From assembly GCA_037141055.1 (NCBI GenBank), contig JBAXDH010000004.1, positions 2,443-66,442 on the forward strand: a stretch of 64,000 nt of DNA, written 5' to 3'. The notes below the pieces were generated by a model. It was not told the origin of the DNA and searched no databases. It worked only from the letters and a program-made list of their open reading frames with translations. This document shows, piece by piece, positions 1 to 64,000 of this stretch. The position numbers and the translations under genes are program-made. The DNA is from a bacterium (GTDB lineage Bacteria; Bacteroidota; Bacteroidia; Bacteroidales; FEN-979). How positions within the stretch are numbered: position 1 is the first letter of the stretch; the number at the start of each line of letters is the position of its first letter.

Positions 1-2
1 AC

Positions 3-1478
3 ATCAATATTGATCCCGGAACACTCAATCCATACGAACATGGCGAGTGCTTTGTTACCGAAGACGGCGCGGAGACAGATCTGGACCTTGGCCATTACGA
101 GCGGTTTTCCAATGTTCCGACATCCCAGGCGAACAACGTTACTACCGGTGTGGTATACCAGTCTGTGATTACCAAGGAACGCCAGGGCGAATACCTCGGT
201 GAAACCGTCCAGGTGATCCCGCATATTACCGACGAAATAAAATACCGGATCAAACTCCTGGCAAACAAGGGGGATTATGATTTCATAATCACGGAAATTG
301 GCGGTACGGTCGGCGACATCGAATCGCTGCCGTTTATTGAAGCCGTCCGCCAGTTGCGCTGGGAACTCGGGCGCGACTGTGTTGTGGTGCATCTTACACT
401 CGTTCCCTATCTTGCTGCAGCCGGTGAACTGAAAACCAAGCCGACACAGCATTCCGTCAAAACGCTGCTGGAGTCGGGAGTGCAGCCTGATATTATTGTC
501 TGCCGCACAGAAAAGCACCTTTCTGAAGGAATCCGGAATAAAATTGCCTTGTTTTGCAACGTCAGTCCCACTTCGGTCATTGAATCGATAGATGCCGAAT
601 CCATCTATGAGGTTCCCATCCTGATGCGCGAAGAAAATCTTGACCTGGAAATTCTCAAGAAAACGGAGATGCCCTGCGACCGGGAACCCGACCTCACTGA
701 CTGGGAGCAGTTCCTGTACGCACTCAAACATCCGTCGGGAGAAGTGAATATCGGCCTTGTCGGTAAATATGTCGAACTCAAGGACGCCTATAAATCAATT
801 AATGAGTCGTTCATCCATGCCGGGACTTCAAACGGCGTAAGGGTGAAGGTACAAACGTTTCACTCTGAGTTTCTCGACGATTCGAACGTGGCCGAAAAAC
901 TTGGTGGTCTCGATGGCATTCTTGTCGCCCCGGGTTTCGGAGAGCGTGGCATCGAAGGGAAAATAGCAGCCATTAAATTCGCCAGGGAAAATAAAATTCC
1001 GTTCTTTGGAATCTGCCTGGGAATGCAGTGCGCCGTCATCGAATTTGGCCGTAACGTGCTTGGTTATAAAGGAGCGCATTCAACGGAGTTTAACAAGTTT
1101 ACACCTTACCCTGTCATTGATATGATGGAGATGCAGAAGAAAATTTCGGGGCTTGGCGGCACCATGAGACTTGGATCATATCCCTGTAAACTGGTAACCG
1201 ATTCGAAGGTTTACCCGGTTTACCAGCAGGAAAATATCAGCGAACGTCACCGGCATCGTTTTGAATTCAACAACGAATACATCGAAGCTTTCACCAAAGC
1301 GGGTATGAGGCCTGTCGGGACGAATCAGAAAGACAACCTGGTCGAAATCATTGAACTTGAAGGTCATCCATGGTTTATCGGGGTCCAGTTCCACCCGGAA
1401 TATAAAAGTACCGTCGCCAGGCCACATCCTCTATTCGTTAGTTTTGTAAAAGCAGCAAAGGATTACGCTGACAGATAA
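3..1478 (+). CDS. pyrG: CTP synthase, 5' end truncated by the window edge
   Basis: Frame 3 is open from the window edge. [35 protein letters not shown] precedes the listed GTG at 150. C-terminal glutamine amidotransferase motifs are present ([15 protein letters not shown]). Confidence 0.95.
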
Positions 1479-1489
1479 GAACATTTTTG

Positions 1490-1497
1490 TACCTTTG
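1490..1497 (+). promoter_or_regulatory. Bacteroidota -7 box (TAccTTTG) upstream of yidC
   Basis: Matches the TAnnTTTG consensus, 24 nt before the ATG. Confidence 0.5.
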
Positions 1498-1520
1498 CAC
1501 CCGTTTTTCCAACCCCAGCT

Positions 1521-3470
1521 ATGAATAAAAATACCATTATAGGCCTTGTCCTGATATTCGGGATTTTCATCGGTTACAGCTACCTGGTGAGCCCTTCGCA
1601 GGAGCAAATGATGAAACAGAAACACAAGGCAGATTCGATCTATCTTGTCAACACGGCCAGGCACGAAGCTGAAATTAAAGCGCTTGCGCGTGAGCAGGCC
1701 ATCAACATCGCCAAAGAGAAGGAGAAAGTGCTTTCAACCGGCAAGAAGCTTGATTCGCTTACTGTTCTCAGGCTTACAAAGAAAGATGAACTTGGCGTTT
1801 TTGCAATCGCTGCAGTCGGTAAGGATACTTCTTATATTATTGAGAACGACGTTTTTAAGCTGAGAGTATCATCTCTCGGCGGAAAGATATCCGATGTCGA
1901 GCTTAAGGATTATGTTACCTGGGATAAAAGGCCCTTGAAACTTGTCAATAAGGATTCACTCCAGTTCGGATTTTCCTTCTTTTCAAACAACCGCATCATC
2001 AACACCAATAAACTGTATTTTCAGCCCTTCTGGCCCGACAAAAAGAATGAAAACAAGGCTTTGATCAGGGTTACCGGGACTGATTCCGTCCGTTTTGGCA
2101 TGCGTTTGTTCGTGGCGGCTTCCGATACGACCATCGACCCGGAAAAATTCATCGAATACATCTATACCGTGAAAGGCAATGAAAATATGCTCAGGTACAG
2201 TGTGCGCTTTGTCAACCTGAGCGATATTGCTGATCCTTCAACCAAGTACCTGGTTCTGAACTGGAACAGCAACCTCAACCGCCAGGAGAAAAGCCTGAAC
2301 ATGGAGCGGATGAGCACGGGTTTGTTTTACAAGTATGCCGAAGACAAAGTGGATAATCTTTCGGAAGCGAAAGATGAGGAGAAAATTCTTAAAAATGAAA
2401 GACTGAAATGGATATCGTACAAACAGCAGTTTTTCACCAGCACCATCATTGCAGATGATTTTTTCAGTGATCCCAAATTAAAGGTTACAACCTTGCCCGG
2501 CGGCCACCGCTACCTGAAATCGATGTCGGCTGAAATCGGGATACCATTCTCGCCCAAAGAAAATAAAACATTATCCATGTCCATGTATTTCGGCCCGAAC
2601 AAATATTACGGGTTGAAAAAGTATCAACTGGACCTTGAGAAGCAGATCCCGCTGGGATGGGGATTTTTCCTCATGGCATGGATCAACATTTATGCTGTCA
2701 TTCCGGTATTTACCTTTTTTGGAAACTTTGGCTGGAATTATGGCATCATCATTCTCATTCTGACCATTCTTCTCAAGACCATCCTGTTTCCGATAGCTTT
2801 TAAAACATACAAGTCTTCGGCTAAAATGCGGGTGCTTAAGCCCGAGATCGATGAACTGACCAAGAAATATCCGAAGAAGGAAGATGCCATGAAAAAGCAA
2901 TCGGCCACCATGGAACTATACAAAAAGGCCGGGGTGAACCCGATGGCCGGCTGTATTCCGTTGCTGCTGCAGATGCCGATCCTGATCGCAATGTTCCGGT
3001 TTTTCCCGTCCTCCATCGAACTTCGTCAGCAGGCCTTCCTCTGGGCGAAAGATCTTTCATCGTACGATTCAATCTATACCTTCCCCGGGGGATTTACGAT
3101 CCCTTATTACGGTGATCACATCAGTCTTTTTGCCCTCCTGATGACCATCTCCAGCATTTTCTACACGAAACTGAACGACCAGATGATGGGTTCGCAGCAA
3201 ACGCAGATGCCAGGCATGAAAACCATGATGTACCTGATGCCGGTGATGTTCCTGTTCTGGTTCAACGATTATTCGTCAGGTTTGAGCTACTATTACCTGC
3301 TTGCCAACCTGCTCACGTTTGCACAGATATATATCATCAGGGCAACCATTGATGAGAAAAAACTTCATATGCAGATTGAAGCCAACAAGAAAAAAACGGT
3401 GAAAAAATCGGGATTCCAGAAACGGCTGGAAGATATGGCCAAGAAACGCGGCTACCCGGTGAAGAAATAA
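1521..3470 (+). CDS. yidC: Membrane protein insertase YidC (long Bacteroidota form)
   Basis: 649 aa. N-terminal TM helix, large periplasmic domain, conserved C-terminal insertase core (KTYKSSAKMRVLKPEIDEL, GCIPLLLQMPILIAMF) and a basic tail. Confidence 0.9.
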   Translation: MNKNTIIGLVLIFGIFIGYSYLVSPSQEQMMKQKHKADSIYLVNTARHEAEIKALAREQAINIAKEKEKVLSTGKKLDSLTVLRLTKKDELGVFAIAAVGKDTSYIIENDVFKLRVSSLGGKISDVELKDYVTWDKRPLKLVNKDSLQFGFSFFSNNRIINTNKLYFQPFWPDKKNENKALIRVTGTDSVRFGMRLFVAASDTTIDPEKFIEYIYTVKGNENMLRYSVRFVNLSDIADPSTKYLVLNWNSNLNRQEKSLNMERMSTGLFYKYAEDKVDNLSEAKDEEKILKNERLKWISYKQQFFTSTIIADDFFSDPKLKVTTLPGGHRYLKSMSAEIGIPFSPKENKTLSMSMYFGPNKYYGLKKYQLDLEKQIPLGWGFFLMAWINIYAVIPVFTFFGNFGWNYGIIILILTILLKTILFPIAFKTYKSSAKMRVLKPEIDELTKKYPKKEDAMKKQSATMELYKKAGVNPMAGCIPLLLQMPILIAMFRFFPSSIELRQQAFLWAKDLSSYDSIYTFPGGFTIPYYGDHISLFALLMTISSIFYTKLNDQMMGSQQTQMPGMKTMMYLMPVMFLFWFNDYSSGLSYYYLLANLLTFAQIYIIRATIDEKKLHMQIEANKKKTVKKSGFQKRLEDMAKKRGYPVKK

Positions 3471-3481
3471 CAGAACCTGCT

Positions 3482-4225
3482 TTACCGCAGATAATCAAGG
3501 AAGGTCGCAAGGCCTTCCTTTTTTCGTTCATCAAACTCGTACGATATATTGTTCACCAGGTAGTCCAGGCAATCTTCACAGGCCGGCAATTTGTCCCTGA
3601 AGTACTCCACGCATTCGCGTTTGTGATCTATGCCGTAAGAGATGGCACCTTCGAACTGCCGCAGAACTTCGTCTGCCAACCTGGTTCCGGAAACCCAAAC
3701 TGCAAAAACAAAAGGCAGTCCGGTATAAGCAATCCATTCGGATGCCAGGTCGTAAACATACGGAAAATCCTGCCGGATCAGGAACGTTTTATCCCCGATG
3801 GCCACCAGCGATTCAATATCTCCGGGTGATGAGGATTGCCCTGATTTCAGATTCTCCCATTCCGGGGCGATATGCCAGTGGTTTTTCGCAAGGACCTTAA
3901 CCAGTTCAACTGATGTGCGCGAATCAAAATCGAGGTAAATCCGGCTGATTTTTTCCAGCGGAACTTTCGACAATAACAACACGGTTTTTACAGGGCCCAC
4001 GGCACCAATGCAATAATCGGATATGTAATGATACCCTCTGATTTCTGGTAACGCTCCTGCCGGCACGAGGGCGATGTCCACAGCGCCGGTCCTTAGTTTT
4101 TCGGCGCAGATTGAAGGAACATCCAGTTCGAGACTGAAGTCATGCAACAGTCCTGACTCCTTCAGCCCATAAACAAACGGAAATGTATTCAGATAAGAGA
4201 CGGCAGAGATTCTGAGTAGTTTCAT
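3482..4225 (-). CDS. mqnA: Chorismate dehydratase MqnA-like (futalosine menaquinone pathway family)
   Basis: 247 aa. The N-terminus LRISAVSYLNTFPFVYGL is typical of the MqnA/MqnD family. I cannot separate MqnA from MqnD with certainty. Confidence 0.7.
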   Translation of the reverse strand: MKLLRISAVSYLNTFPFVYGLKESGLLHDFSLELDVPSICAEKLRTGAVDIALVPAGALPEIRGYHYISDYCIGAVGPVKTVLLLSKVPLEKISRIYLDFDSRTSVELVKVLAKNHWHIAPEWENLKSGQSSSPGDIESLVAIGDKTFLIRQDFPYVYDLASEWIAYTGLPFVFAVWVSGTRLADEVLRQFEGAISYGIDHKRECVEYFRDKLPACEDCLDYLVNNISYEFDERKKEGLATFLDYLR

Positions 4226-4278
4226 GGCGGCTGTTTGGGGTGTAAAATTAGGGCATTTGCCGTTGCGATGCCCGATAT

Positions 4279-4818
4279 ATGCAAATTTCTTTATCTTTGC
4301 CTCTCATAATCCGGAAACTGAATTTGAAAAAGGTTCTCATCGTTTCACTCCTGGCTTTATTCCTGTTTAATTCAATTGGATACTACCTCCTTTTTGAACT
4401 GAACAGGTATGGAATCAGGCATGAAATGCAGGCGTTAATCAAGCACAATCCTTCAAAACTGGCTGTCATATCTGTTCCGGATATCATAAGGGACCATAGT
4501 TTTCAACGGATTGATAAAAAGGAGTTCCGGTATAAAGGCGTCATGTATGATATTGTTCGCGAAATCAAAACCAGCCGGGGGTTGATCTTTATCTGCATTC
4601 ATGATGCGAAGGAGTCAAACCTGTATTCAGGACTGAATCATGTGAACCAGAATAACCTGCTTATTTTTCTGGCAGACCATTTGGTAATGATCTCGCTGGC
4701 AGTACCTGCCGTTGACATGGTGCCATGCCTTTCCGGCAAACTGATTTTTTCCCGGGTAAACATCCCTTGTATTTCTTCGTTGCTCCCGACCTGGAGCCCT
4801 CCTCCCGAATTGGGCTGA
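4279..4818 (+). CDS. Hypothetical membrane-anchored protein
   Basis: One N-terminal TM helix (VLIVSLLALFLFNSIGYYLLF). No family recognised. A TAtcTTTG box at 4292-4299 lies inside the listed 5' end, so the real start is probably the TTG at 4324. Confidence 0.4.
   Translation: MQISLSLPLIIRKLNLKKVLIVSLLALFLFNSIGYYLLFELNRYGIRHEMQALIKHNPSKLAVISVPDIIRDHSFQRIDKKEFRYKGVMYDIVREIKTSRGLIFICIHDAKESNLYSGLNHVNQNNLLIFLADHLVMISLAVPAVDMVPCLSGKLIFSRVNIPCISSLLPTWSPPPELG
4292..4299 (+). promoter_or_regulatory. -7 box (TAtcTTTG) for the 4324 gene
   Basis: Matches TAnnTTTG. Confidence 0.45.
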
Positions 4819-4965
4819 ACTTATTTTATCCGGCCATTCTGATCCGCCCAGGGTCCCCAACACATTCGAAACGTCTTTGCACCTTTGCGTTGCTTGCTGT
4901 TTTGGTTTTGTGACATAGCCGGTTTTCAATCATTCCATTAATCAACATTAAATAAGTTCTTAATT

Positions 4966-7383
4966 ATGAAGATAATTACCATATTATCCGCAATCATTAT
5001 TGTGTGTGCTGCTGCCGTAAATGGCCAGCAAATAAAAGTACTCGACAAGTCAGACCTGCAGCCAATCAGCCAGGTCAGTATTTCCAATACCGGCAAAACG
5101 CTGATGGTTGTTACCGATAACGACGGGATGGCAGACCTCACCGGTTTTGGGAGTACCGACTCGATTTTTTTCAACCATGTTGCATTTCAGTCATTGCGCC
5201 TGCTGAAATCCGGAATTCCGGTGTCCGGAAATATCTATCTAACTGAAAACGTTATCAAACTCGATGAATTTGTGATCACCGGCAACAGGGCTGAAGAGAA
5301 AAGATCGGATCTGCCGTATAAAATTGAAGTAATCCAGGCAAAGGATATTTCATTCAAGAATCCGCAGAATTCGGCAATCATGCTTGAACAAAGCGGCAAC
5401 GTATTTGTGCAGACAAGCCAGTTGGGGGGAGGCAGCCCGGTTTTACGTGGTTTCGAAGCCAACAAGGTCCTGCTTGTGGTCGACGGCATCCGCATGAACA
5501 ATGCAATCTATCGTGCCGGCCATCTTCAGAATGCCATCACCGTTGACCCGTTTGGCCTGGCATCTACCGAAATCCTTTACGGACCGGGTTCCACGCTGTA
5601 CGGCAGCGATGCCCTCGGTGGTGTGATCAATTTCATTACCAAAGACCCGGAACTTTCTACTACCGGTAAAACAGAAGTCCATGGCAGCATCCTTGGAAGA
5701 TTTTCCTCGGCAAACACCGAAAAAACAGGCGGCATCAATCTGAACCTTGGATGGAAAAAGCTGGCCGTCCTGCTGAATTTGTCGCACAGCGATTTTGGCG
5801 ATCTTCGCGAGGGGAAAGTCCGTAACCCGGCTTATGGCACTTTTGGCGAGCGTATTTATTATGCTGGAACCGCAGACGGGAAAGATGTAACCCTTGTGAA
5901 TGACAAGTCCTGGATTCAGAAAGGTTCTGCATATTCCCAGTATAATTTTCTGGGAAAAGTGCTTTTTCAGCCGGGCGTCCACAGCAAGTACATTTTAAAT
6001 GTTCAATACACAAACTCCGGCAACATCCCGCGGTATGACCGGCTCACCGAAATGCAGAACGACAGCACCATGACCTATGCCGAATGGTACTACGGGCCGC
6101 AAACCAGGTTCCTTGGATCGCTGAAGGCCGAATACAGCCTAAACGGGGTGATATTCGACCATGCTTCCGTCATCGTCGGGTACCAGTATGTAAAGGAGGA
6201 CAGGATTCAGAGAAGTTTTGCCAGTTCGAAGAAAAAATTCAATCTCGAAACGGTTGGCGTGTTTTCTGTGAATGCCGACTTTGACAAAAGACTCGCTTCA
6301 CGGGATGAGTTGCACTACGGAGTTGAACTTCAATACAATAGTGTCGGTTCAACCGCGCACAACCAGAATATTGCAACAGGCGAAATCACACAAGACCGTG
6401 CGACACGGTTTCCCGATAAAAAGGCAGCCATGACGTACCTTTCAGCATATCTCTCGAATAACTGGAAGATAAACGACATTCTGGCATTTTCACAGGGTTT
6501 ACGGTTCAATTATGTAACGCTGAATGCAGCCTATTCGGATACGATGGTTAAAATTGCCTCCATCCCTTTCGACCCGAATATCGTCCAGAATAATGCAGCG
6601 TTAAACGGCTATCTTGGACTCGTGGCAACTCCAGAACACGACTGGAAGTTTTCACTGGTGGGTTCCTCCGGTTTCAGGGCTCCGAACATGGATGACCTTA
6701 CCAAAATCAACGTGGTGGAAGCCCATACCATCGTCGTTCCGAATCCTGATCTCAAGCCGGAATTTTCATATAACCTGGAAGCTACTGTAGCAAAAACAAT
6801 TCTTGGAAAGGTCCGGATTGAAGGAACCGGTTTTTACAACTGGCTTAAAAATGCACAGGTCATCCGGCCGTTTGCATACAATGGCCAGGACTCCATCACC
6901 ATGGACGGGGTCAGATACCAGACGCTGGCACCGGTCAATACAGGAAGTGCATTTATCTGCGGGTTCCAGGGAAGTATACTTGCACAGGTTACACGTTCAT
7001 TTTCAATTCTGAGCAACCTGACCTATACGTACGGCTATGATGAAATTGCAAAATTACCGCTCGACCATATTCCGCCGGTGTTTGGGATGACATCGTTCCG
7101 CCTGGAGGTTAAAAAATTCAAGGGGGACTTTTATGTGATGTACAATGGCTGGAAACGCATGAGCCAGTACAGCAACAGTGGTGAGGACAATGAGCAGTAC
7201 GCCACTCCTGAAGGCATGCCTTCGTGGTATACGCTCAACCTGAAATTGAGCTACCAGATCGAACGACATGTCAATGTTGAACTTGGAATGGAAAATATCT
7301 TTGATGAGAACTACAGGAAATTTTCATCAGGCATCAGCAGCCCCGGACGCAACATCATTGTCGCGCTGCGTGCCAATCTCTAA
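4966..7383 (+). CDS. TonB-dependent receptor
   Basis: 805 aa. Signal peptide, N-terminal carboxypeptidase-regulatory-like domain, plug motif GGSPVLRGFEANKVLLVVDGIRMNNAIYRAGHLQN and a long beta-barrel region. Confidence 0.9.
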   Translation: MKIITILSAIIIVCAAAVNGQQIKVLDKSDLQPISQVSISNTGKTLMVVTDNDGMADLTGFGSTDSIFFNHVAFQSLRLLKSGIPVSGNIYLTENVIKLDEFVITGNRAEEKRSDLPYKIEVIQAKDISFKNPQNSAIMLEQSGNVFVQTSQLGGGSPVLRGFEANKVLLVVDGIRMNNAIYRAGHLQNAITVDPFGLASTEILYGPGSTLYGSDALGGVINFITKDPELSTTGKTEVHGSILGRFSSANTEKTGGINLNLGWKKLAVLLNLSHSDFGDLREGKVRNPAYGTFGERIYYAGTADGKDVTLVNDKSWIQKGSAYSQYNFLGKVLFQPGVHSKYILNVQYTNSGNIPRYDRLTEMQNDSTMTYAEWYYGPQTRFLGSLKAEYSLNGVIFDHASVIVGYQYVKEDRIQRSFASSKKKFNLETVGVFSVNADFDKRLASRDELHYGVELQYNSVGSTAHNQNIATGEITQDRATRFPDKKAAMTYLSAYLSNNWKINDILAFSQGLRFNYVTLNAAYSDTMVKIASIPFDPNIVQNNAALNGYLGLVATPEHDWKFSLVGSSGFRAPNMDDLTKINVVEAHTIVVPNPDLKPEFSYNLEATVAKTILGKVRIEGTGFYNWLKNAQVIRPFAYNGQDSITMDGVRYQTLAPVNTGSAFICGFQGSILAQVTRSFSILSNLTYTYGYDEIAKLPLDHIPPVFGMTSFRLEVKKFKGDFYVMYNGWKRMSQYSNSGEDNEQYATPEGMPSWYTLNLKLSYQIERHVNVELGMENIFDENYRKFSSGISSPGRNIIVALRANL

Positions 7384-7956
7384 TAACCTCCTGTGAATGG
7401 AAAGCACCTGCGGAATGACCATCGTGGCGCCATCGTTGATGATGACAAAATGCGATAACTTTGATTTTTCGGCATCATCCAGCTGAAATTCCATTCTGCG
7501 CAGCACTGAATTGCCATCGATTTTGTCCCTTTTAATGACACGGTCGATGGCAATTTCTTTTGGGCACGAAACATGAATGATAAAGTCATATTCGTCAATG
7601 AATCCGCTTTCAATGATAATAGCCGCCTCCTGGATCACGTAGCTGTGCTCAGGTTTCAGGGAAGCCCAGTTGCGGAAGTCGCGCATGACCCTTGGGTGCA
7701 GGATCGAATTAAGGATTTTTAAGGCATGGCCGTCGGTAAAGACGATCGTGGCAAGCGATCTTTTGTTGATCTCATGGCCTGTTGTCAGGATACCATAGCC
7801 GAAATGCCTCAGGATTTCGTTCTTCACCAGGGGATCGTCCAGGAATTTTTTTGATTCGTCGTCTGCATGGTAAACCGGCATGCCCAGCGTCGAAAATACT
7901 CCCGAAACAACTGTTTTTCCGCTTCCGATATTTCCTGTAAGTCCGATCTTAAGCAT
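7327..7956 (-). CDS. coaE: Dephospho-CoA kinase
   Basis: P-loop at the N-terminus (IGLTGNIGSGKTVV) and typical length. The 3' end overlaps the convergent receptor gene by 57 nt. Confidence 0.9.
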   Translation of the reverse strand: MLKIGLTGNIGSGKTVVSGVFSTLGMPVYHADDESKKFLDDPLVKNEILRHFGYGILTTGHEINKRSLATIVFTDGHALKILNSILHPRVMRDFRNWASLKPEHSYVIQEAAIIIESGFIDEYDFIIHVSCPKEIAIDRVIKRDKIDGNSVLRRMEFQLDDAEKSKLSHFVIINDGATMVIPQVLSIHRRLLEIGTQRDNDVASGAADA

Positions 7957-8552
7957 TAGTTGGTTTTTTGAACTTCGTAGTGGACTGGTTTAAGGCGTTT
8001 TGTGATGCTGTCGGAGTGATACAAAACAGTGTCCTTACCCGCAATTTCCATTCGAACAGCATCAGGTCCGTCATGCAGCATTGATTTCCTGGGAACCTGT
8101 TTTTCAAATTCGAAGAAAAGTGTGTCAGGTGATACAAAATAGACTTCACTCGGAAAATTCGTTTGTGAAATGATCTCCTTGCCAATCCTGTTGGTCATGA
8201 GATACCCCGTTGTATGGTCACCGGGGTAGTGCAGCCTTACATTGCGCAGGCTGACTTCAAATTCGCGGTATTGTTTGATGATGAACTGTTCTGAGAAAAA
8301 CTCAAATCCCTGGATTTTGATCTTCAGGTTAATGGTCGAATCGGACACCGCAACGATCCTGAGGTTTGCCGGGACCTGGCTATATACCAGGTGGTACTCG
8401 ATAGAATAATAATAGTCCTTTGAAAGCCGGACCAGTGCCCACAGAAATATAGCCAGGACAATGCAGACCAGGAAAATGTACAATTGGTTCCTGAACTTGG
8501 GAGTACGGCGCTGACGTGCATTTCCGATGAATTCAATAAATTCGGATTTCAT
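7956..8552 (-). CDS. Hypothetical membrane-anchored protein (possibly YbbR-like)
   Basis: 198 aa with one TM helix (LYIFLVCIVLAIFLWALV). Sits between yajC and coaE. The family call is weak. Confidence 0.4.
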   Translation of the reverse strand: MKSEFIEFIGNARQRRTPKFRNQLYIFLVCIVLAIFLWALVRLSKDYYYSIEYHLVYSQVPANLRIVAVSDSTINLKIKIQGFEFFSEQFIIKQYREFEVSLRNVRLHYPGDHTTGYLMTNRIGKEIISQTNFPSEVYFVSPDTLFFEFEKQVPRKSMLHDGPDAVRMEIAGKDTVLYHSDSITKRLKPVHYEVQKTN

Positions 8553-8572
8553 CGGTGATCATTTTAATAAGG

Positions 8573-8902
8573 TTACTTTGCTTCGATGGTCTGGCTGTTG
8601 TCCATGGCCACGGCTGTTTTTTCAATGCGCAGCCTGACATTGTTTTCAACCTCGATGGTTACCGTGGTCTCCTGGATTTCAACGATCCTGCCATGAATTC
8701 CGCCAATGGTAATTACTTTCTGACCCTTCTGCAGGCCTTCCTTGAATTTTTTCTGGTCTTTTGACCGTTTCATCTGCGGACGGATGAAGAAAAAGTAAAA
8801 AACTACAATGATGAGAACAAGCGGTAAAAATGAATACCAGCCATTCTGCTGTCCACCCTGGCCCTGGGGAGCCATTAAAAGAATATTCAATAGGTTTGTC
8901 AT
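8573..8902 (-). CDS. yajC: Preprotein translocase subunit YajC
   Basis: 109 aa. TM helix followed by [18 protein letters not shown], typical of YajC. Confidence 0.9.
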
Positions 8903-8956
8903 ACTGTCTTACAATTTTAGGTTTTATGATTTTAGATTTATGATTTCAATGCTATT

Positions 8957-8980
8957 ATTTCGCCATTTCGCCATTTATTT
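8957..8980 (-). repeat. Tandem octamer GGCGAAAT x2-3 (read on the minus strand), abutting a stop codon
   Basis: The plus strand reads atttcgcc atttcgcc atttattt. The stop of the DUF1573 gene (8975-8977) lies inside the array. Confidence 0.85.
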
Positions 8981-9454
8981 TTCCGCACCTGGATTTACCA
9001 CCTGCGCTTTAATCCGTATCACCGTTGTGTTTGGCTGTGTATTGGAGGCAACAACTATGCTTTTTGACTGGTAACCGCGTTTGCCATTGCTGTTGAACGC
9101 GACTTTTATGGTACCGCCCTCACCCGGACGGATCGGCGTTTTCGGGTACGAAGGGATGGTACATCCGCAGGATGTGGAAACTTCGCCAATAATGAGGTCG
9201 GATTTACCGGTATTTTTAAAATTGAAGGAATACGAAACGGTTTCACCTTCGATGATCCGCCCGAAATCATGTTCAACATCTTCAAACTGGATGACCGGAA
9301 GCGAGCCCTTATCTGCATTTTTATTCGCTGAATTGGGATTATTGACGACATCTGCGGAAATGGTTTCCTGGCCATTCTGATTGCCGGGTTTGCAACAGGA
9401 AAGTATTATCAGCGCTATGATGGAGATAAAAACCGGGGACTTCATGACATTCAA
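8975..9454 (-). CDS. DUF1573 domain lipoprotein
   Basis: Signal peptide with a Cys (ILSCC). HDFGRIIEGETVSYSFNFKNTGKSDLIIGEVSTSCGCT matches the DUF1573 pattern. Confidence 0.75.
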   Translation of the reverse strand: MNVMKSPVFISIIALIILSCCKPGNQNGQETISADVVNNPNSANKNADKGSLPVIQFEDVEHDFGRIIEGETVSYSFNFKNTGKSDLIIGEVSTSCGCTIPSYPKTPIRPGEGGTIKVAFNSNGKRGYQSKSIVVASNTQPNTTVIRIKAQVVNPGAEK

Positions 9455-9478
9455 TATTTCATGCTTTTTTTAGCGTTG

Positions 9479-9486
9479 CAAAGGTA
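9479..9486 (-). promoter_or_regulatory. -7 box (TAccTTTG on the minus strand) for the DUF1573 gene
   Basis: The reverse complement of caaaggta matches TAnnTTTG. It lies 25 nt upstream of the ATG at 9454. Confidence 0.5.
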
Positions 9487-9512
9487 CTAAAATAATTCAT
9501 ACTTTTACTGCG

Positions 9513-10028
9513 ATGCGGGTTTACCTTATAGGATATATGGCTTCAGGAAAATCAAACCTCGGCAGACTGCTGGCCGCGAACCTGGGCTACAAATTTATTG
9601 ACCTTGATTATTTGTTTGAAGAGAGATACAGGATCAGTGTCCTTGATTTTTTTGAAAAATACGATGAGGGAGCGTTCAGGACAATTGAAAGGTCTTTGCT
9701 GCTCGAAACGACCGTCATTGAAGATGTTATAGTTTCAACAGGAGGGGGAACGCCCTGTTCATTCGATAACATGGATGTTATCAAAAATTCCGGTGTATCA
9801 ATTTATCTTTTCTGGAACGTGCCGGCACTGGTGCGCCGCCTGGCTCTTGTAAAGCGGAAGCGGCCGCTGCTTAAAAACATCAGGCCGGAGGAAATGGAGG
9901 AAAAGGTTACCTCGCATTTAACACAAAGGGAATTTTATTACAACCAGGCAGATTATAAAGTCAATGGGGAAAATGTTGATGTTGCATCTCTTGCAGACAT
10001 GGTGAAAAATCACGAACGGCCGGGCTGA
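9513..10028 (+). CDS. aroK: Shikimate kinase
   Basis: 171 aa. P-loop LIGYMASGKS and STGGG motif. Confidence 0.9.
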   Translation: MRVYLIGYMASGKSNLGRLLAANLGYKFIDLDYLFEERYRISVLDFFEKYDEGAFRTIERSLLLETTVIEDVIVSTGGGTPCSFDNMDVIKNSGVSIYLFWNVPALVRRLALVKRKRPLLKNIRPEEMEEKVTSHLTQREFYYNQADYKVNGENVDVASLADMVKNHERPG

Positions 10029-11431
10029 TTTCTCAGTGTGAGCAGGACGACATTTTCAACATGCTGTGTATGGGGGAACATGTCGACAGGCTGGCAGGCT
10101 TCCATCTGATAGATTTCACTCATGATTGCAATATCCCTGGCCTGTGTGGCAGGGTTGCAACTGATGTAGACCACTTTCTCCGGCCTCACTTCAAGAATGG
10201 TCCTGACAACCTTTTCATGCATGCCGTTGCGCGGGGGATCGGTGAAAATGACATCCGGTTTGCCCATTGAAGCGATAAATTCTGCCGTCAGGATTTTCTC
10301 AGCTTCCCCTGCAAAAAAGATTGTATTTGAAATGCCGTTGATCGTTGAGTTCGTTTCCGCATCTTCAACGGCTGCTGCAACAGATTCGATGCCCACCACC
10401 TTTCCCGCATAAGGCGCAACATAGTTGGCAATGGTTCCTGTTCCGGTATAGAGGTCATACACAAGTTCGTTCCCCTGTAACCCGGCAAGTTCAGCGGCCA
10501 CGCGGTACAGCGTAATGGCCTGCAAAGAATTGGTCTGGAAAAATGATGCCGGGCCAATGCGGAATTCGATTTCTTTCCCGCCTGGTCTGAACGGCGGCAT
10601 CTTTTCGACAATATACGGATCCCCTTTGAAAAGGTTGAATTCAAGATCGTATATGGTATCGTTCTGCTTGGGATTGATTACGTAATATAAACTGGTGATT
10701 TCCGGGAACATGGCCGCAAGATGCTCCAGCATCGGTTTAAGATGAGCTTCATCTGCCCTCACAACCAGGATAACCATCAGGCCTCCTGCTTCAGTATTCC
10801 GGATGATCAGGTTCCTTAAAAACCCTTGCCAGGTGCGCACATCATAAAATGAAAGTTCATGGTCCACCGCATATTTCCTGGCAGCCAGCCTGATGGCGTT
10901 GGAAGGATCCTTCATGTGAAAACACTCGATGATATCAACTACTTTGTCGAAAAATTGCGGAACATGAAAGCCAAGTGCATTGGTGTCGGCAGTGCCGGGT
11001 TCGGTATTCCTGTCCGAACCGGTCAGCCACCGGTGATTGGAGAAAGTGTAGTCCAGCTTATTCCTGTAATAGCGTGTCCTGGAAGAGGGCAGTATGGGTG
11101 AAATAACGGGATTGTCAAGTTTGCCTATTCTTGTCAGGCTTTCGTACACCTGCTTCTGTTTGTAAAACAATTGCTCTTCGTATTTCATGCTCTGCCAGCG
11201 GCAACCTCCGCATAGTCCGAAATGCTGGCAATGAGGTTCGGTTCTCCTTTCGGAATACTGATGGAAATGGACAGCTTTTCCTTCAAGGTATTTTTTTTTC
11301 TTCCGTGTGATTTGTACATCAACAACATCCCCGGGAACGACAAAAGGCACAAAAACAATCTTCTCGTTGATTTTTCCGACCGCCATGCCTTCAGCACCCG
11401 CATCAACAATCTCTACTTTCTCGTATATCAT
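10010..11431 (-). CDS. rlmD: 23S rRNA (uracil-5)-methyltransferase RlmD/RumA family
   Basis: N-terminal TRAM domain, Fe-S Cys cluster (CQHFGLCGGCRWQ), SAM-binding DLYTGTGTI and catalytic ISCNPAT. Confidence 0.85.
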   Translation of the reverse strand: MIYEKVEIVDAGAEGMAVGKINEKIVFVPFVVPGDVVDVQITRKKKKYLEGKAVHFHQYSERRTEPHCQHFGLCGGCRWQSMKYEEQLFYKQKQVYESLTRIGKLDNPVISPILPSSRTRYYRNKLDYTFSNHRWLTGSDRNTEPGTADTNALGFHVPQFFDKVVDIIECFHMKDPSNAIRLAARKYAVDHELSFYDVRTWQGFLRNLIIRNTEAGGLMVILVVRADEAHLKPMLEHLAAMFPEITSLYYVINPKQNDTIYDLEFNLFKGDPYIVEKMPPFRPGGKEIEFRIGPASFFQTNSLQAITLYRVAAELAGLQGNELVYDLYTGTGTIANYVAPYAGKVVGIESVAAAVEDAETNSTINGISNTIFFAGEAEKILTAEFIASMGKPDVIFTDPPRNGMHEKVVRTILEVRPEKVVYISCNPATQARDIAIMSEIYQMEACQPVDMFPHTQHVENVVLLTLRNQPGRS

Positions 11432-11432
11432 T

Positions 11433-14400
11433 TCAGGTGTTTTCCGGTTTTTCCGGTATGAGGTATTTTTGAATTAATGCGAACAAATCGTCTTTCCGGA
11501 AAGGCTTGGACAGGTAATCATCCATCCCGGCTTCAAGGCATTTTTCGCGGTCGCCGGGCATTGCAATGGCCGTAAGTGCAATGATCGGGATGTGGCTTTC
11601 GGGGGATTCCATTTTCCTGATGTCCCGGGTCGCCTGGAACCCGTCCTGCTCCGGCATGTGGATATCCATGAACACAAGGTCGACATGATTGTTTTTAGCC
11701 TGCTCAACTGCCTCAACCCCGTTAACAGCCGTGATCACTTCAACGCCTGTTTTCAGCAGCATTACATGCAATAATTTCATGTTGATGCTGTTGTCCTCGG
11801 CTATCAGGATGGTTTTGCCCGGAGCAACAGGTGTCCTGTTTTCGCTTGGCGAATCAGGCTGCCCGTATTTTTCATCGTCTGTTTGTTTCCGGTGGTGGAG
11901 CAGCTCGAAAAAATCTTTCATTTTGACCGGTTTGGTCAGGTATTGCTCGATCCCGAGGTTTTTGCAACTTTCAAGTATATTCTCTTTTTCAACAGATGAA
12001 TACATAAAGATCACCGGTTTCTGGTTCATGGTCCGGTCGTCCCTGATTTTTTCTGCAACAGCAATCCCGTCCATTTCAGGCATATGCATGTCCACGATCA
12101 TCAGGTCAAAAGCTTTCCCCGATGCGTTGGCCGCTTTCATTGCATCAATTGCCTCTTTCCCGCTGGTGCAGATCGTTGAATCTATGCTCCAGTATGTAAG
12201 CATGTCTTTCATGATCTTCAGGTTGGTTATGTTGTCGTCAACCACCAGCACCCTGTCTATTTTAGGTTTAGGAATTTTTTGATCCCGCGATTGGTCGGCA
12301 ATTTTCAGAGGTAACTCGAAACCGAATGTGCTGCCAACACCCAGTTTGCTTTCGATGATCAGTTTGCCCTTCATAATCTGGGTCAGCATCTTGGAGATGG
12401 ACAAGCCTAACCCTGTTCCTCCGTATCTTCGGGTGGTGGAGTTGTCGGCCTGGGTGAACTGGTCGAAAATATGCAGCTGATTGCTTTCTGCTATCCCGAT
12501 CCCGGTATCTTTAACACTGAATACGATCCAGATTTCTCCGTTTTCCTCCGATGCTGCGACTTGCCTCCTGGCGGAAATGCAAATTTCTCCCTGTTCAGTG
12601 AATTTGATGGCATTGCTGATGAAATTCACCAGGATCTGGCGGATGCGCAAAGGATCTCCGATAAAGAATTCAGGCAGCCCCGGTTCAATCTCACAAAGCA
12701 ATTCAAGGTTCTTCTCGAATGCTTTTACCGTGAGGATGTCGACACTCTTTTCAAGCACATCGTAGATGTTGAATTCTACCTGTTCGATCTCAAGTTTTCC
12801 CGCTTCGATTTTCGAAAAATCAAGAATATTGTTGATGGTGTCAAGCAGCAGGTAGGCCGAGGTTTGAATGGACTCAAGGTAATCACGCTGACTCGATGAA
12901 AGACTGATGGTCAGCGCCAGTTCGGTCATGCCGATCACACCGTTCATCGGCGTTCTGATTTCATGGCTCATGGTGGCAAGGAATTCTGATTTGGCATTGT
13001 TGGCCCGCACGGCCTCATCCTTTGCCTTCTGGAGTGCGGTTTCTATCAGTTTCCTTTCCGTGATGTCAATCATGATGGCAATAACGGCAGGCTTGCTGTC
13101 AAACATAATGTTGCCACTCCGGATAATCACATCCCTGGTCTCACCGGTTTTTGTGATAGCTTTTAGTTCGTAATCCTTTACCGGTGATATCCCTTCAACC
13201 CTTATGCGCATATTTTCTATCACCGTCGCCTTTGATTCTTCAGCTATAAAATCCATGATGTTTCCCCCGAGAAGGTCTTCCAGCGTTGAGCCTATCACCG
13301 ACAGTGCAGCATCATTTGCAAACAGGATTTCTCCATCCCGGTGAATAATGATCGGGTCGGGCAGTTTGTGAACCAGGGTGGAATACCTTTGATTGCTGTC
13401 AAATAAAGCCTTTTCGACTTTCTTGCGTTCGGTGATGTCCTCAAAACTTTCAATCCCGCCGATGATGTTTCCGGACGGGTCCTGCAAAACGTCAACATTT
13501 TTGGAGATAACAAGAAGTTGCCCCGATTTTGTCCTGATGGTGCATTCATGCCCGTGAATCGGCTTGCGGATCGATTCTTCAAAAAGCCCGCATTGCACAT
13601 TGCAGTTGGACTCTGAAAAGGCGAGACAGGTGTTCCCGATCATTTCGCCGACCGTGTAACCTGTTATGGCTTCCGCCTGGGCGTTCCAGCTTGTAATTTT
13701 CTGATCGCGGTCAACGGTGAACAAGGCGCTGGGGATCAACTTTGACAGCAGTTCGGCGAACTCTTTTGCCTCGGATAAATTCTTTTGCTGGGAATAGTAA
13801 CTGCGGATAAGCCGGGCAATTTCTCCGAATTCATTTTTTTGCTCGAGAATGTCCTTAACCGAGCCGATATTTCCGCTGGATAAACTATTCGTGATCTGCT
13901 TAAGAGGCGATGAAATCCATTTGGTTATCCAGTATAAAAAAACCAGGCATACCAGGATCAGAACCAGCAAACCAGCAATGGCAAAATATCCCAGTGTGTT
14001 TAATTCAGTAGTTGTGAGATTTGTACGGTGAAAACTTAAAGATCCCGATGTCCCGGTTATTGTATCGCTCAACGCGCAATATATCACTTCGACATCATTT
14101 TTTTGTATCGATTCTGCCACTGGATAGTGTTGATGTATTTCAAGTTTATAACCGGTGGCATTTTCAATTTCCTTACAGTACGAAGGGTTCCATATTTTTA
14201 CAGCGATCAGGAAGCCATTCGCGGAGGTTCGATGGACATTGTCGAATGTCGGAACAATTGTTGCCCCGAATATCTCAAACAACTGGCCGTCCTGGAACAT
14301 ATATGCGTTCCATGAATTTTTCCGGGAAAATAGTTGCCGGATGATTTTTGGAGATAATAGAACCATCTTGCTTGCAGAGTCATTTACATGATACAACGAT

Positions 14401-14723
14401 TCTCCGTCAAGGTCAAAAATTCCGAGATAACTCAGGTTAAATGTGGTGCGTATGGGTTCCAGGTTTTTTTTTGCCCATTCTGAATCCCTGGTCCTGGTGT
14501 ATGCGACCATTTCATCCCAGGCGGAATTATCCTTTACAGGCTTTATAAACCCATCTGTTTTAAATTCAAGTACCGTATGGATTATCCTGGCATCGCTGTT
14601 CTGCTTCTCTTCCAGGTACAATTTTTGCTCCTCAGCCCTGATATACAGGTATCCCAGTGCAAATAACACAAAGAAACCTGATAGGGAAATGAATAGGAGA
14701 GTGATCTTTGTTTTGGTTTGCAT
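11433..14723 (-). CDS. Hybrid sensor histidine kinase with two C-terminal receiver domains
   Basis: 1096 aa. Two TM helices flank a periplasmic domain. PAS domains follow, then the H-box ATMSHEIRTPMNGVIGM and an HATPase domain (DTGIGI, GGTGLGLSI). Two REC domains are present (VVDDN..IVDMHMPEMDG and IAEDN..FMDIHMPEQDG). Confidence 0.9.
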   Translation of the reverse strand: MQTKTKITLLFISLSGFFVLFALGYLYIRAEEQKLYLEEKQNSDARIIHTVLEFKTDGFIKPVKDNSAWDEMVAYTRTRDSEWAKKNLEPIRTTFNLSYLGIFDLDGESLYHVNDSASKMVLLSPKIIRQLFSRKNSWNAYMFQDGQLFEIFGATIVPTFDNVHRTSANGFLIAVKIWNPSYCKEIENATGYKLEIHQHYPVAESIQKNDVEVIYCALSDTITGTSGSLSFHRTNLTTTELNTLGYFAIAGLLVLILVCLVFLYWITKWISSPLKQITNSLSSGNIGSVKDILEQKNEFGEIARLIRSYYSQQKNLSEAKEFAELLSKLIPSALFTVDRDQKITSWNAQAEAITGYTVGEMIGNTCLAFSESNCNVQCGLFEESIRKPIHGHECTIRTKSGQLLVISKNVDVLQDPSGNIIGGIESFEDITERKKVEKALFDSNQRYSTLVHKLPDPIIIHRDGEILFANDAALSVIGSTLEDLLGGNIMDFIAEESKATVIENMRIRVEGISPVKDYELKAITKTGETRDVIIRSGNIMFDSKPAVIAIMIDITERKLIETALQKAKDEAVRANNAKSEFLATMSHEIRTPMNGVIGMTELALTISLSSSQRDYLESIQTSAYLLLDTINNILDFSKIEAGKLEIEQVEFNIYDVLEKSVDILTVKAFEKNLELLCEIEPGLPEFFIGDPLRIRQILVNFISNAIKFTEQGEICISARRQVAASEENGEIWIVFSVKDTGIGIAESNQLHIFDQFTQADNSTTRRYGGTGLGLSISKMLTQIMKGKLIIESKLGVGSTFGFELPLKIADQSRDQKIPKPKIDRVLVVDDNITNLKIMKDMLTYWSIDSTICTSGKEAIDAMKAANASGKAFDLMIVDMHMPEMDGIAVAEKIRDDRTMNQKPVIFMYSSVEKENILESCKNLGIEQYLTKPVKMKDFFELLHHRKQTDDEKYGQPDSPSENRTPVAPGKTILIAEDNSINMKLLHVMLLKTGVEVITAVNGVEAVEQAKNNHVDLVFMDIHMPEQDGFQATRDIRKMESPESHIPIIALTAIAMPGDREKCLEAGMDDYLSKPFRKDDLFALIQKYLIPEKPENT

Positions 14724-14872
14724 ACCCGCAACTTTGTGACAATATTAATCAAATTTCCGCTCAGAAGCAATGATTAATTTTCTAAATTAGCAACAGAAAA
14801 ATGTACTTGTACGGGTGGCAGTTTTTATTCGAGACTGCATTCGTGATAATAATTCCCGTAAATCCTGATAGC

Positions 14873-15412
14873 ATGATTGATAAACAACAATTTGAAAATT
14901 TCTATCAATATTTTACCAGGGAAGAAATTGTTGAGATCATCGAAATATTTCCTGAGCAGCAGCCGGAAATTATCAATGCCCTTGCTTTGAACATTGAAAA
15001 TCACGATCTTGTAAAGGTCAAATTAAATGCTCATAAACTGAAAGGTCCCATGCTGCAGTTTTATGATCCCGTTGCATCGAAACATGCGCAGGTAATGGAA
15101 GACGCTGCGTTGCGTAAAATTATTGAAATCGTTGACTCCTTTATCGGCGAATATCCTGAACCCGTTCGCGCGAAACGCCTGGAATTTGACGACTATGATC
15201 TGTTCCGGAAACAAATTGTCCCTGCTCAAACGCTGAAGGCATATCTAACCGGGCTTACAGGTTCGTTATCACCGGAAGCGGAGATGAGACTCAGGGAACT
15301 TGAAATCATGAAGATGGCCGACGGCATGCACAAAATGCTCGCGGATCTGAAATATTCCTCGTCACTCCTGGCGGAGGAACTGAAACAGATGAAGCTGGAT
15401 CTTACGGCCTGA
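14873..15412 (+). CDS. Hpt (histidine phosphotransfer) domain protein
   Basis: LNAHKLKGPMLQF matches the Hpt AHxLKG motif in a helical context. The ATG at 14873 (MIDKQQF) is preferred over the listed start at 14801. Confidence 0.6.
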   Translation: MIDKQQFENFYQYFTREEIVEIIEIFPEQQPEIINALALNIENHDLVKVKLNAHKLKGPMLQFYDPVASKHAQVMEDAALRKIIEIVDSFIGEYPEPVRAKRLEFDDYDLFRKQIVPAQTLKAYLTGLTGSLSPEAEMRLRELEIMKMADGMHKMLADLKYSSSLLAEELKQMKLDLTA

Positions 15413-15508
15413 CTTTTTCGCCAGCAACCTGATGCGATTGTCGTGTATAATGCCGTGAATTTTATGTACCTGCAGTTACGAAGTGATGATTAAAGCAGGT
15501 GTGTTTGA

Positions 15509-16696
15509 TTATCCTCGTTTTGCGCGTTCCCAGTTTACGGATTGCGATCCCTTTATAAATCTTATCAACCCAAGGAATACCGAAAGATTCATGATGAAAA
15601 AGTAATACGGAACAAACAACAATTTCAGCCTGATGGACCGGTTCTCGAGATACCATCCGAGCAGGGCCGCGAGGTAGAACAAAATTTGCAGCCAGAAAAG
15701 AATGCTGAAAAAACTGCAGCCGAAAATTCCCTCCCCCAGGGCCAGGATGAAGCCGGAAATCAGCATAAGCAGCAGTGAAAGGGGAGCCAGTGTCCACCGA
15801 AGCACCCGGTGCGAAATATACTGAAACGAAAGCGTCCCGTATTTGAAAATATTCAACAGGGAACTTAACCGGAGCACCGACTGAATCCCGCCGGCCGATA
15901 TCCGGATTTTCCGTTTGAGTTCCTCCTTTACATTCGCCGAAGCCGTTTCAATCGCATAGGCTTCAGGATCATATTGAATGGTGTATCCTTTTTGAGCCAC
16001 CCGCAGTGAAATGATGAAATCATCAAGCAGGGTATCGCGCTCAACCTCCTGGTATAATTCGGTACGGATCGCAAAGAGTTCACCCGCAGCTCCAACAACC
16101 GAATAAAGTTCCGCATCCCATTTTTTCAGGGCTGATTCGTATTTCCAGTACAACCCCTCGCCTGCGCCTGCTGCCGAGTCCTTTTCCTTGCTGTAGATTC
16201 GCTTTTCCCCTGACACACAACCAACTTTCGGATTACTGAATAAATTGACGATCCTCCGCACCGACTCCCGGCCAAGCATGGTGTTAGCATCGCAGAAGAC
16301 CACGATGGGCGTTTTCACAAATTGCATCCCCCTGTTCATGGCGCCGATTTTGCCGCTGCGTTGTTGTAAATGGTGAACCACAATTCCCGGATATTTTTGT
16401 AATTCTTCGGGTGTGCCATCATCCGAGCCATCAGTTATCCAAACCATTTGAAGTTTTCCGGGGGGGTAGTCCAATTCCCGGGAGTTCTTGATTTTTTCGG
16501 CAATAAAATCTTTCTCATTGTAAGCCGCAATGAACAAGGTTACATCGGGTTCGTAAGCGGGGTCAGGTCTGTTTTCTTTTTTTATTCCAAGCAACTGTCT
16601 GAGCCTGATGATAAAAAACAACAAAATGCCGTAGCCGATATACGTATAAAACACTATGAAAAGCAGTATCCAGAAAGTTAATTTAAGGATGTCCAT
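15509..16696 (-). CDS. Membrane glycosyltransferase family 2 (processive-synthase-like)
   Basis: 395 aa. N-terminal TM helix, VTLFIAAYNE, DGSDDGT and CDANT motifs, and several C-terminal TM helices. Confidence 0.85.
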   Translation of the reverse strand: MDILKLTFWILLFIVFYTYIGYGILLFFIIRLRQLLGIKKENRPDPAYEPDVTLFIAAYNEKDFIAEKIKNSRELDYPPGKLQMVWITDGSDDGTPEELQKYPGIVVHHLQQRSGKIGAMNRGMQFVKTPIVVFCDANTMLGRESVRRIVNLFSNPKVGCVSGEKRIYSKEKDSAAGAGEGLYWKYESALKKWDAELYSVVGAAGELFAIRTELYQEVERDTLLDDFIISLRVAQKGYTIQYDPEAYAIETASANVKEELKRKIRISAGGIQSVLRLSSLLNIFKYGTLSFQYISHRVLRWTLAPLSLLLMLISGFILALGEGIFGCSFFSILFWLQILFYLAALLGWYLENRSIRLKLLFVPYYFFIMNLSVFLGLIRFIKGSQSVNWERAKRG

Positions 16697-16879
16697 ACTA
16701 TTGAATTAAATGGTGAAAATACACAATATTTTCTGAACTTTGTTTTGAACGCATCTATTCAGTTATTTTTGTTCATGTCCGTATTGCTTTATAATGGCCA
16801 CCGAATTATTTCCCCCGGGGTATTAATTATTCAAATAAACTGATTAAATTGCAGGTATATTGAATTAAAATCAATTCCA

Positions 16880-17773
16880 ATGGAAAAGGGATCTACGATC
16901 GGAATTATTGCAGCATGCGACAATCACTATGTTGTTCTTCTGGCAGCACTTCTGAAATCTGTCGAGTATTACCATAAAACAGCCGAACATGTTGAAGTGT
17001 TTATCGTCGACGATGGCATTTCAGCCCGTAACCGGAAAAAACTGGCTTCTTCCCTTGATACCGGGAAAATTCAACTGACCTGGATTCCAATTGATGAGGC
17101 TATCCCCGACGATATGAACATCCCGTTCGATCGGAGTTCCTACCCGAAAAATATTCATACCCGTATATTTATTCCCCATTTTATCCCTGAACGATTTGAA
17201 AAGATCATTTATCTGGATGTGGACATGATCCTGATGAGAGATATCTCCGATTTGTGGAACATTGACCTTGGGGAACACATGCTTGCTGCCGTGATGGATC
17301 CCCGGTTGAAAGTTTTCAGCAATTCATGGGGCGGGATTTTAAATTACAAAGAACTTGGGTTTGCACCCGATACCAAATACTTTAATACCGGGATGCTTGT
17401 CATTAATAATAAAAAGTGGAGGGAAGAGGGCATCGCTGAAAAGGTAGTCAAATGTATTTCTGATAATGAGAAATTTGCCAATTATCCTGATCAATATGGA
17501 TTGAATATCGTAATGGCCAACCGCTGGATTGAGTTGGATCCGCGCTGGAACTCATTTGCAGATGCCGAATGCGAAAACCCGTTTATTATTCATTTTATCG
17601 GGCGAAAACCAATATATCAGACCTATGACAACCGCGAAGAATTCCGGAAAATATTTTACGAACATCTGAACAGAACACGGTGGATTAATTTTAAACCGAT
17701 CGGGGAATCAAAAAGATACATAAAAAAAATAACCAATATTCTTAAAAAAATACCCGAATTTCTTCACCGGTAA
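16880..17773 (+). CDS. Glycosyltransferase family 8
   Basis: IGIIAACDNHYV, YLDVDMIL (DxD) and FNTGMLVIN are typical of GT8 LPS glycosyltransferases. Confidence 0.85.
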   Translation: MEKGSTIGIIAACDNHYVVLLAALLKSVEYYHKTAEHVEVFIVDDGISARNRKKLASSLDTGKIQLTWIPIDEAIPDDMNIPFDRSSYPKNIHTRIFIPHFIPERFEKIIYLDVDMILMRDISDLWNIDLGEHMLAAVMDPRLKVFSNSWGGILNYKELGFAPDTKYFNTGMLVINNKKWREEGIAEKVVKCISDNEKFANYPDQYGLNIVMANRWIELDPRWNSFADAECENPFIIHFIGRKPIYQTYDNREEFRKIFYEHLNRTRWINFKPIGESKRYIKKITNILKKIPEFLHR

Positions 17774-17780
17774 GAAATCT

Positions 17781-18788
17781 CTAATCAAGCCCCAGGACAC
17801 CTGATGACCTGCCAAGAATGTTGTTTTTATAAAGCTTCTGATAGATCAGGAATCCGATAAATGGATTTACAAACGGCGCCAGTTTCAGAACCACTTTAAG
17901 ACGTGTTGTAACAGAAGGATCTGCCCTGACAAACTCTTCAACAGCAGCATACCTGGAATTGATATCTGTTTTTACTTCAGGCAAATTCTTTATGGCTTTC
18001 CGGTTAAGATAAATGAAAAGCAGAATCCACTGTGCATATTTTCTGGAAGCCAGGGAATGTAAACCGGTCAGCCCTTTTTCTTTAAAAAAACGGATCCGCT
18101 CCTCCATTGCATCGGTATAATGAAGTTTCTTCAGGTTGAAGCCGCTGCGAATGATGCTGTCGGGAGATTGGTAGTAGTAATAGTACTTTTTGTCAAATAC
18201 AACTATCTTGCCTGATAAATAGAACAGTTTGTATGTGGTAAACTCATCTTCGTGAATTTTTGCTTTCGGGAACCGGATTGAATCAAACAAATGTTTTCGG
18301 TACAGTTTATCCCAGGCAACAACATAATCGACATTGTATCGGGTGTAAATCAATTCTAACGCTTCCAGGTTATTGATGACCTTTTCGTTGTCGGCACCAG
18401 GATCAATAAATGTATCCTCCGTCACAGCCCTGTAACTGCATTGGGCGATGTCGGCGTCATGTTTTTGTATTCGGTCATAAAGGTCCCGGAACATATCCGG
18501 GTGAATAAAATCATCGCTGTCAACAAAACCGATGTAATCTCCTGTGGCGATGTCAATCCCTGCATTCCTGGCATCGGACAACCCTCCGTTGGATTGGTGA
18601 ATCACCTTTACCCGATGATCAATGCTTGCATACTCGTCACTGATAAGTCCCGAATTATCCGGGGAACCATCGTCAACCAGGATGATCTCGAGGTTTTGGT
18701 AGGTTTGATTTATGATCGAATCAACACACCGGTTCAGGTATTTTTCAACCTTGTAGATTGGTACGATGACGCTAATCTTATTTTCCAT
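17781..18788 (-). CDS. Glycosyltransferase family 2
   Basis: ISVIVPIYKVEKYLNRCVDSIINQTYQNLEIILVDDGSPDNSG and DSDD motifs. Confidence 0.9.
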   Translation of the reverse strand: MENKISVIVPIYKVEKYLNRCVDSIINQTYQNLEIILVDDGSPDNSGLISDEYASIDHRVKVIHQSNGGLSDARNAGIDIATGDYIGFVDSDDFIHPDMFRDLYDRIQKHDADIAQCSYRAVTEDTFIDPGADNEKVINNLEALELIYTRYNVDYVVAWDKLYRKHLFDSIRFPKAKIHEDEFTTYKLFYLSGKIVVFDKKYYYYYQSPDSIIRSGFNLKKLHYTDAMEERIRFFKEKGLTGLHSLASRKYAQWILLFIYLNRKAIKNLPEVKTDINSRYAAVEEFVRADPSVTTRLKVVLKLAPFVNPFIGFLIYQKLYKNNILGRSSGVLGLD

Positions 18789-18800
18789 GAATTTTAGTGT

Positions 18801-20330
18801 TTAAATCCTGAACTTTTTGAAAGCAGAGGTGATCAAATTCTGAAAAACGGCACGCTCACTCCTGTTCAGGGTAATTAAAGTATTAATGATAAATGATAAA
18901 AATGCACATAAAATGAATGATATCAAAAAGGTTGTCCAGGATGCCGGGTTTATGGTCAGTTTAATCATGTAGGCGATGACGGCGACAGCCGCAAAAGCAA
19001 TCACTCCTTTAAAAATGGAATAGTAAAAAGTAGTCCACTTCTCGTTCAGGATCCGCGCTGCATAGATAGGGGTGAAAGTTGTGTGCTTTATGATACCGGT
19101 TATCAGGCTTACCAGGGGTATGGCGATGATTCCAAGCCTGGTGTATTTTACAAGAATAAGCATCAGGGAGATATTAATTACGCCGGTTATAAATAATGCC
19201 AATGCAGGGATTTTCAATTTGTTGGTAACGGTATACACATGAAAGACCGTTTCAATACTGGTGGTGACAATTAATGGTGCAATAATGAGTATAATCATCT
19301 GATGCAACAGATGTGAATTTTGTCCCGGAACCCAGAGATTGAAGAATGTATCTCCAAACACCATTAAAAAACCAAATGGGATACTCAGCAGAATTTGCAT
19401 GAATTTCATAGAACGGTTTAAGCTGGTTCTGAATTCGCTTTTCTTTGACTGTGCATAAAGAATCATCAGTTCGGGAACGAAAACACCAACAAGCACCGCG
19501 ATAAAAGATTGAAAAAACATAGGCACTGTTTTGGCAATGGCAAACTCGCCTGAAGCCGCAGCCCCCAGGAACAAATTGGCAACTAAAAGATCCAGTCCCG
19601 ACATCAGTACATTGCTGAGTTGATTCAATGAGTTCCAGACACCCGACGATATAAGTTCTTTGATAGCAGAGAAACTGAAATATTTCCTATGGATGGCTAG
19701 TTCCGGCAGTAACATCCGTGTATACTTCATGTTCATCACAATGAGAAATATCGCCACAACCAGGTTGGCAAAACCAATGTAGGTAATCGAAGGTTTGAAG
19801 AAATAAAACAAGACAACCAGCAGGACAGCACGAATGATATTGGATTCGGCATTTCGCATGGAAGAGAGCTCCAGTCGGTTCCGGGCGAATGTAGCCACAC
19901 CATAAACAGATGCAAAAATACTGATCAGAGATGCTGCGAATATCAATCCGAAAAGTACCTGAACTTCAGCCAAAACTGCCGGGGGTATATTAAGAAGGTG
20001 GTTAACAAAAATGACGAAAAAGATGGAAGGAATAGTCAGCAACACAGCAATTACGGTGTTACCCATTAACACCGAATTGAAATAAACATTGGCGCCTTTG
20101 ACATCGTTCTGTTGAATTTTGAAAGTAATATACCGGCTGGCCATTGAATTCAACGCGATTGTGATGATGTTGGCATAACCGATAATGCTGTTGGCCAAAG
20201 GAAAAAAGCTATATGCTTCCTTTCCTACCGTTCTGATAAGGTAAGGCGTAAGGAAGAAATTTATTCCCAACTGAATGGCAAAAGCGGTCACATTGGCTGC
20301 CAGGTTGATTGCAAGTTGCTTTTTCGCCAT
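18801..20330 (-). CDS. Polysaccharide flippase (Wzx / MOP superfamily)
   Basis: 509 aa and highly hydrophobic, with about 12-14 TM helices. Sits in a glycan locus. Confidence 0.8.
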   Translation of the reverse strand: MAKKQLAINLAANVTAFAIQLGINFFLTPYLIRTVGKEAYSFFPLANSIIGYANIITIALNSMASRYITFKIQQNDVKGANVYFNSVLMGNTVIAVLLTIPSIFFVIFVNHLLNIPPAVLAEVQVLFGLIFAASLISIFASVYGVATFARNRLELSSMRNAESNIIRAVLLVVLFYFFKPSITYIGFANLVVAIFLIVMNMKYTRMLLPELAIHRKYFSFSAIKELISSGVWNSLNQLSNVLMSGLDLLVANLFLGAAASGEFAIAKTVPMFFQSFIAVLVGVFVPELMILYAQSKKSEFRTSLNRSMKFMQILLSIPFGFLMVFGDTFFNLWVPGQNSHLLHQMIILIIAPLIVTTSIETVFHVYTVTNKLKIPALALFITGVINISLMLILVKYTRLGIIAIPLVSLITGIIKHTTFTPIYAARILNEKWTTFYYSIFKGVIAFAAVAVIAYMIKLTINPASWTTFLISFILCAFLSFIINTLITLNRSERAVFQNLITSAFKKFRI

Positions 20331-20355
20331 CTTGGTTAGAGGGTGTATTTATCCA

Positions 20356-20976
20356 TTATTGGTTTACTTTTACCCAGGTTGAGGTTAGTTCATCATACTT
20401 TTTGATAATCCTGGCCGGATTACCAACGGCAATTGAAAATGGGGGTATATCTTTTGTCACAACTGAACCGGCCCCGATCTGACAACGTTTGCCAATCCTG
20501 ACGCCAGCCACAATAACTGAATTGGCTCCGATATGAGATTCGTCTCCTATGATGGTCTGCCTAAGATCAAGTGGCTGACCGCTCGAATTTTTACTGCCGT
20601 CACCATATCCGTGATTAAATCCGGAAATGAAAACATGCTGTCCCAGGCCCGAACCATTTCCCAAGGCAACAGGACCGATGATGACAGAACCAATCCCGAT
20701 GCGTACCTCGTTGCCTATCAGTACATCTCCTGCACCGTTATTGATGGTGCAAAAATCTTCAATGGTCGTATATTCTCCCACATCAAAACGATGCCATGGA
20801 AAAACATCGATTCGCGAATGAGCCCTGATTAATGAACCTTTTCCTTTTTTATGAAAAAAACGATTGAGCAATACCCGTACCCACCATCTTGGGCGTGGGT
20901 TTCGCCTGGGTGTCATTATCCAGAGAATGAATTCTTTTAACTGCGGATTCGATTTGATCCTTTCTTTTAGCTGCAT
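20356..20976 (-). CDS. Hexapeptide-repeat O-acetyltransferase
   Basis: Left-handed beta-helix repeats (IGNEVRIGIGSVIIGPVALGNGSGLG, IGANSVIVAGVRIGKRCQIGAGSVV). Confidence 0.8.
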   Translation of the reverse strand: MQLKERIKSNPQLKEFILWIMTPRRNPRPRWWVRVLLNRFFHKKGKGSLIRAHSRIDVFPWHRFDVGEYTTIEDFCTINNGAGDVLIGNEVRIGIGSVIIGPVALGNGSGLGQHVFISGFNHGYGDGSKNSSGQPLDLRQTIIGDESHIGANSVIVAGVRIGKRCQIGAGSVVTKDIPPFSIAVGNPARIIKKYDELTSTWVKVNQ

Positions 20977-20983
20977 AACTGAT

Positions 20984-21814
20984 TTATTTTTTCTTGAAAA
21001 AATAGAGCTTAAACCACTTCAGCTGCTTTGGAATCCTTGACAACATAGCCACCAGGAGCGATCCGCTCTGATCAACCGAGCGGGTAATTGTCCAGGCTCT
21101 TGCCTTTATCCCTGTTATGCGTTTAAGCTTGCCCAGGTTCGAAATTGCAAATGCCATCTTTCCGTCTTCCATCCGGGAGTCACTTTTTATGAAACCGATC
21201 TTTAAAGCTTCTTCACGCGGGAAACAAAAATTAACGCCCCCAACTGCCAGTTCCGGACGGTTAATGGTGCGTAAAGCGTGAACCATGTCCCGAAAGAATT
21301 CATAAAAGGCATACTTTAAACGCGATTCGCTTTTTTTGGTGATAAACGAATAAGTACCATACGTTGCAAATCCTTTACCTGATAGAATCGGATTTAACAT
21401 GGCATCAATCCAGGCTGATGGATAAATAGTATCCGCATCACCGGTGATAATATATTTGCCGTGCGAATTTTCCATCGCAGCCTGTCGTGCAAAACCATAA
21501 CCCTGTTTTGATTCAAAAACGGGTGTAATTCCACATTTCCTGATAATCTCTGAGGTTTTGTCCTTTGAGTTATTGTCAACAAAGATAAACTCAACCGGGT
21601 ACAAGCTCCTGATGGCACTGAGTGATGATAAATTCCGAAGGATGTTCGATTCCTCGTTCCATGCAATGATATTTACCGAAATCAAAGGTTTATCATTTTG
21701 CTGGGCTGCAAAACCAGCCCTGATACGATCGAAAACTTCCAGTGGAATTTCTTCCATCTTCTGATATTCGAAAGTATGAATTTTGACGTTCGCAGGTACA
21801 AATGGCCGAAACAT
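20984..21814 (-). CDS. Glycosyltransferase family 2
   Basis: ISVNIIAWNEE, FVDNNSKDKT and GDADT motifs. Confidence 0.75.
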   Translation of the reverse strand: MFRPFVPANVKIHTFEYQKMEEIPLEVFDRIRAGFAAQQNDKPLISVNIIAWNEESNILRNLSSLSAIRSLYPVEFIFVDNNSKDKTSEIIRKCGITPVFESKQGYGFARQAAMENSHGKYIITGDADTIYPSAWIDAMLNPILSGKGFATYGTYSFITKKSESRLKYAFYEFFRDMVHALRTINRPELAVGGVNFCFPREEALKIGFIKSDSRMEDGKMAFAISNLGKLKRITGIKARAWTITRSVDQSGSLLVAMLSRIPKQLKWFKLYFFKKK

Positions 21815-21850
21815 AGGAATTGTTTTAAACGTTTAGTCCTGATTCTGTTT

Positions 21851-23044
21851 TCATCTATTTTGGCTGATAAAGGCATAAACCGCTGAAGAGAATTGGTCGG
21901 CCCTTGATTTCCAGGAATTGGACTTTGCAAATCCAATCCTCATTTTTATTTTTTCTGAATTATCAGTTTCAAGTACCTCCGTTAACAAGTTCCTGAATTC
22001 TTCCTTGGAAGATGCAAAAGAAACATGTTCCATGAACTCCGGCAGATCAGCAAACCGGGTTATTACAACAGGTACGCCTACTGCCAGGTATTCATTTATT
22101 TTCAGAGGATATACATTTTTATTTATTTCGTTACAGAGGTAAGGGATGATGCCTGCATCACAGTTTTTTAATCGTTCAGGCACCTCCATTGGTTTTATCG
22201 GGGGAAGGAACGTTACGTTTTTAAATTGCTCCAGTACGGTTTTCACTTTATCATTCCTGACATCCCCGATAAATTCGAAGTCATAACCCGGTAAATTCCG
22301 AACAGAAAATTCAACTGTTTCAAGGTCAAAGCGTTGGTCAATACTCCCGATATAGCCGATTTTTCGCCGTTTTTCTCCCGGATGAACCTCATTTTTTGCT
22401 TCGCGGCTGAACATCTCAAAATCGACTCCGTTTTTCACAGTTACAACCTTTTGATTAAACTGCAACTTCTGGTTTTTTAAAAAATCAGAAGTAACAATGA
22501 CACCACCGGCTGTTTCAGCGAATTTCCGGTCGGCATGCCATGCGTGGATTCCGCGTTTGCCGGTGGAGAAACCGTCGTAACAATAATAAACAGTGATTTT
22601 TTCCTTGAGTTTTCCTGATAATTCTTCTCCGAAAATCGGGTTATAGGCATTGATAACGATGGGATTTGAGAATCCTAACTTACGGATTGCTCTCATTAAG
22701 GACCATTTGTATAAAAGGGAATCTATCTTTAAGATGAACTGATACAACCGCTCATTTTTAATTATATTCAACGGGATCATCGGTGGAAGAACCCAGTTGT
22801 ATACAACGGCTCCTTCTGCAGTCTTTTTGACAATCGCCTTCCTTTTCAGCCCAAGTATCCGCCAAACGGGGGCTTGTTGCTTTCCCAGCAAAGAAGTGAA
22901 AACATCCTTTATCGTGAAAGGATATTCCACATAGAGAACCCTGTTTTTTAAAGCCAGGAGTGACATAAGTTGCACAACTGATTTCGTATAGGGGCCTTCC
23001 CAGGTTGAATAAGAAACACAAATAATATTTTCTTTTTCAAGCAT
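21851..23044 (-). CDS. Glycosyltransferase family 1/4-like
   Basis: GT-B C-terminal region (PLKINEYLAVGVPVVITRFADLPEF). The ATG at 23044 (MLEKENIICV) is preferred because the listed start overlaps the upstream gene. Confidence 0.7.
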   Translation of the reverse strand: MLEKENIICVSYSTWEGPYTKSVVQLMSLLALKNRVLYVEYPFTIKDVFTSLLGKQQAPVWRILGLKRKAIVKKTAEGAVVYNWVLPPMIPLNIIKNERLYQFILKIDSLLYKWSLMRAIRKLGFSNPIVINAYNPIFGEELSGKLKEKITVYYCYDGFSTGKRGIHAWHADRKFAETAGGVIVTSDFLKNQKLQFNQKVVTVKNGVDFEMFSREAKNEVHPGEKRRKIGYIGSIDQRFDLETVEFSVRNLPGYDFEFIGDVRNDKVKTVLEQFKNVTFLPPIKPMEVPERLKNCDAGIIPYLCNEINKNVYPLKINEYLAVGVPVVITRFADLPEFMEHVSFASSKEEFRNLLTEVLETDNSEKIKMRIGFAKSNSWKSRADQFSSAVYAFISQNR

Positions 23045-23049
23045 AAGGC

Positions 23050-24189
23050 TTATTTTGGTGATAATGAGTTGTAGAGGTTTAAAACCTGGCGGGCCATATT
23101 CTCCCACGAAAAAAAGGAGGAGCGTTTCAATCCCTTACGGCTATAATCCTCGTACATTTCCCTGCTAGTAAGTAACTGCCTGATTGCGTCGGTTATTTGT
23201 TGCGGTTGAAACGGGTCAATCACAAAAGCCGCATCTCCGGCTATTTCAGGCATGGAGGAGGTGTTGGAAGTTATGACCGGTATGCCGCAGGCCATTCCCT
23301 CCAGGATGGGGATCCCAAAACTCTCCCGCAGGGATGGATATAAAAATAACTTACTTAAATTGATGATCCCGGGCAGATCTGTATTTACAATATACCCGGT
23401 GAGGTGTATGTGATCCCTGATTTCCGGGCAACCAAGATCTTTCACCAATGAGGAAAGTGCATCCTCAGGATAATCAGGCATAACTAATTTAAAATCTTCA
23501 CCTGACGAGGTTCTGAACCTCGCAAACGACTGAATCACCCCGCCGGTATTTTTCTTGGGATCAGTATTCCCCAGGAAAAAGAAGAACCGGTCAGGCAGCA
23601 TGTATTTTTCTTTTATCCTGTTCAACTCCGAGGGATCACTGATGGGCCTGAAATGTTGACTCACCCCGTTATAGACCGTCTTCAACCGGTCAGTTTCCAA
23701 CCCGAAAAACCGGCATATCCTGTCACGTTCAAAATCAGAAACGGTGATGACCATCCTGCTTTTTCTTACCACCGGCGGCACGACCCAGCGCCGGTAAACA
23801 TTTCCCAGTTTCTGGTACCAGCTTCCTGCCTTTCCGAAAAGCATCAGCTTTTCAAGGTAAATAATATCATGAAGCGTTATCATGAGTGGTACCGTGGAAA
23901 AGACCGGAGCTGTATTGCTGGTGCAGTGCAGCAGGTCGCAGTGGTGTTTTTTTGCGGCCCGGGGGAGCAGAACCTGTTCCCAGAAAGGGTAAAAGCCTCC
24001 TTTGAGCTTTACAATATGGAAATTGTCGGTTTCATGGATGACGTTGCAGTCGGTGTCAGGTTTTACAAAGATGAAATATTCATTTTCTGTATCTATTCTT
24101 TGCAGGTTTCTTATCAATTCCAGTGCCACCATGTCCATCCCATGTTTTTTAGGACGGAAAATCCGTTGTGCTTCAATACCGATTCTCAT
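23050..24189 (-). CDS. Glycosyltransferase family 4 (GT-B)
   Basis: ESFGIPILEGMACGIPVITSNTSSMPEIAGDAA (EX7E region). Confidence 0.85.
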   Translation of the reverse strand: MRIGIEAQRIFRPKKHGMDMVALELIRNLQRIDTENEYFIFVKPDTDCNVIHETDNFHIVKLKGGFYPFWEQVLLPRAAKKHHCDLLHCTSNTAPVFSTVPLMITLHDIIYLEKLMLFGKAGSWYQKLGNVYRRWVVPPVVRKSRMVITVSDFERDRICRFFGLETDRLKTVYNGVSQHFRPISDPSELNRIKEKYMLPDRFFFFLGNTDPKKNTGGVIQSFARFRTSSGEDFKLVMPDYPEDALSSLVKDLGCPEIRDHIHLTGYIVNTDLPGIINLSKLFLYPSLRESFGIPILEGMACGIPVITSNTSSMPEIAGDAAFVIDPFQPQQITDAIRQLLTSREMYEDYSRKGLKRSSFFSWENMARQVLNLYNSLSPK

Positions 24190-24251
24190 GGAAATAAGTT
24201 CTTTACCCGGTTTATGTATGATGAAATATAGCCAAAAGATGACATGGTTTG

Positions 24252-25457
24252 CTATTTATTAGTTGTTCCGTGTGTTGTATGAATGAAGTTTTTATCAGCT
24301 CCCTTGAGTTTAAAAAGCAGGCTGAACATAGTAATGAAAGCACCTGGAAGTTCCTTTAATGCCAGTAAAGTGTTCATATTGTAGTATTTTCGTGGAACCG
24401 ATATGAGGAGGGCAACAATGGTGAGGGACCAAAGAATCATCCATGCCGACAACGGAATGGACAGCCACGTGTCCAGTGGAGGAATTACCAGGCGTAAGGC
24501 ATCGATCAGTAAAAGTGCCGTTATACTTCCTAAATGAATGACCCTGGGGGGCAGGATCATCTGGATCAGTTTGTCAAAAAGATCGATGTTCCCTTTGAAA
24601 ACCAGTTGTTTTAACCCGATGCCAAAATAATTCGTAAAAGATACCAGCTGGGCTGACAGCCAGCGTTTGCGCTGCTTGGCAAAGATCTCAACTTCCTGCA
24701 CTTTTTCGTCAAAAACCAGGGCATGATGAAGGTACTCTATTTTAATGCCATTCATGAAAAGCTTGACCTCCAGTTCTTTGTCTTCGCCGTGAGCTGTGAC
24801 CTCCAGCATGATCTCTTTATAAAGACCATATTTTAATGCCATTCCTGAGCCAATTAACGCGGATGAAAGGCCTAAAACACGATGCCCTTTTCTGAATATA
24901 TGGTTGTTGATTTCTTCACTTATAGCATCCAGAATGGCAAAACGGGTATTGATATTTTTAGCCACCCTGTGCCCCTGGACAACCTGATGACCCTGTTCAA
25001 ATGCCTCGTTGATCCGTTCGAGGAAATCGGGTGCCATAAAATTATCTGCATCAAGAACCACCGCGATCTCATAACCAGGGCTTATCAGGGACATTGCATT
25101 GTTGAGGGCTTTGGCCTTGGAACTTTTTTCAAACGATACCTCTATGACCTGTACATTCATGCTCCTGAGGTCCTTAATAGTCTCCGGCCGGAAAGAATCC
25201 GCGATGATGAAGACGTCAAACAGGTTGGCAGGATACGTTTGTTTCAGTGATTCCCGTGCAGTTTCAACAATAACATTATCTTCCTTATATCCGGGAATCA
25301 ACACGGCAATTCTTCGGCGTACAGTTACCGTTAACAACTTTGGCCGGTACCTGAAGCCTCCCGCCAACCCGAAAATGAACAGGTAGCATGTAGTAAACCC
25401 CAAATAAATGAATATCAAATATTCTATAGCCTGAAAAATGTAATTTAGAAATAACAT
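24252..25457 (-). CDS. Membrane glycosyltransferase family 2
   Basis: N-terminal TM helix, IAVLIPGYKEDNV and LDADN motifs, and C-terminal TM helices. Confidence 0.8.
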   Translation of the reverse strand: MLFLNYIFQAIEYLIFIYLGFTTCYLFIFGLAGGFRYRPKLLTVTVRRRIAVLIPGYKEDNVIVETARESLKQTYPANLFDVFIIADSFRPETIKDLRSMNVQVIEVSFEKSSKAKALNNAMSLISPGYEIAVVLDADNFMAPDFLERINEAFEQGHQVVQGHRVAKNINTRFAILDAISEEINNHIFRKGHRVLGLSSALIGSGMALKYGLYKEIMLEVTAHGEDKELEVKLFMNGIKIEYLHHALVFDEKVQEVEIFAKQRKRWLSAQLVSFTNYFGIGLKQLVFKGNIDLFDKLIQMILPPRVIHLGSITALLLIDALRLVIPPLDTWLSIPLSAWMILWSLTIVALLISVPRKYYNMNTLLALKELPGAFITMFSLLFKLKGADKNFIHTTHGTTNK

Positions 25458-25470
25458 ATTTGTGCAATTG

Positions 25471-26385
25471 TTAAATTAAGTTATCCCTGCAACTGTTTTT
25501 AAAGTTCCATAAGATGCCTTTCAGATAAGCTTTCAGGTGTTCCTGCTGATGCTTCACCAAAAGGAGAACGGTGTTTTTCGGAAAGGATATGAATGTCTGG
25601 AAAAAAAGGCTGAAAAGAAAAGGCAAACCGCGAAAGTTCCTCCTTGCGAACAATAAACGGTTCCGGGTCAGGTAGTAAGTGATCAGCGGACTGTTCTTTC
25701 CGGTCGATATTGATTCCTTGTGCAGGATAAAACTGGCTGGCTGATAGTAAATTTTATAACCTGCCCGCTTGATCATTTCGGCCCAGTCGTGTTCTTCATA
25801 GTAAAGGAAAAAGATTTCAGGCATAAGCCCAACCTCGTCGATCACGCGGCGCGGGATCATCATTGCTGCACCATGAACTGAATTGGTAGAGGTAAGTTGG
25901 TCGAATTCAGGACTGTCAGGTTGCCTGTAACCAACTGCCTTGTTCCGAATTGTCCAGGGGTTCATGCGTGTAAAACCCGCGTATTGAACTAAGCCGGGCT
26001 CCTGAAAGTATTTTATCTTAGGACTTACCGCACCTATCTCCGGTCGGTTTTCAAGCAGTTCAACCATTGGTTCCATGATGTGTGCAGGAACTTCGGTATC
26101 ATTGTTCAGGAAAAATAGATATTTGCCTTTTGCAACACGGATCCCCAGGTTATTTCCCCCTGCAAAACCAAGGTTTTCCTTGCTTTTAATCAGGATGATC
26201 CCGGGGTAAAGTTCTTTAATCCTGTCGGGTGTGTCATTGGGCGAAGCGTTGTCAACAACAATGATCTCCATGTTCGGATAGCTGATCTTTTGTAATGACT
26301 GCAAAAGTTCACAGGTAACGGATGACTGGTTATAATTTACCGTGATGACGGATATCAACGGGTATTTGTCTTCTTCAGTTTTCAT
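25471..26385 (-). CDS. Glycosyltransferase family 2
   Basis: ISVITVNYNQ, VVDNASPNDT, NLGFAGGNNLG and LNNDT motifs. The ATG at 26385 (MKTEEDKYPL) is preferred. It overlaps the upstream gene end by 11 nt. Confidence 0.85.
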   Translation of the reverse strand: MKTEEDKYPLISVITVNYNQSSVTCELLQSLQKISYPNMEIIVVDNASPNDTPDRIKELYPGIILIKSKENLGFAGGNNLGIRVAKGKYLFFLNNDTEVPAHIMEPMVELLENRPEIGAVSPKIKYFQEPGLVQYAGFTRMNPWTIRNKAVGYRQPDSPEFDQLTSTNSVHGAAMMIPRRVIDEVGLMPEIFFLYYEEHDWAEMIKRAGYKIYYQPASFILHKESISTGKNSPLITYYLTRNRLLFARRNFRGLPFLFSLFFQTFISFPKNTVLLLVKHQQEHLKAYLKGILWNFKNSCRDNLI

Positions 26386-27862
26386 GAGCAACACCATTGA
26401 TAAGAAGTTTGTTTTCAAGCTCAAGTGTTTCCTCCCGGTCAAATTTAGGGGCAAGGTACATAAATGCCATGCAGCTGTATAGTAATACACCAACAGGCAT
26501 CTGACCGAGCACAGGATTTCCATAAGACGCTGCCATTACTCCAAACATGCCTGCTGTCATTGCAATGGTTTCTGTTTTTACAGTATTACTCTTTATTTTA
26601 AACATCACAATATACGATATCTTCCCCAGGATATAAAACAGGATACATAAATGCAGGATCAAACCGACCATTCCCCCTTCCATCCAGATCATAACATACC
26701 AGGAGTCGGTTGGCACTGTTGAAAGAAAAGAGCCAGGATTGTATTTTTGCCCCAGAGTTCCTGTAGCGCCCAGACCTCCTCCAAAGGGACGGGTTGACAG
26801 GTATCCCTTGATCCGTTGCTGGTTGATCAGCCGGGTTTGCAGGGAGGCATCTTCGGGGTTGAAGGCAGTTCGCATTCTGCGGATGGTACCGTTACCCTGA
26901 CCAATAAAAGTGTAGTTAAAGAAAACGAAAACCACTAAAAGAACAGATGCTCCAATGAGCAATATTTTACTGTTTTTACGCAGGATAATGTAAAGGATCA
27001 AACCGGCAAACGGAACCGCTATAGCTCCCCTGGTTCCGGAAATCATCATCCCAAAGATGCCGAGGAGGGCCACTACCGCATAAAATTTGCTCCTCCAGAA
27101 GCTCTTTTCTCCCATTGCGAGGATGCCAAATACAACACCTGCAGTCCCCTGGGCCGCCCCGAACTGGCCGGCATCGGAAAAGAATGAAAACACCCTGAGT
27201 TCACCAAACAGTAAATGCTGGGCTGCCCCTCCCTCATCCAGCCATCGTTGTTCAAAAGGATCGACACCGATGTACTTTTGTTGAATACCCTTCAGGGTTC
27301 CCAGCACTGAAAAAATACCCCAGAGCAGAAAAAAAAAGCGAAGGTCGGACCGTTTGTTGAAAATGATAAAAATAAGGGGAATTGTGAGTATCATATAAAG
27401 GGATATTCCACGCACCGCATAAAACCAGGCCACCCTGCTCCCTGCTTCCGGGTTGACAAGTTCCATAAGGCAATATCCAAGCCAGATAAGGGCAATCAGG
27501 GTCATTTCATTTGCTGCATTACCCCATTCAACCTTCCGGTGAAAAGTTCGAAAAAAAAGACTCAGATAAGTTAAAACTAAAAGTATGTCGACTGTCAGAC
27601 CCCATGGGACTACATTGATATAACGGTAAATCCCCAATGCAAAAAAATTAAGGGTGTAAACCGCGATTAAACCATTCCGGGGGTTATGAAAAATAACAGA
27701 TACAAAAAAAACAGCCAATGGAATAACCATAAACATCATTCCTGCTATTATTCCCCCGTCAGCAATTATCAGCGCAATAAAAAAAGAGCATATCAGCATA
27801 AAACCGATAACCTCTGGTTTTTTCAGTCTTTCTGCTCCTCTTTTAAGCTCGATTTCGTTCAT
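26375..27862 (-). CDS. O-antigen polymerase/ligase family membrane protein (Wzy-like)
   Basis: 495 aa with about 10-12 TM helices and one larger loop. The call rests on locus context, with no sharp motif. Confidence 0.6.
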   Translation of the reverse strand: MNEIELKRGAERLKKPEVIGFMLICSFFIALIIADGGIIAGMMFMVIPLAVFFVSVIFHNPRNGLIAVYTLNFFALGIYRYINVVPWGLTVDILLVLTYLSLFFRTFHRKVEWGNAANEMTLIALIWLGYCLMELVNPEAGSRVAWFYAVRGISLYMILTIPLIFIIFNKRSDLRFFFLLWGIFSVLGTLKGIQQKYIGVDPFEQRWLDEGGAAQHLLFGELRVFSFFSDAGQFGAAQGTAGVVFGILAMGEKSFWRSKFYAVVALLGIFGMMISGTRGAIAVPFAGLILYIILRKNSKILLIGASVLLVVFVFFNYTFIGQGNGTIRRMRTAFNPEDASLQTRLINQQRIKGYLSTRPFGGGLGATGTLGQKYNPGSFLSTVPTDSWYVMIWMEGGMVGLILHLCILFYILGKISYIVMFKIKSNTVKTETIAMTAGMFGVMAASYGNPVLGQMPVGVLLYSCMAFMYLAPKFDREETLELENKLLINGVAHEN

Positions 27863-27895
27863 GTTTCCCTTTTATGGATCATAGTGAGGAAAATC

Positions 27896-30115
27896 TCAGC
27901 TGAGACGTTTGTCATTGAACTGGTTCGTCAATAGTTGCTTTATCTTTAAGCGAATCCACGACCTTTTTTTAGGCAATTCTCCAACGAGCGATTCCATCTC
28001 TTCGAGTGCAACGCCATTGAGCAATATACGGGGTTTCACCGGATCCGTCACTGCCAGTACTTCAGCCAATATATTGGCATCTGCTTTTGACCATGACCGG
28101 TTGGCTCTGCAAACCAAAAAGCAATTATTTGCACTTTTAAAAAGATTTACCGGAAATGATGAATGCAAAACACCCGGAAATTCGACGAAAATAAATGAGT
28201 AGTTATCCCAATCCGGCACTAAATCGGGGGTTTCAAGATTCCGGAAAGAGGAAATCCGGTAAAAATCCCTGGAAACGACATATTGTGCGATATCAAAATC
28301 TGTTTTGTCCATCTGGGGTGCCTCATGGGGACAGAGTAACAGTACTTTATGTCCGATACTGCTTAATTGTGCTGCAATTCGTTGCAAAAGGAAACTTTTT
28401 CCTTCGTTCTCAAGCGTGCTGAAAGCAATACAACTGACGGGACCTTTTTCTTTTTGAATGGTAATTGAATGCAGGATCAGCTTTCGTATTATGGCATCTA
28501 TGCTTTTCTTTTCAATATAGTCGACATCTATCTTTTTCTTTCTTTTTTTACTGATGACAGGGAAAATGCTTTCGACCACCAGACCTGTTTCACTGGTTGC
28601 TTTAGCCGCATTTCGAAGGGACGAATCCATCAGGTCAAGTGCAAGGATTGAAAGCAGGGTTATCAACAACCCGACCAAAGCAGCGGCAATAATCAGCATT
28701 TTACGTTTATCGGGTTGCGGATGGGTTGGATAGTTCGGAGGATCAAGGATGGTGTTGGCTGATGATACTTCAACGCTCTGTTGTTTTAGTTTTGCCAGTC
28801 CTAAATTTTTCACGAGCGACATGTATTCATCTTCGGCAATATTGATCTTCCGCTCCAGCCTTCGCATCATTGCCCCCATGGGTGCATACTGGGAATAGAT
28901 CACATTGAATTCCTCACGAAGGTTATTCATGGTAATGACCTGGGCATTCGTTCCCTCAAATTCAATGGTCGCTGAAAGCCAGTCGGAGACGACTGTTTTT
29001 TCAGGTACATTTGTTACTCCTCTGGTCTGCTGATACAGGGAGTCCACAACGGCTTTCATCCGTGATTTTAATTCAGATGATTTTTGGGTGAGGGACTTGT
29101 ACGTCGCTGATTCCACCGGGTTTTTTTCTCCTGCATCTGCGATCGGTTGAATGGCTGCAATGCGCTCATTTACTTTTGACAGCTCAACCCTGAGGCTTAA
29201 TAATTCCGAGCTGGTCAGCCTCCGCTTGATTTCCGGGGTCAATTTTTTTTCCAACAGGTCAATAACAGCTTTCGATGCAGAATTTTTCTTGAGCACCTCC
29301 TGGTATCCCATCTCGAATTGCTCCTTACGTCCTGCAATAAATGTACTTTGTTCATTATAGTTGATTATTTTATTGACCTTGTTGAATTCAAGAAGTTCAT
29401 CCTCGGCAACCTTCAACCGTTCGACAGACTTATTGACCTCACTTTCAAAATATTCCACTGCATTTTCTGACTGGCCGGCTTTCTGAACTTTGTAGGCCTG
29501 TTTATATGCCTTTACGAGATATACCAGGGTTTGCTGACATATCCCCGCGTCGTCCGATTCATAGGAAAGTTCGATGTTATCGCTGTTTTGTAAACGCTTT
29601 ACACTGAGTTTTCCCAGGATGGTAGCCGGATTATAATAGCTGTTCTTTACACGGATCAGGTTGGAAACAAAGTTGTTATTCGAGGACTCCATATATTGTC
29701 GCAGACCGGCAAGTGTCTTTTCAAAGTCACCCTGAACTATTAGCTTTTTTACATCCGCAGGAACATTCTTCATGATTTCATCATAATGGTTCTGCTGTAT
29801 AATTCCCGGATCGGCCTTTTTAAGTATCAGGTGACTCGCAAACAGCGAAAGTCCTGTCGTTTCAAGTGTTGTATTCGATTTGATGATGCCCATCAGGTTA
29901 TCGAACTGGGTGGTGACTGTATTAAAAGTAAATCCCGTCAAATCAACGGAATTGCCAGTGGCGAGGCTGGTAAAGACAGTAGTCTGCGATTTGTATGTTA
30001 GTGGTTCATTCCTGGTAAAAATAAATACCGTAACGGCCAGGATGAAGGGAACAGACAGAATTAGAAAAATATGCCGCAGAAGAAGCCGGACAAAAAACAC
30101 TAGGGAGAACTTCAT
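27896..30115 (-). CDS. Polysaccharide co-polymerase, Wzc/GumC-like, with a degenerate C-terminal P-loop domain
   Basis: 739 aa. TM helix, long coiled-coil periplasmic region, second TM helix (MLIIAAALVGLLITLLSILAL), then a domain with ENEGKSF (Walker A-like). FVEFPG replaces the usual IIDTPP, and there is no Tyr-rich tail. Confidence 0.7.
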   Translation of the reverse strand: MKFSLVFFVRLLLRHIFLILSVPFILAVTVFIFTRNEPLTYKSQTTVFTSLATGNSVDLTGFTFNTVTTQFDNLMGIIKSNTTLETTGLSLFASHLILKKADPGIIQQNHYDEIMKNVPADVKKLIVQGDFEKTLAGLRQYMESSNNNFVSNLIRVKNSYYNPATILGKLSVKRLQNSDNIELSYESDDAGICQQTLVYLVKAYKQAYKVQKAGQSENAVEYFESEVNKSVERLKVAEDELLEFNKVNKIINYNEQSTFIAGRKEQFEMGYQEVLKKNSASKAVIDLLEKKLTPEIKRRLTSSELLSLRVELSKVNERIAAIQPIADAGEKNPVESATYKSLTQKSSELKSRMKAVVDSLYQQTRGVTNVPEKTVVSDWLSATIEFEGTNAQVITMNNLREEFNVIYSQYAPMGAMMRRLERKINIAEDEYMSLVKNLGLAKLKQQSVEVSSANTILDPPNYPTHPQPDKRKMLIIAAALVGLLITLLSILALDLMDSSLRNAAKATSETGLVVESIFPVISKKRKKKIDVDYIEKKSIDAIIRKLILHSITIQKEKGPVSCIAFSTLENEGKSFLLQRIAAQLSSIGHKVLLLCPHEAPQMDKTDFDIAQYVVSRDFYRISSFRNLETPDLVPDWDNYSFIFVEFPGVLHSSFPVNLFKSANNCFLVCRANRSWSKADANILAEVLAVTDPVKPRILLNGVALEEMESLVGELPKKRSWIRLKIKQLLTNQFNDKRLS

Positions 30116-30142
30116 TACAGGGTAAATTTGGTTGTTTTTTGT

Positions 30143-30964
30143 TTACCTGATTCGAAAACCAATTATTTCTTCGAGTAACCACAAGGCTTTTTGAAAATCA
30201 TACCGGGCTTTGCTCAAATCAATCTTCGCCATCGAATAGGATATCCTCAATGAGGAGGTCTCAGAAACAGAAATCTGGTTGCTCATAAAATCCTTTTCTG
30301 CATTTTCCATGATGATGGTCTGATCATCAAAATTTTCAAATAGAATTTTATAGCTCTCATAGCTATTCATCAGGTTGTTATAGCGATTATAAACTTCTTC
30401 CCTGAGTTGTTTTATCAGCAGTTGTTTATTGCTTTGAGTTTGTTCTTGTTCAATTTTCGCCACCTTATAATCATAATGGTCGAAAAATGAGATGACGGGA
30501 ATTTTAAGGGTCAGACCGAATGAATACCGGGCCTGGGCACTGGCGGAGCTGGTCGGCTGAACGGGGGATACGGTACTGTTGTTTATGTCATAAAACTGCC
30601 CATAAGAGAAGATGCCCCCTGCATTAATGATATCTTTGGTCCATTCACTTCTTGCATGTTTTATATCCAGGTTGCTCTTCTGAAGACTTAAATTCTGTAC
30701 CTTGATTATAGGAGCATGTGTAATGGCAGAATCGATAAGTGTTTCAATGGATGGAATCCGTAATAAAAAACTATCTGCTTCAAGAACAGACGGCAAAACG
30801 GTGGGGATGGAATCAGGCAGGTTTGATTGTGCCATGGATTGAATGGAGAGAAAAAGAAAAACCAGGCATGAAAACAGGCAAGGGTGAAATCTTTCAGGCG
30901 ATTTTATCCCCTGCAAGCGCATTTTCAATTTATATTGTTTAGAAAGAAAATTCGTAGTTTTCAT
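30143..30964 (-). CDS. Exported protein resembling a single TolC/OEP repeat
   Basis: 273 aa. Signal peptide (VFLFLSIQSMAQS), then a helix / beta-hairpin / helix pattern. It ends YDFQKALWLLEEIIG, as in the outer-membrane efflux protein family, but is about half the normal length. Confidence 0.4.
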   Translation of the reverse strand: MKTTNFLSKQYKLKMRLQGIKSPERFHPCLFSCLVFLFLSIQSMAQSNLPDSIPTVLPSVLEADSFLLRIPSIETLIDSAITHAPIIKVQNLSLQKSNLDIKHARSEWTKDIINAGGIFSYGQFYDINNSTVSPVQPTSSASAQARYSFGLTLKIPVISFFDHYDYKVAKIEQEQTQSNKQLLIKQLREEVYNRYNNLMNSYESYKILFENFDDQTIIMENAEKDFMSNQISVSETSSLRISYSMAKIDLSKARYDFQKALWLLEEIIGFRIR

Positions 30965-30983
30965 ATCATCAATGAGATGTAAA

Positions 30984-32225
30984 TTAAACCGGGTCTTTCT
31001 GGAAAAGTGCAGGAAAGGTCCTAAGTATCAGTTTCAGGTCATACCAGAATGAGTAGTTGTTTCTGGCAAAATGGTCGGCATATTCATTATCATAGCGATG
31101 CCGCTCGCTTTCGGACATGATGCCACCTTTGCCACGCAATTCAACCTGCCACAGGCCGGTGATACCAGCGGGCGCAAGAAACCGCTTTGCAATCTCATCG
31201 TTGGTCAGTTTTTTTCCCTCATAAACTGGCAGTGGCCGGTTCCCGACAATCGACATATCCCCCTTGATGACATTGATCAGTTGCGGGAGTTCGTCGATAC
31301 TTGTATTTCTGATAAACTTCCCGACTCTGGTCACCCTGGGGTCATTGGAGATTTTAATGAAAGTCGGTTTTGACTTATCGATTTTTGCTTTCTGTGCTGT
31401 GTACCAATTATCACAGATCTCATGGGAACCGATGTAACGAAGTTCCGAACAGGTTGTTCCGTCTGTTCTTTTGGCACATTCAGGGCAGGGCTCGCTGAAA
31501 TCAATTTCAGAAATGGTTGCAGCGGATGCATATTGATTTTTATCTTTGGCAAGGTTGCTGAGTTGCTTGTCCGATCCGACCCTCATCGACCGCAACTTGT
31601 AGAACAGAAATGGGTCCAATCCTGTGCCCATCCGTTCAGAGGTATAATAGATTTTACCTTTTCCTTTCGACTCGATGAAGATTGCGGCGGCAACAGCCAG
31701 CAACAGGGGAGAGAGGCATATCAGCGCCAGCGATGCAACCACGATGTCAAATAGTTTTTTAACCAGGGGCATGTGATATTCTCCGACCACTATCCCTATT
31801 TTCCTGTAATTGATCAGGTCATGAATGCGCGTCACGATGCCGTCAATATCAGTAAGCGGTAATATGTAGAAATCGTCTATTGCCTGTTTGTAGGCTCTTT
31901 TTTCCTGGTTCCACGCCCGTTTATAGACAGATTCCTGGAATTCATTGCATAATAAAATGAATGAAACATATTTGAATTTCTGATCTCCTCTGACAAGGTC
32001 GTTTCGCAGGAGGTCATGCATTCCAAAGCCATCACCCCCGGCCAGGTTCAATTCGCAAAGAATTGCATTCGGTTTATTTCCTGCCCTGAGGTAGGCGGTT
32101 GCGGCCATCGCATCAATCTTATGGGTGAGCGATATCCCGGGATGGGCGTTCAATGCATTAATTTCATCCGCAGAATTGCCAATATAAAGTATCGATATTT
32201 GTCCCATGGTTAACAAATTATTCAT
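30984..32225 (-). CDS. Bacterial sugar transferase (priming phosphoglycosyl transferase) with an N-terminal pseudo-receiver domain
   Basis: The C-terminal PGT core is present (DPRVTRVGKFIRNTSIDELPQLINVIKGDMSIVGNRPLP, GITGLWQV). The N-terminal ~130 aa have a REC-like pattern but lack the acidic pocket, Thr and Lys. The ATG at 32225 is preferred. Confidence 0.8.
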   Translation of the reverse strand: MNNLLTMGQISILYIGNSADEINALNAHPGISLTHKIDAMAATAYLRAGNKPNAILCELNLAGGDGFGMHDLLRNDLVRGDQKFKYVSFILLCNEFQESVYKRAWNQEKRAYKQAIDDFYILPLTDIDGIVTRIHDLINYRKIGIVVGEYHMPLVKKLFDIVVASLALICLSPLLLAVAAAIFIESKGKGKIYYTSERMGTGLDPFLFYKLRSMRVGSDKQLSNLAKDKNQYASAATISEIDFSEPCPECAKRTDGTTCSELRYIGSHEICDNWYTAQKAKIDKSKPTFIKISNDPRVTRVGKFIRNTSIDELPQLINVIKGDMSIVGNRPLPVYEGKKLTNDEIAKRFLAPAGITGLWQVELRGKGGIMSESERHRYDNEYADHFARNNYSFWYDLKLILRTFPALFQKDPV

Positions 32226-32236
32226 AAAACCATTGC

Positions 32237-32632
32237 TTACCACTTGATTGCATAGTGAATCGGGTCAAGATTTTTCTTCACCAGCTCAGTGAGTTCGACC
32301 GGGCTGAAGGGTTTCGTCAGATAATCCTGTGCACCTGCCTGGTAGCATCTTACGCGGTCTTCACTTTTTTCACTGGCGCCAGACAGCATGATTACAGGAG
32401 TGTGTTTGGTAAAACCCCTTTTCCGAAGCATCGTAAGAAAGTCATAGCCGTCCATGTTTGGCATTTGAATGTCGGAAATGATCAGGTCGGGGAGGTTTTC
32501 CTCGAGCCATTCGAGCGCTTCCTTTCCGTCCTTTTTGGCCACAACATCATAATTTTTTGATAGAAATTTTTCCAGCAGCAAACGCATGGTTTGCTCATCG
32601 TCGATAATCAGAATCTTGTGTCTCATATACAA
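32237..32632 (-). CDS. Single-domain response regulator (CheY-like receiver)
   Basis: ILIIDDE, LIISDIQMPNMDG, VIMLSG and YLTKPF: all canonical receiver residues are present and there is no output domain. Confidence 0.9.
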   Translation of the reverse strand: MYMRHKILIIDDEQTMRLLLEKFLSKNYDVVAKKDGKEALEWLEENLPDLIISDIQMPNMDGYDFLTMLRKRGFTKHTPVIMLSGASEKSEDRVRCYQAGAQDYLTKPFSPVELTELVKKNLDPIHYAIKW

Positions 32633-32699
32633 AAGAAATATTGCAATAAATTGTGATACTTAATTGGTCTCCATGCTTCAAATTACTCGAAAATATTTA

Positions 32700-32707
32700 C
32701 AAAGATA
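32700..32707 (-). promoter_or_regulatory. -7 box (TAtcTTTG on the minus strand) for the receiver / polysaccharide operon
   Basis: The reverse complement of caaagata. A second candidate, TAttTTTG, lies about 20 nt further upstream. Confidence 0.45.
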
Positions 32708-32837
32708 CACTATTCAAAAATATGAATTATTATCCAATGTAAGGTACAGGATAAGTGAATTGATTTAATAATAATTACTTATTTTATTGTAGGTGTTTGC
32801 CCTACAAGGGGCGAGTCTGAATGAGTCAGCCTAACAT

Positions 32838-33920
32838 TCAGCCTTTTCTTGAGGTATAATGGAGTGAATCGCCCCATTCGCCATACCCGATGCTATCGCC
32901 GGCCATATGGATCCGGGCTTCGAGGCAGCTTTTGCATTCCTCTGCCTCGTCATCGAGGCAGGGCTTGTTTTCATAAAGAAGATAGTCCTGCCGGTATTTT
33001 ACCGGGGTCAGATTCGGCATGATCACGTTGGCGCCTACCATCAGCGCCTTTTCGCGGCCCTGCGGGTCGATGGTCTGCATGGCTGTGGTTGCTGCAATGT
33101 TGATATTTTTCATCATGATCCTCAGAATGGCGACCATTTTCAACGAAAGGTCAAAGCGTTCTTTCAACGGCAGGAGTTTATCCCGGTGCCGGTAAAGGGG
33201 AGTGTCCTGATGCTCGATAAATGGCCCCATCCCTGCCATGTCAATATCAAATTCCCTGAAGAATATGAGGTCGTCTGCAAGATCGGAAATGGATTGGAAC
33301 GGCAACCCGATCATCACCCCCGTGCCAACCTGGTACCCGGTTTTCTGAAGGGTTTTCAACGCTTCCAACCGCCTGTGATAGTCGTGTGCCTTGTTATTCG
33401 GATGGAGTTTCAAATACAGGTCCGGATTTGAAACTTCGATGCGCAAAAGATACCTGTGCGCGCCTGAGTCATACCACCTGCGATAGGTCTCTTCACTTTG
33501 CTCGCCCAATGAAAGGGTTACGTGGATATTTCCGTCGGTTTGCCTGTGTATTTTCCTTAAAAGTGCGTCGATCTTATTGACAAATGCCTTGTTAGTCTGC
33601 TCTCCCGACTGGATGACGATGGAGGCGTATTTATTCTGATAAGCGTAATCCACGGCTTCCATCACTTCGGCATCGGTCATCCTGTAACGTGCATAATGAC
33701 TGTTCCCTGCACGGATTCCGCAGTAATAGCAATTTTTCCGGCAATAGTTTGAGTATTCGATCAGTCCTCTGAAATAGACTTTTTTCCCTACGAAGGCCTC
33801 TTTTGTCTCTTTCGCTTTTTCAAAAAGATTAAACCGATCTTTCCCGGCGGTTCCGAGAAGGAAAATCAGGTCATCCCTGGAGAATTGTTTTTTATCAAGT
33901 ATATTTTCAACATTATCCAC
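32838..33920 (-). CDS. Radical SAM protein, HydE/PylB/BioB-like
   Basis: 360 aa. CRKNCYYCGIRAGN (CxxxCxxC followed by GxR) is closest to the HydE pattern. No hydA, hydF or hydG in the window. Confidence 0.7.
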   Translation of the reverse strand: MDNVENILDKKQFSRDDLIFLLGTAGKDRFNLFEKAKETKEAFVGKKVYFRGLIEYSNYCRKNCYYCGIRAGNSHYARYRMTDAEVMEAVDYAYQNKYASIVIQSGEQTNKAFVNKIDALLRKIHRQTDGNIHVTLSLGEQSEETYRRWYDSGAHRYLLRIEVSNPDLYLKLHPNNKAHDYHRRLEALKTLQKTGYQVGTGVMIGLPFQSISDLADDLIFFREFDIDMAGMGPFIEHQDTPLYRHRDKLLPLKERFDLSLKMVAILRIMMKNINIAATTAMQTIDPQGREKALMVGANVIMPNLTPVKYRQDYLLYENKPCLDDEAEECKSCLEARIHMAGDSIGYGEWGDSLHYTSRKG

Positions 33921-33980
33921 CCAAAGAAGTTATGTAACGGGTTAAACCTTTGATTTTTGAATCAGCTCCGAAAACTTTTT

Positions 33981-34059
33981 TTCACCGCTAAGTCGCCAAG
34001 ACGCTAAAATTTAAATAATTGAATTTGCGTTCTTTGCGTCTTTCCGCCTTTGCGGTGAA
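33981..34059. repeat. Inverted arrays of 8-nt units forming an imperfect ~24-bp hairpin
   Basis: ttcaccgc taagtcgc caagacgc, then an AT-rich loop, then tgcgttct ttgcgtct ttccgcct ttgcggtg(aa). The outer 8 bp are perfectly complementary. Confidence 0.85.
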
Positions 34060-34132
34060 CATTTTATTTTGGCTTTTTGGAGTAGACTTATTTTTGAATC
34101 TTGCAATTTGTATGGTGCTTGATTGTCTCCTG

Positions 34133-35224
34133 CTACACGTTAAACCTGATATGCAGAATATCCCCGTCACCGACAACGTAATTTTTTCCTTCAATCATCA
34201 GTTTGCCGTGTTCCTTGCAGGCGTGCTCCGATCCAAGCCGCATGAAATCATCATATTTCATAACCTCCGCCCTGATAAATCCACGTTCGAGGTCGCTGTG
34301 GATAACACCGGCAGCCTGGGGTGCCGTCATTCCTTTTGTGATGGTCCATGCCCTTACCTCTTTCGGACCGGCTGTGAAGAAACATTGCAGGTCGAGCAGG
34401 TGAAATGCCGCCCGCACAAGCCTGTTCACGCCGGGTTCGGTCAACCCTGCATCGGAAAGAAAAGCAAGGCGGTCCTCCTCGCTGTCAAGTTCAGCAATTT
34501 CCGATTCCATTTTTGCCGCAATAACAAGCACTTCCGCATCCTGGCCCTTCACTGATCCAATGAACTTTTCCGTATAATCATTTCCGCCGGTTGCCGATGA
34601 ATCGTCTACATTACACACATACATCACGGGCTTGTCGCTCAGCAGGAACATATCTTCCATGAACCGCCGTTCGTCGACGGAGATTGGCGCGGTGCGGGCC
34701 GACTGGAACGATTCAAGATGGTTTTTCAGCACATGCAGCACATCGAGGCCATGTTTAGCATCTTTGTCGCCGGCTTTTGAAAGTTTCTCCATCCGGGATA
34801 TCTTTTTTTCAACCGATTCCAGGTCTTTGATCTGCAGTTCAAGGTCTACAATTTCACGGTCGCGAACGGCATTCACGGATCCTTCGAGATGAGGAAGCTG
34901 CGGGTCGTCAAAACAGCGGATCACATGGATCAGCGCATCAACATTGCGGATGTCGGAAAGGAATTTATTGCCTTCGGTCTGGCTTCCTCCCTTTGAAAGT
35001 CCGGGGATATCGACCATCTCCATGGTAGTCTGAATGACTTTGACCGACTTGATGATCCGGTCGATGGCCAGCAGGCGTGCATCAGGCACATTCATCACCC
35101 CGAGGTTGGATTTGGTCCCTGAAAAGGCAGCAGCGTGGGTTTCAGCCCTGTTGTTTGATATACAGTTGAATAAAGTAGTCTTTCCGGATCCTGAAAGTCC
35201 GATGATTCCGCATTTTAAGGGCAT
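34133..35224 (-). CDS. ychF: Ribosome-binding ATPase YchF
   Basis: GIIGLSGSGKTTLFN P-loop and a TGS-like C-terminus (IHSDLERGFIRAEV). Confidence 0.95.
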   Translation of the reverse strand: MPLKCGIIGLSGSGKTTLFNCISNNRAETHAAAFSGTKSNLGVMNVPDARLLAIDRIIKSVKVIQTTMEMVDIPGLSKGGSQTEGNKFLSDIRNVDALIHVIRCFDDPQLPHLEGSVNAVRDREIVDLELQIKDLESVEKKISRMEKLSKAGDKDAKHGLDVLHVLKNHLESFQSARTAPISVDERRFMEDMFLLSDKPVMYVCNVDDSSATGGNDYTEKFIGSVKGQDAEVLVIAAKMESEIAELDSEEDRLAFLSDAGLTEPGVNRLVRAAFHLLDLQCFFTAGPKEVRAWTITKGMTAPQAAGVIHSDLERGFIRAEVMKYDDFMRLGSEHACKEHGKLMIEGKNYVVGDGDILHIRFNV

Positions 35225-35266
35225 AGAGCGTAGATTTTAGCGTGCAAAGTTAAGAAATTAAAATGA

Positions 35267-36517
35267 TCATTTGCTCTGACCATATATCAACGCACTGGCA
35301 TTCAGCTTGTTTTGAGTCTTTGGACCGGAAGGGTCAAAAATTGTATTCAGGAAATCCTGGTAGGATGCCAGATCGTGGTACTTTGTCAGTTCGAGGTTGA
35401 AGAAATAAAGAGAATCCAGGCTAAAGGTGGGGAAGGTTTGCAGCATGTTGGCAGACAGGTTCGGAAGCCTGATATCTGCCAGGGTATTGTTTCCGGACAT
35501 GGTCCATGTAAATGACTGGTTGTTTCGTCCATAGAACTGCCAGGTGGCGCACGTTGTGGTAAAATCCCCGTAGGTGGTTGCTTCTAATTTTCCCGCAGGA
35601 TGTGTTGTCACAGACCCGACATGAGCATCTATTTTATCAAAGGCAGCCGGGATATCTCCATTCCTCCGGCACGAATAGGATGTCATTGAATCCCAGTTTT
35701 CAATGAGTTTCAGCTCACTGTGATAACCCTGGAAATGACCCGGCAAAACCGCAACACGAACCAGGTTGCCGGCGGGGACACTGCCAAGGGAAAAGTCGGT
35801 CATGACAGGCAATCCGTTTTCATAATCTGCATCCCTGAATCCCCAAATCCTCGCTTCATAATACTGACCGCTCATGCTGATGTTGCTGAAAACCGGGGAT
35901 ACAGCGTCAGACATATCTACAGTGTAGGTGCCTCCGGGGTGTATGCCGCTGATGAGTTTATAAACCTCATCCTGGTTGTGTTCTATTTTAATATAAAGTT
36001 CATCAGGATCGACATACGATAAATCCGTGACGTCGGTATAGTTTGTGGTAAGATTTGCATAACCGGCATTGGCATACAAGATCAGTGCAGGCTGGGGGAT
36101 GTTGGACAGGCTAACGGTAAAATGGCCCAGCGTATCCGGCCGGTGTCCCTGTAAGGTCCATTCAGCGGTTGCGACCTGCAGATAGGATTTCATGGAAATC
36201 TCGAAATTATGCATGGACGGCTCCCATGAGGCGATGGTCAGCGTAAACCGTAAAGGATTTTTAATGCCCGGCCTGGTGTATAACAATAGTTTGCCGTTCC
36301 CTTTGAAGGCGGTATCTGCGATAACGTTTCCGAGGGAATCAGAGGCAAAAATGATCGCCCCCAGTTTCGGATTAATATAGTTAGCGGTAAAATTGATGGT
36401 CATCAAAACTGTTTTTGCCTCCGGAAAGGTTTCAACATCTTTTCGGCAGCCACCGGAAAGCAGCATGATGGTCATAAGGATCATAAAACAGGATCGAGGA
36501 ATATTTCGTATTGTCAT
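35267..36517 (-). CDS. Hypothetical lipoprotein
   Basis: Lipobox LLSGGC after a signal peptide. 416 aa. No family recognised. Confidence 0.5.
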   Translation of the reverse strand: MTIRNIPRSCFMILMTIMLLSGGCRKDVETFPEAKTVLMTINFTANYINPKLGAIIFASDSLGNVIADTAFKGNGKLLLYTRPGIKNPLRFTLTIASWEPSMHNFEISMKSYLQVATAEWTLQGHRPDTLGHFTVSLSNIPQPALILYANAGYANLTTNYTDVTDLSYVDPDELYIKIEHNQDEVYKLISGIHPGGTYTVDMSDAVSPVFSNISMSGQYYEARIWGFRDADYENGLPVMTDFSLGSVPAGNLVRVAVLPGHFQGYHSELKLIENWDSMTSYSCRRNGDIPAAFDKIDAHVGSVTTHPAGKLEATTYGDFTTTCATWQFYGRNNQSFTWTMSGNNTLADIRLPNLSANMLQTFPTFSLDSLYFFNLELTKYHDLASYQDFLNTIFDPSGPKTQNKLNASALIYGQSK

Positions 36518-36791
36518 GTTGTTCTCAGTAAAAAAAATGCTGCAATCATTTATGAATCTTCATCTTAAGGTTGAAGGAACAGGGTTCAACGCAGAATGCA
36601 AAGTTACGGAAAAATGCCGAGAAATCGGGATTCATCATTCCAGCGATCAGAGTATACTGAATCTTGGCAGGTTTGCAATCGCAAAGCTGCTTAGATTCAG
36701 TTATACTGAGCGTTTGAGTTTGCTTATCCTTGCAAACTCAGGTAGTCGAAGTATATCATAAATTTACCTTGGACCTTTAATTTTTTCTTAC

Positions 36792-36799
36792 TATCTTTG
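36792..36799 (+). promoter_or_regulatory. -7 box (TAtcTTTG) for rpsA
   Basis: Matches TAnnTTTG and leaves a 5' UTR of about 105 nt. Confidence 0.5.
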
Positions 36800-36909
36800 C
36801 ACCCCGTTTTCCAAGGGTGAAATGGAACCCGTTCTTTATCTAAATCCCTGTCAGTTAACCAAATGTTAAACCCGGCCAGCGCAATTGCGCAGCCACAAAG
36901 CAAAAATGA

Positions 36910-39153
36910 ATGACTCCTGAAGAAACCAATGAGAACATGGAGCTGAATGCTGAGACCAATGTTGAACAAACTGCAAGTGCTGAAACTGAAGCAACGATTA
37001 CCGAAGAAGCTGTGATCGAAACGGAAGCTGCAATTGTCGAAGAGGCTGTGATGGAAACAGAAGCTGCAATCGTCGAAGAAGCTGTGATGGAAACAGAAGC
37101 TGCAATCGCCGAAGAGGCAGTGATGGAAACGGAAGCTGCAATCGCCGAAGAGGCTGTTGCTGCCGAAGAAACTGCCATCATCGAAGAGGCGCACATCGAA
37201 GCTGAAGCTGCAGTTGAAGCAGAAGCAAAGCCAGAACCCGTTGCCGAACCCGTAGTGGAGGCACCTGCAAGACCAGCCAGGAAAACATATGTTGCACCTG
37301 TTGCCCCTGCTGATTTTGACTGGGATGCCATCGGCAAGAAACATGAAATTTATTCCAGTGAAGAACGTACGAAACTGGAAGATGCCTACGATCAAACCCT
37401 TCGTGCCATCCAGGACCATGAAGTGATCGAAGGAACCGTGGTCACCATGACCAACCGCGAAGTCATCGTAAACATCGGCTTCAAAAGCGACGGTGTGATC
37501 CAGATGAACGAATTCCGCTATAATCCTGAGTTGAAAATCGGTGACAAGGTTGAAGTTTACATCGAGAACCAGGAAGATACCAGCGGCCAGTTGCTGTTAT
37601 CACACAAAAAAGCACGCATCCTGAAATCATGGGAGCGCATCAACGATGCCTATGAAAAGCAGGAAATTATCAAAGGGTATGTTAAATCCCGTACAAAAGG
37701 CGGTCTGATCGTGGATATCTTCGGTATCGAAGCATTCCTCCCGGGATCACAGATAGATGTGAAACCCATACGCGATTACGACGTGTTTGTTGACAAAGTA
37801 ATGGAATTCAAGGTTGTGAAGATCAACCACGAATACAAGAACGTCGTTGTTTCGCACAAAGCCCTGATCGAAGACGAACTCGAAGCCCAGAAGGCAGAGA
37901 TCATCAAGAGACTTGAAAAGGGACAGATCCTCGAAGGTACGGTCAAGAACATCACCAGCTATGGTGTATTTGTTGACCTTGGCGGCGTTGACGGCCTGAT
38001 TCACATCACCGATCTCAGCTGGGGACGTATCAACCACCCTGAAGAGATTGTGAAACTTGATCAGAAAATCAAAGTTGTCATCCTCGATTTCGATGAAAAC
38101 AAAAAACGTATTGCCTTAGGTCTCAAGCAGCTGACCCCGCATCCATGGGATTCACTGAGCCAGGATCTGAAGATCGGCGATAAAGTAAAAGGTAAAGTGG
38201 TTGTCATCGCCGATTACGGTGCATTTGTTGAAATCACCACCGGCGTTGAAGGTCTCATTCACGTTTCCGAAATGTCATGGTCGCAGCACCTGCGCACCGC
38301 CCACGATTTCCTTAAGGTAGGTCAGGAAGTTGAAGCCGTCATCCTCACACTCGACCGCGATGAGCGGAAAATGTCGATGGGGATCAAGCAGCTGATTCCG
38401 GATCCATGGGCCAACATCAGGGAAAAATATCCGCTCCGCTCCAAACATACCGCAACCGTTCGCAACTTTACCAACTTCGGTATTTTTGTTGAACTGGAAG
38501 AGGGTGTCGACGGACTGATCCACATCTCAGACCTCAGCTGGTCGAAAAAAATCAAGCACCCTGCCGAATTCACCAAAATCGGTGAGAGCATCGATGTAAT
38601 GGTACTTGATGTTGATGTCGAAAACCGCCGCCTGAGCCTCGGTCACAAACAACTCGAAGAAAATCCATGGGATGTGTTCGAGAATGTGTTCGCAGTAGGA
38701 TCATTGCACCTCGGTACAATCGTCAGCCTGAACGACAAGGGAGCTATCATCGCCCTTCCGTACGGCGTTGAAGGATTTGCACCGCTCCGCCATCTTGGCA
38801 AGGAAGACAACAGCATGGCCCGTGAAGAGGAAGCCATGGATTTCAAGGTGATCGAATTTTCGAAAGAAAATAAGAAAATCATCCTGAGCCATAGCAAAAT
38901 CCACCAGGATGCTGCCAATGCAGACAAGAACAAGGAAGCCAAGACCGGTCTGAAAAAGGAAAGCGATACCAAAAAAGCGGTTAAAAAACTCAAGGATAAC
39001 CTCGAGAAGACAACCCTTGGCGATATCGATGCACTTGCCAACCTGAAAGCTGACATGGTAAAGGCCGAAAATCTGGCCCGTGATGCCAAGTCTGCGAAAG
39101 ACGAGGCAACACCAGAAGTTGCTGAAGAAAGCGAGGAAACAGTCACAGAATAA
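36910..39153 (+). CDS. rpsA: 30S ribosomal protein S1 with an extended acidic repeat N-terminus
   Basis: Six S1 domains (e.g. GTVKNITSYGVFVDLGGVDGLIHITDLSW). A DFDWDAI motif follows about 135 aa of Glu/Ala-rich sequence. Confidence 0.9.
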   Translation: MTPEETNENMELNAETNVEQTASAETEATITEEAVIETEAAIVEEAVMETEAAIVEEAVMETEAAIAEEAVMETEAAIAEEAVAAEETAIIEEAHIEAEAAVEAEAKPEPVAEPVVEAPARPARKTYVAPVAPADFDWDAIGKKHEIYSSEERTKLEDAYDQTLRAIQDHEVIEGTVVTMTNREVIVNIGFKSDGVIQMNEFRYNPELKIGDKVEVYIENQEDTSGQLLLSHKKARILKSWERINDAYEKQEIIKGYVKSRTKGGLIVDIFGIEAFLPGSQIDVKPIRDYDVFVDKVMEFKVVKINHEYKNVVVSHKALIEDELEAQKAEIIKRLEKGQILEGTVKNITSYGVFVDLGGVDGLIHITDLSWGRINHPEEIVKLDQKIKVVILDFDENKKRIALGLKQLTPHPWDSLSQDLKIGDKVKGKVVVIADYGAFVEITTGVEGLIHVSEMSWSQHLRTAHDFLKVGQEVEAVILTLDRDERKMSMGIKQLIPDPWANIREKYPLRSKHTATVRNFTNFGIFVELEEGVDGLIHISDLSWSKKIKHPAEFTKIGESIDVMVLDVDVENRRLSLGHKQLEENPWDVFENVFAVGSLHLGTIVSLNDKGAIIALPYGVEGFAPLRHLGKEDNSMAREEEAMDFKVIEFSKENKKIILSHSKIHQDAANADKNKEAKTGLKKESDTKKAVKKLKDNLEKTTLGDIDALANLKADMVKAENLARDAKSAKDEATPEVAEESEETVTE
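37003..37182 (+). repeat. 36-nt in-frame tandem repeat inside rpsA: 4 good copies plus 1 degenerate
   Basis: Units start at 37003, 37039, 37075, 37111 and 37147 (gaagaRgctgtgatggaaacRgaagctgcaatcgYc). They encode EEAVMETEAAI(V/A). Confidence 0.9.
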
Positions 39154-39159
39154 TTCCTC

Positions 39160-39948
39160 ATGAACTTCTCGTTGACGGTACTGGGCAGCAATGCGGCAAT
39201 ACCGGCAAACAACAGAAACCTAAGCGCTCATTTGCTCAATGCAAATGAGCGCTTCTTTTTAATTGACTGCGGAGAAGGAACCCAGTTTCAATTACGAAAA
39301 TTCCACATTTCCTTTCAGCGGATCAAACATATTTTCATCAGCCATTTGCACGGGGACCATTTTTTCGGACTTATCGGGCTGCTCAATTCCATGCATCTTC
39401 TGGGGCGCAAGGAGGAACTTCACCTGTATGCACCCTCCATGCTGTCTGACATTATCAGCCTGCAGATGGAGGCATCCCAGACGACACTGAAATATCCCCT
39501 GGAGTTTCATCCGCTGCTCATGGACCAGTATGATCTGATCCTGGAAAAGGAGCGGATCACAGTGCACAGTTTTCCTCTCCGTCACAGCATCCCGGCATGC
39601 GGGTTTGTTTTCCGTGAGAAAAACCCGCCGCGCAAAATTGCTGAACCACGTTCATATGCTTATTGCAGTGATACAGGTTATTCCGAAGCCATCATACCGT
39701 ATATTCAACGGGTTGGTTTGCTGTATCACGAGGCGACGTTTATGAACAACCTTGCTAACATTGCAGCGGATAAGCTCCATTCCACTGCTGCTGAAGCGGC
39801 CACCATCGCGTTGAAAGCCGGTGTTAAAAAATTGCTCATCGGCCATTTCTCAGCAAGATATGAAGATGTCGGGCCATTGGTTTCAGAGGCCCGTCTTGTT
39901 TTTCCCGAGACGTACCCGGCAGAAGAGGGTATTTCTATAAATATCTGA
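39160..39948 (+). CDS. RNase Z-like metallo-beta-lactamase fold hydrolase (short form, no exosite segment)
   Basis: LGSNAAIP, IDCGEGTQ and HLHGDH motifs, with a C-terminal GHFSARY. Only 262 aa. The GP-motif arm segment is missing between FREKNPPRKI and RSYAYCSDTG. Confidence 0.65.
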   Translation: MNFSLTVLGSNAAIPANNRNLSAHLLNANERFFLIDCGEGTQFQLRKFHISFQRIKHIFISHLHGDHFFGLIGLLNSMHLLGRKEELHLYAPSMLSDIISLQMEASQTTLKYPLEFHPLLMDQYDLILEKERITVHSFPLRHSIPACGFVFREKNPPRKIAEPRSYAYCSDTGYSEAIIPYIQRVGLLYHEATFMNNLANIAADKLHSTAAEAATIALKAGVKKLLIGHFSARYEDVGPLVSEARLVFPETYPAEEGISINI

Positions 39949-39969
39949 CGAGTCAAGTCTATTTTTTTA

Positions 39970-39977
39970 TAATTTTG
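39970..39977 (+). promoter_or_regulatory. -7 box (TAatTTTG) for the riboswitch transcript
   Basis: Matches TAnnTTTG about 10 nt before riboswitch P1. Confidence 0.55.
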
Positions 39978-39987
39978 CCGCGAATTT

Positions 39988-40168
39988 GTTGCTGGTTCAC
40001 CTTCTGAAAGTCTTCAGTCGGTGTGAAAAGGGAATCCGGTTTGAAACCGGAGCTGTTCCCGCAGCTGTAAGCTCCATAAAAGTTTTCGACCTCTTATTGT
40101 CACTATCCTGCCCCGGCAGGATGGGAAGACTTCGAATAACGGAGCAAGCCAGAAGACCTGCCATCAAC
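39988..40168 (+). promoter_or_regulatory. Cobalamin (B12) riboswitch
   Basis: Conserved core GGTGTGAAAAGGGAATCCGGTTTGAAACCGGAGCTGTTCCCGCAGCTGTAAGC. B12 box AGCCAGAAGACCTGCC at 40147-40162. P1 pairing is GTTGCTGG (39988-39995) with CCATCAAC (40161-40168). Confidence 0.85.
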
Positions 40169-40222
40169 TATTTTCGTAGCTTTCGGGAGAAAAGCGAAGA
40201 ACCATTTAACCTGAAATAAATC

Positions 40223-41302
40223 ATGAAGACCAGACTGAACACCTTTGCATGGGCTATGCTCATGGTAACTCTAATTGCCGGTTGTAAAAAAGACGGGGAA
40301 ACTCCGTATAATCCGGTGGGTCCGTACGCAAACGGGGCATTTATCATCAATGAAGGAACATTCGGGCAGGCAAATGCCTCCGTGAGCTTCTACGATTTTG
40401 GCGGCGACAGTGTGAGAAATCTGATTTTCACAAAGGCCAACAATCATGCCCTGGGGCAGTTGCTCCAGTCAATGTATCTCGTCAACGGCAAAGCCTACAT
40501 GGTATTAAACCTGTCGGATACAGTCGTGGTAACCAGCACAAGCGATTTCAGGCAGGCGGGATCCATCACCGGGTTAAGTTCACCGAGGTACATGACCTCC
40601 TATAATGGCAAAGGATACATTACCCAATGGGGTGAAAACGGGGTGGTAAAAGTGGTAGACCTGGGTTCCAATGCTGTAATCCGGACAATTACTGTCGGAA
40701 TGGGGCCTGAACAGGCGATTGTTGCCGGAGGAAATATCCTGGTGTGCAACGGGGGTGCCTATGACCACGATTCAACGGTTTCGGTCATCGATCCGGCAAT
40801 GGATAAGGTCGTTCAAACGGTACAGGTCGGTGATAACCCTAAGGAAATGGTGGTTGATAAAAACAACGACATCTGGGTGATTTGTTACGGATATATCAAA
40901 TATGATGCGTCTTTCAATATCATTCTGGAGACGCCTTCGAAGCTGGTCAGATTATCGGGACAATCGTATGAAAAGGTTGCCGATTTTATCATTTCACCCA
41001 CAGCACATCCTCAGCATATTGATATCAGCAAGGATAAATCCACGATCTATTATGGCGGCGGATTTGGTTATTCCGGGATTTATGCCATGGATATTACCGC
41101 TTCGGCTGTCCCGGCAACGCCAATCGTCGACGGCAGTAAGTTTTTCTATGGTTTCAATGTCAGTCCCTGGAACGGAGAGATATACGCGATGGATGCAACT
41201 GATTTCACGACACCCGGCATCCTTTGCCGCTATTCGGCACAGGGAAGCATGATGAAGCAGTATACGGTGGGTGTGGCGCCGAACGGGGCGCTGTTTAAAT
41301 AG
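40223..41302 (+). CDS. Surface lipoprotein, beta-propeller-like (YncE / BtuG-like candidate)
   Basis: Lipobox LIAGC. FIINEGTFGQANASVSFYD and repeated G..P..(M/I).V motifs suggest a YVTN-type propeller. Lies directly downstream of the B12 riboswitch. Confidence 0.55.
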   Translation: MKTRLNTFAWAMLMVTLIAGCKKDGETPYNPVGPYANGAFIINEGTFGQANASVSFYDFGGDSVRNLIFTKANNHALGQLLQSMYLVNGKAYMVLNLSDTVVVTSTSDFRQAGSITGLSSPRYMTSYNGKGYITQWGENGVVKVVDLGSNAVIRTITVGMGPEQAIVAGGNILVCNGGAYDHDSTVSVIDPAMDKVVQTVQVGDNPKEMVVDKNNDIWVICYGYIKYDASFNIILETPSKLVRLSGQSYEKVADFIISPTAHPQHIDISKDKSTIYYGGGFGYSGIYAMDITASAVPATPIVDGSKFFYGFNVSPWNGEIYAMDATDFTTPGILCRYSAQGSMMKQYTVGVAPNGALFK

Positions 41303-41348
41303 CGAAATAGCGAAATAGCGAAATGGCGAGATAGCGAAATTGTGAAAA
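41301..41348 (+). repeat. Tandem octamer array AGCGAAAT x5-6, overlapping the stop codon
   Basis: agcgaaat agcgaaat agcgaaat ggcgagat agcgaaat tgtgaaaa. The first unit overlaps the TAG at 41300-41302. Confidence 0.9.
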
Positions 41349-41390
41349 AAGGTTTTCGCAGGTTTTCTGATGAACCGGGAGGTCGTTTTT

Positions 41391-42374
41391 TTAAAACATT
41401 CCTTCGCTCAGTTCATTTACCGTCAGGCCGGAAAAGTAGTCGCCGATGTCGAATGGGTTAAGGGCTGTGAGAATTGCCGCGTGGTTGTGTGAAACGCCCG
41501 TCAATGCTGCTTCAATGTCTTCCGTATCAAATCTGCTGAAATAATCTCCGAAAATTTTGATATTCAGGATGATGCCATTGTGCACGTCAAGGTCAAATTC
41601 GATGGTCCCGCTTTTTTCGGTCCTTATCACTTTCCTGAAGTTGTAGTTCGGAGAGTAACCGAAATTCCAATCCCAGGTGCTGTACTTATTTCGTACAAGT
41701 TCATGAATGTTTTCATGATCCTCCGGGGAAAGTTCAACGATCCTGGCATCAGGATATTTTCCGGCAATGTGGTTCTGGATCATTTCTGCAAACTGCAGAA
41801 CATCCATGGGGCTTCTGAGGTGTTCGCTGATGTTGGTCACCCTGCTGCGAACAGATTTAACTGCTTTGTCCCGGAATTTCAGAGGATCGGCATTCAGCGC
41901 TTCTGAAAGATTTGTGATGTGCGACGAAAACAGCAGCGTGCCGTGATGCAGCACCCTGTTTTTCCATATGTGTTCAGCATTTCCTGAAAATTTCAGGCCG
42001 CCGATTGTGAGATCGTTCCGGCCTTCGAACCTGGCATCGATGCCCATTTTAAGCAGCACTTCCAGGATCGGTTCCGTGTATTTCCGAAAATCAATAAGTT
42101 TATCTTCCCTGCCTGTTTGAATGAAGGTGAAATTCAGGTTTCCAAGGTCATGAAAAACCGCACCCCCGCCGCTTAAACGGCGAACGACCGGTATGTTTTG
42201 CTGCCTGACATAATCTGCGTTGATCTCTGACAGTGAATTCTGATGTTTACCGACAATGATGCACGGCATGTTCCGCCACAGCATGAAGGAATCCTCCGGG
42301 TAGTTTTTTAACACATATTCTTCAGTGGCGAGGTTGAAGTAAGGATCGGTATTGTGCCGTTTGATGATGAGCAT
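41391..42374 (-). CDS. lplA: Lipoate-protein ligase A
   Basis: 327 aa. NTDPYFNLATEEYVL, RRLSGGGAVFHDLGN and KFSGNA motifs. Confidence 0.9.
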   Translation of the reverse strand: MLIIKRHNTDPYFNLATEEYVLKNYPEDSFMLWRNMPCIIVGKHQNSLSEINADYVRQQNIPVVRRLSGGGAVFHDLGNLNFTFIQTGREDKLIDFRKYTEPILEVLLKMGIDARFEGRNDLTIGGLKFSGNAEHIWKNRVLHHGTLLFSSHITNLSEALNADPLKFRDKAVKSVRSRVTNISEHLRSPMDVLQFAEMIQNHIAGKYPDARIVELSPEDHENIHELVRNKYSTWDWNFGYSPNYNFRKVIRTEKSGTIEFDLDVHNGIILNIKIFGDYFSRFDTEDIEAALTGVSHNHAAILTALNPFDIGDYFSGLTVNELSEGMF

Positions 42375-42421
42375 TATCCGTATTTTTGAGCAAAATTAAG
42401 TCTTTCTTGCAAATAGGTCGT

Positions 42422-42429
42422 TATCTTTG
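42422..42429 (+). promoter_or_regulatory. -7 box (TAtcTTTG) for the acyltransferase gene
   Basis: Matches TAnnTTTG. Confidence 0.5.
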
Positions 42430-42466
42430 CAGCCTTTACTGTTTTCCTGACTATTAAACCGAACCT

Positions 42467-43333
42467 ATGGATTATTTGATTTTCCTGGTATTCCGCTCAT
42501 TTGTTTTCATCTTCAGGTTTTTGCCATTTCGTTTGTTGTACGGATTTGGCGACCTTGTTTATTACATTGTTTTCTATATTCTTCCGTACAGGAAGAATGT
42601 GGTCCTGTCAAACCTCCGGAATTCTTTTCCCGGGAAATCAGAAGCAGAGGTTATCCGGATCGCGAAAGGGTTTTATCATCATTTTGCAGATATGCTGATC
42701 GAAAGCCTTAAAGCCTTTACCATGACAGAAGAGGCCGTGATGAAGCGGTATACTTTCAATCACACTGCTTCCGTGGATGAATTTTACAAAGCGGGGAAAC
42801 CGGTAATATGTGTGGCAGGTCATTACGGGAACTGGGAGTGGGCCGGCATTGCCGCTGGCAGGCAAATGCTGCATAAACCTGTGGGATTTTACAAGCCGCT
42901 TTCGAATAGATACATTGACAGCTTTATTCAGAAGACCAGGGTACGCGGGCGGTCAAGTCTTGCCTCCATCCTAAAAACCAGTGAAACGTTTAATACCGAT
43001 TACGGCGAGCCTGCTGCATTTTATATGGTTGCTGATCAAAGCCCTTCAAGTGCCAGGCTTGCCTACTGGGTCAATTTCCTGAACCAGGATACAGCCGTTT
43101 TGCACGGGCCGGAAAAATATGCCAGGGTGCATAATTTTCCTGTGTTTTTCGCAAGTATAAAAAAGATCAGGAGGGGATACTATTCAATCGACTTTAACCT
43201 GCTCGAAGCCGAACCCAATCAAACAAAAACCGGCGAGATTACCGGCCGGTTCATGAAAATGCTGGAAGATATTATTACGGAGAACCCAGAATATTACCTG
43301 TGGTCTCACCGCAGGTGGAAACTCAAACGCTAA
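42467..43333 (+). CDS. Lipid A biosynthesis (LpxL/HtrB family) lysophospholipid acyltransferase
   Basis: N-terminal TM helix, VCVAGHYGNWEW active-site region and typical length. Confidence 0.8.
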   Translation: MDYLIFLVFRSFVFIFRFLPFRLLYGFGDLVYYIVFYILPYRKNVVLSNLRNSFPGKSEAEVIRIAKGFYHHFADMLIESLKAFTMTEEAVMKRYTFNHTASVDEFYKAGKPVICVAGHYGNWEWAGIAAGRQMLHKPVGFYKPLSNRYIDSFIQKTRVRGRSSLASILKTSETFNTDYGEPAAFYMVADQSPSSARLAYWVNFLNQDTAVLHGPEKYARVHNFPVFFASIKKIRRGYYSIDFNLLEAEPNQTKTGEITGRFMKMLEDIITENPEYYLWSHRRWKLKR

Positions 43334-43378
43334 CCCGTTTCATTTGCATTTTAACGCTGCATTTTGACTTTTGAATTC

Positions 43379-45196
43379 TCACAAAAGACCACCATTGCGG
43401 TATATCGCCAGCTGCGCATCATAAAACTTATCCAGTTTCACGCTTTTCCCGTTTCTGAGGTTTGACAAAGTTCCTTCAACAAAATCCACCTTTACCTTAT
43501 CACCATGCTGTATTTCTGCAAGTGCAATGATTTCCGGTTTGCAGGTAAGGATCGGCATAGCGGCATTGATAGCGTTTCGTTCGTAGATTGCACCATACGA
43601 TTCGGCGAGAATGCAACTTATTCCAAGTGACAGGAAACAGTCAACCGCCTGTTGGCGGGAGCTGCCGGCGCCGAAATTTTTCTGAGTGATCACAATGTCA
43701 CCCGGATTTGCCTTCTTCGCAAAATCTTCAAATCCTTTCAGGTTGTCAAAGGTGTACTGTCCCATCTCTTTGATATCCGTGATCGTCAGGTAACGGTTGT
43801 GAAAAATCATGTCGGTGTCAATATCGTCTTTGGGAATGATCCATACACAGCCCTCTACCACGGTTGGTTTTTCAACTTTCACTTTTTCGTGACGTACGAC
43901 CGGTGATGCGCCAGTATTCCCTGTTGCATGAAACAGCATAGGCTCGGCAGGGATCTGGTCGGGCGTGGTGATAAATCCTGCGACTGCAGATGCGGCAACA
44001 ACAGCGGGGGAGGCCAGGTAAACAAATCCTTTGCCCTGTTTCCCTTCAAAATTTCTGTTCCCGGTGCTGATGGTCACTTCGCCCGGCCCGTTTTGACCGA
44101 CCTGGCCGGCGGCGCAACCTGCACATCCGGCATTGGAAACCATCACGCCGGCCTCTTTGAAGACCTGGATAAGCCCTTCGTCCATCGCCTGTGTCCAGAT
44201 TGCATCCGTTGAGGGAACGATTTTAAGGACCACGCCGGGCGCAACCTTGCGTCCTTTCAGAACCGAAGCCGCGGCACGCAGGTCCTCGATTCTGCCATTT
44301 GTGCAACTGCCTATGAATCCTGAATCAATTTTATTCCTGCGAACGTTTTCAATGGAGGTGTCGTCATGCGGATGGCCGGGTTTTGCTACCATTATGACAA
44401 ATTTGCCCAGGTCGATATCAAATACCTGTTCGTATGCGGCTTCCTTCCCGGCAGTAATTCCCTCATAATCCTTCCCGGTAATGACTTTCAGCTCATTCAG
44501 CAATGATTGCGATGTCGGGAAAAGAATGATGATGGCACCCATTTCCGTTCCCATTGAAGCAATGGTGATGCGCTCGGCCAGCGTGAACTTTTCGGTTTCT
44601 TCGCCATAGATTTCCACCGAATAGCCCAGGAGTTTGTTCGCACCAAAAATCGAGAGCAGGTTCAATACAATGTCTTTGGCTGTCAGGTTGGCGGGTCGTT
44701 TCCCGGTGAGGTTAATTTTTACCGATGCCGGAACCTTGAACCATACCGCACCCTTCGCCCATGCGGCAGCGATATCCTGGTCGCCCATGCCCTGCCCGAA
44801 GGCTGCGATCGCTCCCATGATATTTGCATGCGAATCGGTAGACACAAAGGTGCTTCCCGGCCATGTAAGTCCGTTGTCGATGGCAAGATGGGTGCCAATC
44901 CCAGCATCAACATCATAAATCCTGATACCGTTTTCGCGGGCATACTGCCGGCAATAATGCTGGTTTGCCGCATACTTCTGATCGGAACCGCCCGGGTTGC
45001 AGTCGAAAGTGAAGATGGTCTTCTGAGGATCGTTGACCGTCAATCCGTTGTCAACCAGGTTTTTTACAACATTGGCCCCGCCAAAGTCACGGGCGGCGCG
45101 GGTATCGATCATCACATCCACGATGTCGCCCGGCTTTACGGTTTGCTGACTTGAATGGTTCGCTATGATTTTTTCAATAATATTCATATTTTTCAA
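43379..45196 (-). CDS. Aconitase-family hydro-lyase, fused large and small (LeuC/LeuD-like) domains
   Basis: 605 aa. GSCTNGRIEDLRAAA and NAGCAGCAAG Fe-S ligand regions, with a C-terminal swivel-domain motif KNFGAGSSRQQAV. Confidence 0.8.
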   Translation of the reverse strand: MKNMNIIEKIIANHSSQQTVKPGDIVDVMIDTRAARDFGGANVVKNLVDNGLTVNDPQKTIFTFDCNPGGSDQKYAANQHYCRQYARENGIRIYDVDAGIGTHLAIDNGLTWPGSTFVSTDSHANIMGAIAAFGQGMGDQDIAAAWAKGAVWFKVPASVKINLTGKRPANLTAKDIVLNLLSIFGANKLLGYSVEIYGEETEKFTLAERITIASMGTEMGAIIILFPTSQSLLNELKVITGKDYEGITAGKEAAYEQVFDIDLGKFVIMVAKPGHPHDDTSIENVRRNKIDSGFIGSCTNGRIEDLRAAASVLKGRKVAPGVVLKIVPSTDAIWTQAMDEGLIQVFKEAGVMVSNAGCAGCAAGQVGQNGPGEVTISTGNRNFEGKQGKGFVYLASPAVVAASAVAGFITTPDQIPAEPMLFHATGNTGASPVVRHEKVKVEKPTVVEGCVWIIPKDDIDTDMIFHNRYLTITDIKEMGQYTFDNLKGFEDFAKKANPGDIVITQKNFGAGSSRQQAVDCFLSLGISCILAESYGAIYERNAINAAMPILTCKPEIIALAEIQHGDKVKVDFVEGTLSNLRNGKSVKLDKFYDAQLAIYRNGGLL

Positions 45197-45214
45197 ATTA
45201 ATTATTTAATTCAA

Positions 45215-45322
45215 GAATGCAGGCAATGCAGACAATGCAGGCAATGTATTCTGTTCATTGCTTTCATTGCTTCATTGCTTCATTGCTTGCATTCTTATCA
45301 TTGTTTTCATTGCATTCATTTG
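45215..45322. repeat. Inverted arrays of 8-9-nt units (AATGCAGnn / CATTGCTT)
   Basis: Left arm 45215-45246 is gaatgcaggcaatgcagacaatgcaggcaatg. Right arm from 45256 is cattgctttcattgcttcattgcttcattgcttgcattc. The arms are largely complementary. Confidence 0.9.
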
Positions 45323-45871
45323 CTACTTTAGTCTGTCCCTGAACGGTTCAAAGGTCATGAAATCCGCATGATGAACCACAAATGCTTCGGTTGTCCGTTT
45401 AACCATGTCACCTTCGCCTGCATGTGTGGCAATGATGTGGCAGACTTCAGCCGGTACGCCACATTGTTCAGCCAGTGAAACACCGGAGAACGGGTGCCGG
45501 AGGTATTTTCCGTACCTTCCCTGGAAGGATTTGCCGCTGGCATCTAATTCATATTCCAGCAGTTTGCCGACATCTGCCAGGATAGCCCCGGCAATCAGGA
45601 CGTCCATTTTCACAGGAAGATCCTCCTTGAAAAATTCGTTCATTTTGGTACCGGCATCCCGGGCAACATGAACCACGCACCGTTTGTGGGCCATAAAGGA
45701 GACCTTCATGTCGGGACCGGCAAGCAGGGTAAATGGAATTTTATTCAGGTCTTCAGGGGTTAAAACGCTTCTTTCGAGCGCAAGTTCCCACGTTTTTGCA
45801 ATTTTTTCGCGGAGTTCGGGATCTTCAATCCACATCAGTTCCGGCCAGAGGGTGATAATTTCTTGGGTCAT
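45323..45871 (-). CDS. HD-superfamily-like protein with a non-canonical metal motif
   Basis: The ATG at 45871 (MTQEIITLW) is preferred because the listed 5' end is a translated octamer repeat. His-rich helices are present, but ILADVGK replaces the usual HD doublet. Confidence 0.55.
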   Translation of the reverse strand: MTQEIITLWPELMWIEDPELREKIAKTWELALERSVLTPEDLNKIPFTLLAGPDMKVSFMAHKRCVVHVARDAGTKMNEFFKEDLPVKMDVLIAGAILADVGKLLEYELDASGKSFQGRYGKYLRHPFSGVSLAEQCGVPAEVCHIIATHAGEGDMVKRTTEAFVVHHADFMTFEPFRDRLK

Positions 45872-45890
45872 ACTTTCCGTTTTTGTGAAG

Positions 45891-46080
45891 GGTGACAGGG
45901 TGACAAAGTAACAAAGTGACAAGGTGACAAAGTAACAAGGTGACAAGGTGACAAAGTGACAAAGTGACAGGGTGACAGGGTGACAAAGTGATAAGGTGAC
46001 AGAGTGACAAAGTGATAAGGTGATAAAGTTCGTTTTACCTTGTTACCCTGTTACCCTGTTACCATATTTCCCTGTCACCC
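45891..46080. repeat. 17 tandem 8-nt units (GGTGACAA-type) followed by an inverted arm of 3-5 units
   Basis: 45891-46026 splits exactly into 17 octamers (ggtgacag, ggtgacaa, agtaacaa and so on). 46039-46080 reads cttgttac cctgttac cctgttac .. cctgtcac. Confidence 0.95.
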
Positions 46081-46087
46081 AAATTTT

Positions 46088-47278
46088 TTAAAGTTTAGCA
46101 ATAATTGCGTCCGCCATCTGCTGCGTGGTTGCTGCTCCTTTGCTGAATGCTTCGGGAGTCCCCGGCAGTTTAATCATGTCGTAGGTCATCACTTTTCCCT
46201 CTTCAACAACTTCTGCAACAGCTTTGGATATTCTGGCAGCCATTTCCATCTCGCCAAGGTGTTCGAGCATCATTACAGCAGAGAGGATCATGGCGGTCGG
46301 GTTTACGATCGACGGGTTGAACTCCGCATATTTCGGAGCGGAACCGTGCGTGGGTTCGAAAACAGCAATTTCGGGTCCGATGTTTGCGCTGCACGCAAAT
46401 CCGAGTCCGCCGATAAGCCCGGCAAAACCATCGGAAACGATATCGCCGAACATGTTTCCTGCAACCATCACGTGGTATGTTTCAGGGTTCTTTGTGAGCC
46501 ACATCATCTGTGCATCGATGTTTGTGTCCTGCACCTTTATCCCGGGATATTCGTTCCGAGCCATTTCCTGGGCCATTTTCAACATCATCCCCGAGGTTTC
46601 ACGGATCACATTGGGCTTTTCGCAAACGGTAACGGTGTTGAATCCGCGTGCTTTGGCATATTCAAAGGCTGCTTTCAGTATCCGTCCGGTATATTTTTTT
46701 GTAAATATGCGGGTAGAGACGGCCAGTTCCGGGCGCGGGCACCAGGCAAAATTATCCCTGAATTTCTTGTGGGTCATCAGTGCATCGTAAACCTGGTCGG
46801 AAGGATTTGACCATTCAACCCCTCCGTACAAACATTCCGTATTCTGGCGGAAGATCATCGTATCGATGATGGGTTCTTCGATAACACCGCCAAATCCGCG
46901 ACGGATGAAATTCAGCGGGTTGCCCTTGAAAGTCTTGCAGGGCCTCATGCAAATGTCGAGGTCGTATTTCTGCCTCATGGTCACAATCGGGCTGTAATAA
47001 GCAAATCCTTTTCCTTTAAGTTCGGGGGAAAGTTCAGCTTCCGTTTTATCTTTCGGTTTTGAAGTGATCGCACCGAACAGGCCGATTTTATGCTGTTCCA
47101 GTAGTTTCTGGGTCCGCTCGGGAAACGGATCGCCTTCCTTGCACCAGAATTCCCAGCCGATATCACCGTGAACGTATTCTGCATCAAAACCGGCAGCATC
47201 CAGTACGCGGATGGCCTCATCAAGGACGACTTTACCGATGCCATCACCAGGCATCGCAACGATTGTTCTTTTAGCCAT
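46088..47278 (-). CDS. Isocitrate/isopropylmalate dehydrogenase family protein (IDH-like)
   Basis: The ATG at 47278 (MAKRTIVAMPGDGIG) is preferred. NMFGDIVSDGFAGLIGGLG and EPTHGSAPKYA motifs. Confidence 0.85.
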   Translation of the reverse strand: MAKRTIVAMPGDGIGKVVLDEAIRVLDAAGFDAEYVHGDIGWEFWCKEGDPFPERTQKLLEQHKIGLFGAITSKPKDKTEAELSPELKGKGFAYYSPIVTMRQKYDLDICMRPCKTFKGNPLNFIRRGFGGVIEEPIIDTMIFRQNTECLYGGVEWSNPSDQVYDALMTHKKFRDNFAWCPRPELAVSTRIFTKKYTGRILKAAFEYAKARGFNTVTVCEKPNVIRETSGMMLKMAQEMARNEYPGIKVQDTNIDAQMMWLTKNPETYHVMVAGNMFGDIVSDGFAGLIGGLGFACSANIGPEIAVFEPTHGSAPKYAEFNPSIVNPTAMILSAVMMLEHLGEMEMAARISKAVAEVVEEGKVMTYDMIKLPGTPEAFSKGAATTQQMADAIIAKL

Positions 47279-47323
47279 AAAAGTATGAATTTGTTTGTAA
47301 AAAAAAGAGTGTGAAATTTTTAA

Positions 47324-47331
47324 CAAATATA
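47324..47331 (-). promoter_or_regulatory. -7 box (TAtaTTTG on the minus strand) for the IDH-like / HD / aconitase-like operon
   Basis: The reverse complement of caaatata, 46 nt upstream of the ATG at 47278. Confidence 0.45.
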
Positions 47332-47389
47332 CATTAAAATCACATTACCCAAAACAAGGGATGATAATTTCATGCAAATGTCAACTCGG

Positions 47390-48421
47390 TCAGAACCCGG
47401 GATGAAGCGCCTGGGCAAGCCAGAAACAAAGTGCTGAAACGATGGCGGCAGCCGGGATGGTGAGCACCCAGGCAATCACGATGTTCAGGGCAATCTTCCA
47501 TTTGATGCCAGTGAGATTGGTGACCGCACCCACACCGATAATCGAACCGGCAATGGTATGGGTCGTCGAAATGGGAATACCCATGCTTGTCGCCAGAAAA
47601 AGAGTAAGTGCACCGGAAGTCTCAGCAGCGAAGCCATGGACTGGTTTTAATTTTGTGAGTTTCATTCCCATTGTCTTAACAATCCTCCATCCGCCGATGC
47701 CTGTTCCAAGGGCCATGGCTGCAAAACATGCGAAAATAATCCAGTTTGTCTGGGGGTTCATGAGCGACAACTGTGCCGAGGGGTCCAGTTTCCTTGCCGC
47801 AACAAGCAGGGCAACGATAACTCCCATGGTTTTTTGGGCATCATTTCCGCCATGTCCCAAGGAATACAGTGCAGCGGAAAATAATTGACCGCGTCTGAAA
47901 ATGCTGTCAACCTTTTTAGGAGTGAATTTATGGAATATCCAGATAACCGCCAGCATAAGCCCAAAGCCAAGCACAACGCCAATCAGCGGTGCAATTGGAA
48001 TAAATGTCGCCGTTTCCATCACCTTGGACCAATGGATGATGCTGGTCCCTTTGTGTGCCATCCCTGCACCAACCAGTCCGCCAATAAGTGCGTGTGAGGA
48101 GCTCGAAGGCAGTCCGTACCACCAGGTGACAAGGTCCCAAAGAATTGCTCCAAGAAGTCCGGTGAGGATGATGTATATGAAGGCAGGGTCTGCCGGGTCG
48201 ATGATGACAATCTTGGCGATGGTATTGGCAACTTTCGGGGCAAAAACGAACATCGCCGCGAAATTAAAAAAGGCAGCCCAGTATACTGCAAATTTTGGAG
48301 ACAGTACTTTTGTGGAAACGATCGTGGCAATGGAATTTGCTGCATCATGAAATCCGTTGATGATATCGAAAATCAATGCAACGGCAATGGTGATGACAAC
48401 AATGACTAATATTGAATTCAT
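47390..48421 (-). CDS. pit: Inorganic phosphate transporter, PiT family
   Basis: 343 aa polytopic protein. GFHDAANSIAT and the duplicated GGNDAQKTMG signature. Confidence 0.9.
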   Translation of the reverse strand: MNSILVIVVITIAVALIFDIINGFHDAANSIATIVSTKVLSPKFAVYWAAFFNFAAMFVFAPKVANTIAKIVIIDPADPAFIYIILTGLLGAILWDLVTWWYGLPSSSSHALIGGLVGAGMAHKGTSIIHWSKVMETATFIPIAPLIGVVLGFGLMLAVIWIFHKFTPKKVDSIFRRGQLFSAALYSLGHGGNDAQKTMGVIVALLVAARKLDPSAQLSLMNPQTNWIIFACFAAMALGTGIGGWRIVKTMGMKLTKLKPVHGFAAETSGALTLFLATSMGIPISTTHTIAGSIIGVGAVTNLTGIKWKIALNIVIAWVLTIPAAAIVSALCFWLAQALHPGF

Positions 48422-48451
48422 AGATGGTTTATAAGGGATTGAAACAGGTCA

Positions 48452-49078
48452 TCAGGCATTGTCGATCAGGATACTCTCAATGGTATTGGCAACCCGTTCG
48501 ATACGGTCAACGGCTTTTTCCAAACGTTCAAAAACTTCTTTCCATTTGATGATCATCATGATATCATTTGTTTTGAAAAGATTGGCGATGGCAATGCGTG
48601 AAATATCGTCTGCCTGGTTCTCGAACTCATGGATCTGCGCACATTTATCCCTGATGGTCTTACTGTTCTTTTTTGTATTCCGAAGGTCTTTGATAGCCTC
48701 TTCCAGCACCAGGTTGCTGTTGTGGATGATCTTGGCAAATTCAAGCGTGTCGGGCTTAAGTTCTTCAATATCATAATAAAATAACCTGAAAGTTGCTGCA
48801 TTCATCTGATCGGCAAAATCGTCCATACCGTTCACAAGCTGGTAAATCTGGTCGCGGTCAATAGGGGTGATGAATGTTTTATGCAGCAGATCGATGCACT
48901 CCTTGGCAACTTTATCGGCTTCCCGTTCGAGACGTTTGATGGCCTTGGTGGCGACTTCGGGATGTTTCTTCTCCTTTACCAGCGCAAGGAACTCAACACT
49001 GATCTGGATATTGGTACTCATCAACCTTTCGAAATAATCAAAAAAGGCATATTCTTGGGGGAGCAGTCCTCGTAACAT
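48452..49078 (-). CDS. DUF47 / PhoU-like phosphate transport regulator
   Basis: 208-aa helical protein immediately upstream of pit, the usual pairing. Confidence 0.8.
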   Translation of the reverse strand: MLRGLLPQEYAFFDYFERLMSTNIQISVEFLALVKEKKHPEVATKAIKRLEREADKVAKECIDLLHKTFITPIDRDQIYQLVNGMDDFADQMNAATFRLFYYDIEELKPDTLEFAKIIHNSNLVLEEAIKDLRNTKKNSKTIRDKCAQIHEFENQADDISRIAIANLFKTNDIMMIIKWKEVFERLEKAVDRIERVANTIESILIDNA

Positions 49079-49204
49079 GGATGAAATTTATAAGTAAATA
49101 ATGAGTTTAAAAACGGGTTGATTTAACAAAACGTTCAACCGTGTCAAAAATAGACAAATTGGTGCAATTGAAGTCAACATGTTAACATCTTCTTATTATT
49201 TTCT

Positions 49205-49212
49205 TACTTTTG
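49205..49212 (+). promoter_or_regulatory. -7 box (TActTTTG) for cca
   Basis: Matches TAnnTTTG, 16 nt before the ATG at 49228. Confidence 0.5.
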
Positions 49213-49227
49213 AGGCCGTATCAAATT

Positions 49228-50652
49228 ATGGAAAAATTAACTCATTATCTCGAACATCCTGTTTTCAGTGTAGTCTCGGCAGTTGCAGGCAGCATGCAGG
49301 TGCGCGCTTTTGTGATCGGTGGATTCGTTCGGGACTTGCTGCTGCATCGCGACAACAAGCAGGACATTGACATTGTCGTAACAGGAAGCGGTATCGATTT
49401 TGCCCACCAGGTCGCCGAAATGCTAGGGGGAGATGTTCCGGTGAAATTCTTCAGGAATTTTGGCACGGCCATGCTGAACTACCATGGATGGAAAATCGAA
49501 TTTGTGGGCGCCCGGAAGGAATCCTACCGGCGCAATTCACGCAAACCGCTTGTGGAAGACGGTACCATCGAGGACGATCAGAAGCGCCGTGACTTTACCA
49601 TCAATGCCATGGCCATCGATTTGACGGCTGAAAATTATGGACTGCTGAACGATCCCTTCGATGGCATCGGTGACCTGGAGCGCAGGGTCATACGTACACC
49701 GCTGGACCCGGATATCACTTTTTCCGATGATCCGCTGCGCATGATGCGCGCCATCAGGTTTGCCACCCAGCTGAATTTCATCATTGAACCATCCTGCTTT
49801 GAAGCAATATCAAGGAATGCCGAACGGATTTCAATCGTCTCCATGGAGCGTGTTTCCGATGAATTCAACCTGATCATCCAGGCGGCGGTTCCATCGGCGG
49901 GATTTCGGATGCTGGATGAATGCGGACTTCTTAAAATCATATTCCCGGAATTTTGTGAGCTGAAGGGCTCCGAAATGATCGAAGGCAAGGGACATAAGGA
50001 TAATTTTTATCACACGCTGGCCGTGCTCGACAATGTTGCGCAGGTGTCGGATAATCTGTGGCTGCGCTGGGCATCGATACTCCATGACATTGCCAAGCCG
50101 CTCACCAAAAAGTTTATCCAGGGTACGGGCTGGACTTTTCATGCGCATGAATTCAGGGGCGCCAAAATGGTTCCGCATATCTTCAGGAAGCTGAAACTTC
50201 CGCTGAATGAAAAGATGCATTATGTCGAGAAACTCGTTCTGCTACATCTCCGCCCGATCGTCCTGGCTGAAGATGTCGTGACGGATTCGGCGGTACGCAG
50301 GCTGCTGTTTGAAGCGGGAGACGACATTGATGACCTGATGCTCCTTTGCAATGCCGACATCACATCCAAAAACCCGGACAAGGTAAAACGATTCATTTCC
50401 AATTTCAACATCGTCAGGCAGAAGTTGAAGGAAATTGAGGAGAAAGATCAGTTGCGCAACTGGCAACCTCCGATCACAGGTGAAGTAATCATGCAAACTT
50501 TCGGAATACCTCCTTCCAGGCCGGTAGGTATAATCAAGGAAGCAATCACCGAAGCCATCCTTGAAGGCGAAATTCCAAACAATTATGAAGCAGCCTACCA
50601 GCTGATGCTCCGGGAAGGGGAGAAACTGGGGCTGGTTAAATCGGTCTTTTGA
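49228..50652 (+). CDS. cca: CCA tRNA nucleotidyltransferase / poly(A) polymerase family with an HD domain
   Basis: GGFVRDLLL..DIDIV, RRDFTINAM and a downstream HD domain (LHDIAKP). The ATG at 49228 is preferred. Confidence 0.85.
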   Translation: MEKLTHYLEHPVFSVVSAVAGSMQVRAFVIGGFVRDLLLHRDNKQDIDIVVTGSGIDFAHQVAEMLGGDVPVKFFRNFGTAMLNYHGWKIEFVGARKESYRRNSRKPLVEDGTIEDDQKRRDFTINAMAIDLTAENYGLLNDPFDGIGDLERRVIRTPLDPDITFSDDPLRMMRAIRFATQLNFIIEPSCFEAISRNAERISIVSMERVSDEFNLIIQAAVPSAGFRMLDECGLLKIIFPEFCELKGSEMIEGKGHKDNFYHTLAVLDNVAQVSDNLWLRWASILHDIAKPLTKKFIQGTGWTFHAHEFRGAKMVPHIFRKLKLPLNEKMHYVEKLVLLHLRPIVLAEDVVTDSAVRRLLFEAGDDIDDLMLLCNADITSKNPDKVKRFISNFNIVRQKLKEIEEKDQLRNWQPPITGEVIMQTFGIPPSRPVGIIKEAITEAILEGEIPNNYEAAYQLMLREGEKLGLVKSVF

Positions 50653-50684
50653 ACCTTTTTTCTATTTTGTTGACCGGAATTTTA

Positions 50685-50692
50685 TATTTTTG
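50685..50692 (+). promoter_or_regulatory. -7 box (TAttTTTG) for the 50717 / miaA unit
   Basis: Matches TAnnTTTG, 25 nt before the ATG. Confidence 0.5.
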
Positions 50693-50716
50693 AACCGGAT
50701 TTTAGTTTAAGCGAAC

Positions 50717-51502
50717 ATGTTGATTTACCGTTTTAGAATAACTTGCGAGGAGCATGATGGTTTTCTCAGGGAAATAGAGATTCAGCCGAATCAGACTTTT
50801 CTTGATTTTCATCATATTATGGTTGATTCAGCTGAATTGCTGCAATGCGACCGGGCCTCATTTTTCAAGACGGATAAAAAGTATATCAAGGACAAGGAAG
50901 TCTCACTCAAGGCGGAAAAGAGGCAGGTCAGGAAGTATGATGAGGATCTTGACCAGGTTGTTTCCGAATCGGTCACCCTGCCGCTGATGAAGGTGGAAAA
51001 ATTAAAAAACTACATCGAGGATCCGCATCAGAAAATGATTTATGAATTTGTTGGCCGTGATTCCTTTTCGTTTCATGTCGAGCTGTTTAAAATATTTCCT
51101 TCCGACGGGTCCGTTTCTTTTCCGCGATGTACAAAACGTGTGGCGGAATTACCGAAGAAGGCTGAACAACCCCCTGCAACTGCTGATGTGCCTGTAGCCC
51201 CGAAGGTTGTTATTCCGAAGATCCCTCTGCCGAAAATCCAGGAGCTTGTCAAATTTGATGATATCGTGGAAGATATGCAGGAGCTGGCAGCCATTGAAAA
51301 CGACCTCGAAGGATTGATGGAAGAAACCGCCGACGAACCGGAGCAGGCCGAAACCGAAGAGCATGGTGACCATGACTTTTTATACGGGGAACATGATGAG
51401 CCTGAGGAGGATGAAAAAATCGATCATTTAGACGATTACGAGGATATTGAAAACCTGGATAAGCGTTTATCCGGTTTTGACCGTGATTCGGATGACTACT
51501 GA
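50717..51502 (+). CDS. Hypothetical protein with a strongly acidic C-terminal tail
   Basis: 261 aa. The N-terminal ~130 aa look globular (YRFRITCEEHDGFLREIEIQPNQTFLDFHHIM, weakly MM3350-like). The tail is rich in D/E. Confidence 0.5.
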   Translation: MLIYRFRITCEEHDGFLREIEIQPNQTFLDFHHIMVDSAELLQCDRASFFKTDKKYIKDKEVSLKAEKRQVRKYDEDLDQVVSESVTLPLMKVEKLKNYIEDPHQKMIYEFVGRDSFSFHVELFKIFPSDGSVSFPRCTKRVAELPKKAEQPPATADVPVAPKVVIPKIPLPKIQELVKFDDIVEDMQELAAIENDLEGLMEETADEPEQAETEEHGDHDFLYGEHDEPEEDEKIDHLDDYEDIENLDKRLSGFDRDSDDY

Positions 51503-52406
51503 TGACAGGTTGCTTGTAATCATTGCCGGCCCCACGGCAGTCGGAAAAACATCAGCAGTAATAAGCCTTGCAGGGCTTTTCAACACAGAAATCTTTTCAG
51601 CTGATTCCAGGCAGTTCTACCGCGAAATGAAAATCGGGACCGCCGCTCCCTCCCCGGGGGAAATGGCCTCGGTGAAGCACCACTTCGTGCATCATTTGTC
51701 AATATCTGAACCGTATAACGTATCACGGTATGAAGAAGATGTACTTGCCCTGGCCGGGAAACTCTTCCCGGAACACCCTGTTTTGCTGATGGCAGGGGGT
51801 TCGGGCCTATACATCAACGCTGTCTGCCATGGAATTGACCAGTTGCCCGACCCGGATCCTGAAATTCGCAGGCAGTTGAAGGAGACCTTCACTGCGTCAG
51901 GAATCGAGCCCCTGCGACGCGAATTAACACTTCTCGACCCTGAATATGCCCGGCATGTCGATCTCGCAAACCCGGCGAGGCTTCTCAGGGCGCTTGAAGT
52001 TTGCCGGGCCACCGGGTTACCTTATTCCAGGTTGCGGACCAGCAGGCCGGTTCACCGAAACTTCAGAATTTTGAAAGTAGGGTTGGAACTTCCCCGGGAA
52101 GAACTGTATGAGCGGATCAATGGGAGGGTGGATGCAATGATGCAGGCCGGACTGTTTGAGGAGGCGCTTGCACTTTATCCGTTCAGGCATTTGAATGCCC
52201 TGAATACGGTGGGTTACAAGGAATTGTTCGACCATTTCGAAGGTCTGACCACCCTTGAACATGCTGTTGATAAGATCAGGATTCACAGCCGGCGGTATGC
52301 AAAACGCCAGATGACCTGGTTCAGAAGCGACCAGGAGATAACCTGGTTTCATCCGCAGGAAGTGGAAAAAATGGCGGAGTTCATTCGCCGGAACAATCAG
52401 GACTGA
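51492..52406 (+). CDS. miaA: tRNA dimethylallyltransferase
   Basis: P-loop IIAGPTAVGKTS and the SADSRQFYREMKIGTA motif. The ATG at 51492 is preferred and overlaps the upstream stop by 11 nt. Confidence 0.9.
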   Translation: MTTDDRLLVIIAGPTAVGKTSAVISLAGLFNTEIFSADSRQFYREMKIGTAAPSPGEMASVKHHFVHHLSISEPYNVSRYEEDVLALAGKLFPEHPVLLMAGGSGLYINAVCHGIDQLPDPDPEIRRQLKETFTASGIEPLRRELTLLDPEYARHVDLANPARLLRALEVCRATGLPYSRLRTSRPVHRNFRILKVGLELPREELYERINGRVDAMMQAGLFEEALALYPFRHLNALNTVGYKELFDHFEGLTTLEHAVDKIRIHSRRYAKRQMTWFRSDQEITWFHPQEVEKMAEFIRRNNQD

Positions 52407-53248
52407 CCGTTTGCTGAGTGATACACGATAAGCCCTTCCATGGGATTCTGTAGAATTTTATCGATCCTGATCTGCTCGGATGCGGCAGCCTCCATCAGGA
52501 TTTCACGATAATAATAGGCAATGGAACCAACAAGGGCGACAGGCGTGTTTTGGAAGTTGTCATAATGTTTGATCTGCGCTTCGAAAAAAGCCAGGAATGA
52601 ATCTTTTACGAGCCTGTGCACAAACGGGTGCTTCTGCCGCGGCTCCAGGAACTGGCTGAATGAGGCGAGGAACCTGTTGGGGGAGGGGCGGTTGTACAAC
52701 GCATTGAGGATATCTTCAAGCGTGTAACCGAATTGCGCATCAAACGCTTTACGCAGATCATCAGGAGCCTGTTTCCGGAGATAACTTCCGAGCCATTTTT
52801 TACCGAGGTACGAACCCGCCCCTTCATCTCCGAATAAAAATCCCAGCGAGTCAACCTGCTGGAATATGTTTTTTCCGTCATAATAGCATGAATTGCAGCC
52901 TGTTCCCAAAATTCCGGCAATGCCTTTCCGGTTGCCGAACAATGACCTTGCCGCTCCCAGCGTGTCATGATAAACAGAAATCTCCGCCTTTCTGAAGAAA
53001 ATGCGGATGGCATCCCTGACCATGGCATCATTTTTTTCGGTGGAGCACCCGGCTCCGTAAAAATGAACCTCCTTCACATGATCGCCGACAATGAATGGCG
53101 CCAGGTCCGCCATCAGCAACGCCTCAATGCTTTCGGATGTATGGAAATAGGGATTTAACCCGTTTGTCGCAATGTTTTTCTTTACGGTTCCCGATTCCAT
53201 CAAAACCCATGTTGTTTTCGTCGAACCGCTGTCAGCAATAAGTTTCAT
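52397..53248 (-). CDS. BadF/BadG/BcrA/BcrD-type ATPase (N-acetylglucosamine kinase-like)
   Basis: LIADSGSTKTTW N-terminus and GILGTGCNS motifs of the ASKHA fold. Confidence 0.8.
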   Translation of the reverse strand: MKLIADSGSTKTTWVLMESGTVKKNIATNGLNPYFHTSESIEALLMADLAPFIVGDHVKEVHFYGAGCSTEKNDAMVRDAIRIFFRKAEISVYHDTLGAARSLFGNRKGIAGILGTGCNSCYYDGKNIFQQVDSLGFLFGDEGAGSYLGKKWLGSYLRKQAPDDLRKAFDAQFGYTLEDILNALYNRPSPNRFLASFSQFLEPRQKHPFVHRLVKDSFLAFFEAQIKHYDNFQNTPVALVGSIAYYYREILMEAAASEQIRIDKILQNPMEGLIVYHSANGQS

Positions 53249-53270
53249 AAAATTAATTTAAATGTTTATT

Positions 53271-53302
53271 CGCCTGTCCGCCTGTCCGCCCATCTACCTC
53301 TC
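53271..53302. repeat. Tandem octamer array CGCCTGTC x2-3, abutting a stop codon
   Basis: cgcctgtc cgcctgtc cgcccatc tacctctc. The DUF3108 gene stop (53294-53296) lies inside the array. Confidence 0.8.
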
Positions 53303-54202
53303 CACCGCACTCATTGCATTCCTCAGCCCTTTCGCATCCTTCAGGTAGGCTTTCACGGTCCCGACAATGATCTTCGCCTCGATATAAACCGGAACTTTAT
53401 TCAAATCATCGGTGACCCAAACCAATACATCCTCGTCGCCCTTGAATATCGTACCCTGGACCATCCTGGCTGCAAATTTCACGCACCTGTAGCGTTTGCC
53501 GTCTGTCGACTCGATGGTTTCCTTCCCGAGATGCCTGATGTTGATGTCAAAATAGGCATCGTCGATGAGAACTTTAACCTGTTTTGTTGTGTTGGGCGCC
53601 ATGGACGAAATGTCAAGGGTTCGTGTGTAATAAACGGCGGAAAGCATGTCGAAGGCACAGGAGCGAAGCGGCAGGGTGTCGGTGCGCTGGGGATTGTTGT
53701 TGCTCCTGGTATTGGCGATAACTTTTTGCGCATTGTAGTCGAAAGTAAGGGTATTCAGCAAGGTGTATCCCCCTTCGTAAACCATTCGGCGAAAGTCGTG
53801 TGACCTGAAGGTTACGGGGTCGATCCAGGAGTCAAAGTAGTCGCGAACCTTGAAAAGGATGTCGTAGGAGATGAATGATCTGCCGGTTCCTTTCAGATGC
53901 CAGGAAGGCTTTCCCTGCCATGATTCGTTTGTTACGGAAAAGGTGACTAATCCCGCATCGACCCACACGGGGCCCCAGTTGTAGGAGACTGTGTACCTGA
54001 TCTGCTCCCCGTCGCCGAATGTGGTATTTACGGGCTGGCATTGCGGCAATGCGCTCTGAGGGAAAATTATTCCTGCGAGTAATAGCAAAAAAAGACCCCA
54101 ACCCCCAGACCCCTTCCCCAACAAGGCAAGGGGAGAAAGTCCCTCCCTTTTTGGGGAGGGATTCAGGGTGGGGTAAGGAAAATATTTCAGATATGGTATC
54201 AC
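53294..54202 (-). CDS. DUF3108 domain protein; start uncertain
   Basis: GEQIRYTVSYNWGPVWVDAGLVTF is typical of DUF3108. The listed first ~35 codons are a translated GC-rich hairpin element. The real start may be the TTG giving MGKGSGGWGLFLLLLAG. Confidence 0.65.
   Translation of the reverse strand: MIPYLKYFPYPTLNPSPKREGLSPLALLGKGSGGWGLFLLLLAGIIFPQSALPQCQPVNTTFGDGEQIRYTVSYNWGPVWVDAGLVTFSVTNESWQGKPSWHLKGTGRSFISYDILFKVRDYFDSWIDPVTFRSHDFRRMVYEGGYTLLNTLTFDYNAQKVIANTRSNNNPQRTDTLPLRSCAFDMLSAVYYTRTLDISSMAPNTTKQVKVLIDDAYFDINIRHLGKETIESTDGKRYRCVKFAARMVQGTIFKGDEDVLVWVTDDLNKVPVYIEAKIIVGTVKAYLKDAKGLRNAMSAVER
54094..54178. repeat. GC-rich element with two short hairpins at the permease / DUF3108 junction
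   Basis: Hairpins are cccctt-N12-aagggg (54110-54133) and tccctccc-tttttg-gggaggga (54140-54161). The composition contrasts sharply with the flanking sequence. Confidence 0.7.
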
Positions 54203-55629
54203 TTTTTATTCCATAAAAAATAAACCGGAATCCCAAGCAAAACGATAATTAATCCAGGCCAGGTATATCCGGGCTTATAAATAAACAGGATGACCATCAC
54301 GATCAACGCGAGGATGATATATGCCAAAGGAATAACCGGATAACCAAATGCTTTGTAAGGGCGCTCAAGGTCGGGCTTTGTCATTCGCAGGCGGAATAAT
54401 CCCAGGATGGTGAGAACGTAAAAAATAAGGACCGCAAATACAACATAATCAAGCAATTGTCCGTATGTGCCAGAAAGACACAACAATCCTGCCCATATGC
54501 CCTGGATAATCAACCCGGTGGCAGGCACTCCGTTTTCATTCAGGGTTCCAACCTTTTTAAAGAAAATACCGTCTTTCGACATGGCATAATAAACGCGCGC
54601 GCCGGCAAGGATAAGCCCGTTGTTGCAACCAAATGTGGAAATAACGATGAAAGCAGCCATGATGAGCACCGCATAATTTCCGAATACGCCCGAAATCGCA
54701 GCGGTAGCCAGCCTGTCATTGAGTGCATACTGCATTCCCCTGGAGGCAATTTCTGCTCCTTCCGGTGCCCCCCGTACCGGCAAAACGGTGATATAGACAA
54801 TGTTTGCAAGAAGATACAGGATTGTAACGATCATGGTGCCCAGAAACAGGCTTAGCGGGATGTTTTTCCTGGGATTGATCACTTCCCCGGCAGTGAAGGT
54901 GATGTTGTTCCATGCATCCGACGAGAAAAGGCTTCCTACCATTGCCATTCCGACAGCGGCCAGCAGGGCCATGCCTGCGAGGGGGATGTCCTGGCCCCCG
55001 TTTCCTTCCCGCTCAGGATTCCAGAAAATTAATTTATTGGTGCTGATTGCCTCATGATTTGTGGCAAATCCTAATCCTATGACAATAAATAAGACAAGCA
55101 GGATGAATTTTCCGGAAGTAAAAGCATTCTGAATTTTTTTTCCTTCCTGGATGCCCCTGGTATTTACCCAGGTTAAAAACGCGATGGAACTGATGGCAAC
55201 AAGTTGCACCGGGCCGAATTTAAAAAAACCAGCCTTGAACCAGATGATGTTTTCTGAGACCGACGGGATTAAAACACCGGAAAATTTCGCAAAGGCCATG
55301 CCTACTGCCGCAATGGTCCCCGTTTGAATAACCAGGAAGAGTGTCCATCCATAGAGGAAGCCGGTCAGTGGATTGTAGGCTTCCTTCAGGTAAACATACT
55401 GACCACCGGCTTTGGGAAACATTCCGGCCAGTTCCCCGTAGCTGAGGGCGGCGAATACTGTCATGAAACCGGTGATGATCCACACCATCATGAGCCATCC
55501 TGGTGAACCAACCATTCGTGCAATGTCGGCACTGACAATGAATATCCCGGAACCGATCATCGAGCCCACAACAATGGCGGTGGAGTCGAAAAGGTTTAGT
55601 CTTCGTTGAAATGAATTCTCTTCAATCAT
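54199..55629 (-). CDS. Amino acid permease (APC superfamily)
   Basis: 476 aa with 12 predicted TM helices and an N-terminal GSGIF motif. The start overlaps the upstream receiver stop (ATGA). Confidence 0.9.
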   Translation of the reverse strand: MIEENSFQRRLNLFDSTAIVVGSMIGSGIFIVSADIARMVGSPGWLMMVWIITGFMTVFAALSYGELAGMFPKAGGQYVYLKEAYNPLTGFLYGWTLFLVIQTGTIAAVGMAFAKFSGVLIPSVSENIIWFKAGFFKFGPVQLVAISSIAFLTWVNTRGIQEGKKIQNAFTSGKFILLVLFIVIGLGFATNHEAISTNKLIFWNPEREGNGGQDIPLAGMALLAAVGMAMVGSLFSSDAWNNITFTAGEVINPRKNIPLSLFLGTMIVTILYLLANIVYITVLPVRGAPEGAEIASRGMQYALNDRLATAAISGVFGNYAVLIMAAFIVISTFGCNNGLILAGARVYYAMSKDGIFFKKVGTLNENGVPATGLIIQGIWAGLLCLSGTYGQLLDYVVFAVLIFYVLTILGLFRLRMTKPDLERPYKAFGYPVIPLAYIILALIVMVILFIYKPGYTWPGLIIVLLGIPVYFLWNKK

Positions 55630-56015
55630 ATCGATAAATCTTTGATCATTGCCGCTATTTTTCCGAATGCCTCCCCGTCCTTTACCACATACTGCTCGGC
55701 TCCTTTTTGGATTGTTTGAAGAGCAATTGCATACCGTTCCTGGCTGGAAAGCATGATAACATGTAAGCCAGGATAATGCTTTTTGATGACCTGTAATATT
55801 TCCATCCCGTTGGCAGCATCTTTTTGGACGCTATTCAGGTAATAGTCGAGAATGATCAGATCCGGTTTTTCTGCGAGATGGCTGAGACACTCTTCCCCAG
55901 TGTTGAAAACATGGATCTGATGCGGGGTTTTCCGGGTGAGAAAATCTGTAAGCGCATCCGTAAGCATTGTATCATCATCTACAATGAATATTTTTTTCGG
56001 TGTTTCTAATTCCAT
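55626..56015 (-). CDS. Single-domain response regulator (receiver only)
   Basis: IFIVDDD, LIILDYYL and VIMLSS motifs. There is no output domain. Confidence 0.85.
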   Translation of the reverse strand: MELETPKKIFIVDDDTMLTDALTDFLTRKTPHQIHVFNTGEECLSHLAEKPDLIILDYYLNSVQKDAANGMEILQVIKKHYPGLHVIMLSSQERYAIALQTIQKGAEQYVVKDGEAFGKIAAMIKDLSI

Positions 56016-56057
56016 ATCAGTTTTTTTACAAAAATAGCAAATAAAAAAAAATACCTT

Positions 56058-56348
56058 CTAAGATAATTCACAGATGGCCTGCTCTATATCAACCAATATG
56101 CCTCTGATTTCAGATACCAGGCTTTGGGAGGCGGACCCGCTTCTGTATTGCTGTTCCACACTGACAGACATGATACCTGTGTTTTTCATGCACATCATGA
56201 TGAATTTTGTTTTAAAGCCATGAAACTGGTCGGCAACGCATGTGAAATCATCCACAGCGAGGGCAGTGTTAATTTTTTCAAAAAGGATAGGGGCGGATGT
56301 TAAAAACATCGTGATGTATTTGTTCATTTTCTCAGTGTCGTTTTTCAA
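56058..56348 (-). CDS. Small Hpt-like protein
   Basis: 96 aa and helical. DQFHGFKTKFIMMCM resembles the Hpt HxxKG motif. A weak call. Confidence 0.4.
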   Translation of the reverse strand: MKNDTEKMNKYITMFLTSAPILFEKINTALAVDDFTCVADQFHGFKTKFIMMCMKNTGIMSVSVEQQYRSGSASQSLVSEIRGILVDIEQAICELS

Positions 56349-56436
56349 GGTTCAGGCATTCAATCTCACTATCTCAAATATAATTTGTATTAGTTGTCTG
56401 TATGTTGTATTTTTATTCTTTGAAAAGGAATATCAT

Positions 56437-59211
56437 ATGGACTATCGAACCAAAACCAGGGAAGAACTTGCAACGGAACTTCAGGAAGTACACAAAGAAC
56501 TGGATTCATTAAAAGTTTCAAAGGGACAAAATATCACAGGGAGCCTTCCTGAGGAAGAACCTTTAACGGTAAGCAAGGAAATTTTCCGGTCAATATTTGA
56601 AAATAATTCAGCAGCAATGGCTTTTATCGAACCGGATACAACCATTTCAATGGTCAATGACGAATATTGTAATCTAAGCGGGTACACCAAAGAGGAAGTC
56701 ATCGGGATAAGCTGGACTCAACAAATTCCGCCTCAGGACCTTGAACGGTTAAAAGAATATAACCGCCGCAGGCTGATAAACCCAAAGGATGCCCCTGATA
56801 AATACGAGTTTACTTTCTGTCGAAAAAATGGTGAAATAAGGCATTCGATGATGTCAGTCACAATGTTAAGCAATCAAAAAATAATAGCATCATTTGTTGA
56901 TATTACCGAACGTAAGGAGGCGGAAGAAAAATTTGTGAAGAGCGAAGCCCAGCTTGCAAATGCACTTGATATTGCTAAGCTGGGTCCCTGGGAATATGAT
57001 GTGGCAACGGACACTTTTACATTCAACGATCATTTCTACAATATTTTTCGTACGACGGTTGAACGGGAGGGTGGATATACGATGACTTCCGCTCAATATA
57101 CCCGTCGTTTCGTTGACCCGGATGATATGCTTCAGGTTGGTGATGAAACCAGAAAGGCAATTGAAACGACAGACCCCAACTTCAGCCGTGATATTGAGCA
57201 TCGCATTATCTATGCTGACGGTGAGACCGGATACATAAACGTTCACTTCTTTATCCTCAAAGATGCACAGGGTAACACTGTCAAGACTTATGGAGTTATC
57301 CAGGATATTACAGAGCGAAAAAAAGCTCAGGAATCTCTAAAGGATAGTGAACAGCGCTACCGCAACCTTTTCGATCAGGCAAATGAAGGGCTCATTCTGC
57401 TGTCAAAGGATGGTAAATTAGTTGAGGTCAATCAAGCATTCGCTGAGATGCACGGTTACACTGTTGAAGAAATGAAGAATCTCGACATCCGGGAATTGGA
57501 TGTTCTCAGGGAAGGGGCATTTGAAGCTCGTGCCGAATTAATGCAGCGCATTGATGCCGGGGAGGTTGCCCGTTTTGAGGTCGAGCATTATCATAAAGAT
57601 GGTCATATTGTTACGTTCAGCGATTCGGCGAGTCTGATAGAAATTGGCGGCCAGCAGTACTATCTGGCTTTCCATCAGGACATTACTGAGCGTAAGCGGA
57701 TGGAAGCATCTTTGAAGGAGAGCGAGGAAAAATACCGCAACCTGTTCGAAAATGTTCAGGATGTTTTTTACCAAATCGACCTTGCCGGGATTATTCAGGA
57801 TATAAGCCCGTCCATTAAGCATTTTTCCGAATTTAGCAGGGATGAAATACTAGGCACCAATGTGGCAGACCTTTATTATAATCCAGATGACAGGGGAGCT
57901 TTTTTAAAAGCAATATATCAGCAAGGTGAAATAAGGGATTATGAATTATTCATAAAAACAAAGAGTGGCGATAAAAAAGTGGTTTCGTTGAATGCCAATT
58001 TAGTTTTCGATGCCGACGGTAAACCAAATCATATAGATGGGGCACTAAGGGATATCACGGATCGTAAGCTTATAGAAGACAAGATTCGTGAAAAAGAGAT
58101 CCAGTTCAGAAAGCTTTCGTCAAATTTACCTGACCTGATTTATCAATTTTCAAGAAGACTTGATGGAACGTACTGCGTTCCTATCGCATCAGAAGGTATA
58201 AAAAATATTTTTGGCTGTTCCCCGGAAGATGTTCTTGAAGACTTTGCGCCGATTGGCAGGGTAATTTTCCCTGAAGACGCAGAAAGAGTAATTAACGACA
58301 TCGAATACTCTGCAAAGCATTTGACATACTTTACCTGTGAGTTTCGGGTGCAAATACCCGGGAAACCTATCCAATGGATATTTTCCAGATCAACTCCTGA
58401 AAAATTGGCAGATGGCAGTATAACCTGGTATGGCTTCAATGCAGATATCACGGAGCTAAAGCAAAATGAAGAAGAGATCCTTGAACTCAACAGGGATCTG
58501 GAACTCCGGGTAAAACAACGCACATCAGAACTGGAAGCAGCCAACAAAGAACTGGAAGCTTTTTCTTATTCTGTTTCACACGATCTGAAAACGCCTTTAA
58601 GGCATATCCGCTCCTTTATCGGCCTGTTCCTCGAAAATAAATCAAAAGACCTGTCTGAAGAAGACCTTAGATACCTTGACATTATTTCTTCTTCTGCCTC
58701 GAATATGGATAAATTGATTGATGCGATACTTTCTTTCTCCAGGCTGAATGGAATCGAATTACGAAACACAAGGATCCGTTCATCGGAGATTGTTCAGCAG
58801 GTCATTAAGTTCTTTGATCCTGAAATTCAAAACAGGAAGATCACCTTGAATGTTGAAACGCTGCCTGAAATAAAAGGAGATGAAGATTTAATCCGGCAGG
58901 TTTGGATCAACCTGATCTCCAATGCCATCAAATATACAATGAAAAAGCCGGAAGCGATAATAGAGATCGGCAGCAGTTCAACTGACAAAGAGATTACTTT
59001 TTACATTAAAGATAACGGAGCCGGCTTTAATGTGAAATATGCAGAAAAGCTATTCGGTGTATTTCAACGACTTCACAAACCCCGCGATTTTGAAGGAATC
59101 GGAATCGGATTGGCCAATGTGAACCGGATCATTACACGGCACGGAGGCCATTGCCGGGCCGAAGGAGAAGTGGACAAAGGGGCAACTTTTTACTTTAGCC
59201 TGCCGAAATGA
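56437..59211 (+). CDS. Soluble multi-PAS sensor histidine kinase
   Basis: The ATG at 56437 (MDYRTKTREEL) is preferred. At least 5 PAS/PAC units each end in D(I/V)TERK. H-box SHDLKTPLRHI and HATPase motifs (DNGAGF, GIGIGLA) are present. No TM helix and no receiver. Confidence 0.9.
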   Translation: MDYRTKTREELATELQEVHKELDSLKVSKGQNITGSLPEEEPLTVSKEIFRSIFENNSAAMAFIEPDTTISMVNDEYCNLSGYTKEEVIGISWTQQIPPQDLERLKEYNRRRLINPKDAPDKYEFTFCRKNGEIRHSMMSVTMLSNQKIIASFVDITERKEAEEKFVKSEAQLANALDIAKLGPWEYDVATDTFTFNDHFYNIFRTTVEREGGYTMTSAQYTRRFVDPDDMLQVGDETRKAIETTDPNFSRDIEHRIIYADGETGYINVHFFILKDAQGNTVKTYGVIQDITERKKAQESLKDSEQRYRNLFDQANEGLILLSKDGKLVEVNQAFAEMHGYTVEEMKNLDIRELDVLREGAFEARAELMQRIDAGEVARFEVEHYHKDGHIVTFSDSASLIEIGGQQYYLAFHQDITERKRMEASLKESEEKYRNLFENVQDVFYQIDLAGIIQDISPSIKHFSEFSRDEILGTNVADLYYNPDDRGAFLKAIYQQGEIRDYELFIKTKSGDKKVVSLNANLVFDADGKPNHIDGALRDITDRKLIEDKIREKEIQFRKLSSNLPDLIYQFSRRLDGTYCVPIASEGIKNIFGCSPEDVLEDFAPIGRVIFPEDAERVINDIEYSAKHLTYFTCEFRVQIPGKPIQWIFSRSTPEKLADGSITWYGFNADITELKQNEEEILELNRDLELRVKQRTSELEAANKELEAFSYSVSHDLKTPLRHIRSFIGLFLENKSKDLSEEDLRYLDIISSSASNMDKLIDAILSFSRLNGIELRNTRIRSSEIVQQVIKFFDPEIQNRKITLNVETLPEIKGDEDLIRQVWINLISNAIKYTMKKPEAIIEIGSSSTDKEITFYIKDNGAGFNVKYAEKLFGVFQRLHKPRDFEGIGIGLANVNRIITRHGGHCRAEGEVDKGATFYFSLPK

Positions 59212-59228
59212 AATGGAAAAGTCGCTCC

Positions 59229-59348
59229 AAACTGATCACATTGCGCCGATCTTGATTGACCGCCTTAACCTTTTAACAATCAATGTACAAGAGGTGTCAA
59301 TGAGAACCGGCCATGGATGGTCAACTTCACCGGACTGTCCATGACCTT
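59229..59348 (+). other. Conserved non-coding element, copy 1
   Basis: Gapless alignment to 61775-61894 at offset 2546. I hand-counted 88 of 110 identical positions in the core (59231-59340). Confidence 0.85.
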
Positions 59349-59467
59349 TACTTCATATCTGAACAAGTTCAGGGAAATTGGAAAAGCCGGCCCATCTGGC
59401 CAGCTTCCGCTATCTAAAGACAGAATTATATCTTCAAACTACTTTTGTTTTTATGCAGGTGAAAGTA

Positions 59468-59475
59468 TAATTTTG
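59468..59475 (+). promoter_or_regulatory. -7 box (TAatTTTG) for the TPR-LuxR gene
   Basis: Matches TAnnTTTG, about 65 nt before the ATG at 59540 and about 120 nt downstream of conserved element copy 1. Confidence 0.45.
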
Positions 59476-59539
59476 CTTCGTTGCCGGTACGCCCGGGTTA
59501 TCTGGGAACCAGGCTCAATTTTACCCATGTCGTTTACTG

Positions 59540-61366
59540 ATGAAATTCTGCAAACTCCTCGTCCTGTTAATGTTTTTATCTCTTTCACCGGGGATCGGTT
59601 ACGCTCAAACCATCAATCCTGACACCATTGCATCAGACCTTTTCCGTAAGTTCGGGGAAAACCTTTCCGGGAATTCGGATTCAATGAATCTGACGGTAAA
59701 CCGGATGATCCGCAAGGTATCGGCCGACTACCCCGGGAAAACAGGGGAAGTGCTTTTCCAGACCGGTAAATTACTCTATAAGCGTAACTCCAACGATGCC
59801 GCATTAATGTGTTTCAGGGCGGCATTGCCCCTGATGGAAGCAGGTAAAGATCCGGAGAAATACATATCGTGCGCGCTGGCCATGGCCAATGCTTTCTACA
59901 AAGCGATGAAAGCGGATTCTGCCGGTTTTTATGCCGATCTGGCCAGCAGAATTGCAACTAAGTTTAAGATCAACCGGTTCGATGGCGACATTTACAACAA
60001 CAAGGCCCGTGTTGCCGACCTGGTTGGTCAGCGATTGCTGGCAATTGAGTGGTACCTGAAGGCCGCCGACTTCCAACGGGAGAACAAGGACACCGCCAGG
60101 CTGGGAGTGATACTGGGCAACATCGGAGCGGTACACATCAACCTTGAAAATTACAGTGAAGCCCTGAAGTGCCTCCATGAATCGGAAATTTACAACGAAC
60201 ACCAGGTTAATAAAGCCGCACTGAACGACACCTACACCAACCTGGCTGTCGCCTATAAAGGAGAGGGGAATTTTCGGGAAGCTGTCAGGTATTATTTAAA
60301 GTCGATCAGCCTTTCAAAAAAAATGCAAAACGATTTCCAGCTGGCCAGGGCATATATGAACCTTGCCTCTGCGTATATAAACGAAAAGAAATACAGGGAA
60401 GCGGAGGCATACATCGACAGCAGCAAATTTCTATGCGAGAAAAACAACATCCCGGTGGGTCTGCTTTATAATAAAATAAACCAGGGACAGGTGATGCTGG
60501 AAACGGGAAGGGTCAGCACAGGACTTTCATTGCTGCTGGATGTTGAAAAAGATATGGCCGGCTACAAAATGCCCGGGCTCCTGAGTGAACTCTGGTCAAT
60601 TATTTCATATGGCTACGAAAAGGACAGACAATACCGGCCTGCATTTGATTACTACAAGAGATCCATTGCACTGAAGGACAGTATTGCCGGAAGCGAGACC
60701 AGGCGGCATGTATTTGAACTGCAAACCCGGTACGAAAGTGAACGCTCAGCCCGGCAGATCGACCAGTTGCAGGACAATGTCGGGAAACAAAAAATCAGGA
60801 ATAATTTCGTCATGGTGGCCCTTGGAATGTCGGTCGTCATAATCTTACTGCTCGGGGCATTACTGATCTTTTACAGGCGAACCCAGTCGTACAGGCATCG
60901 GCTGGCCCGCGAAGAAAATGAAAAACTGCGGCTCAGCATGGATATCAAAGACCAGGAGCTGGTGAGCAAAGCCATCAACCTGGCTAAAATAAATGAAATC
61001 GTCCTCGATGTCAGTGATCAGCTTAAGCAGATATTGCCCGGTTTGACAAAGGAGAAAACCAATTTATTGCAACAACTGCTCCGCAACCTCGAGAGCAGCC
61101 TGCCATCGGAGGCATGGAAGGAGTTTGAGACCCGTTTTGAACAGGTACACACGGGGTTTTATGACAAGCTTTTATCCCTTTATCCCGACCTGACCCCCGC
61201 TGAACTGAAAGTTTGCGGTTTCCTGCGGCTCAACCTCACCACCAAGGACATCGCCCTGCTTACGAATCGAGGAATCGGCACAATTGACCATGCCCGCAGT
61301 TCGATCCGCAGGAAAATGAACCTTGACAACGATGCCAACCTGACCTCCTGCCTCCTTTCGTTGTAA
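59540..61366 (+). CDS. Transmembrane one-component regulator: signal peptide, TPR repeats, TM helix, LuxR-type HTH
   Basis: The TPR-like region spans about residues 60-400. TM helix VMVALGMSVVIILLLGALLIFY. C-terminal LTPAELKVCGFLRLNLTTKDIALLTNRGIGTIDHARSSIRRKM. Confidence 0.85.
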   Translation: MKFCKLLVLLMFLSLSPGIGYAQTINPDTIASDLFRKFGENLSGNSDSMNLTVNRMIRKVSADYPGKTGEVLFQTGKLLYKRNSNDAALMCFRAALPLMEAGKDPEKYISCALAMANAFYKAMKADSAGFYADLASRIATKFKINRFDGDIYNNKARVADLVGQRLLAIEWYLKAADFQRENKDTARLGVILGNIGAVHINLENYSEALKCLHESEIYNEHQVNKAALNDTYTNLAVAYKGEGNFREAVRYYLKSISLSKKMQNDFQLARAYMNLASAYINEKKYREAEAYIDSSKFLCEKNNIPVGLLYNKINQGQVMLETGRVSTGLSLLLDVEKDMAGYKMPGLLSELWSIISYGYEKDRQYRPAFDYYKRSIALKDSIAGSETRRHVFELQTRYESERSARQIDQLQDNVGKQKIRNNFVMVALGMSVVIILLLGALLIFYRRTQSYRHRLAREENEKLRLSMDIKDQELVSKAINLAKINEIVLDVSDQLKQILPGLTKEKTNLLQQLLRNLESSLPSEAWKEFETRFEQVHTGFYDKLLSLYPDLTPAELKVCGFLRLNLTTKDIALLTNRGIGTIDHARSSIRRKMNLDNDANLTSCLLSL

Positions 61367-61604
61367 GTTTTCCAGATCACATCCCGTCAGAATAATCCAG
61401 ATCAGCAGTTTTTGCTGTCAAGGATTCCCATTTCTGCCGTTAAACCGCTTCATTTCCTCACACACCTGGCATGTTGATCGTTAGCAGCCACGCGACAGAT
61501 AAATGACAGATGGATTTTTTTACACCGGCAGATAAATGACAGTTGCTTTATTTGGAAGCGTGTAAATATTGGTTGTTTTTTGTTTTTTATTTAGCAAGAA
61601 CGAT

Positions 61605-61781
61605 ATGAATGACACTGCCAATGATAACTGCTCCCGGGAAATGGAGGAACACAACCAGATGCTGAAAGAAAAATCGAAGGCCTATAAAAAGCTGGCCGAA
61701 GCATTGAATGACAATTACAAGAGCCAATTGCCAAAACCCGGCATCAAGATGAAGGCACCACGGAAAATCCGGCCCACCTGA
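61605..61781 (+). CDS. Small charged hypothetical protein (58 aa)
   Basis: An ATG at 61605 inside the listed ORF 61569..61781. Helical and Lys/Glu-rich. Coding status is unproven. Confidence 0.3.
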   Translation: MNDTANDNCSREMEEHNQMLKEKSKAYKKLAEALNDNYKSQLPKPGIKMKAPRKIRPT

Positions 61782-61894
61782 CCACCTTCTGCCGGTTTTG
61801 ACTGACCACCTTAAACTTTTAACAATCAATGTATAAGAGGGGTCTGTGAGAGTCAGCCAGGGATGGTCAACTCCACCCGCCTATCCAATAACTT
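61775..61894 (+). other. Conserved non-coding element, copy 2
   Basis: See copy 1. It ends 14 nt before the ATG of the fibre-like gene. Confidence 0.85.
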
Positions 61895-61908
61895 ATAAAT
61901 CGAATATT

Positions 61909-64000
61909 ATGAAACAAAAACTTTTACTTTTCGCAACAGCATTGTTTTTAAGCGTATTAAGTTACGCACAGGTCACAACCGGCGTAGCCATCAACGCTAC
62001 GGGAGCCGATGCCGCCGCCAGTGCCATCCTCGATGTGAGCAGCATCACCAAAGGGGCGCTTGTGCCGCGCATGACCGCCGTGCAACGCGGTGCCATCGTT
62101 TCGCCCGCCACAGGGCTGTTGGTTTTCCAAACCGATGCACCCGAAGGTTTTTATTATTACAATACGGCTTCCTCCTGGGTTTACCTGACAAATTCAGCCG
62201 GAGTGCTGGCCATCGCAAATGGAGGAACAGGTTCGTCATCCCAGAATTTTGTGGATTTAACCACCGACCAAACCGTTGCCGGAAATAAAATTTTATCGGG
62301 AAATACCACTCTAGGCGGCACTTTGGGCGTAACGGGAGTTGCCACTTTAACGGCAGCACCGGTACTTTCGAGCACCACTGCTTCGCAGGCATTGTTTACC
62401 AATGCGGGCAAGAATGTCGTTTCCAATCCTGTAACAGGAACCGGAAATGTTGTGATGAGCACTTCGCCAACGCTGGTAACCCCAACCCTCGGCGTTGCTT
62501 CCGCCACTTCAATTAACGGATTAACGCCTGCTTCTCAAACCACTGGTTTTACAATTGCAGGTGGCACTACTCCCAAAACATTGACCGTGCCATTGGATGC
62601 CTCGGTGAGCGGCACAAACACCGGCGATAATGCCGTGAATTCACTGTATAGCGGAGTGGTTACCAATGCCACCCATACCGGCGATGCCGAAGGCGCAACC
62701 GCACTCACTGTAAAAAAGATAAACGGGGTAGCGCTCTCCGGGCTTGCAAGCGGTATTTTGAAGAATACCACCGCTACCGGTGTCCCCTCTGTTGCGGTTG
62801 ACGGAACCGATTATTTATCCCCAACCACCGGCTGGAGCCTTACCGGTAACTCAGGCACAACTGCCGGAACCAACTTTATCGGCACAACCGATGATAAGGC
62901 GCTTGTCTTTAAAGTTAATAGCCAAAAAGCAGGGCTGGTAAGCACAGGCACCAATACTTCTTTTGGCTATCAGACATTAAATGTAAATATTGGTGTTTAT
63001 AACACTTCCAATGGGTATCAGGCATTATTATCCAACACATCGGGTAACGGAAACACTGCCATTGGTTCTCAAGCATTATACTCGAACATAACCGGCTATA
63101 ATAACACTGCCAATGGTTATAATGCATTATACTCGAACATAAGCCATAATAATACTGCAAATGGTGCTTCTGCATTATACTCGAACACAAGCGGCCATAA
63201 TAATACTGCAAATGGTGCTTCTGCATTATACTTGAACATAAGCGGCCAATATAACACTGCAAATGGTTATCATGCAGGAACATATATAACCGGTGGAGCT
63301 GCTCCAAATGCAACCAGTTCCAATTCTGTGTATCTGGGCGCTCAAACAAAAGCTTTTGCGGATGCCCAAACAAACGAAATAGTGATTGGCTATAATGCAA
63401 TCGGCGCAGGTAGCAATACTGTTACCCTGGGCAATACCTCAATAACAAGCACGGTTTTGCGTGGCAATGTGCAACATTACGGCACTACTTCGGGGTATGT
63501 TGGTTTGCAGTCGCCTGCAACCGTTGCAACGCCCTATTCGCTTACCCTGCCAACTGCAGCCCCGGCAAGCGACGGCCAGGTGCTGAGCGCAACAACGGCC
63601 GGCGTGATGAGCTGGGCAAGTGCCGGAAGCGGCTGGGGCTTAACCGGAAACATAGTCACCGCAACTGACTTTATTGGAACAACAAATGATCAACCCCTTG
63701 TTTTTAAAGTAAACAGCCAAAATGCCGGACTGGTAAGCTCAGGCACCAATACATCTTTTGGGTATCAGACATTAAATGCCATCACATCGGGTACCAATAA
63801 CACTGCCAATGGTTATAAGGCATTATGGTCCAACACACAAGGTTCTTATAATAATGCCAATGGTTATCAGGCATTATACTCAAACACATTGGGTGTAGAA
63901 AACAATGCCTATGGTTATCAGGCATTATACTCAAACACAATGGGTGGCTATAACACTGCCAATGGTTCTGCCGCATTAAAGTCCAACACAACGGGCGAAT
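61909..64000 (+). CDS. Secreted fibre/adhesin-like repeat protein, 3' end beyond the window (absent from the ORF track)
   Basis: I hand-translated 697 codons from the ATG at 61909 and found no stop. Signal peptide MKQKLLLFATALFLSVLSYAQ. IANGGTGSSS motif, and repeated NTANGxxALYSNTxG units resembling YadA-head/Hep_Hag repeats. Confidence 0.8.
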   Translation, partial: MKQKLLLFATALFLSVLSYAQVTTGVAINATGADAAASAILDVSSITKGALVPRMTAVQRGAIVSPATGLLVFQTDAPEGFYYYNTASSWVYLTNSAGVLAIANGGTGSSSQNFVDLTTDQTVAGNKILSGNTTLGGTLGVTGVATLTAAPVLSSTTASQALFTNAGKNVVSNPVTGTGNVVMSTSPTLVTPTLGVASATSINGLTPASQTTGFTIAGGTTPKTLTVPLDASVSGTNTGDNAVNSLYSGVVTNATHTGDAEGATALTVKKINGVALSGLASGILKNTTATGVPSVAVDGTDYLSPTTGWSLTGNSGTTAGTNFIGTTDDKALVFKVNSQKAGLVSTGTNTSFGYQTLNVNIGVYNTSNGYQALLSNTSGNGNTAIGSQALYSNITGYNNTANGYNALYSNISHNNTANGASALYSNTSGHNNTANGASALYLNISGQYNTANGYHAGTYITGGAAPNATSSNSVYLGAQTKAFADAQTNEIVIGYNAIGAGSNTVTLGNTSITSTVLRGNVQHYGTTSGYVGLQSPATVATPYSLTLPTAAPASDGQVLSATTAGVMSWASAGSGWGLTGNIVTATDFIGTTNDQPLVFKVNSQNAGLVSSGTNTSFGYQTLNAITSGTNNTANGYKALWSNTQGSYNNANGYQALYSNTLGVENNAYGYQALYSNTMGGYNTANGSAALKSNTTGE

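Follow-up and report, generated by a model that had tools for sequence, protein, structure and literature searches.

A free receiver protein and the initiating enzyme of a polysaccharide pathway are encoded as neighbours in this Bacteroidota genome, and the enzyme itself carries, at its N-terminus, a second receiver domain in which every key residue has been replaced. Judging from profile scores and tree position, this second domain is a paralogue of the free receiver, whose gene lies immediately upstream, and has diverged from it; the module that the two genes form is widespread and uncharacterised in Bacteroidota. Through this pairing, to judge from the sequences, phosphorylation would probably serve as a signal that switches the first step in making the polymer. 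Little is understood of how bacteria apportion scarce undecaprenyl phosphate between glycan pathways that compete for it and, to our knowledge, Myxococcus provides the only case in which the control of a phosphoglycosyl transferase (PGT) by a response regulator has been elucidated. The source genome encodes four PGTs with a Bac_transf domain, and these would compete for one lipid carrier. We refer to the whole stretch of DNA analysed, 64,000 nucleotides, as the window.

The transferase, its fused domain and the partner receiver

The features of the two-gene pair are the following.

30984..32225 (-): PGT gene, a 413-aa monotopic phosphoglycosyl transferase, the initiating enzyme, read from the ATG at 32225
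31290..31295 (-): catalytic dyad Asp317-Glu318 in SIDELPQL, invariant in 120/120 homologues and matched in the alignments with WbaP and PglC
31668..31766 (-): predicted re-entrant membrane helix, residues 160-192 (modelled as a helix over 154-186), a segment spanned by the WbaP and PglC chain alignments
31785..32198 (-): pseudo-receiver domain, residues 16-153 (419-aa numbering), from AlphaFold2, Foldseek and column counts
32237..32626 (-): partner receiver, a 129-aa single-domain response regulator (Pfam Response_reg, 114.5 bits)
32700..32707 (-): TATCTTTG, a match to the -7 promoter element TAnnTTTG, read from the sequence

The product of the gene at 30984-32243 (-) is identified by its profile match and dyad as a monotopic phosphoglycosyl transferase. 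The listed open reading frame starts at a GTG at 32243 (30984..32243 (-), 419 aa); ATG codons at 32225 (413 aa, matching database cluster P0001) and at 32207 are the alternatives, and the family alignment favours a start near the one at 32207. Bac_transf (PF02397) covers residues 162-414 with 174 bits against a cut-off of 27 and, since 253 residues align to 178 profile positions, the core has a large insertion. The profile score, the invariant dyad and the Ser-Pro membrane helix make the core active-looking, in line with the normal PGT core that the sequence-only reading had described. The helix includes conserved K162/K163 (K-R in the family consensus), F165-D166 and, after the basic patch, an S178-P179 break that is kept in 118-119 of 120 homologues. 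The structures of WbaP from S. enterica and PglC from Campylobacter align with the core (E = 2e-31 and 6e-21, respectively), and all three enzymes have the Asp-Glu dyad and the re-entrant helix in common. Compared with WbaP and PglC, the PGT has a different N-terminus and, in place of their GPRP-type motif, the GNRPLP of this PGT clade; in addition, a Cys4 insert of 55 aa lies between its KxRSM and DPR motifs. No named PGT subfamily applies, because the protein scores under the cut-offs of all the NCBIfam equivalog and subfamily models.

Structure prediction of the N-terminal region, combined with Foldseek, gave a receiver fold. AlphaFold2 folds residues 10-147 (413-aa numbering) as (beta-alpha)5, that is five strand-helix pairs, with a block-mean pLDDT of 90-95 over residues 11-70 of the domain and of 71-87 beyond. 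Against solved receiver domains, Foldseek returned target-normalised TM-scores of 0.7-0.8 and rmsd values of 2.6-3.8 A, the matches including the receivers of PhoP, PmrA, PhoB, VicR and Spo0A. Residue columns agree with these two methods in supporting the original claim of a receiver fold with every key residue replaced: Gly22/Asn23 occupy the place of the acidic pair, Glu64 that of the phospho-Asp, Cys99 that of the Thr/Ser and Leu128 that of the Lys, Pro129 being retained, and the domain has private insertions at residues 85-89 and 111-117. The fused receiver cannot be phosphorylated, since the acceptor Asp is a Glu and both the metal-binding acidic pair and the Lys are absent. The domain boundaries expected from profile searches were recovered for Bac_transf (162-414) but not for the receiver, as no PF00072 match was found in the PGT itself at E <= 0.1 and residues 1-160 are without any Pfam match; about half of its 120 closest homologues have a precomputed PF00072 match. 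We also considered that the domain could be a degenerate version of the WbaP-type DUF/Rossmann domain. This reading was rejected, because receiver HMMs give the N-domains scores of up to 91 bits and the Foldseek matches listed are receiver domains or proteins that contain one, except for a whole-chain WbaP at rank 1.

The loss of the catalytic residues is a family trait, the full set being present in 0/171 fused N-domains versus 46/56 partner receivers. With a mean column entropy of 1.46 versus 0.60, the N-domain evolves, by this measure, much faster than the catalytic domain. Its most conserved elements are beta1, beta3, the beta4-alpha4 loop and beta5, a contrast too weak for an interface to be assigned from it. 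Aspartate-less receivers are familiar from the plant pseudo-response regulators, which have Glu at the acceptor site. Here, Glu occupies that site in 98/118 close homologues and in 17/53 diverse ones, and the N-domain of one lineage (L096-L098) retains Ser, Lys-Pro-Phe and one acidic residue, which suggests that Asp gave way to Glu early and under selection, rather than by random decay. Both observations would suit a fused Glu domain that acts as a permanently on-like (phosphomimetic) regulator, activating or dimerising the PGT, with the free receiver competing with it or titrating it and thus serving as an inhibitor. However, many other lineages have Asp, Gln, Asn, Ala or Tyr in the acceptor column, the divergence of the domain is much faster than that of the catalytic domain, and Glu substitutions are no reliable mimic of phosphorylation in receivers. 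We regard this phosphomimetic scheme as distinctly improbable.

The gene upstream had been called a canonical receiver, and it is one, with a PF00072 match and the complete catalytic residue set (D9, D10, D52, S82, Y102 and K105-P106). Its open reading frame spans 32237..32632 (-), with the likely ATG at 32626 (MRHKILIIDDEQ). The 7-nt overlap with the GTG at 32243 was as described, but the gap between the receiver stop codon and the ATG at 32225 is 11 nt and not 12. The protein scores 169 bits on the HMM of the partner family, the next best of the genome's 73 receiver-domain matches reaching 85 bits; on the sequences compared, the partners make up a receiver family of their own, present in single copy and following the PGT clade. 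The putative -7 element, a match to the Bacteroidota consensus TAnnTTTG, precedes the receiver ATG by about 74 nt and falls within the 200-nt gap that follows a radical-SAM gene. A scan for sigma-70 promoters and terminators around the receiver/PGT pair returned no more sites than in shuffled sequence.

Recurrence and ancestry of the pair

The pairing claimed at this locus proved to be tightly and widely co-inherited, the free receiver being encoded directly upstream in 35 of the 37 PGT loci that bear the N-domain. These 37 loci span the Flavobacteriales, Bacteroidales, Cytophagales, Chitinophagales and Sphingobacteriales, and in lineages that differ in the remainder of the locus the two genes often overlap by 3-7 nt or are separated by <60 nt. 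Moreover, the adjacency repeats in an even sample of the phylum, about 7% of whose genomes have the module. Among the other PGT loci (L042-L080), a receiver-like ORF was seen in 2/39, neither of them upstream of the PGT. The partners retain K105-P106 in 56/56 cases and D52 in 53/56. Of the outcome named at the outset as a refutation, a common PGT subfamily that is already characterised, only the first half applies: the fusion and the insert are both common in Bacteroidota, but no characterising paper was found, our literature search returning none on the Bacteroidota receiver/PGT pair or characterising REC-PGT fusions. Such fusions have been noted bioinformatically and given as a domain architecture (O'Toole, Imperiali & Allen, PNAS 2021, as cited in PMC12802240). 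As in the small monotopic PGT fusions for which that work is cited, the receiver here is N-terminal to a PglC-like core.

Regarding ancestry, for 155/171 N-domains the partner HMM gives a higher score than one made from 67 other receivers of the source genome. In a FastTree phylogeny, whose supports are moderate and whose comparison receivers all come from one genome, 21 N-domains form one clade (support 0.90), nested in a clade with 55/56 partners (0.90) that leaves out 66/67 of the other receivers. By these scores and this tree, the fused domain and the partner are each other's closest receiver relatives, and this fits an origin by duplication. A natural fusion of partner, pseudo-receiver and PGT was absent among the best 120 clusters of a 5.8-billion-protein collection; the best 120 matches to a concatenated receiver and PGT query were all PGT-only proteins of about 400 aa.

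At four loci (L084, L086, L088 and L091), the gene immediately downstream of the partner encodes a short PGT devoid of the N-domain. Strict dependence of the partner on the pseudo-receiver was therefore rejected, the fused domain could not be the sole docking site, and the hypothesis of a contact between receiver and pseudo-receiver, raised by the sequence-only reading, is weakened. Other short PGTs of the same clade have no receiver gene in the flanks examined (L017, L020 and L081-L083). Clade members without the receiver or without the N-domain would also be compatible with two proteins that are co-transcribed and make no contact, the receiver serving as a phosphate sink or as a relay connector to a transcription factor or another target (e.g. 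the co-polymerase), and the pseudo-receiver as a structural or dimerisation module in the position of the WbaP DUF. That position is indicated by a weak phmmer alignment of PGT residues 91-234 to the end of the WbaP DUF and the membrane helix, and sigma-54 activators or LytTR regulators with receiver domains, found near L004, L014 and L019, could provide the transcriptional target. Against a lack of contact stand the immediate adjacency, very common in N-domain loci despite differences in the rest of the locus, the paralogy of the two receiver domains and the fact that the partner is a distinct single-copy family tracking the PGT clade. We consider this no-contact arrangement unlikely, though a serious competitor.

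The polysaccharide locus and a proposed switch

The genes downstream of the PGT, and those at the far end of the locus, are as follows.

30143..30964 (-): half-size TolC/OEP-like outer-membrane protein, 273 aa, the next gene of the operon (Pfam OEP, 69 bits)
27896..30115 (-): Wzc-like polysaccharide co-polymerase, 739 aa (weak Wzz and GNVR Pfam matches, TIGR03007)
15509..27862 (-): rest of the operon, with a Wzy-like polymerase, GT2, GT4 and GT1 glycosyltransferases, a hexapeptide acyltransferase and a Wzx-like flippase
16880-17773 (+): GT8 gene
14873..15412 (+): putative stand-alone Hpt protein, for which a start at M25 gives about 179 aa; contains NAHKLKG
11433..14723 (-): hybrid histidine kinase, 1096 aa, with CHASE4, PAS, HisKA, HATPase_c and two receiver domains (Pfam)

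The best explanation for this gene content is a Wzx/Wzy-type exopolysaccharide operon with the receiver and the PGT as its control head. The OEP-like gene is directly downstream of the PGT in many loci, and the co-polymerase gene is conserved after it across loci.

The CHASE4 hybrid kinase is a candidate input for the partner receiver, and together with the putative Hpt protein, at the far end of the locus, it would complete a phosphorelay. The putative Hpt protein of the window scores 19.5 bits on Pfam Hpt (PF01627), below the cut-off of 24.6; a 114-aa relative (L124) exceeds that cut-off with 32.8 bits, and the H-x-LKG motif is kept in 8 relatives. The divergent Hpt-kinase pair is conserved in three genomes of the same genus, in two of which the PGT is encoded 17-21 kb from it on the same contig; the arrangement with the kinase and Hpt genes at the opposite end of the locus is conserved in G302 and G311, and two same-genus genomes have the Hpt gene without a close PGT. 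At other loci, hybrid kinases of the HisKA-HATPase-REC-Hpt type are encoded directly upstream of the partner (L010, L021 and L024), as is, at L005, a hybrid kinase in which no Hpt domain was detected, and ORFs of 684-720 aa containing a receiver domain lie upstream at L084, L086 and L091. In a comparison with the kinases encoded beside the partner at other loci, the window kinase ranks only third in its genome, and an 838-aa kinase-Hpt protein on contig C106 outscores it.

We propose that the free receiver would be phosphorylated through a His-Asp-His-Asp relay, for which the CHASE4 hybrid kinase and the Hpt protein are the local candidates. The phosphorylated receiver would then bind the PGT at the pseudo-receiver and/or the catalytic domain, the binding would alter the activity or the oligomeric state of the enzyme, and the commitment of undecaprenyl phosphate to the polymer would be gated at the protein level. 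Taken as a whole, the explanation that a phosphorylated free receiver switches the PGT, and with it the first step of polymer synthesis, is one to which we give about an even chance.

A more specific and more doubtful version, which we put forward tentatively, is a two-receiver switch born of gene duplication. In it, the free receiver would pair with its dead, PGT-fused paralogue through the receiver dimer face and thereby switch the enzyme, the CHASE4 sensor feeding a four-step relay. Atypical regulator pairs such as BldM-WhiI are a precedent for heterodimers of receiver paralogues, and the fused domain would resemble pseudo-receivers in general, which retain the receiver fold as an interaction module after the phosphorylation chemistry has been lost. 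However, the plant pseudo-response regulators and BldM-WhiI are clock or transcription factors, whereas the pseudo-receiver described here is fused to a membrane enzyme.

The closest precedent for the receiver/PGT pair is EpsW/EpsZ of Myxococcus. The PGT EpsZ of M. xanthus is activated post-translationally through direct interaction with EpsW~P (Schwabe et al., mBio 2025, PMC12802240), a finding that lends credibility to a single-domain receiver acting post-translationally on the priming step. In both cases, the enzyme that initiates a Wzx/Wzy exopolysaccharide pathway is a PGT, and it is linked to a single-domain response regulator that can be phosphorylated. The control of EpsZ operates at the protein level, at the undecaprenyl-phosphate commitment step, which is also the step at which we propose control here. 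There are also clear differences. EpsZ belongs to the large PGTs and has a membrane bundle of four helices plus a Rossmann-like DUF, whereas in our enzyme the pseudo-receiver replaces the DUF and there is no bundle; the DUF lacking a dimerising beta-hairpin that marks the EpsZ type has no counterpart here, the domain having a receiver fold instead. Similarly, EpsW is fed by the CheA-type kinase DifE, whereas the Bacteroidota candidates are hybrid kinases with Hpt. Finally, and unlike in EpsW/EpsZ, the Bacteroidota partner is paralogous to the domain fused to its enzyme.

Should the switch prove real, it would add an enzyme-directed output to two-component signalling, and it would offer a handle on biofilm and capsule polymers in environmental and gut Bacteroidota. 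The two-receiver version, if true, would represent a class of two-component output acting on a membrane enzyme and not on DNA and, in this genus, an extracellular CHASE4 sensor relay encoded at both ends of one operon. The module is also a compact test system, consisting of one small soluble protein and one monotopic enzyme, and its natural variants, with or without the dead receiver and with or without the Cys4 insert, are built-in controls.

The Cys4 insert of the catalytic domain

The large insertion in the PGT core carries four cysteines.

31362..31532 (-): insert of ~55 aa, residues 238-294, between the KxRSM and DPR motifs of the PGT
31413-31487 (-): C253-x2-C256-x8-C265-x11-C277, inside the insert

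The existence of a Cys-rich insertion, noticed at the outset, was confirmed (~55 aa), but its spacing is CPEC-x8-C-x11-C and not x12. C253 is kept in 119/120 homologues, and C256, C265 and C277 in 120/120; the family pattern is CxxC-x5-9-C-x11-12-C, which has the knuckle spacing of a Cys4 zinc site, with all four Cys invariant in 22 diverse sequences. The insert alone has no Pfam match at E <= 10 and no sequence match in the PDB, and a Foldseek comparison with PDB folds gave nothing significant (best E-value 3.3), the ClpX zinc-binding domain (2ds7) appearing at E = 6 with a probability of only 0.08.

It is tempting to see in this insert a redox or metal sensor that switches the enzyme, rather than a passive structural zinc site, given that the four Cys are invariant across very diverse lineages and that the insert sits within the catalytic domain, between the KxRSM and DPR motifs. 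Set against a sensor, all four Cys are replaced in the homologous insert of L012, and also of L015, L016, L018, L019 and L029, the insert is wholly absent in other lineages (Chitinophagaceae type), and it occurs both with and without the receiver module (without it in L017, L020 and L083). We rate the sensor as very unlikely. As judged from this distribution, the insert is independent of the N-domain, its Cys having been lost in place in some lineages; the Cys loss, the absence of the insert and its independence from the receiver module fit a dispensable stabilising site. Zinc binding is suggested by the conservation of the four Cys, and the most likely role of the Cys4 insert is that of a structural zinc site, stabilising a mini-domain on the surface of the catalytic domain; it most likely stands outside the signalling switch. 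In the predicted structure, a short helix at the CxxC motif leads into a beta-hairpin and then into a helix.

The operon and its first two genes

At the head of the 17-kb polysaccharide operon lie two minus-strand genes read in the same direction, which encode a stand-alone receiver (the partner) and a monotopic phosphoglycosyl transferase (PGT).

Features at the start of the operon and its 5' flank
27896-30115, minus strand: Wzc-like co-polymerase (weak Wzz and GNVR matches)
30143-30964, minus strand: half-size TolC/OEP-like protein, 273 aa (about half a TolC/OEP subunit), between the PGT and co-polymerase genes
30984-32243 as listed, minus strand: PGT (Bac_transf; Pfam, 174 bits, residues 162-414)
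32237-32626, minus strand: partner receiver, a single-domain response regulator of 129 aa (Pfam Response_reg, 114.5 bits)
32707-32700, minus strand: TAnnTTTG-type element, TATCTTTG, within the 200-nt gap 5' of the receiver gene
32838-33920: HydE/BioB-like radical-SAM gene, standing alone directly 5' of the operon

In the partner, D9/D10 form the acidic pair, D52 is the acceptor and Y102 the switch residue; S82 and K105-P106 are present as well. For the PGT, a start at ATG 32225 or 32207 is more likely than the listed one. Its catalytic part falls within the monotopic PGT superfamily, with an invariant Asp317-Glu318 dyad and a membrane helix containing Ser178-Pro179. The element 5' of the receiver gene fits TAnnTTTG, the consensus of the Bacteroidota -7 promoter element. 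The downstream genes encode the half-size TolC-like protein, the Wzc-like co-polymerase and a Wzy-like polymerase, together with nine glycosyltransferases, one acyltransferase and a Wzx-like flippase. An OEP-like gene is present in 24 of the related loci examined, nearly always directly 3' of the PGT gene, and no Wza-type gene was found among the locus ORFs scanned. The co-polymerase has no recognisable match to a P-loop kinase family and may therefore have an inactive C-terminal domain. The radical-SAM gene has no relation to the operon, and other loci do not keep it beside the receiver.

Fold and kinship of the N-terminal domain

Residues 1-160 of the window's PGT, which include the N-terminal domain (N-domain), have no Pfam match. 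In an AlphaFold2 model that drew on 33 homologues, residues 10-147 form five strand-helix pairs, with block-mean pLDDT of 90-95 over residues 11-70. The first-ranked Foldseek match is to WbaP over the whole chain, and the remaining listed matches are to receiver domains of solved structure or to regulators that contain a receiver; compact alignments of about 135 columns (PhoP, PmrA, PhoB, VicR, Spo0A) reach target-normalised TM scores of 0.7-0.8 at an rmsd of 2.6-3.8 A. The sequence-only reading had described a receiver with its key residues replaced, and this holds: Gly22/Asn23 stand at the acidic pair, Glu64 at the acceptor, Cys99 at the Thr/Ser and Leu128 at the Lys. The complete catalytic residue set is found in none of 171 fused domains, in contrast to 46 of 56 partners; all 56 partners have K105-P106 and 53 have D52. 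Of 118 close homologues, 98 have Glu in the acceptor column of the N-domain, while more distant lineages have Glu, Asp, Gln, Asn, Ala or Tyr there. In one lineage (L096-L098), which belongs to a different class of the phylum, the acceptor is already Glu, yet the domain keeps the Ser, Lys-Pro-Phe and one acidic residue, which suggests an early Asp-to-Glu change.

The partner represents a receiver family of its own, present in single copy, scoring 169 bits on its own HMM while the runner-up among the genome's 73 receiver-domain matches scores 85. This HMM outscores one built from 67 other receivers for 155 of the 171 N-domains. FastTree places the 21 best-preserved N-domains in a single clade (support 0.90) nested in a group with 55 of the 56 partners (support 0.90), with 66 of the 67 other receivers outside; supports are moderate, the branches of the N-domains are long and a single genome supplied all comparison receivers. 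The simplest reading is that the partner gene was duplicated and that a copy then fused to the PGT and decayed. Fold and descent place the N-domain in the receiver superfamily, yet by no functional criterion is it a receiver.

The window's PGT is a divergent family member, its closest relative being 67% identical. It carries two private insertions, WNQEKRA in helix alpha4 (residues 111-117, nt 31893-31913) and RGDQK before strand beta4 (residues 85-89, nt 31977-31991), missing from 114-119 of 120 homologues, and has KG at residues 193-194.

Distribution of the receiver-transferase module

The best 120 database clusters (56-67% identity to the PGT, about 400 aa) are from Bacteroidota, and about half have a precomputed PF00072 match. 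Across 80 loci from species-representative genomes, the N-domain occurs on 37 Bacteroidota PGTs, with a stand-alone receiver directly upstream in 35; among the other PGT loci (L042-L080), a receiver-like ORF occurs in only 2 of 39, and upstream of the PGT in neither. An even sample of 301 Bacteroidota genomes yielded three PGT groups of about 11 genomes each: a long form with a four-cysteine (Cys4) insert in the catalytic domain, a form with the N-domain and no insert, and a short form of 240-270 aa that lacks the N-domain. Receiver, PGT, OEP-like gene and co-polymerase recur as a cassette in many sampled loci. The module is a widespread family and no singularity. One locus (L102, G159:C1:1669200-1677900) has a single partner gene followed by two tandem genes for 388-aa N-domain-bearing PGTs, and a third copy elsewhere in that genome (L103) has no adjoining receiver. 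Clade-wide, V-G-N-R-P-L-P-x-Y-E (window 31221-31244) stands in place of the GPRP-type motif that monotopic PGTs usually have, and may mark the Bacteroidota clade or its substrate.

Pairing with the partner can occur without the dead domain. In four loci (L084, L086, L088, L091) the partner lies 14-57 nt upstream of a short PGT, three of them (L084, L086, L091) having an additional upstream ORF of 684-720 aa with a receiver domain; in L085, L087, L089 and L090 one gene separates the two. In these last four, which form one lineage, the product of that gene is a conserved lipoprotein, about 674 aa long, that has a signal peptide. No receiver gene was found within the fetched flanks of L017, L020 and L081-L083. 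Since partners stand beside PGTs that lack the N-domain, a receiver acting on the PGT must make contact at least partly with the catalytic domain. This agrees with the Myxococcus xanthus pair, where the response regulator EpsW, as modelled, contacts the catalytic domain of the PGT EpsZ as well as its DUF (PMC12802240).

The Cys4 insert follows the pattern CxxC-x5-9-C-x11-12-C, its cysteines being invariant in 22 diverse sequences. Modelled alone, it forms a short helix at CxxC, a beta-hairpin and a helix (core pLDDT about 80-85), with no significant sequence or fold match. Because it occurs both with and without the receiver module, is kept with all cysteines replaced in some lineages (e.g. 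L012), and is missing from Chitinophagaceae-type PGTs, a dispensable structural metal site fits best; the metal is presumably zinc.

Proposed control and its input

Tight adjacency across the phylum, with genes often overlapping or nearly abutting, together with the M. xanthus precedent, where EpsW~P activates EpsZ post-translationally and proximity labelling places it beside EpsZ (PMC12802240), leads us to infer that the phosphorylated partner would bind the PGT and alter its activity. We regard direct control by the receiver as evenly balanced, and the pseudo-receiver as a doubtful candidate for its main docking site. The proposed mode resembles that of EpsW/EpsZ; however, the Bacteroidota PGT has neither the membrane bundle nor the DUF, the kinase type differs, and the system lies outside that pair's family. 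According to PMC12802240, which cites them, O'Toole et al. 2021 had already listed receiver-PGT fusions. Our literature search turned up no paper that deals with the pair in Bacteroidota, the dead chemistry, the partner receiver or the Cys4 insert. The window's genome encodes four Bac_transf PGTs, which makes gated access to a shared lipid carrier a plausible rationale for such control.

The gene directly upstream of the partner encodes a HisKA-HATPase-REC-Hpt hybrid kinase at L010, L021 and L024, and a similar hybrid kinase with no detected Hpt domain at L005. In the window, that position holds the radical-SAM gene and no kinase.

Putative relay components in the window's genome
11433-14723, minus strand: hybrid kinase, 1096 aa (CHASE4, PAS, HisKA, HATPase, two receiver domains), at the operon's far end, directly after the last glycosyltransferase
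14873-15412, plus strand: small Hpt gene, motif NAHKLKG, adjoining the hybrid kinase divergently
Contig C106:6601-8478: hybrid kinase with C-terminal Hpt domain, 838 aa

The window's Hpt protein scores a sub-threshold 19.5 bits, and a 114-aa relative passes the cut-off at 32.8 bits. The Hpt-kinase pair is kept in three same-genus genomes, with the PGT 17-21 kb off on the same contig in two. The CHASE4 kinase and Hpt protein could form a His-Asp-His-Asp relay ending on the partner. This assignment is tentative because the 838-aa protein, the genome's best match to the partner-flanking kinases of other genomes, scores 466 bits against them, versus 370 for the local kinase, making it a candidate alternative cognate kinase by sequence.

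Follow-up and report, generated by a model that had tools for sequence, protein, structure and literature searches.

A putative interspersed palindromic repeat at gene ends beside a TPR-LuxR regulator gene in uncultured Bacteroidales

Introduction

The ERIC (IRU) elements of the Enterobacteria and the Correia (NEMIS) elements of Neisseria are imperfect palindromes that do not encode protein, measure about 100-155 bp and have inverted termini. Both are located between genes, near gene ends, are co-transcribed with the flanking genes, and vary in presence at orthologous sites. The Correia elements contain an IHF site and cause the duplication of a TA target. To our knowledge, small palindromic repeats are well studied in the Proteobacteria and Neisseria but have hardly been catalogued in the Bacteroidota. 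REPINs and REP-BIME sequences, which RAYT transposases (Y1, IS200-like) mobilize, are described as having inverted arms that form a long hairpin, as lacking target-site duplications, as occurring in clusters, and as belonging to old families with diverged copies (PMC3116915, PMC3337134). According to a further report, one end of a REP is marked by GTAG or CGTC (PMC3733652). MITEs, which derive from IS elements and are non-autonomous, have been reported in Porphyromonas gingivalis (PMC2575886, PMC5771137).

Here, we analyze a duplicated non-coding sequence in a 64,000-nt stretch of DNA, hereafter the window, from an uncultured member of the Bacteroidales. A sequence-only reading of the window had located one copy between a PAS kinase gene and a gene for a TPR-LuxR regulator and suggested that the two copies could be an operator bound by this regulator, a cis-acting leader RNA or peptide, or a small repeat family.

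Results

The sequences at 59229-59348 and 61775-61894 are identical at 94 of 120 positions when aligned at a constant offset of 2546 nt, and no other offset in the window gives more than 52 of 120. A repeat search of the window recovered them as a direct pair, 59218-59348 and 61764-61894, of 131 nt with 77% identity and a spacing of 2546 nt. The offset given in the sequence-only reading holds, but the claimed absence of gaps does not apply to the full unit, in which a 1-nt indel near the 5′ end separates the two copies. The earlier hand count of 88 of 110 identical positions in the core agrees with a recount of 87-89, and the 32-nt stretch said to contain only two differences is identical at 30 of 32 positions. 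When up to three mismatches were allowed, this 32-nt core was found at two places only in the window (0 expected from shuffles), at 59263-59294 (CCTTAACCTTTTAACAATCAATGTACAAGAGG) and at 61809-61840, both on the + strand. The core is the most conserved part of the element and forms the apical region of a palindrome that spans all of it, with identities between the two copies of 32/49 in the 5′ arm, 30/32 in the center, and 36/47 in the 3′ arm.

The limits of the repeat unit were set by an alignment of three copies from the source genome and a listing of their ends. The unit is about 128 nt long, begins with T/C-GGAAAA and ends with TCCA. The two full-length copies, here called E1 (59214-59341; nhmmer E=4e-42, covariance model (CM) R1 130 bits) and E2 (61761-61887; nhmmer, CM 140 bits), were identified as direct repeats, belong to subfamily A as defined below, and are both located on the + strand, as previously noted. 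The CM finds exactly two full copies inside the window. The 5′ terminal inverted repeat of E1 (TGGAAAAGTCGC; 59214-59225, +) pairs with the 3′ terminal inverted repeat (CGGACTGTCCA; 59330-59341, +) in the outer helices of the RNAalifold consensus, and the listing of ends also shows both arms. The inverted repeat TTGAyTG-N18-CAATCAA of the sequence-only reading is exact in E1 (TTGATTG) and has one mismatch in E2 (TTGACTG). The mini-ORF described there, which reads MYKRCQ in E1 and MYKRGL in E2, each followed by a stop, and the GGATGGTCAAC box are likewise present in both copies.

The same reading regarded the two copies as the sole shared intergenic sequence, which they are not. A truncated copy that consists of the 5′ arm only (GGAAAAGCCGGCCCATCTGGCCAGCTTCCGC; 59374-59410, +) is located 32 nt downstream of E1. 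It matches positions 6-42 of the nhmmer model, gives a weak CM hit, and is 91% identical over 32 nt to a copy in another genome (locus L001). Furthermore, a third full copy in the source genome, E3, was identified with both nhmmer and the CM just outside the window, 5.9 kb downstream of E2 (18121-18256 in locus L037, corresponding to about 67690-67825 in window numbering). Elsewhere in the window there is a tandem array with an 8-nt period at 45868-46037, in which GTGACAAR or GTAACAAR units occur about 20 times, and a set of five tandem 36-nt repeats at 36982-37197 that, if in frame, would encode an acidic ETEAAIVEEAVM-like peptide repeat.

The element was also considered as a coding region, but the sole long frame, a 43-codon ORF in copy 1, is interrupted by a stop in copy 2, and the codon phases are hit evenly by the 30 substitutions between E1 and E2. 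A DGR template and variable repeat pair, which was considered because of the Lcl_C/FISUMP-type neighbors, was rejected on inspection of the alignment, since the copies lie between genes and their differences show no specificity for adenine. Finally, the copies within the source genome are 78-81% identical and equally similar copies are present in other genomes, with identities between genomes in the same range (72-93%), and a recent local duplication was therefore rejected.

The search of other genomes for the core, proposed as a check in the sequence-only reading, was performed by scanning an exact 18-mer from the core against one genome per species, covering 185,579 species. Five of the 28 matches were true homologs, all in Bacteroidales MAGs, and the other 21 loci were chance matches. 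The true homologs are located in three MAGs other than the source genome, one of which contains L001 and L015, while the others contain L017 and L021, the latter with two copies 1.9 kb apart. A profile built from the copies found with the 18-mer (nhmmer) and a CM were then used to seek further copies. The family is present in at least four uncultured freshwater Bacteroidales genomes, including the source, and is divided into two subfamilies, A and B, that are about 55-60% identical to each other. Subfamily B is represented in L017 by three full copies and in L021 by a single truncated one, and its center differs from that of subfamily A, in which the 32-nt center is nearly invariant in all copies from four genomes. 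The source genome contains three full copies and one partial copy in the approximately 71 kb examined, and L017 contains four full copies and one partial copy in 8 kb. The partial copy in L017 abuts a full one (2205-2265 and 2263-2398), oppositely oriented pairs of the form B(-)A(+) are present in both L017 and L021, and the copy in L015 is located at the end of its retrieved locus. No match to the element was obtained in viral contigs, PLSDB plasmids or GenBank phages, and its open reverse-frame peptide gave no hits against 5.8 billion predicted proteins. A weak palindromic match to the model of the element (CM E about 1e-3, both strands) was observed downstream of a Fic ortholog in L052 (11603-11736) and L053 (2615-2748, -), which may represent a distant third subfamily or a chance match.

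E1 starts 3 nt after the stop codon (59209-59211) of a gene for a 989-aa PAS/HisKA/HATPase kinase. The gene downstream of E1, with its start at 59540, encodes a TPR protein of 608 aa whose C-terminal part has a LuxR-like helix-turn-helix; the latter was not scored at E<=0.001 in a Pfam search of the protein. A small ORF (61606-61781) takes its last 6-7 codons and its stop from the first 20 nt or so of E2. The end of E2 is 21 nt before the start, at 61909, of a gene for a large exported protein whose N-terminal domain is of the PTL_trimer type. As claimed, both copies are followed by + strand genes, and the proteins that start at 59540 and 61909 have signal-peptide-like N-termini. Internal duplications of 795-801 nt, as well as repeats with a 51-nt period and a NTANGYQALYSNT-type motif, are present in the exported PTL_trimer gene and in the Lcl_C gene that follows it (62864-63991, and 13295-16410 in L037). 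E3 directly follows the stop codon of a 494-aa gene, and the Peptidase_C10/T9SS gene on its other side is convergent. E1 and E3 therefore bracket an 8.6-kb regulator-exported-protein module.

Overall, the genes that neighbor the copies are not related to each other. Copies in L001 and L021 have Fic genes as neighbors, and a Gp49/HTH toxin-antitoxin-like (HigBA-like) pair is also a neighbor in L021. A diphthamide-synthase-like ORF in L001 runs 13 codons into the element, past its Pfam domain, and ends with EKPAHLTTFRRF and a stop. Together with the small ORF in the window, at least two ORFs thereby have their C-termini altered by the element. The copies in L017 are located next to an IPTL-CTERM protein and three tandem PTL/Lcl_C-type exported proteins, and the copy in L015 next to a convergent zinc-ribbon gene. 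Of the subfamily-A copies, the seven for which the upstream gene is known all run in the direction of that gene and begin -3 to +40 nt from its stop codon, while two of the four subfamily-B copies are antisense to both neighbors.

To compare orthologous loci, we used TPR-LuxR homologs with contigs from the source species (three contigs) and from five other species, with amino acid identities of 76-61%. The order of the regulator, the small ORF and a very large exported protein is kept in the five orthologous loci, none of which contains the element (nhmmer E<0.01, CM E<1). In L040, which is the closest relative, about 95 nt of unrelated sequence separate the small ORF from the gene for the exported protein. 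Similarly, Fic orthologs with 86-92% identity have no element upstream, although one is present in L001 and L021, and the homology with these two loci begins only about 135 nt upstream of Fic. The presence and absence of the element at two independent kinds of site argue for insertion rather than for an ancestral regulatory site. A clean empty site with near-identical flanks was found among neither the TPR-LuxR nor the Fic orthologs, so that insertion is deduced from diverged orthologs, which counts against the repeat interpretation. The region of about 135 nt upstream of the Fic genes is itself conserved with or without the element and contains repeated TGCAATTATAAA and TTTGCAGA motifs (L021, oriented, about 5020-5155; L052, 9866-10000; L056, 9934-10000). 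Unrelated repeats flank the TPR-LuxR gene in two of the loci that lack the element: a short repeat family starting with AAAAAAGATGTAAACGCAGAGAAACGCGGAGG occurs twice in L040 (45-210), and a repeat that runs from GGTTAAACCACATTCC to CCCCCCGAATCGGGGGG occurs twice in L044 (7144-7507). The spacers that flank the TPR-LuxR gene may be general landing sites for repeats.

The small ORF at 61606-61781 (+) encodes about 58 amino acids (MNDTANDN...), has no Pfam family, and is located between the TPR-LuxR and exported-protein genes. It is kept in position and sequence in the relatives, where the called products are 58-106 aa long, and its 73-aa homolog at the equivalent position in L040 identifies it, by sequence comparison, as a real ORF. 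A tandem motif, GACAGATAAATGACAG / GGCAGATAAATGACAG, is located 60-110 nt upstream of this ORF, at 61494-61509 and 61527-61542. It can be written GACAG-N6-TGACAG, and its layout, GACAGATAAATGACAG followed after about 17 nt by (G)GCAGATAAATGACAG, is found in the window, L040 and L047. In L049, the retrieved stretch contains one GGCAGGTTAATGACAG unit and a second GACAG that starts at its end, and L044 contains a GACAGGTTTTTGACAG variant. The tandem GACAGATAAATGACAG is a better candidate than the repeat for the operator or promoter region of the regulator. Two exact matches to TAnnTTTG, the Bacteroidetes-type -7 box consensus as in Bacteroides promoters, are located between E1 and the start of the TPR-LuxR gene, at 59440-59447 (TACTTTTG) and 59468-59475 (TAATTTTG), both on the + strand. 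These boxes are likely the promoter -7 elements of the TPR-LuxR gene, and since they are located downstream of E1, E1 is placed outside the likely 5′ UTR of the regulator gene.

The RNAalifold consensus of nine copies is a single nested hairpin over the whole unit that closes on the conserved center and pairs the termini, TGACCA with TGGTCA, GCCGRT with ATCGGC, and GAC with GTC. The repeat is thus built from inverted termini, two TGACC/GGTCA box pairs, one GCCG/CGGC box pair and the 32-nt center. The inverted termini are TGGAAAAGCCGG / CCGGCCTGTCCA in subfamily A and TATTGGAAAAACCG / CGTTTTTCCCAATA (14 nt, 86% complementary) in subfamily B, and the 3′ terminal arms differ between the subfamilies. 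Standard pairs account for 87.5% of the pair cells, compared with 26-43% when the partners are slid, and the palindrome is therefore real. Consistently, the model of the element matches its own reverse strand.

The covariation check suggested earlier did not favor a conserved RNA fold. Pairing was no better than with shuffled partners (87.0% paired, with 133 of 500 shuffles as high as the observed value), and the covariation score of 0.118 compares with 0.103 for the shuffles, of which 44 of 500 were as high, in a comparison of only nine sequences that is underpowered. With 11 sequences, likewise underpowered, a double change was seen in five of 19 pairs and many pairs were broken. The RNAalifold covariation term is positive. 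In both subfamilies the paired boxes are retained at the level of sequence, and a substitution disrupts a pair about as often as it preserves one. The MFE z-scores are -2.3 and -0.8 on the + strand and -1.2 and +0.2 on the - strand. The comparison with Rfam 15 gave no match to either copy at the gathering score, and none over 59150-62000 even at E<=10. The sole match in the window at the gathering level is a cobalamin riboswitch (RF00174; 39976-40179, +; 102 bits).

Sequence signals were searched for in the 11 copies. The attC consensus RYYYAAC / GTTRRRY and the IHF consensus, the latter also in the center, had no match, TAnnTTTG was not found on either strand, and GTAG/CTAC or CGTC/GACG was absent from 10 of the 11 copies, with one internal CGTC in the remaining copy (L017B3). 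A sigma-70-type match at 61798 in E2 was rejected as a promoter as it is within shuffle expectation. No + strand intrinsic terminator was identified inside E1 or E2 in a scan of 59100-62000 with a consensus that may not fit this phylum. The mini-ORF, MYKR(C/G)x plus a stop, is kept in five of the seven subfamily-A copies and has lost its stop in L021b and L017A, and at this position in subfamily B two copies have no ATG and two have a different short reading.

Discussion

A duplicated, conserved non-coding element beside a regulator gene invites a regulatory interpretation, while the comparison with other genomes points to a lineage-restricted interspersed repeat. We consider it fairly probable, from the sequence comparisons, that E1 and E2 are copies of an interspersed, non-autonomous palindromic repeat of a MITE/REPIN/ERIC-like kind that is co-transcribed at gene ends. 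This conclusion is based on a small palindromic unit that is non-coding and has inverted termini, on the existence of subfamilies and of copies that are truncated or adjacent, on unrelated neighbors, ORFs that read into the element and its absence from orthologous sites, and on a divergence within the genome that equals that between genomes. The small repeat family, one of the suggestions in the sequence-only reading, is supported by these features and by the several copies per genome, their two orientations, and their variable presence at orthologous sites. Besides the lack of a clean empty site, several observations were counted against this interpretation. No transposase, Y1/RAYT or integrase gene was found in the approximately 95 kb examined, and a tblastn search with the Y1_Tnp protein of L044 gave no match in the window, L037, L001, L015, L017 and L021 (about 95 kb). 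No shared or duplicated sequence of two or more nucleotides, as expected for a target-site duplication, is present at the flanks of eight full copies. The full copies in the source genome are clustered, with three in 8.7 kb of the 71 kb examined, and the nine loci obtained by scanning JGI metagenome contigs with AACAATCAATGTAYAAGAG were all chance matches. The MFE z-scores of -2.3 and -0.8 indicate a weak RNA hairpin. Finally, the center is more conserved than the termini, which is the reverse of most MITEs, and this high conservation may partly be an ascertainment effect, as copies were found via the central 18-mer.

The nearly invariant center is the main reason why a functional interpretation stays, in which it would be a determinant of protein binding, of recombination or of an RNA loop. 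An RNA module that acts in cis and is selected by the host, such as a 3′-UTR or intercistronic hairpin, an unconventional terminator, an attenuator or a processing site, would exist to control the read-through or stability of the flanking genes, with spread being secondary. It would account for the co-orientation of all seven subfamily-A copies with the upstream gene at -3 to +40 nt from its stop, for a center that is nearly invariant in four genomes in which the neighboring spacers cannot be aligned, and for the possible mutually exclusive pairings of TTGACCACC with either GGTC box and of GCCG with either CGGC. However, we regard it as unlikely, given that covariation does not exceed that of shuffles (87.5% paired, compared with 87.0%), the covariation term of alifold is positive, the z-scores are weak, Rfam has no match even at E<=10, two of four subfamily-B copies are antisense to both neighbors, and the element is absent at orthologous sites of otherwise conserved operons. 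The results from Rfam, covariation and folding also argue against the suggested cis-acting leader RNA, as does the location of E1 upstream of both TAnnTTTG boxes of the regulator gene, and a leader peptide is not supported, given the loss of the mini-ORF in two of seven subfamily-A copies and its lack of retention in subfamily B. We give little credence to a multi-copy family of genes for trans-acting small RNAs with the 32-nt apical region as the seed. Such a family is suggested by the several paralogous copies per genome and by a highly conserved center that is predicted to be mostly single-stranded, but no copy contains a TAnnTTTG box on either strand, the flanks lack conservation, no + strand terminator was found, copies overlap the ends of coding regions, and the center of subfamily B is different.

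It is very unlikely that the element is a hairpin-forming DNA recombination site, attC-like or resembling a single-stranded XerCD substrate, that borders exchangeable modules with genes for exported proteins, Fic and toxin-antitoxin systems. Its layout recalls attC in the box pairs TGACCA/TGGTCA and GCCGRT/ATCGGC, with a mostly unpaired spacer of 5-6 nt per arm, and in the large terminal structure. The copies are also co-oriented, abut stop codons and flank cargo that is typical of cassettes (a toxin-antitoxin pair and Fic), and E1 and E3 bracket the whole 8.6-kb module. The RYYYAAC / GTTRRRY consensus is nevertheless present in none of the 11 copies, no integrase or recombinase was found among the called genes within 10 kb on either side, one "cassette" would span 5.9 kb with three genes, and the subfamily-B copies occur in both orientations. 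Moreover, the gene order across E1, E2 and E3 is kept in relatives that lack the element, and the genes between the copies are therefore not independent cassettes. There is in our judgment only a slight chance that the element is, rather than selfish DNA, an integron-like or XerCD-like, hairpin-forming recombination or processing site that has a non-canonical sequence, is used by an uncharacterized recombinase and defines exchangeable modules; these would be the regulator-exported-protein genes between E1 and E3 in the source genome and Fic and toxin-antitoxin genes elsewhere, and the 32-nt center would be the determinant for protein recognition. Least credible, and close to dismissal, is the suggested operator of the adjacent TPR-LuxR regulator, with autoregulation at E1 and target control at E2. 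E1 is located about 100-230 nt upstream of the candidate promoters of the regulator, E2 is directly upstream of the exported-protein gene, and the element contains inverted half-sites. The element is however absent from all five orthologous regulator loci, four loci that carry it (L001, L015, L017 and L021) have no TPR-LuxR homolog, E3 lies between convergent genes, and the sequence that is conserved with the regulator is instead the tandem GACAG-N6-TGACAG upstream of the small ORF.

Under the interspersed repeat interpretation, copies would arrive by insertion of a non-autonomous element that is mobilized by an enzyme acting in trans without duplication of the target, or alternatively spread by recombination, and they would not be retained as a regulatory site of the TPR-LuxR locus. 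The shared direction of all subfamily-A copies and their upstream genes makes it probable that these copies are transcribed, either as 3′ tails or as spacers between cistrons. They would likely have the effect of REP/BIME, ERIC and Correia elements, in which a long imperfect hairpin acts on the flanking mRNAs and may influence their 3′-end formation, processing or stability. E1 could in this way partly insulate the kinase transcript from the TPR-LuxR gene, and E2 would separate the small ORF from the exported-protein gene by a hairpin. Two explanations are suggested by the orientation bias and by the location at stop codons, namely that the copies are tolerated or selected as transcribed 3′ hairpins, or that insertion is strand-specific, as is known for elements that move through single-stranded DNA. 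The invariant center, the lack of target duplication and of a REP tag, and the strong orientation bias indicate that the family could point to an uncharacterized mobilizing enzyme or to a host hairpin at mRNA 3′ ends. For the annotation of the locus, the comparison implies that its conserved cis-motif lies elsewhere, in the tandem GACAGATAAATGACAG upstream of the small ORF. The rewriting of C-termini and the hairpin inside an operon for exported surface proteins could both affect expression.

Among the known systems, the Bacteroidales element resembles attC sites, such as the Vibrio cholerae repeats, in that these are imperfect palindromes of about 60-140 nt that follow or overlap the upstream stop codon, have a single orientation and contain two paired boxes with an unpaired spacer. 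It differs from them in the lack of the R′′/R′ consensus, in that no IntI was found nearby, and in that the genes between the copies form a conserved operon, rather than cassettes, in relatives without the element. The similarity to REPINs consists of two inverted arms, a long imperfect hairpin of about 100 nt or more, the lack of target-site duplication, clustered and adjacent copies, and an old family with diverged copies. However, all 11 copies lack a terminal GTAG/CGTC tag, the approximately 95 kb examined yielded no RAYT, and conservation is highest in the center of the Bacteroidales element but in the REP arms of REPINs. With MITEs, the element shares a short non-coding unit of about 128 nt, terminal inverted repeats in both subfamilies, multiple copies, subfamilies and truncated copies. 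It differs in the lack of target-site duplication and in termini that are less conserved than the center, and no parent IS with matching ends was found in the examined DNA. Because strict membership among the MITEs, REPINs and attC sites fails on the features tested, the element is classed here only as a new family within this broad kind. Compared by description with ERIC and Correia elements, to which no relation in sequence is expected, it differs in phylum and in a copy number that is apparently much lower, and from Correia elements also in the lack of target duplication and IHF consensus, but it is similar to both in size, palindrome, inverted termini, position at gene ends and variable presence. 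The repeat is thus a previously undescribed family that, in this comparison by description with the known kinds, is ordinary as a kind.
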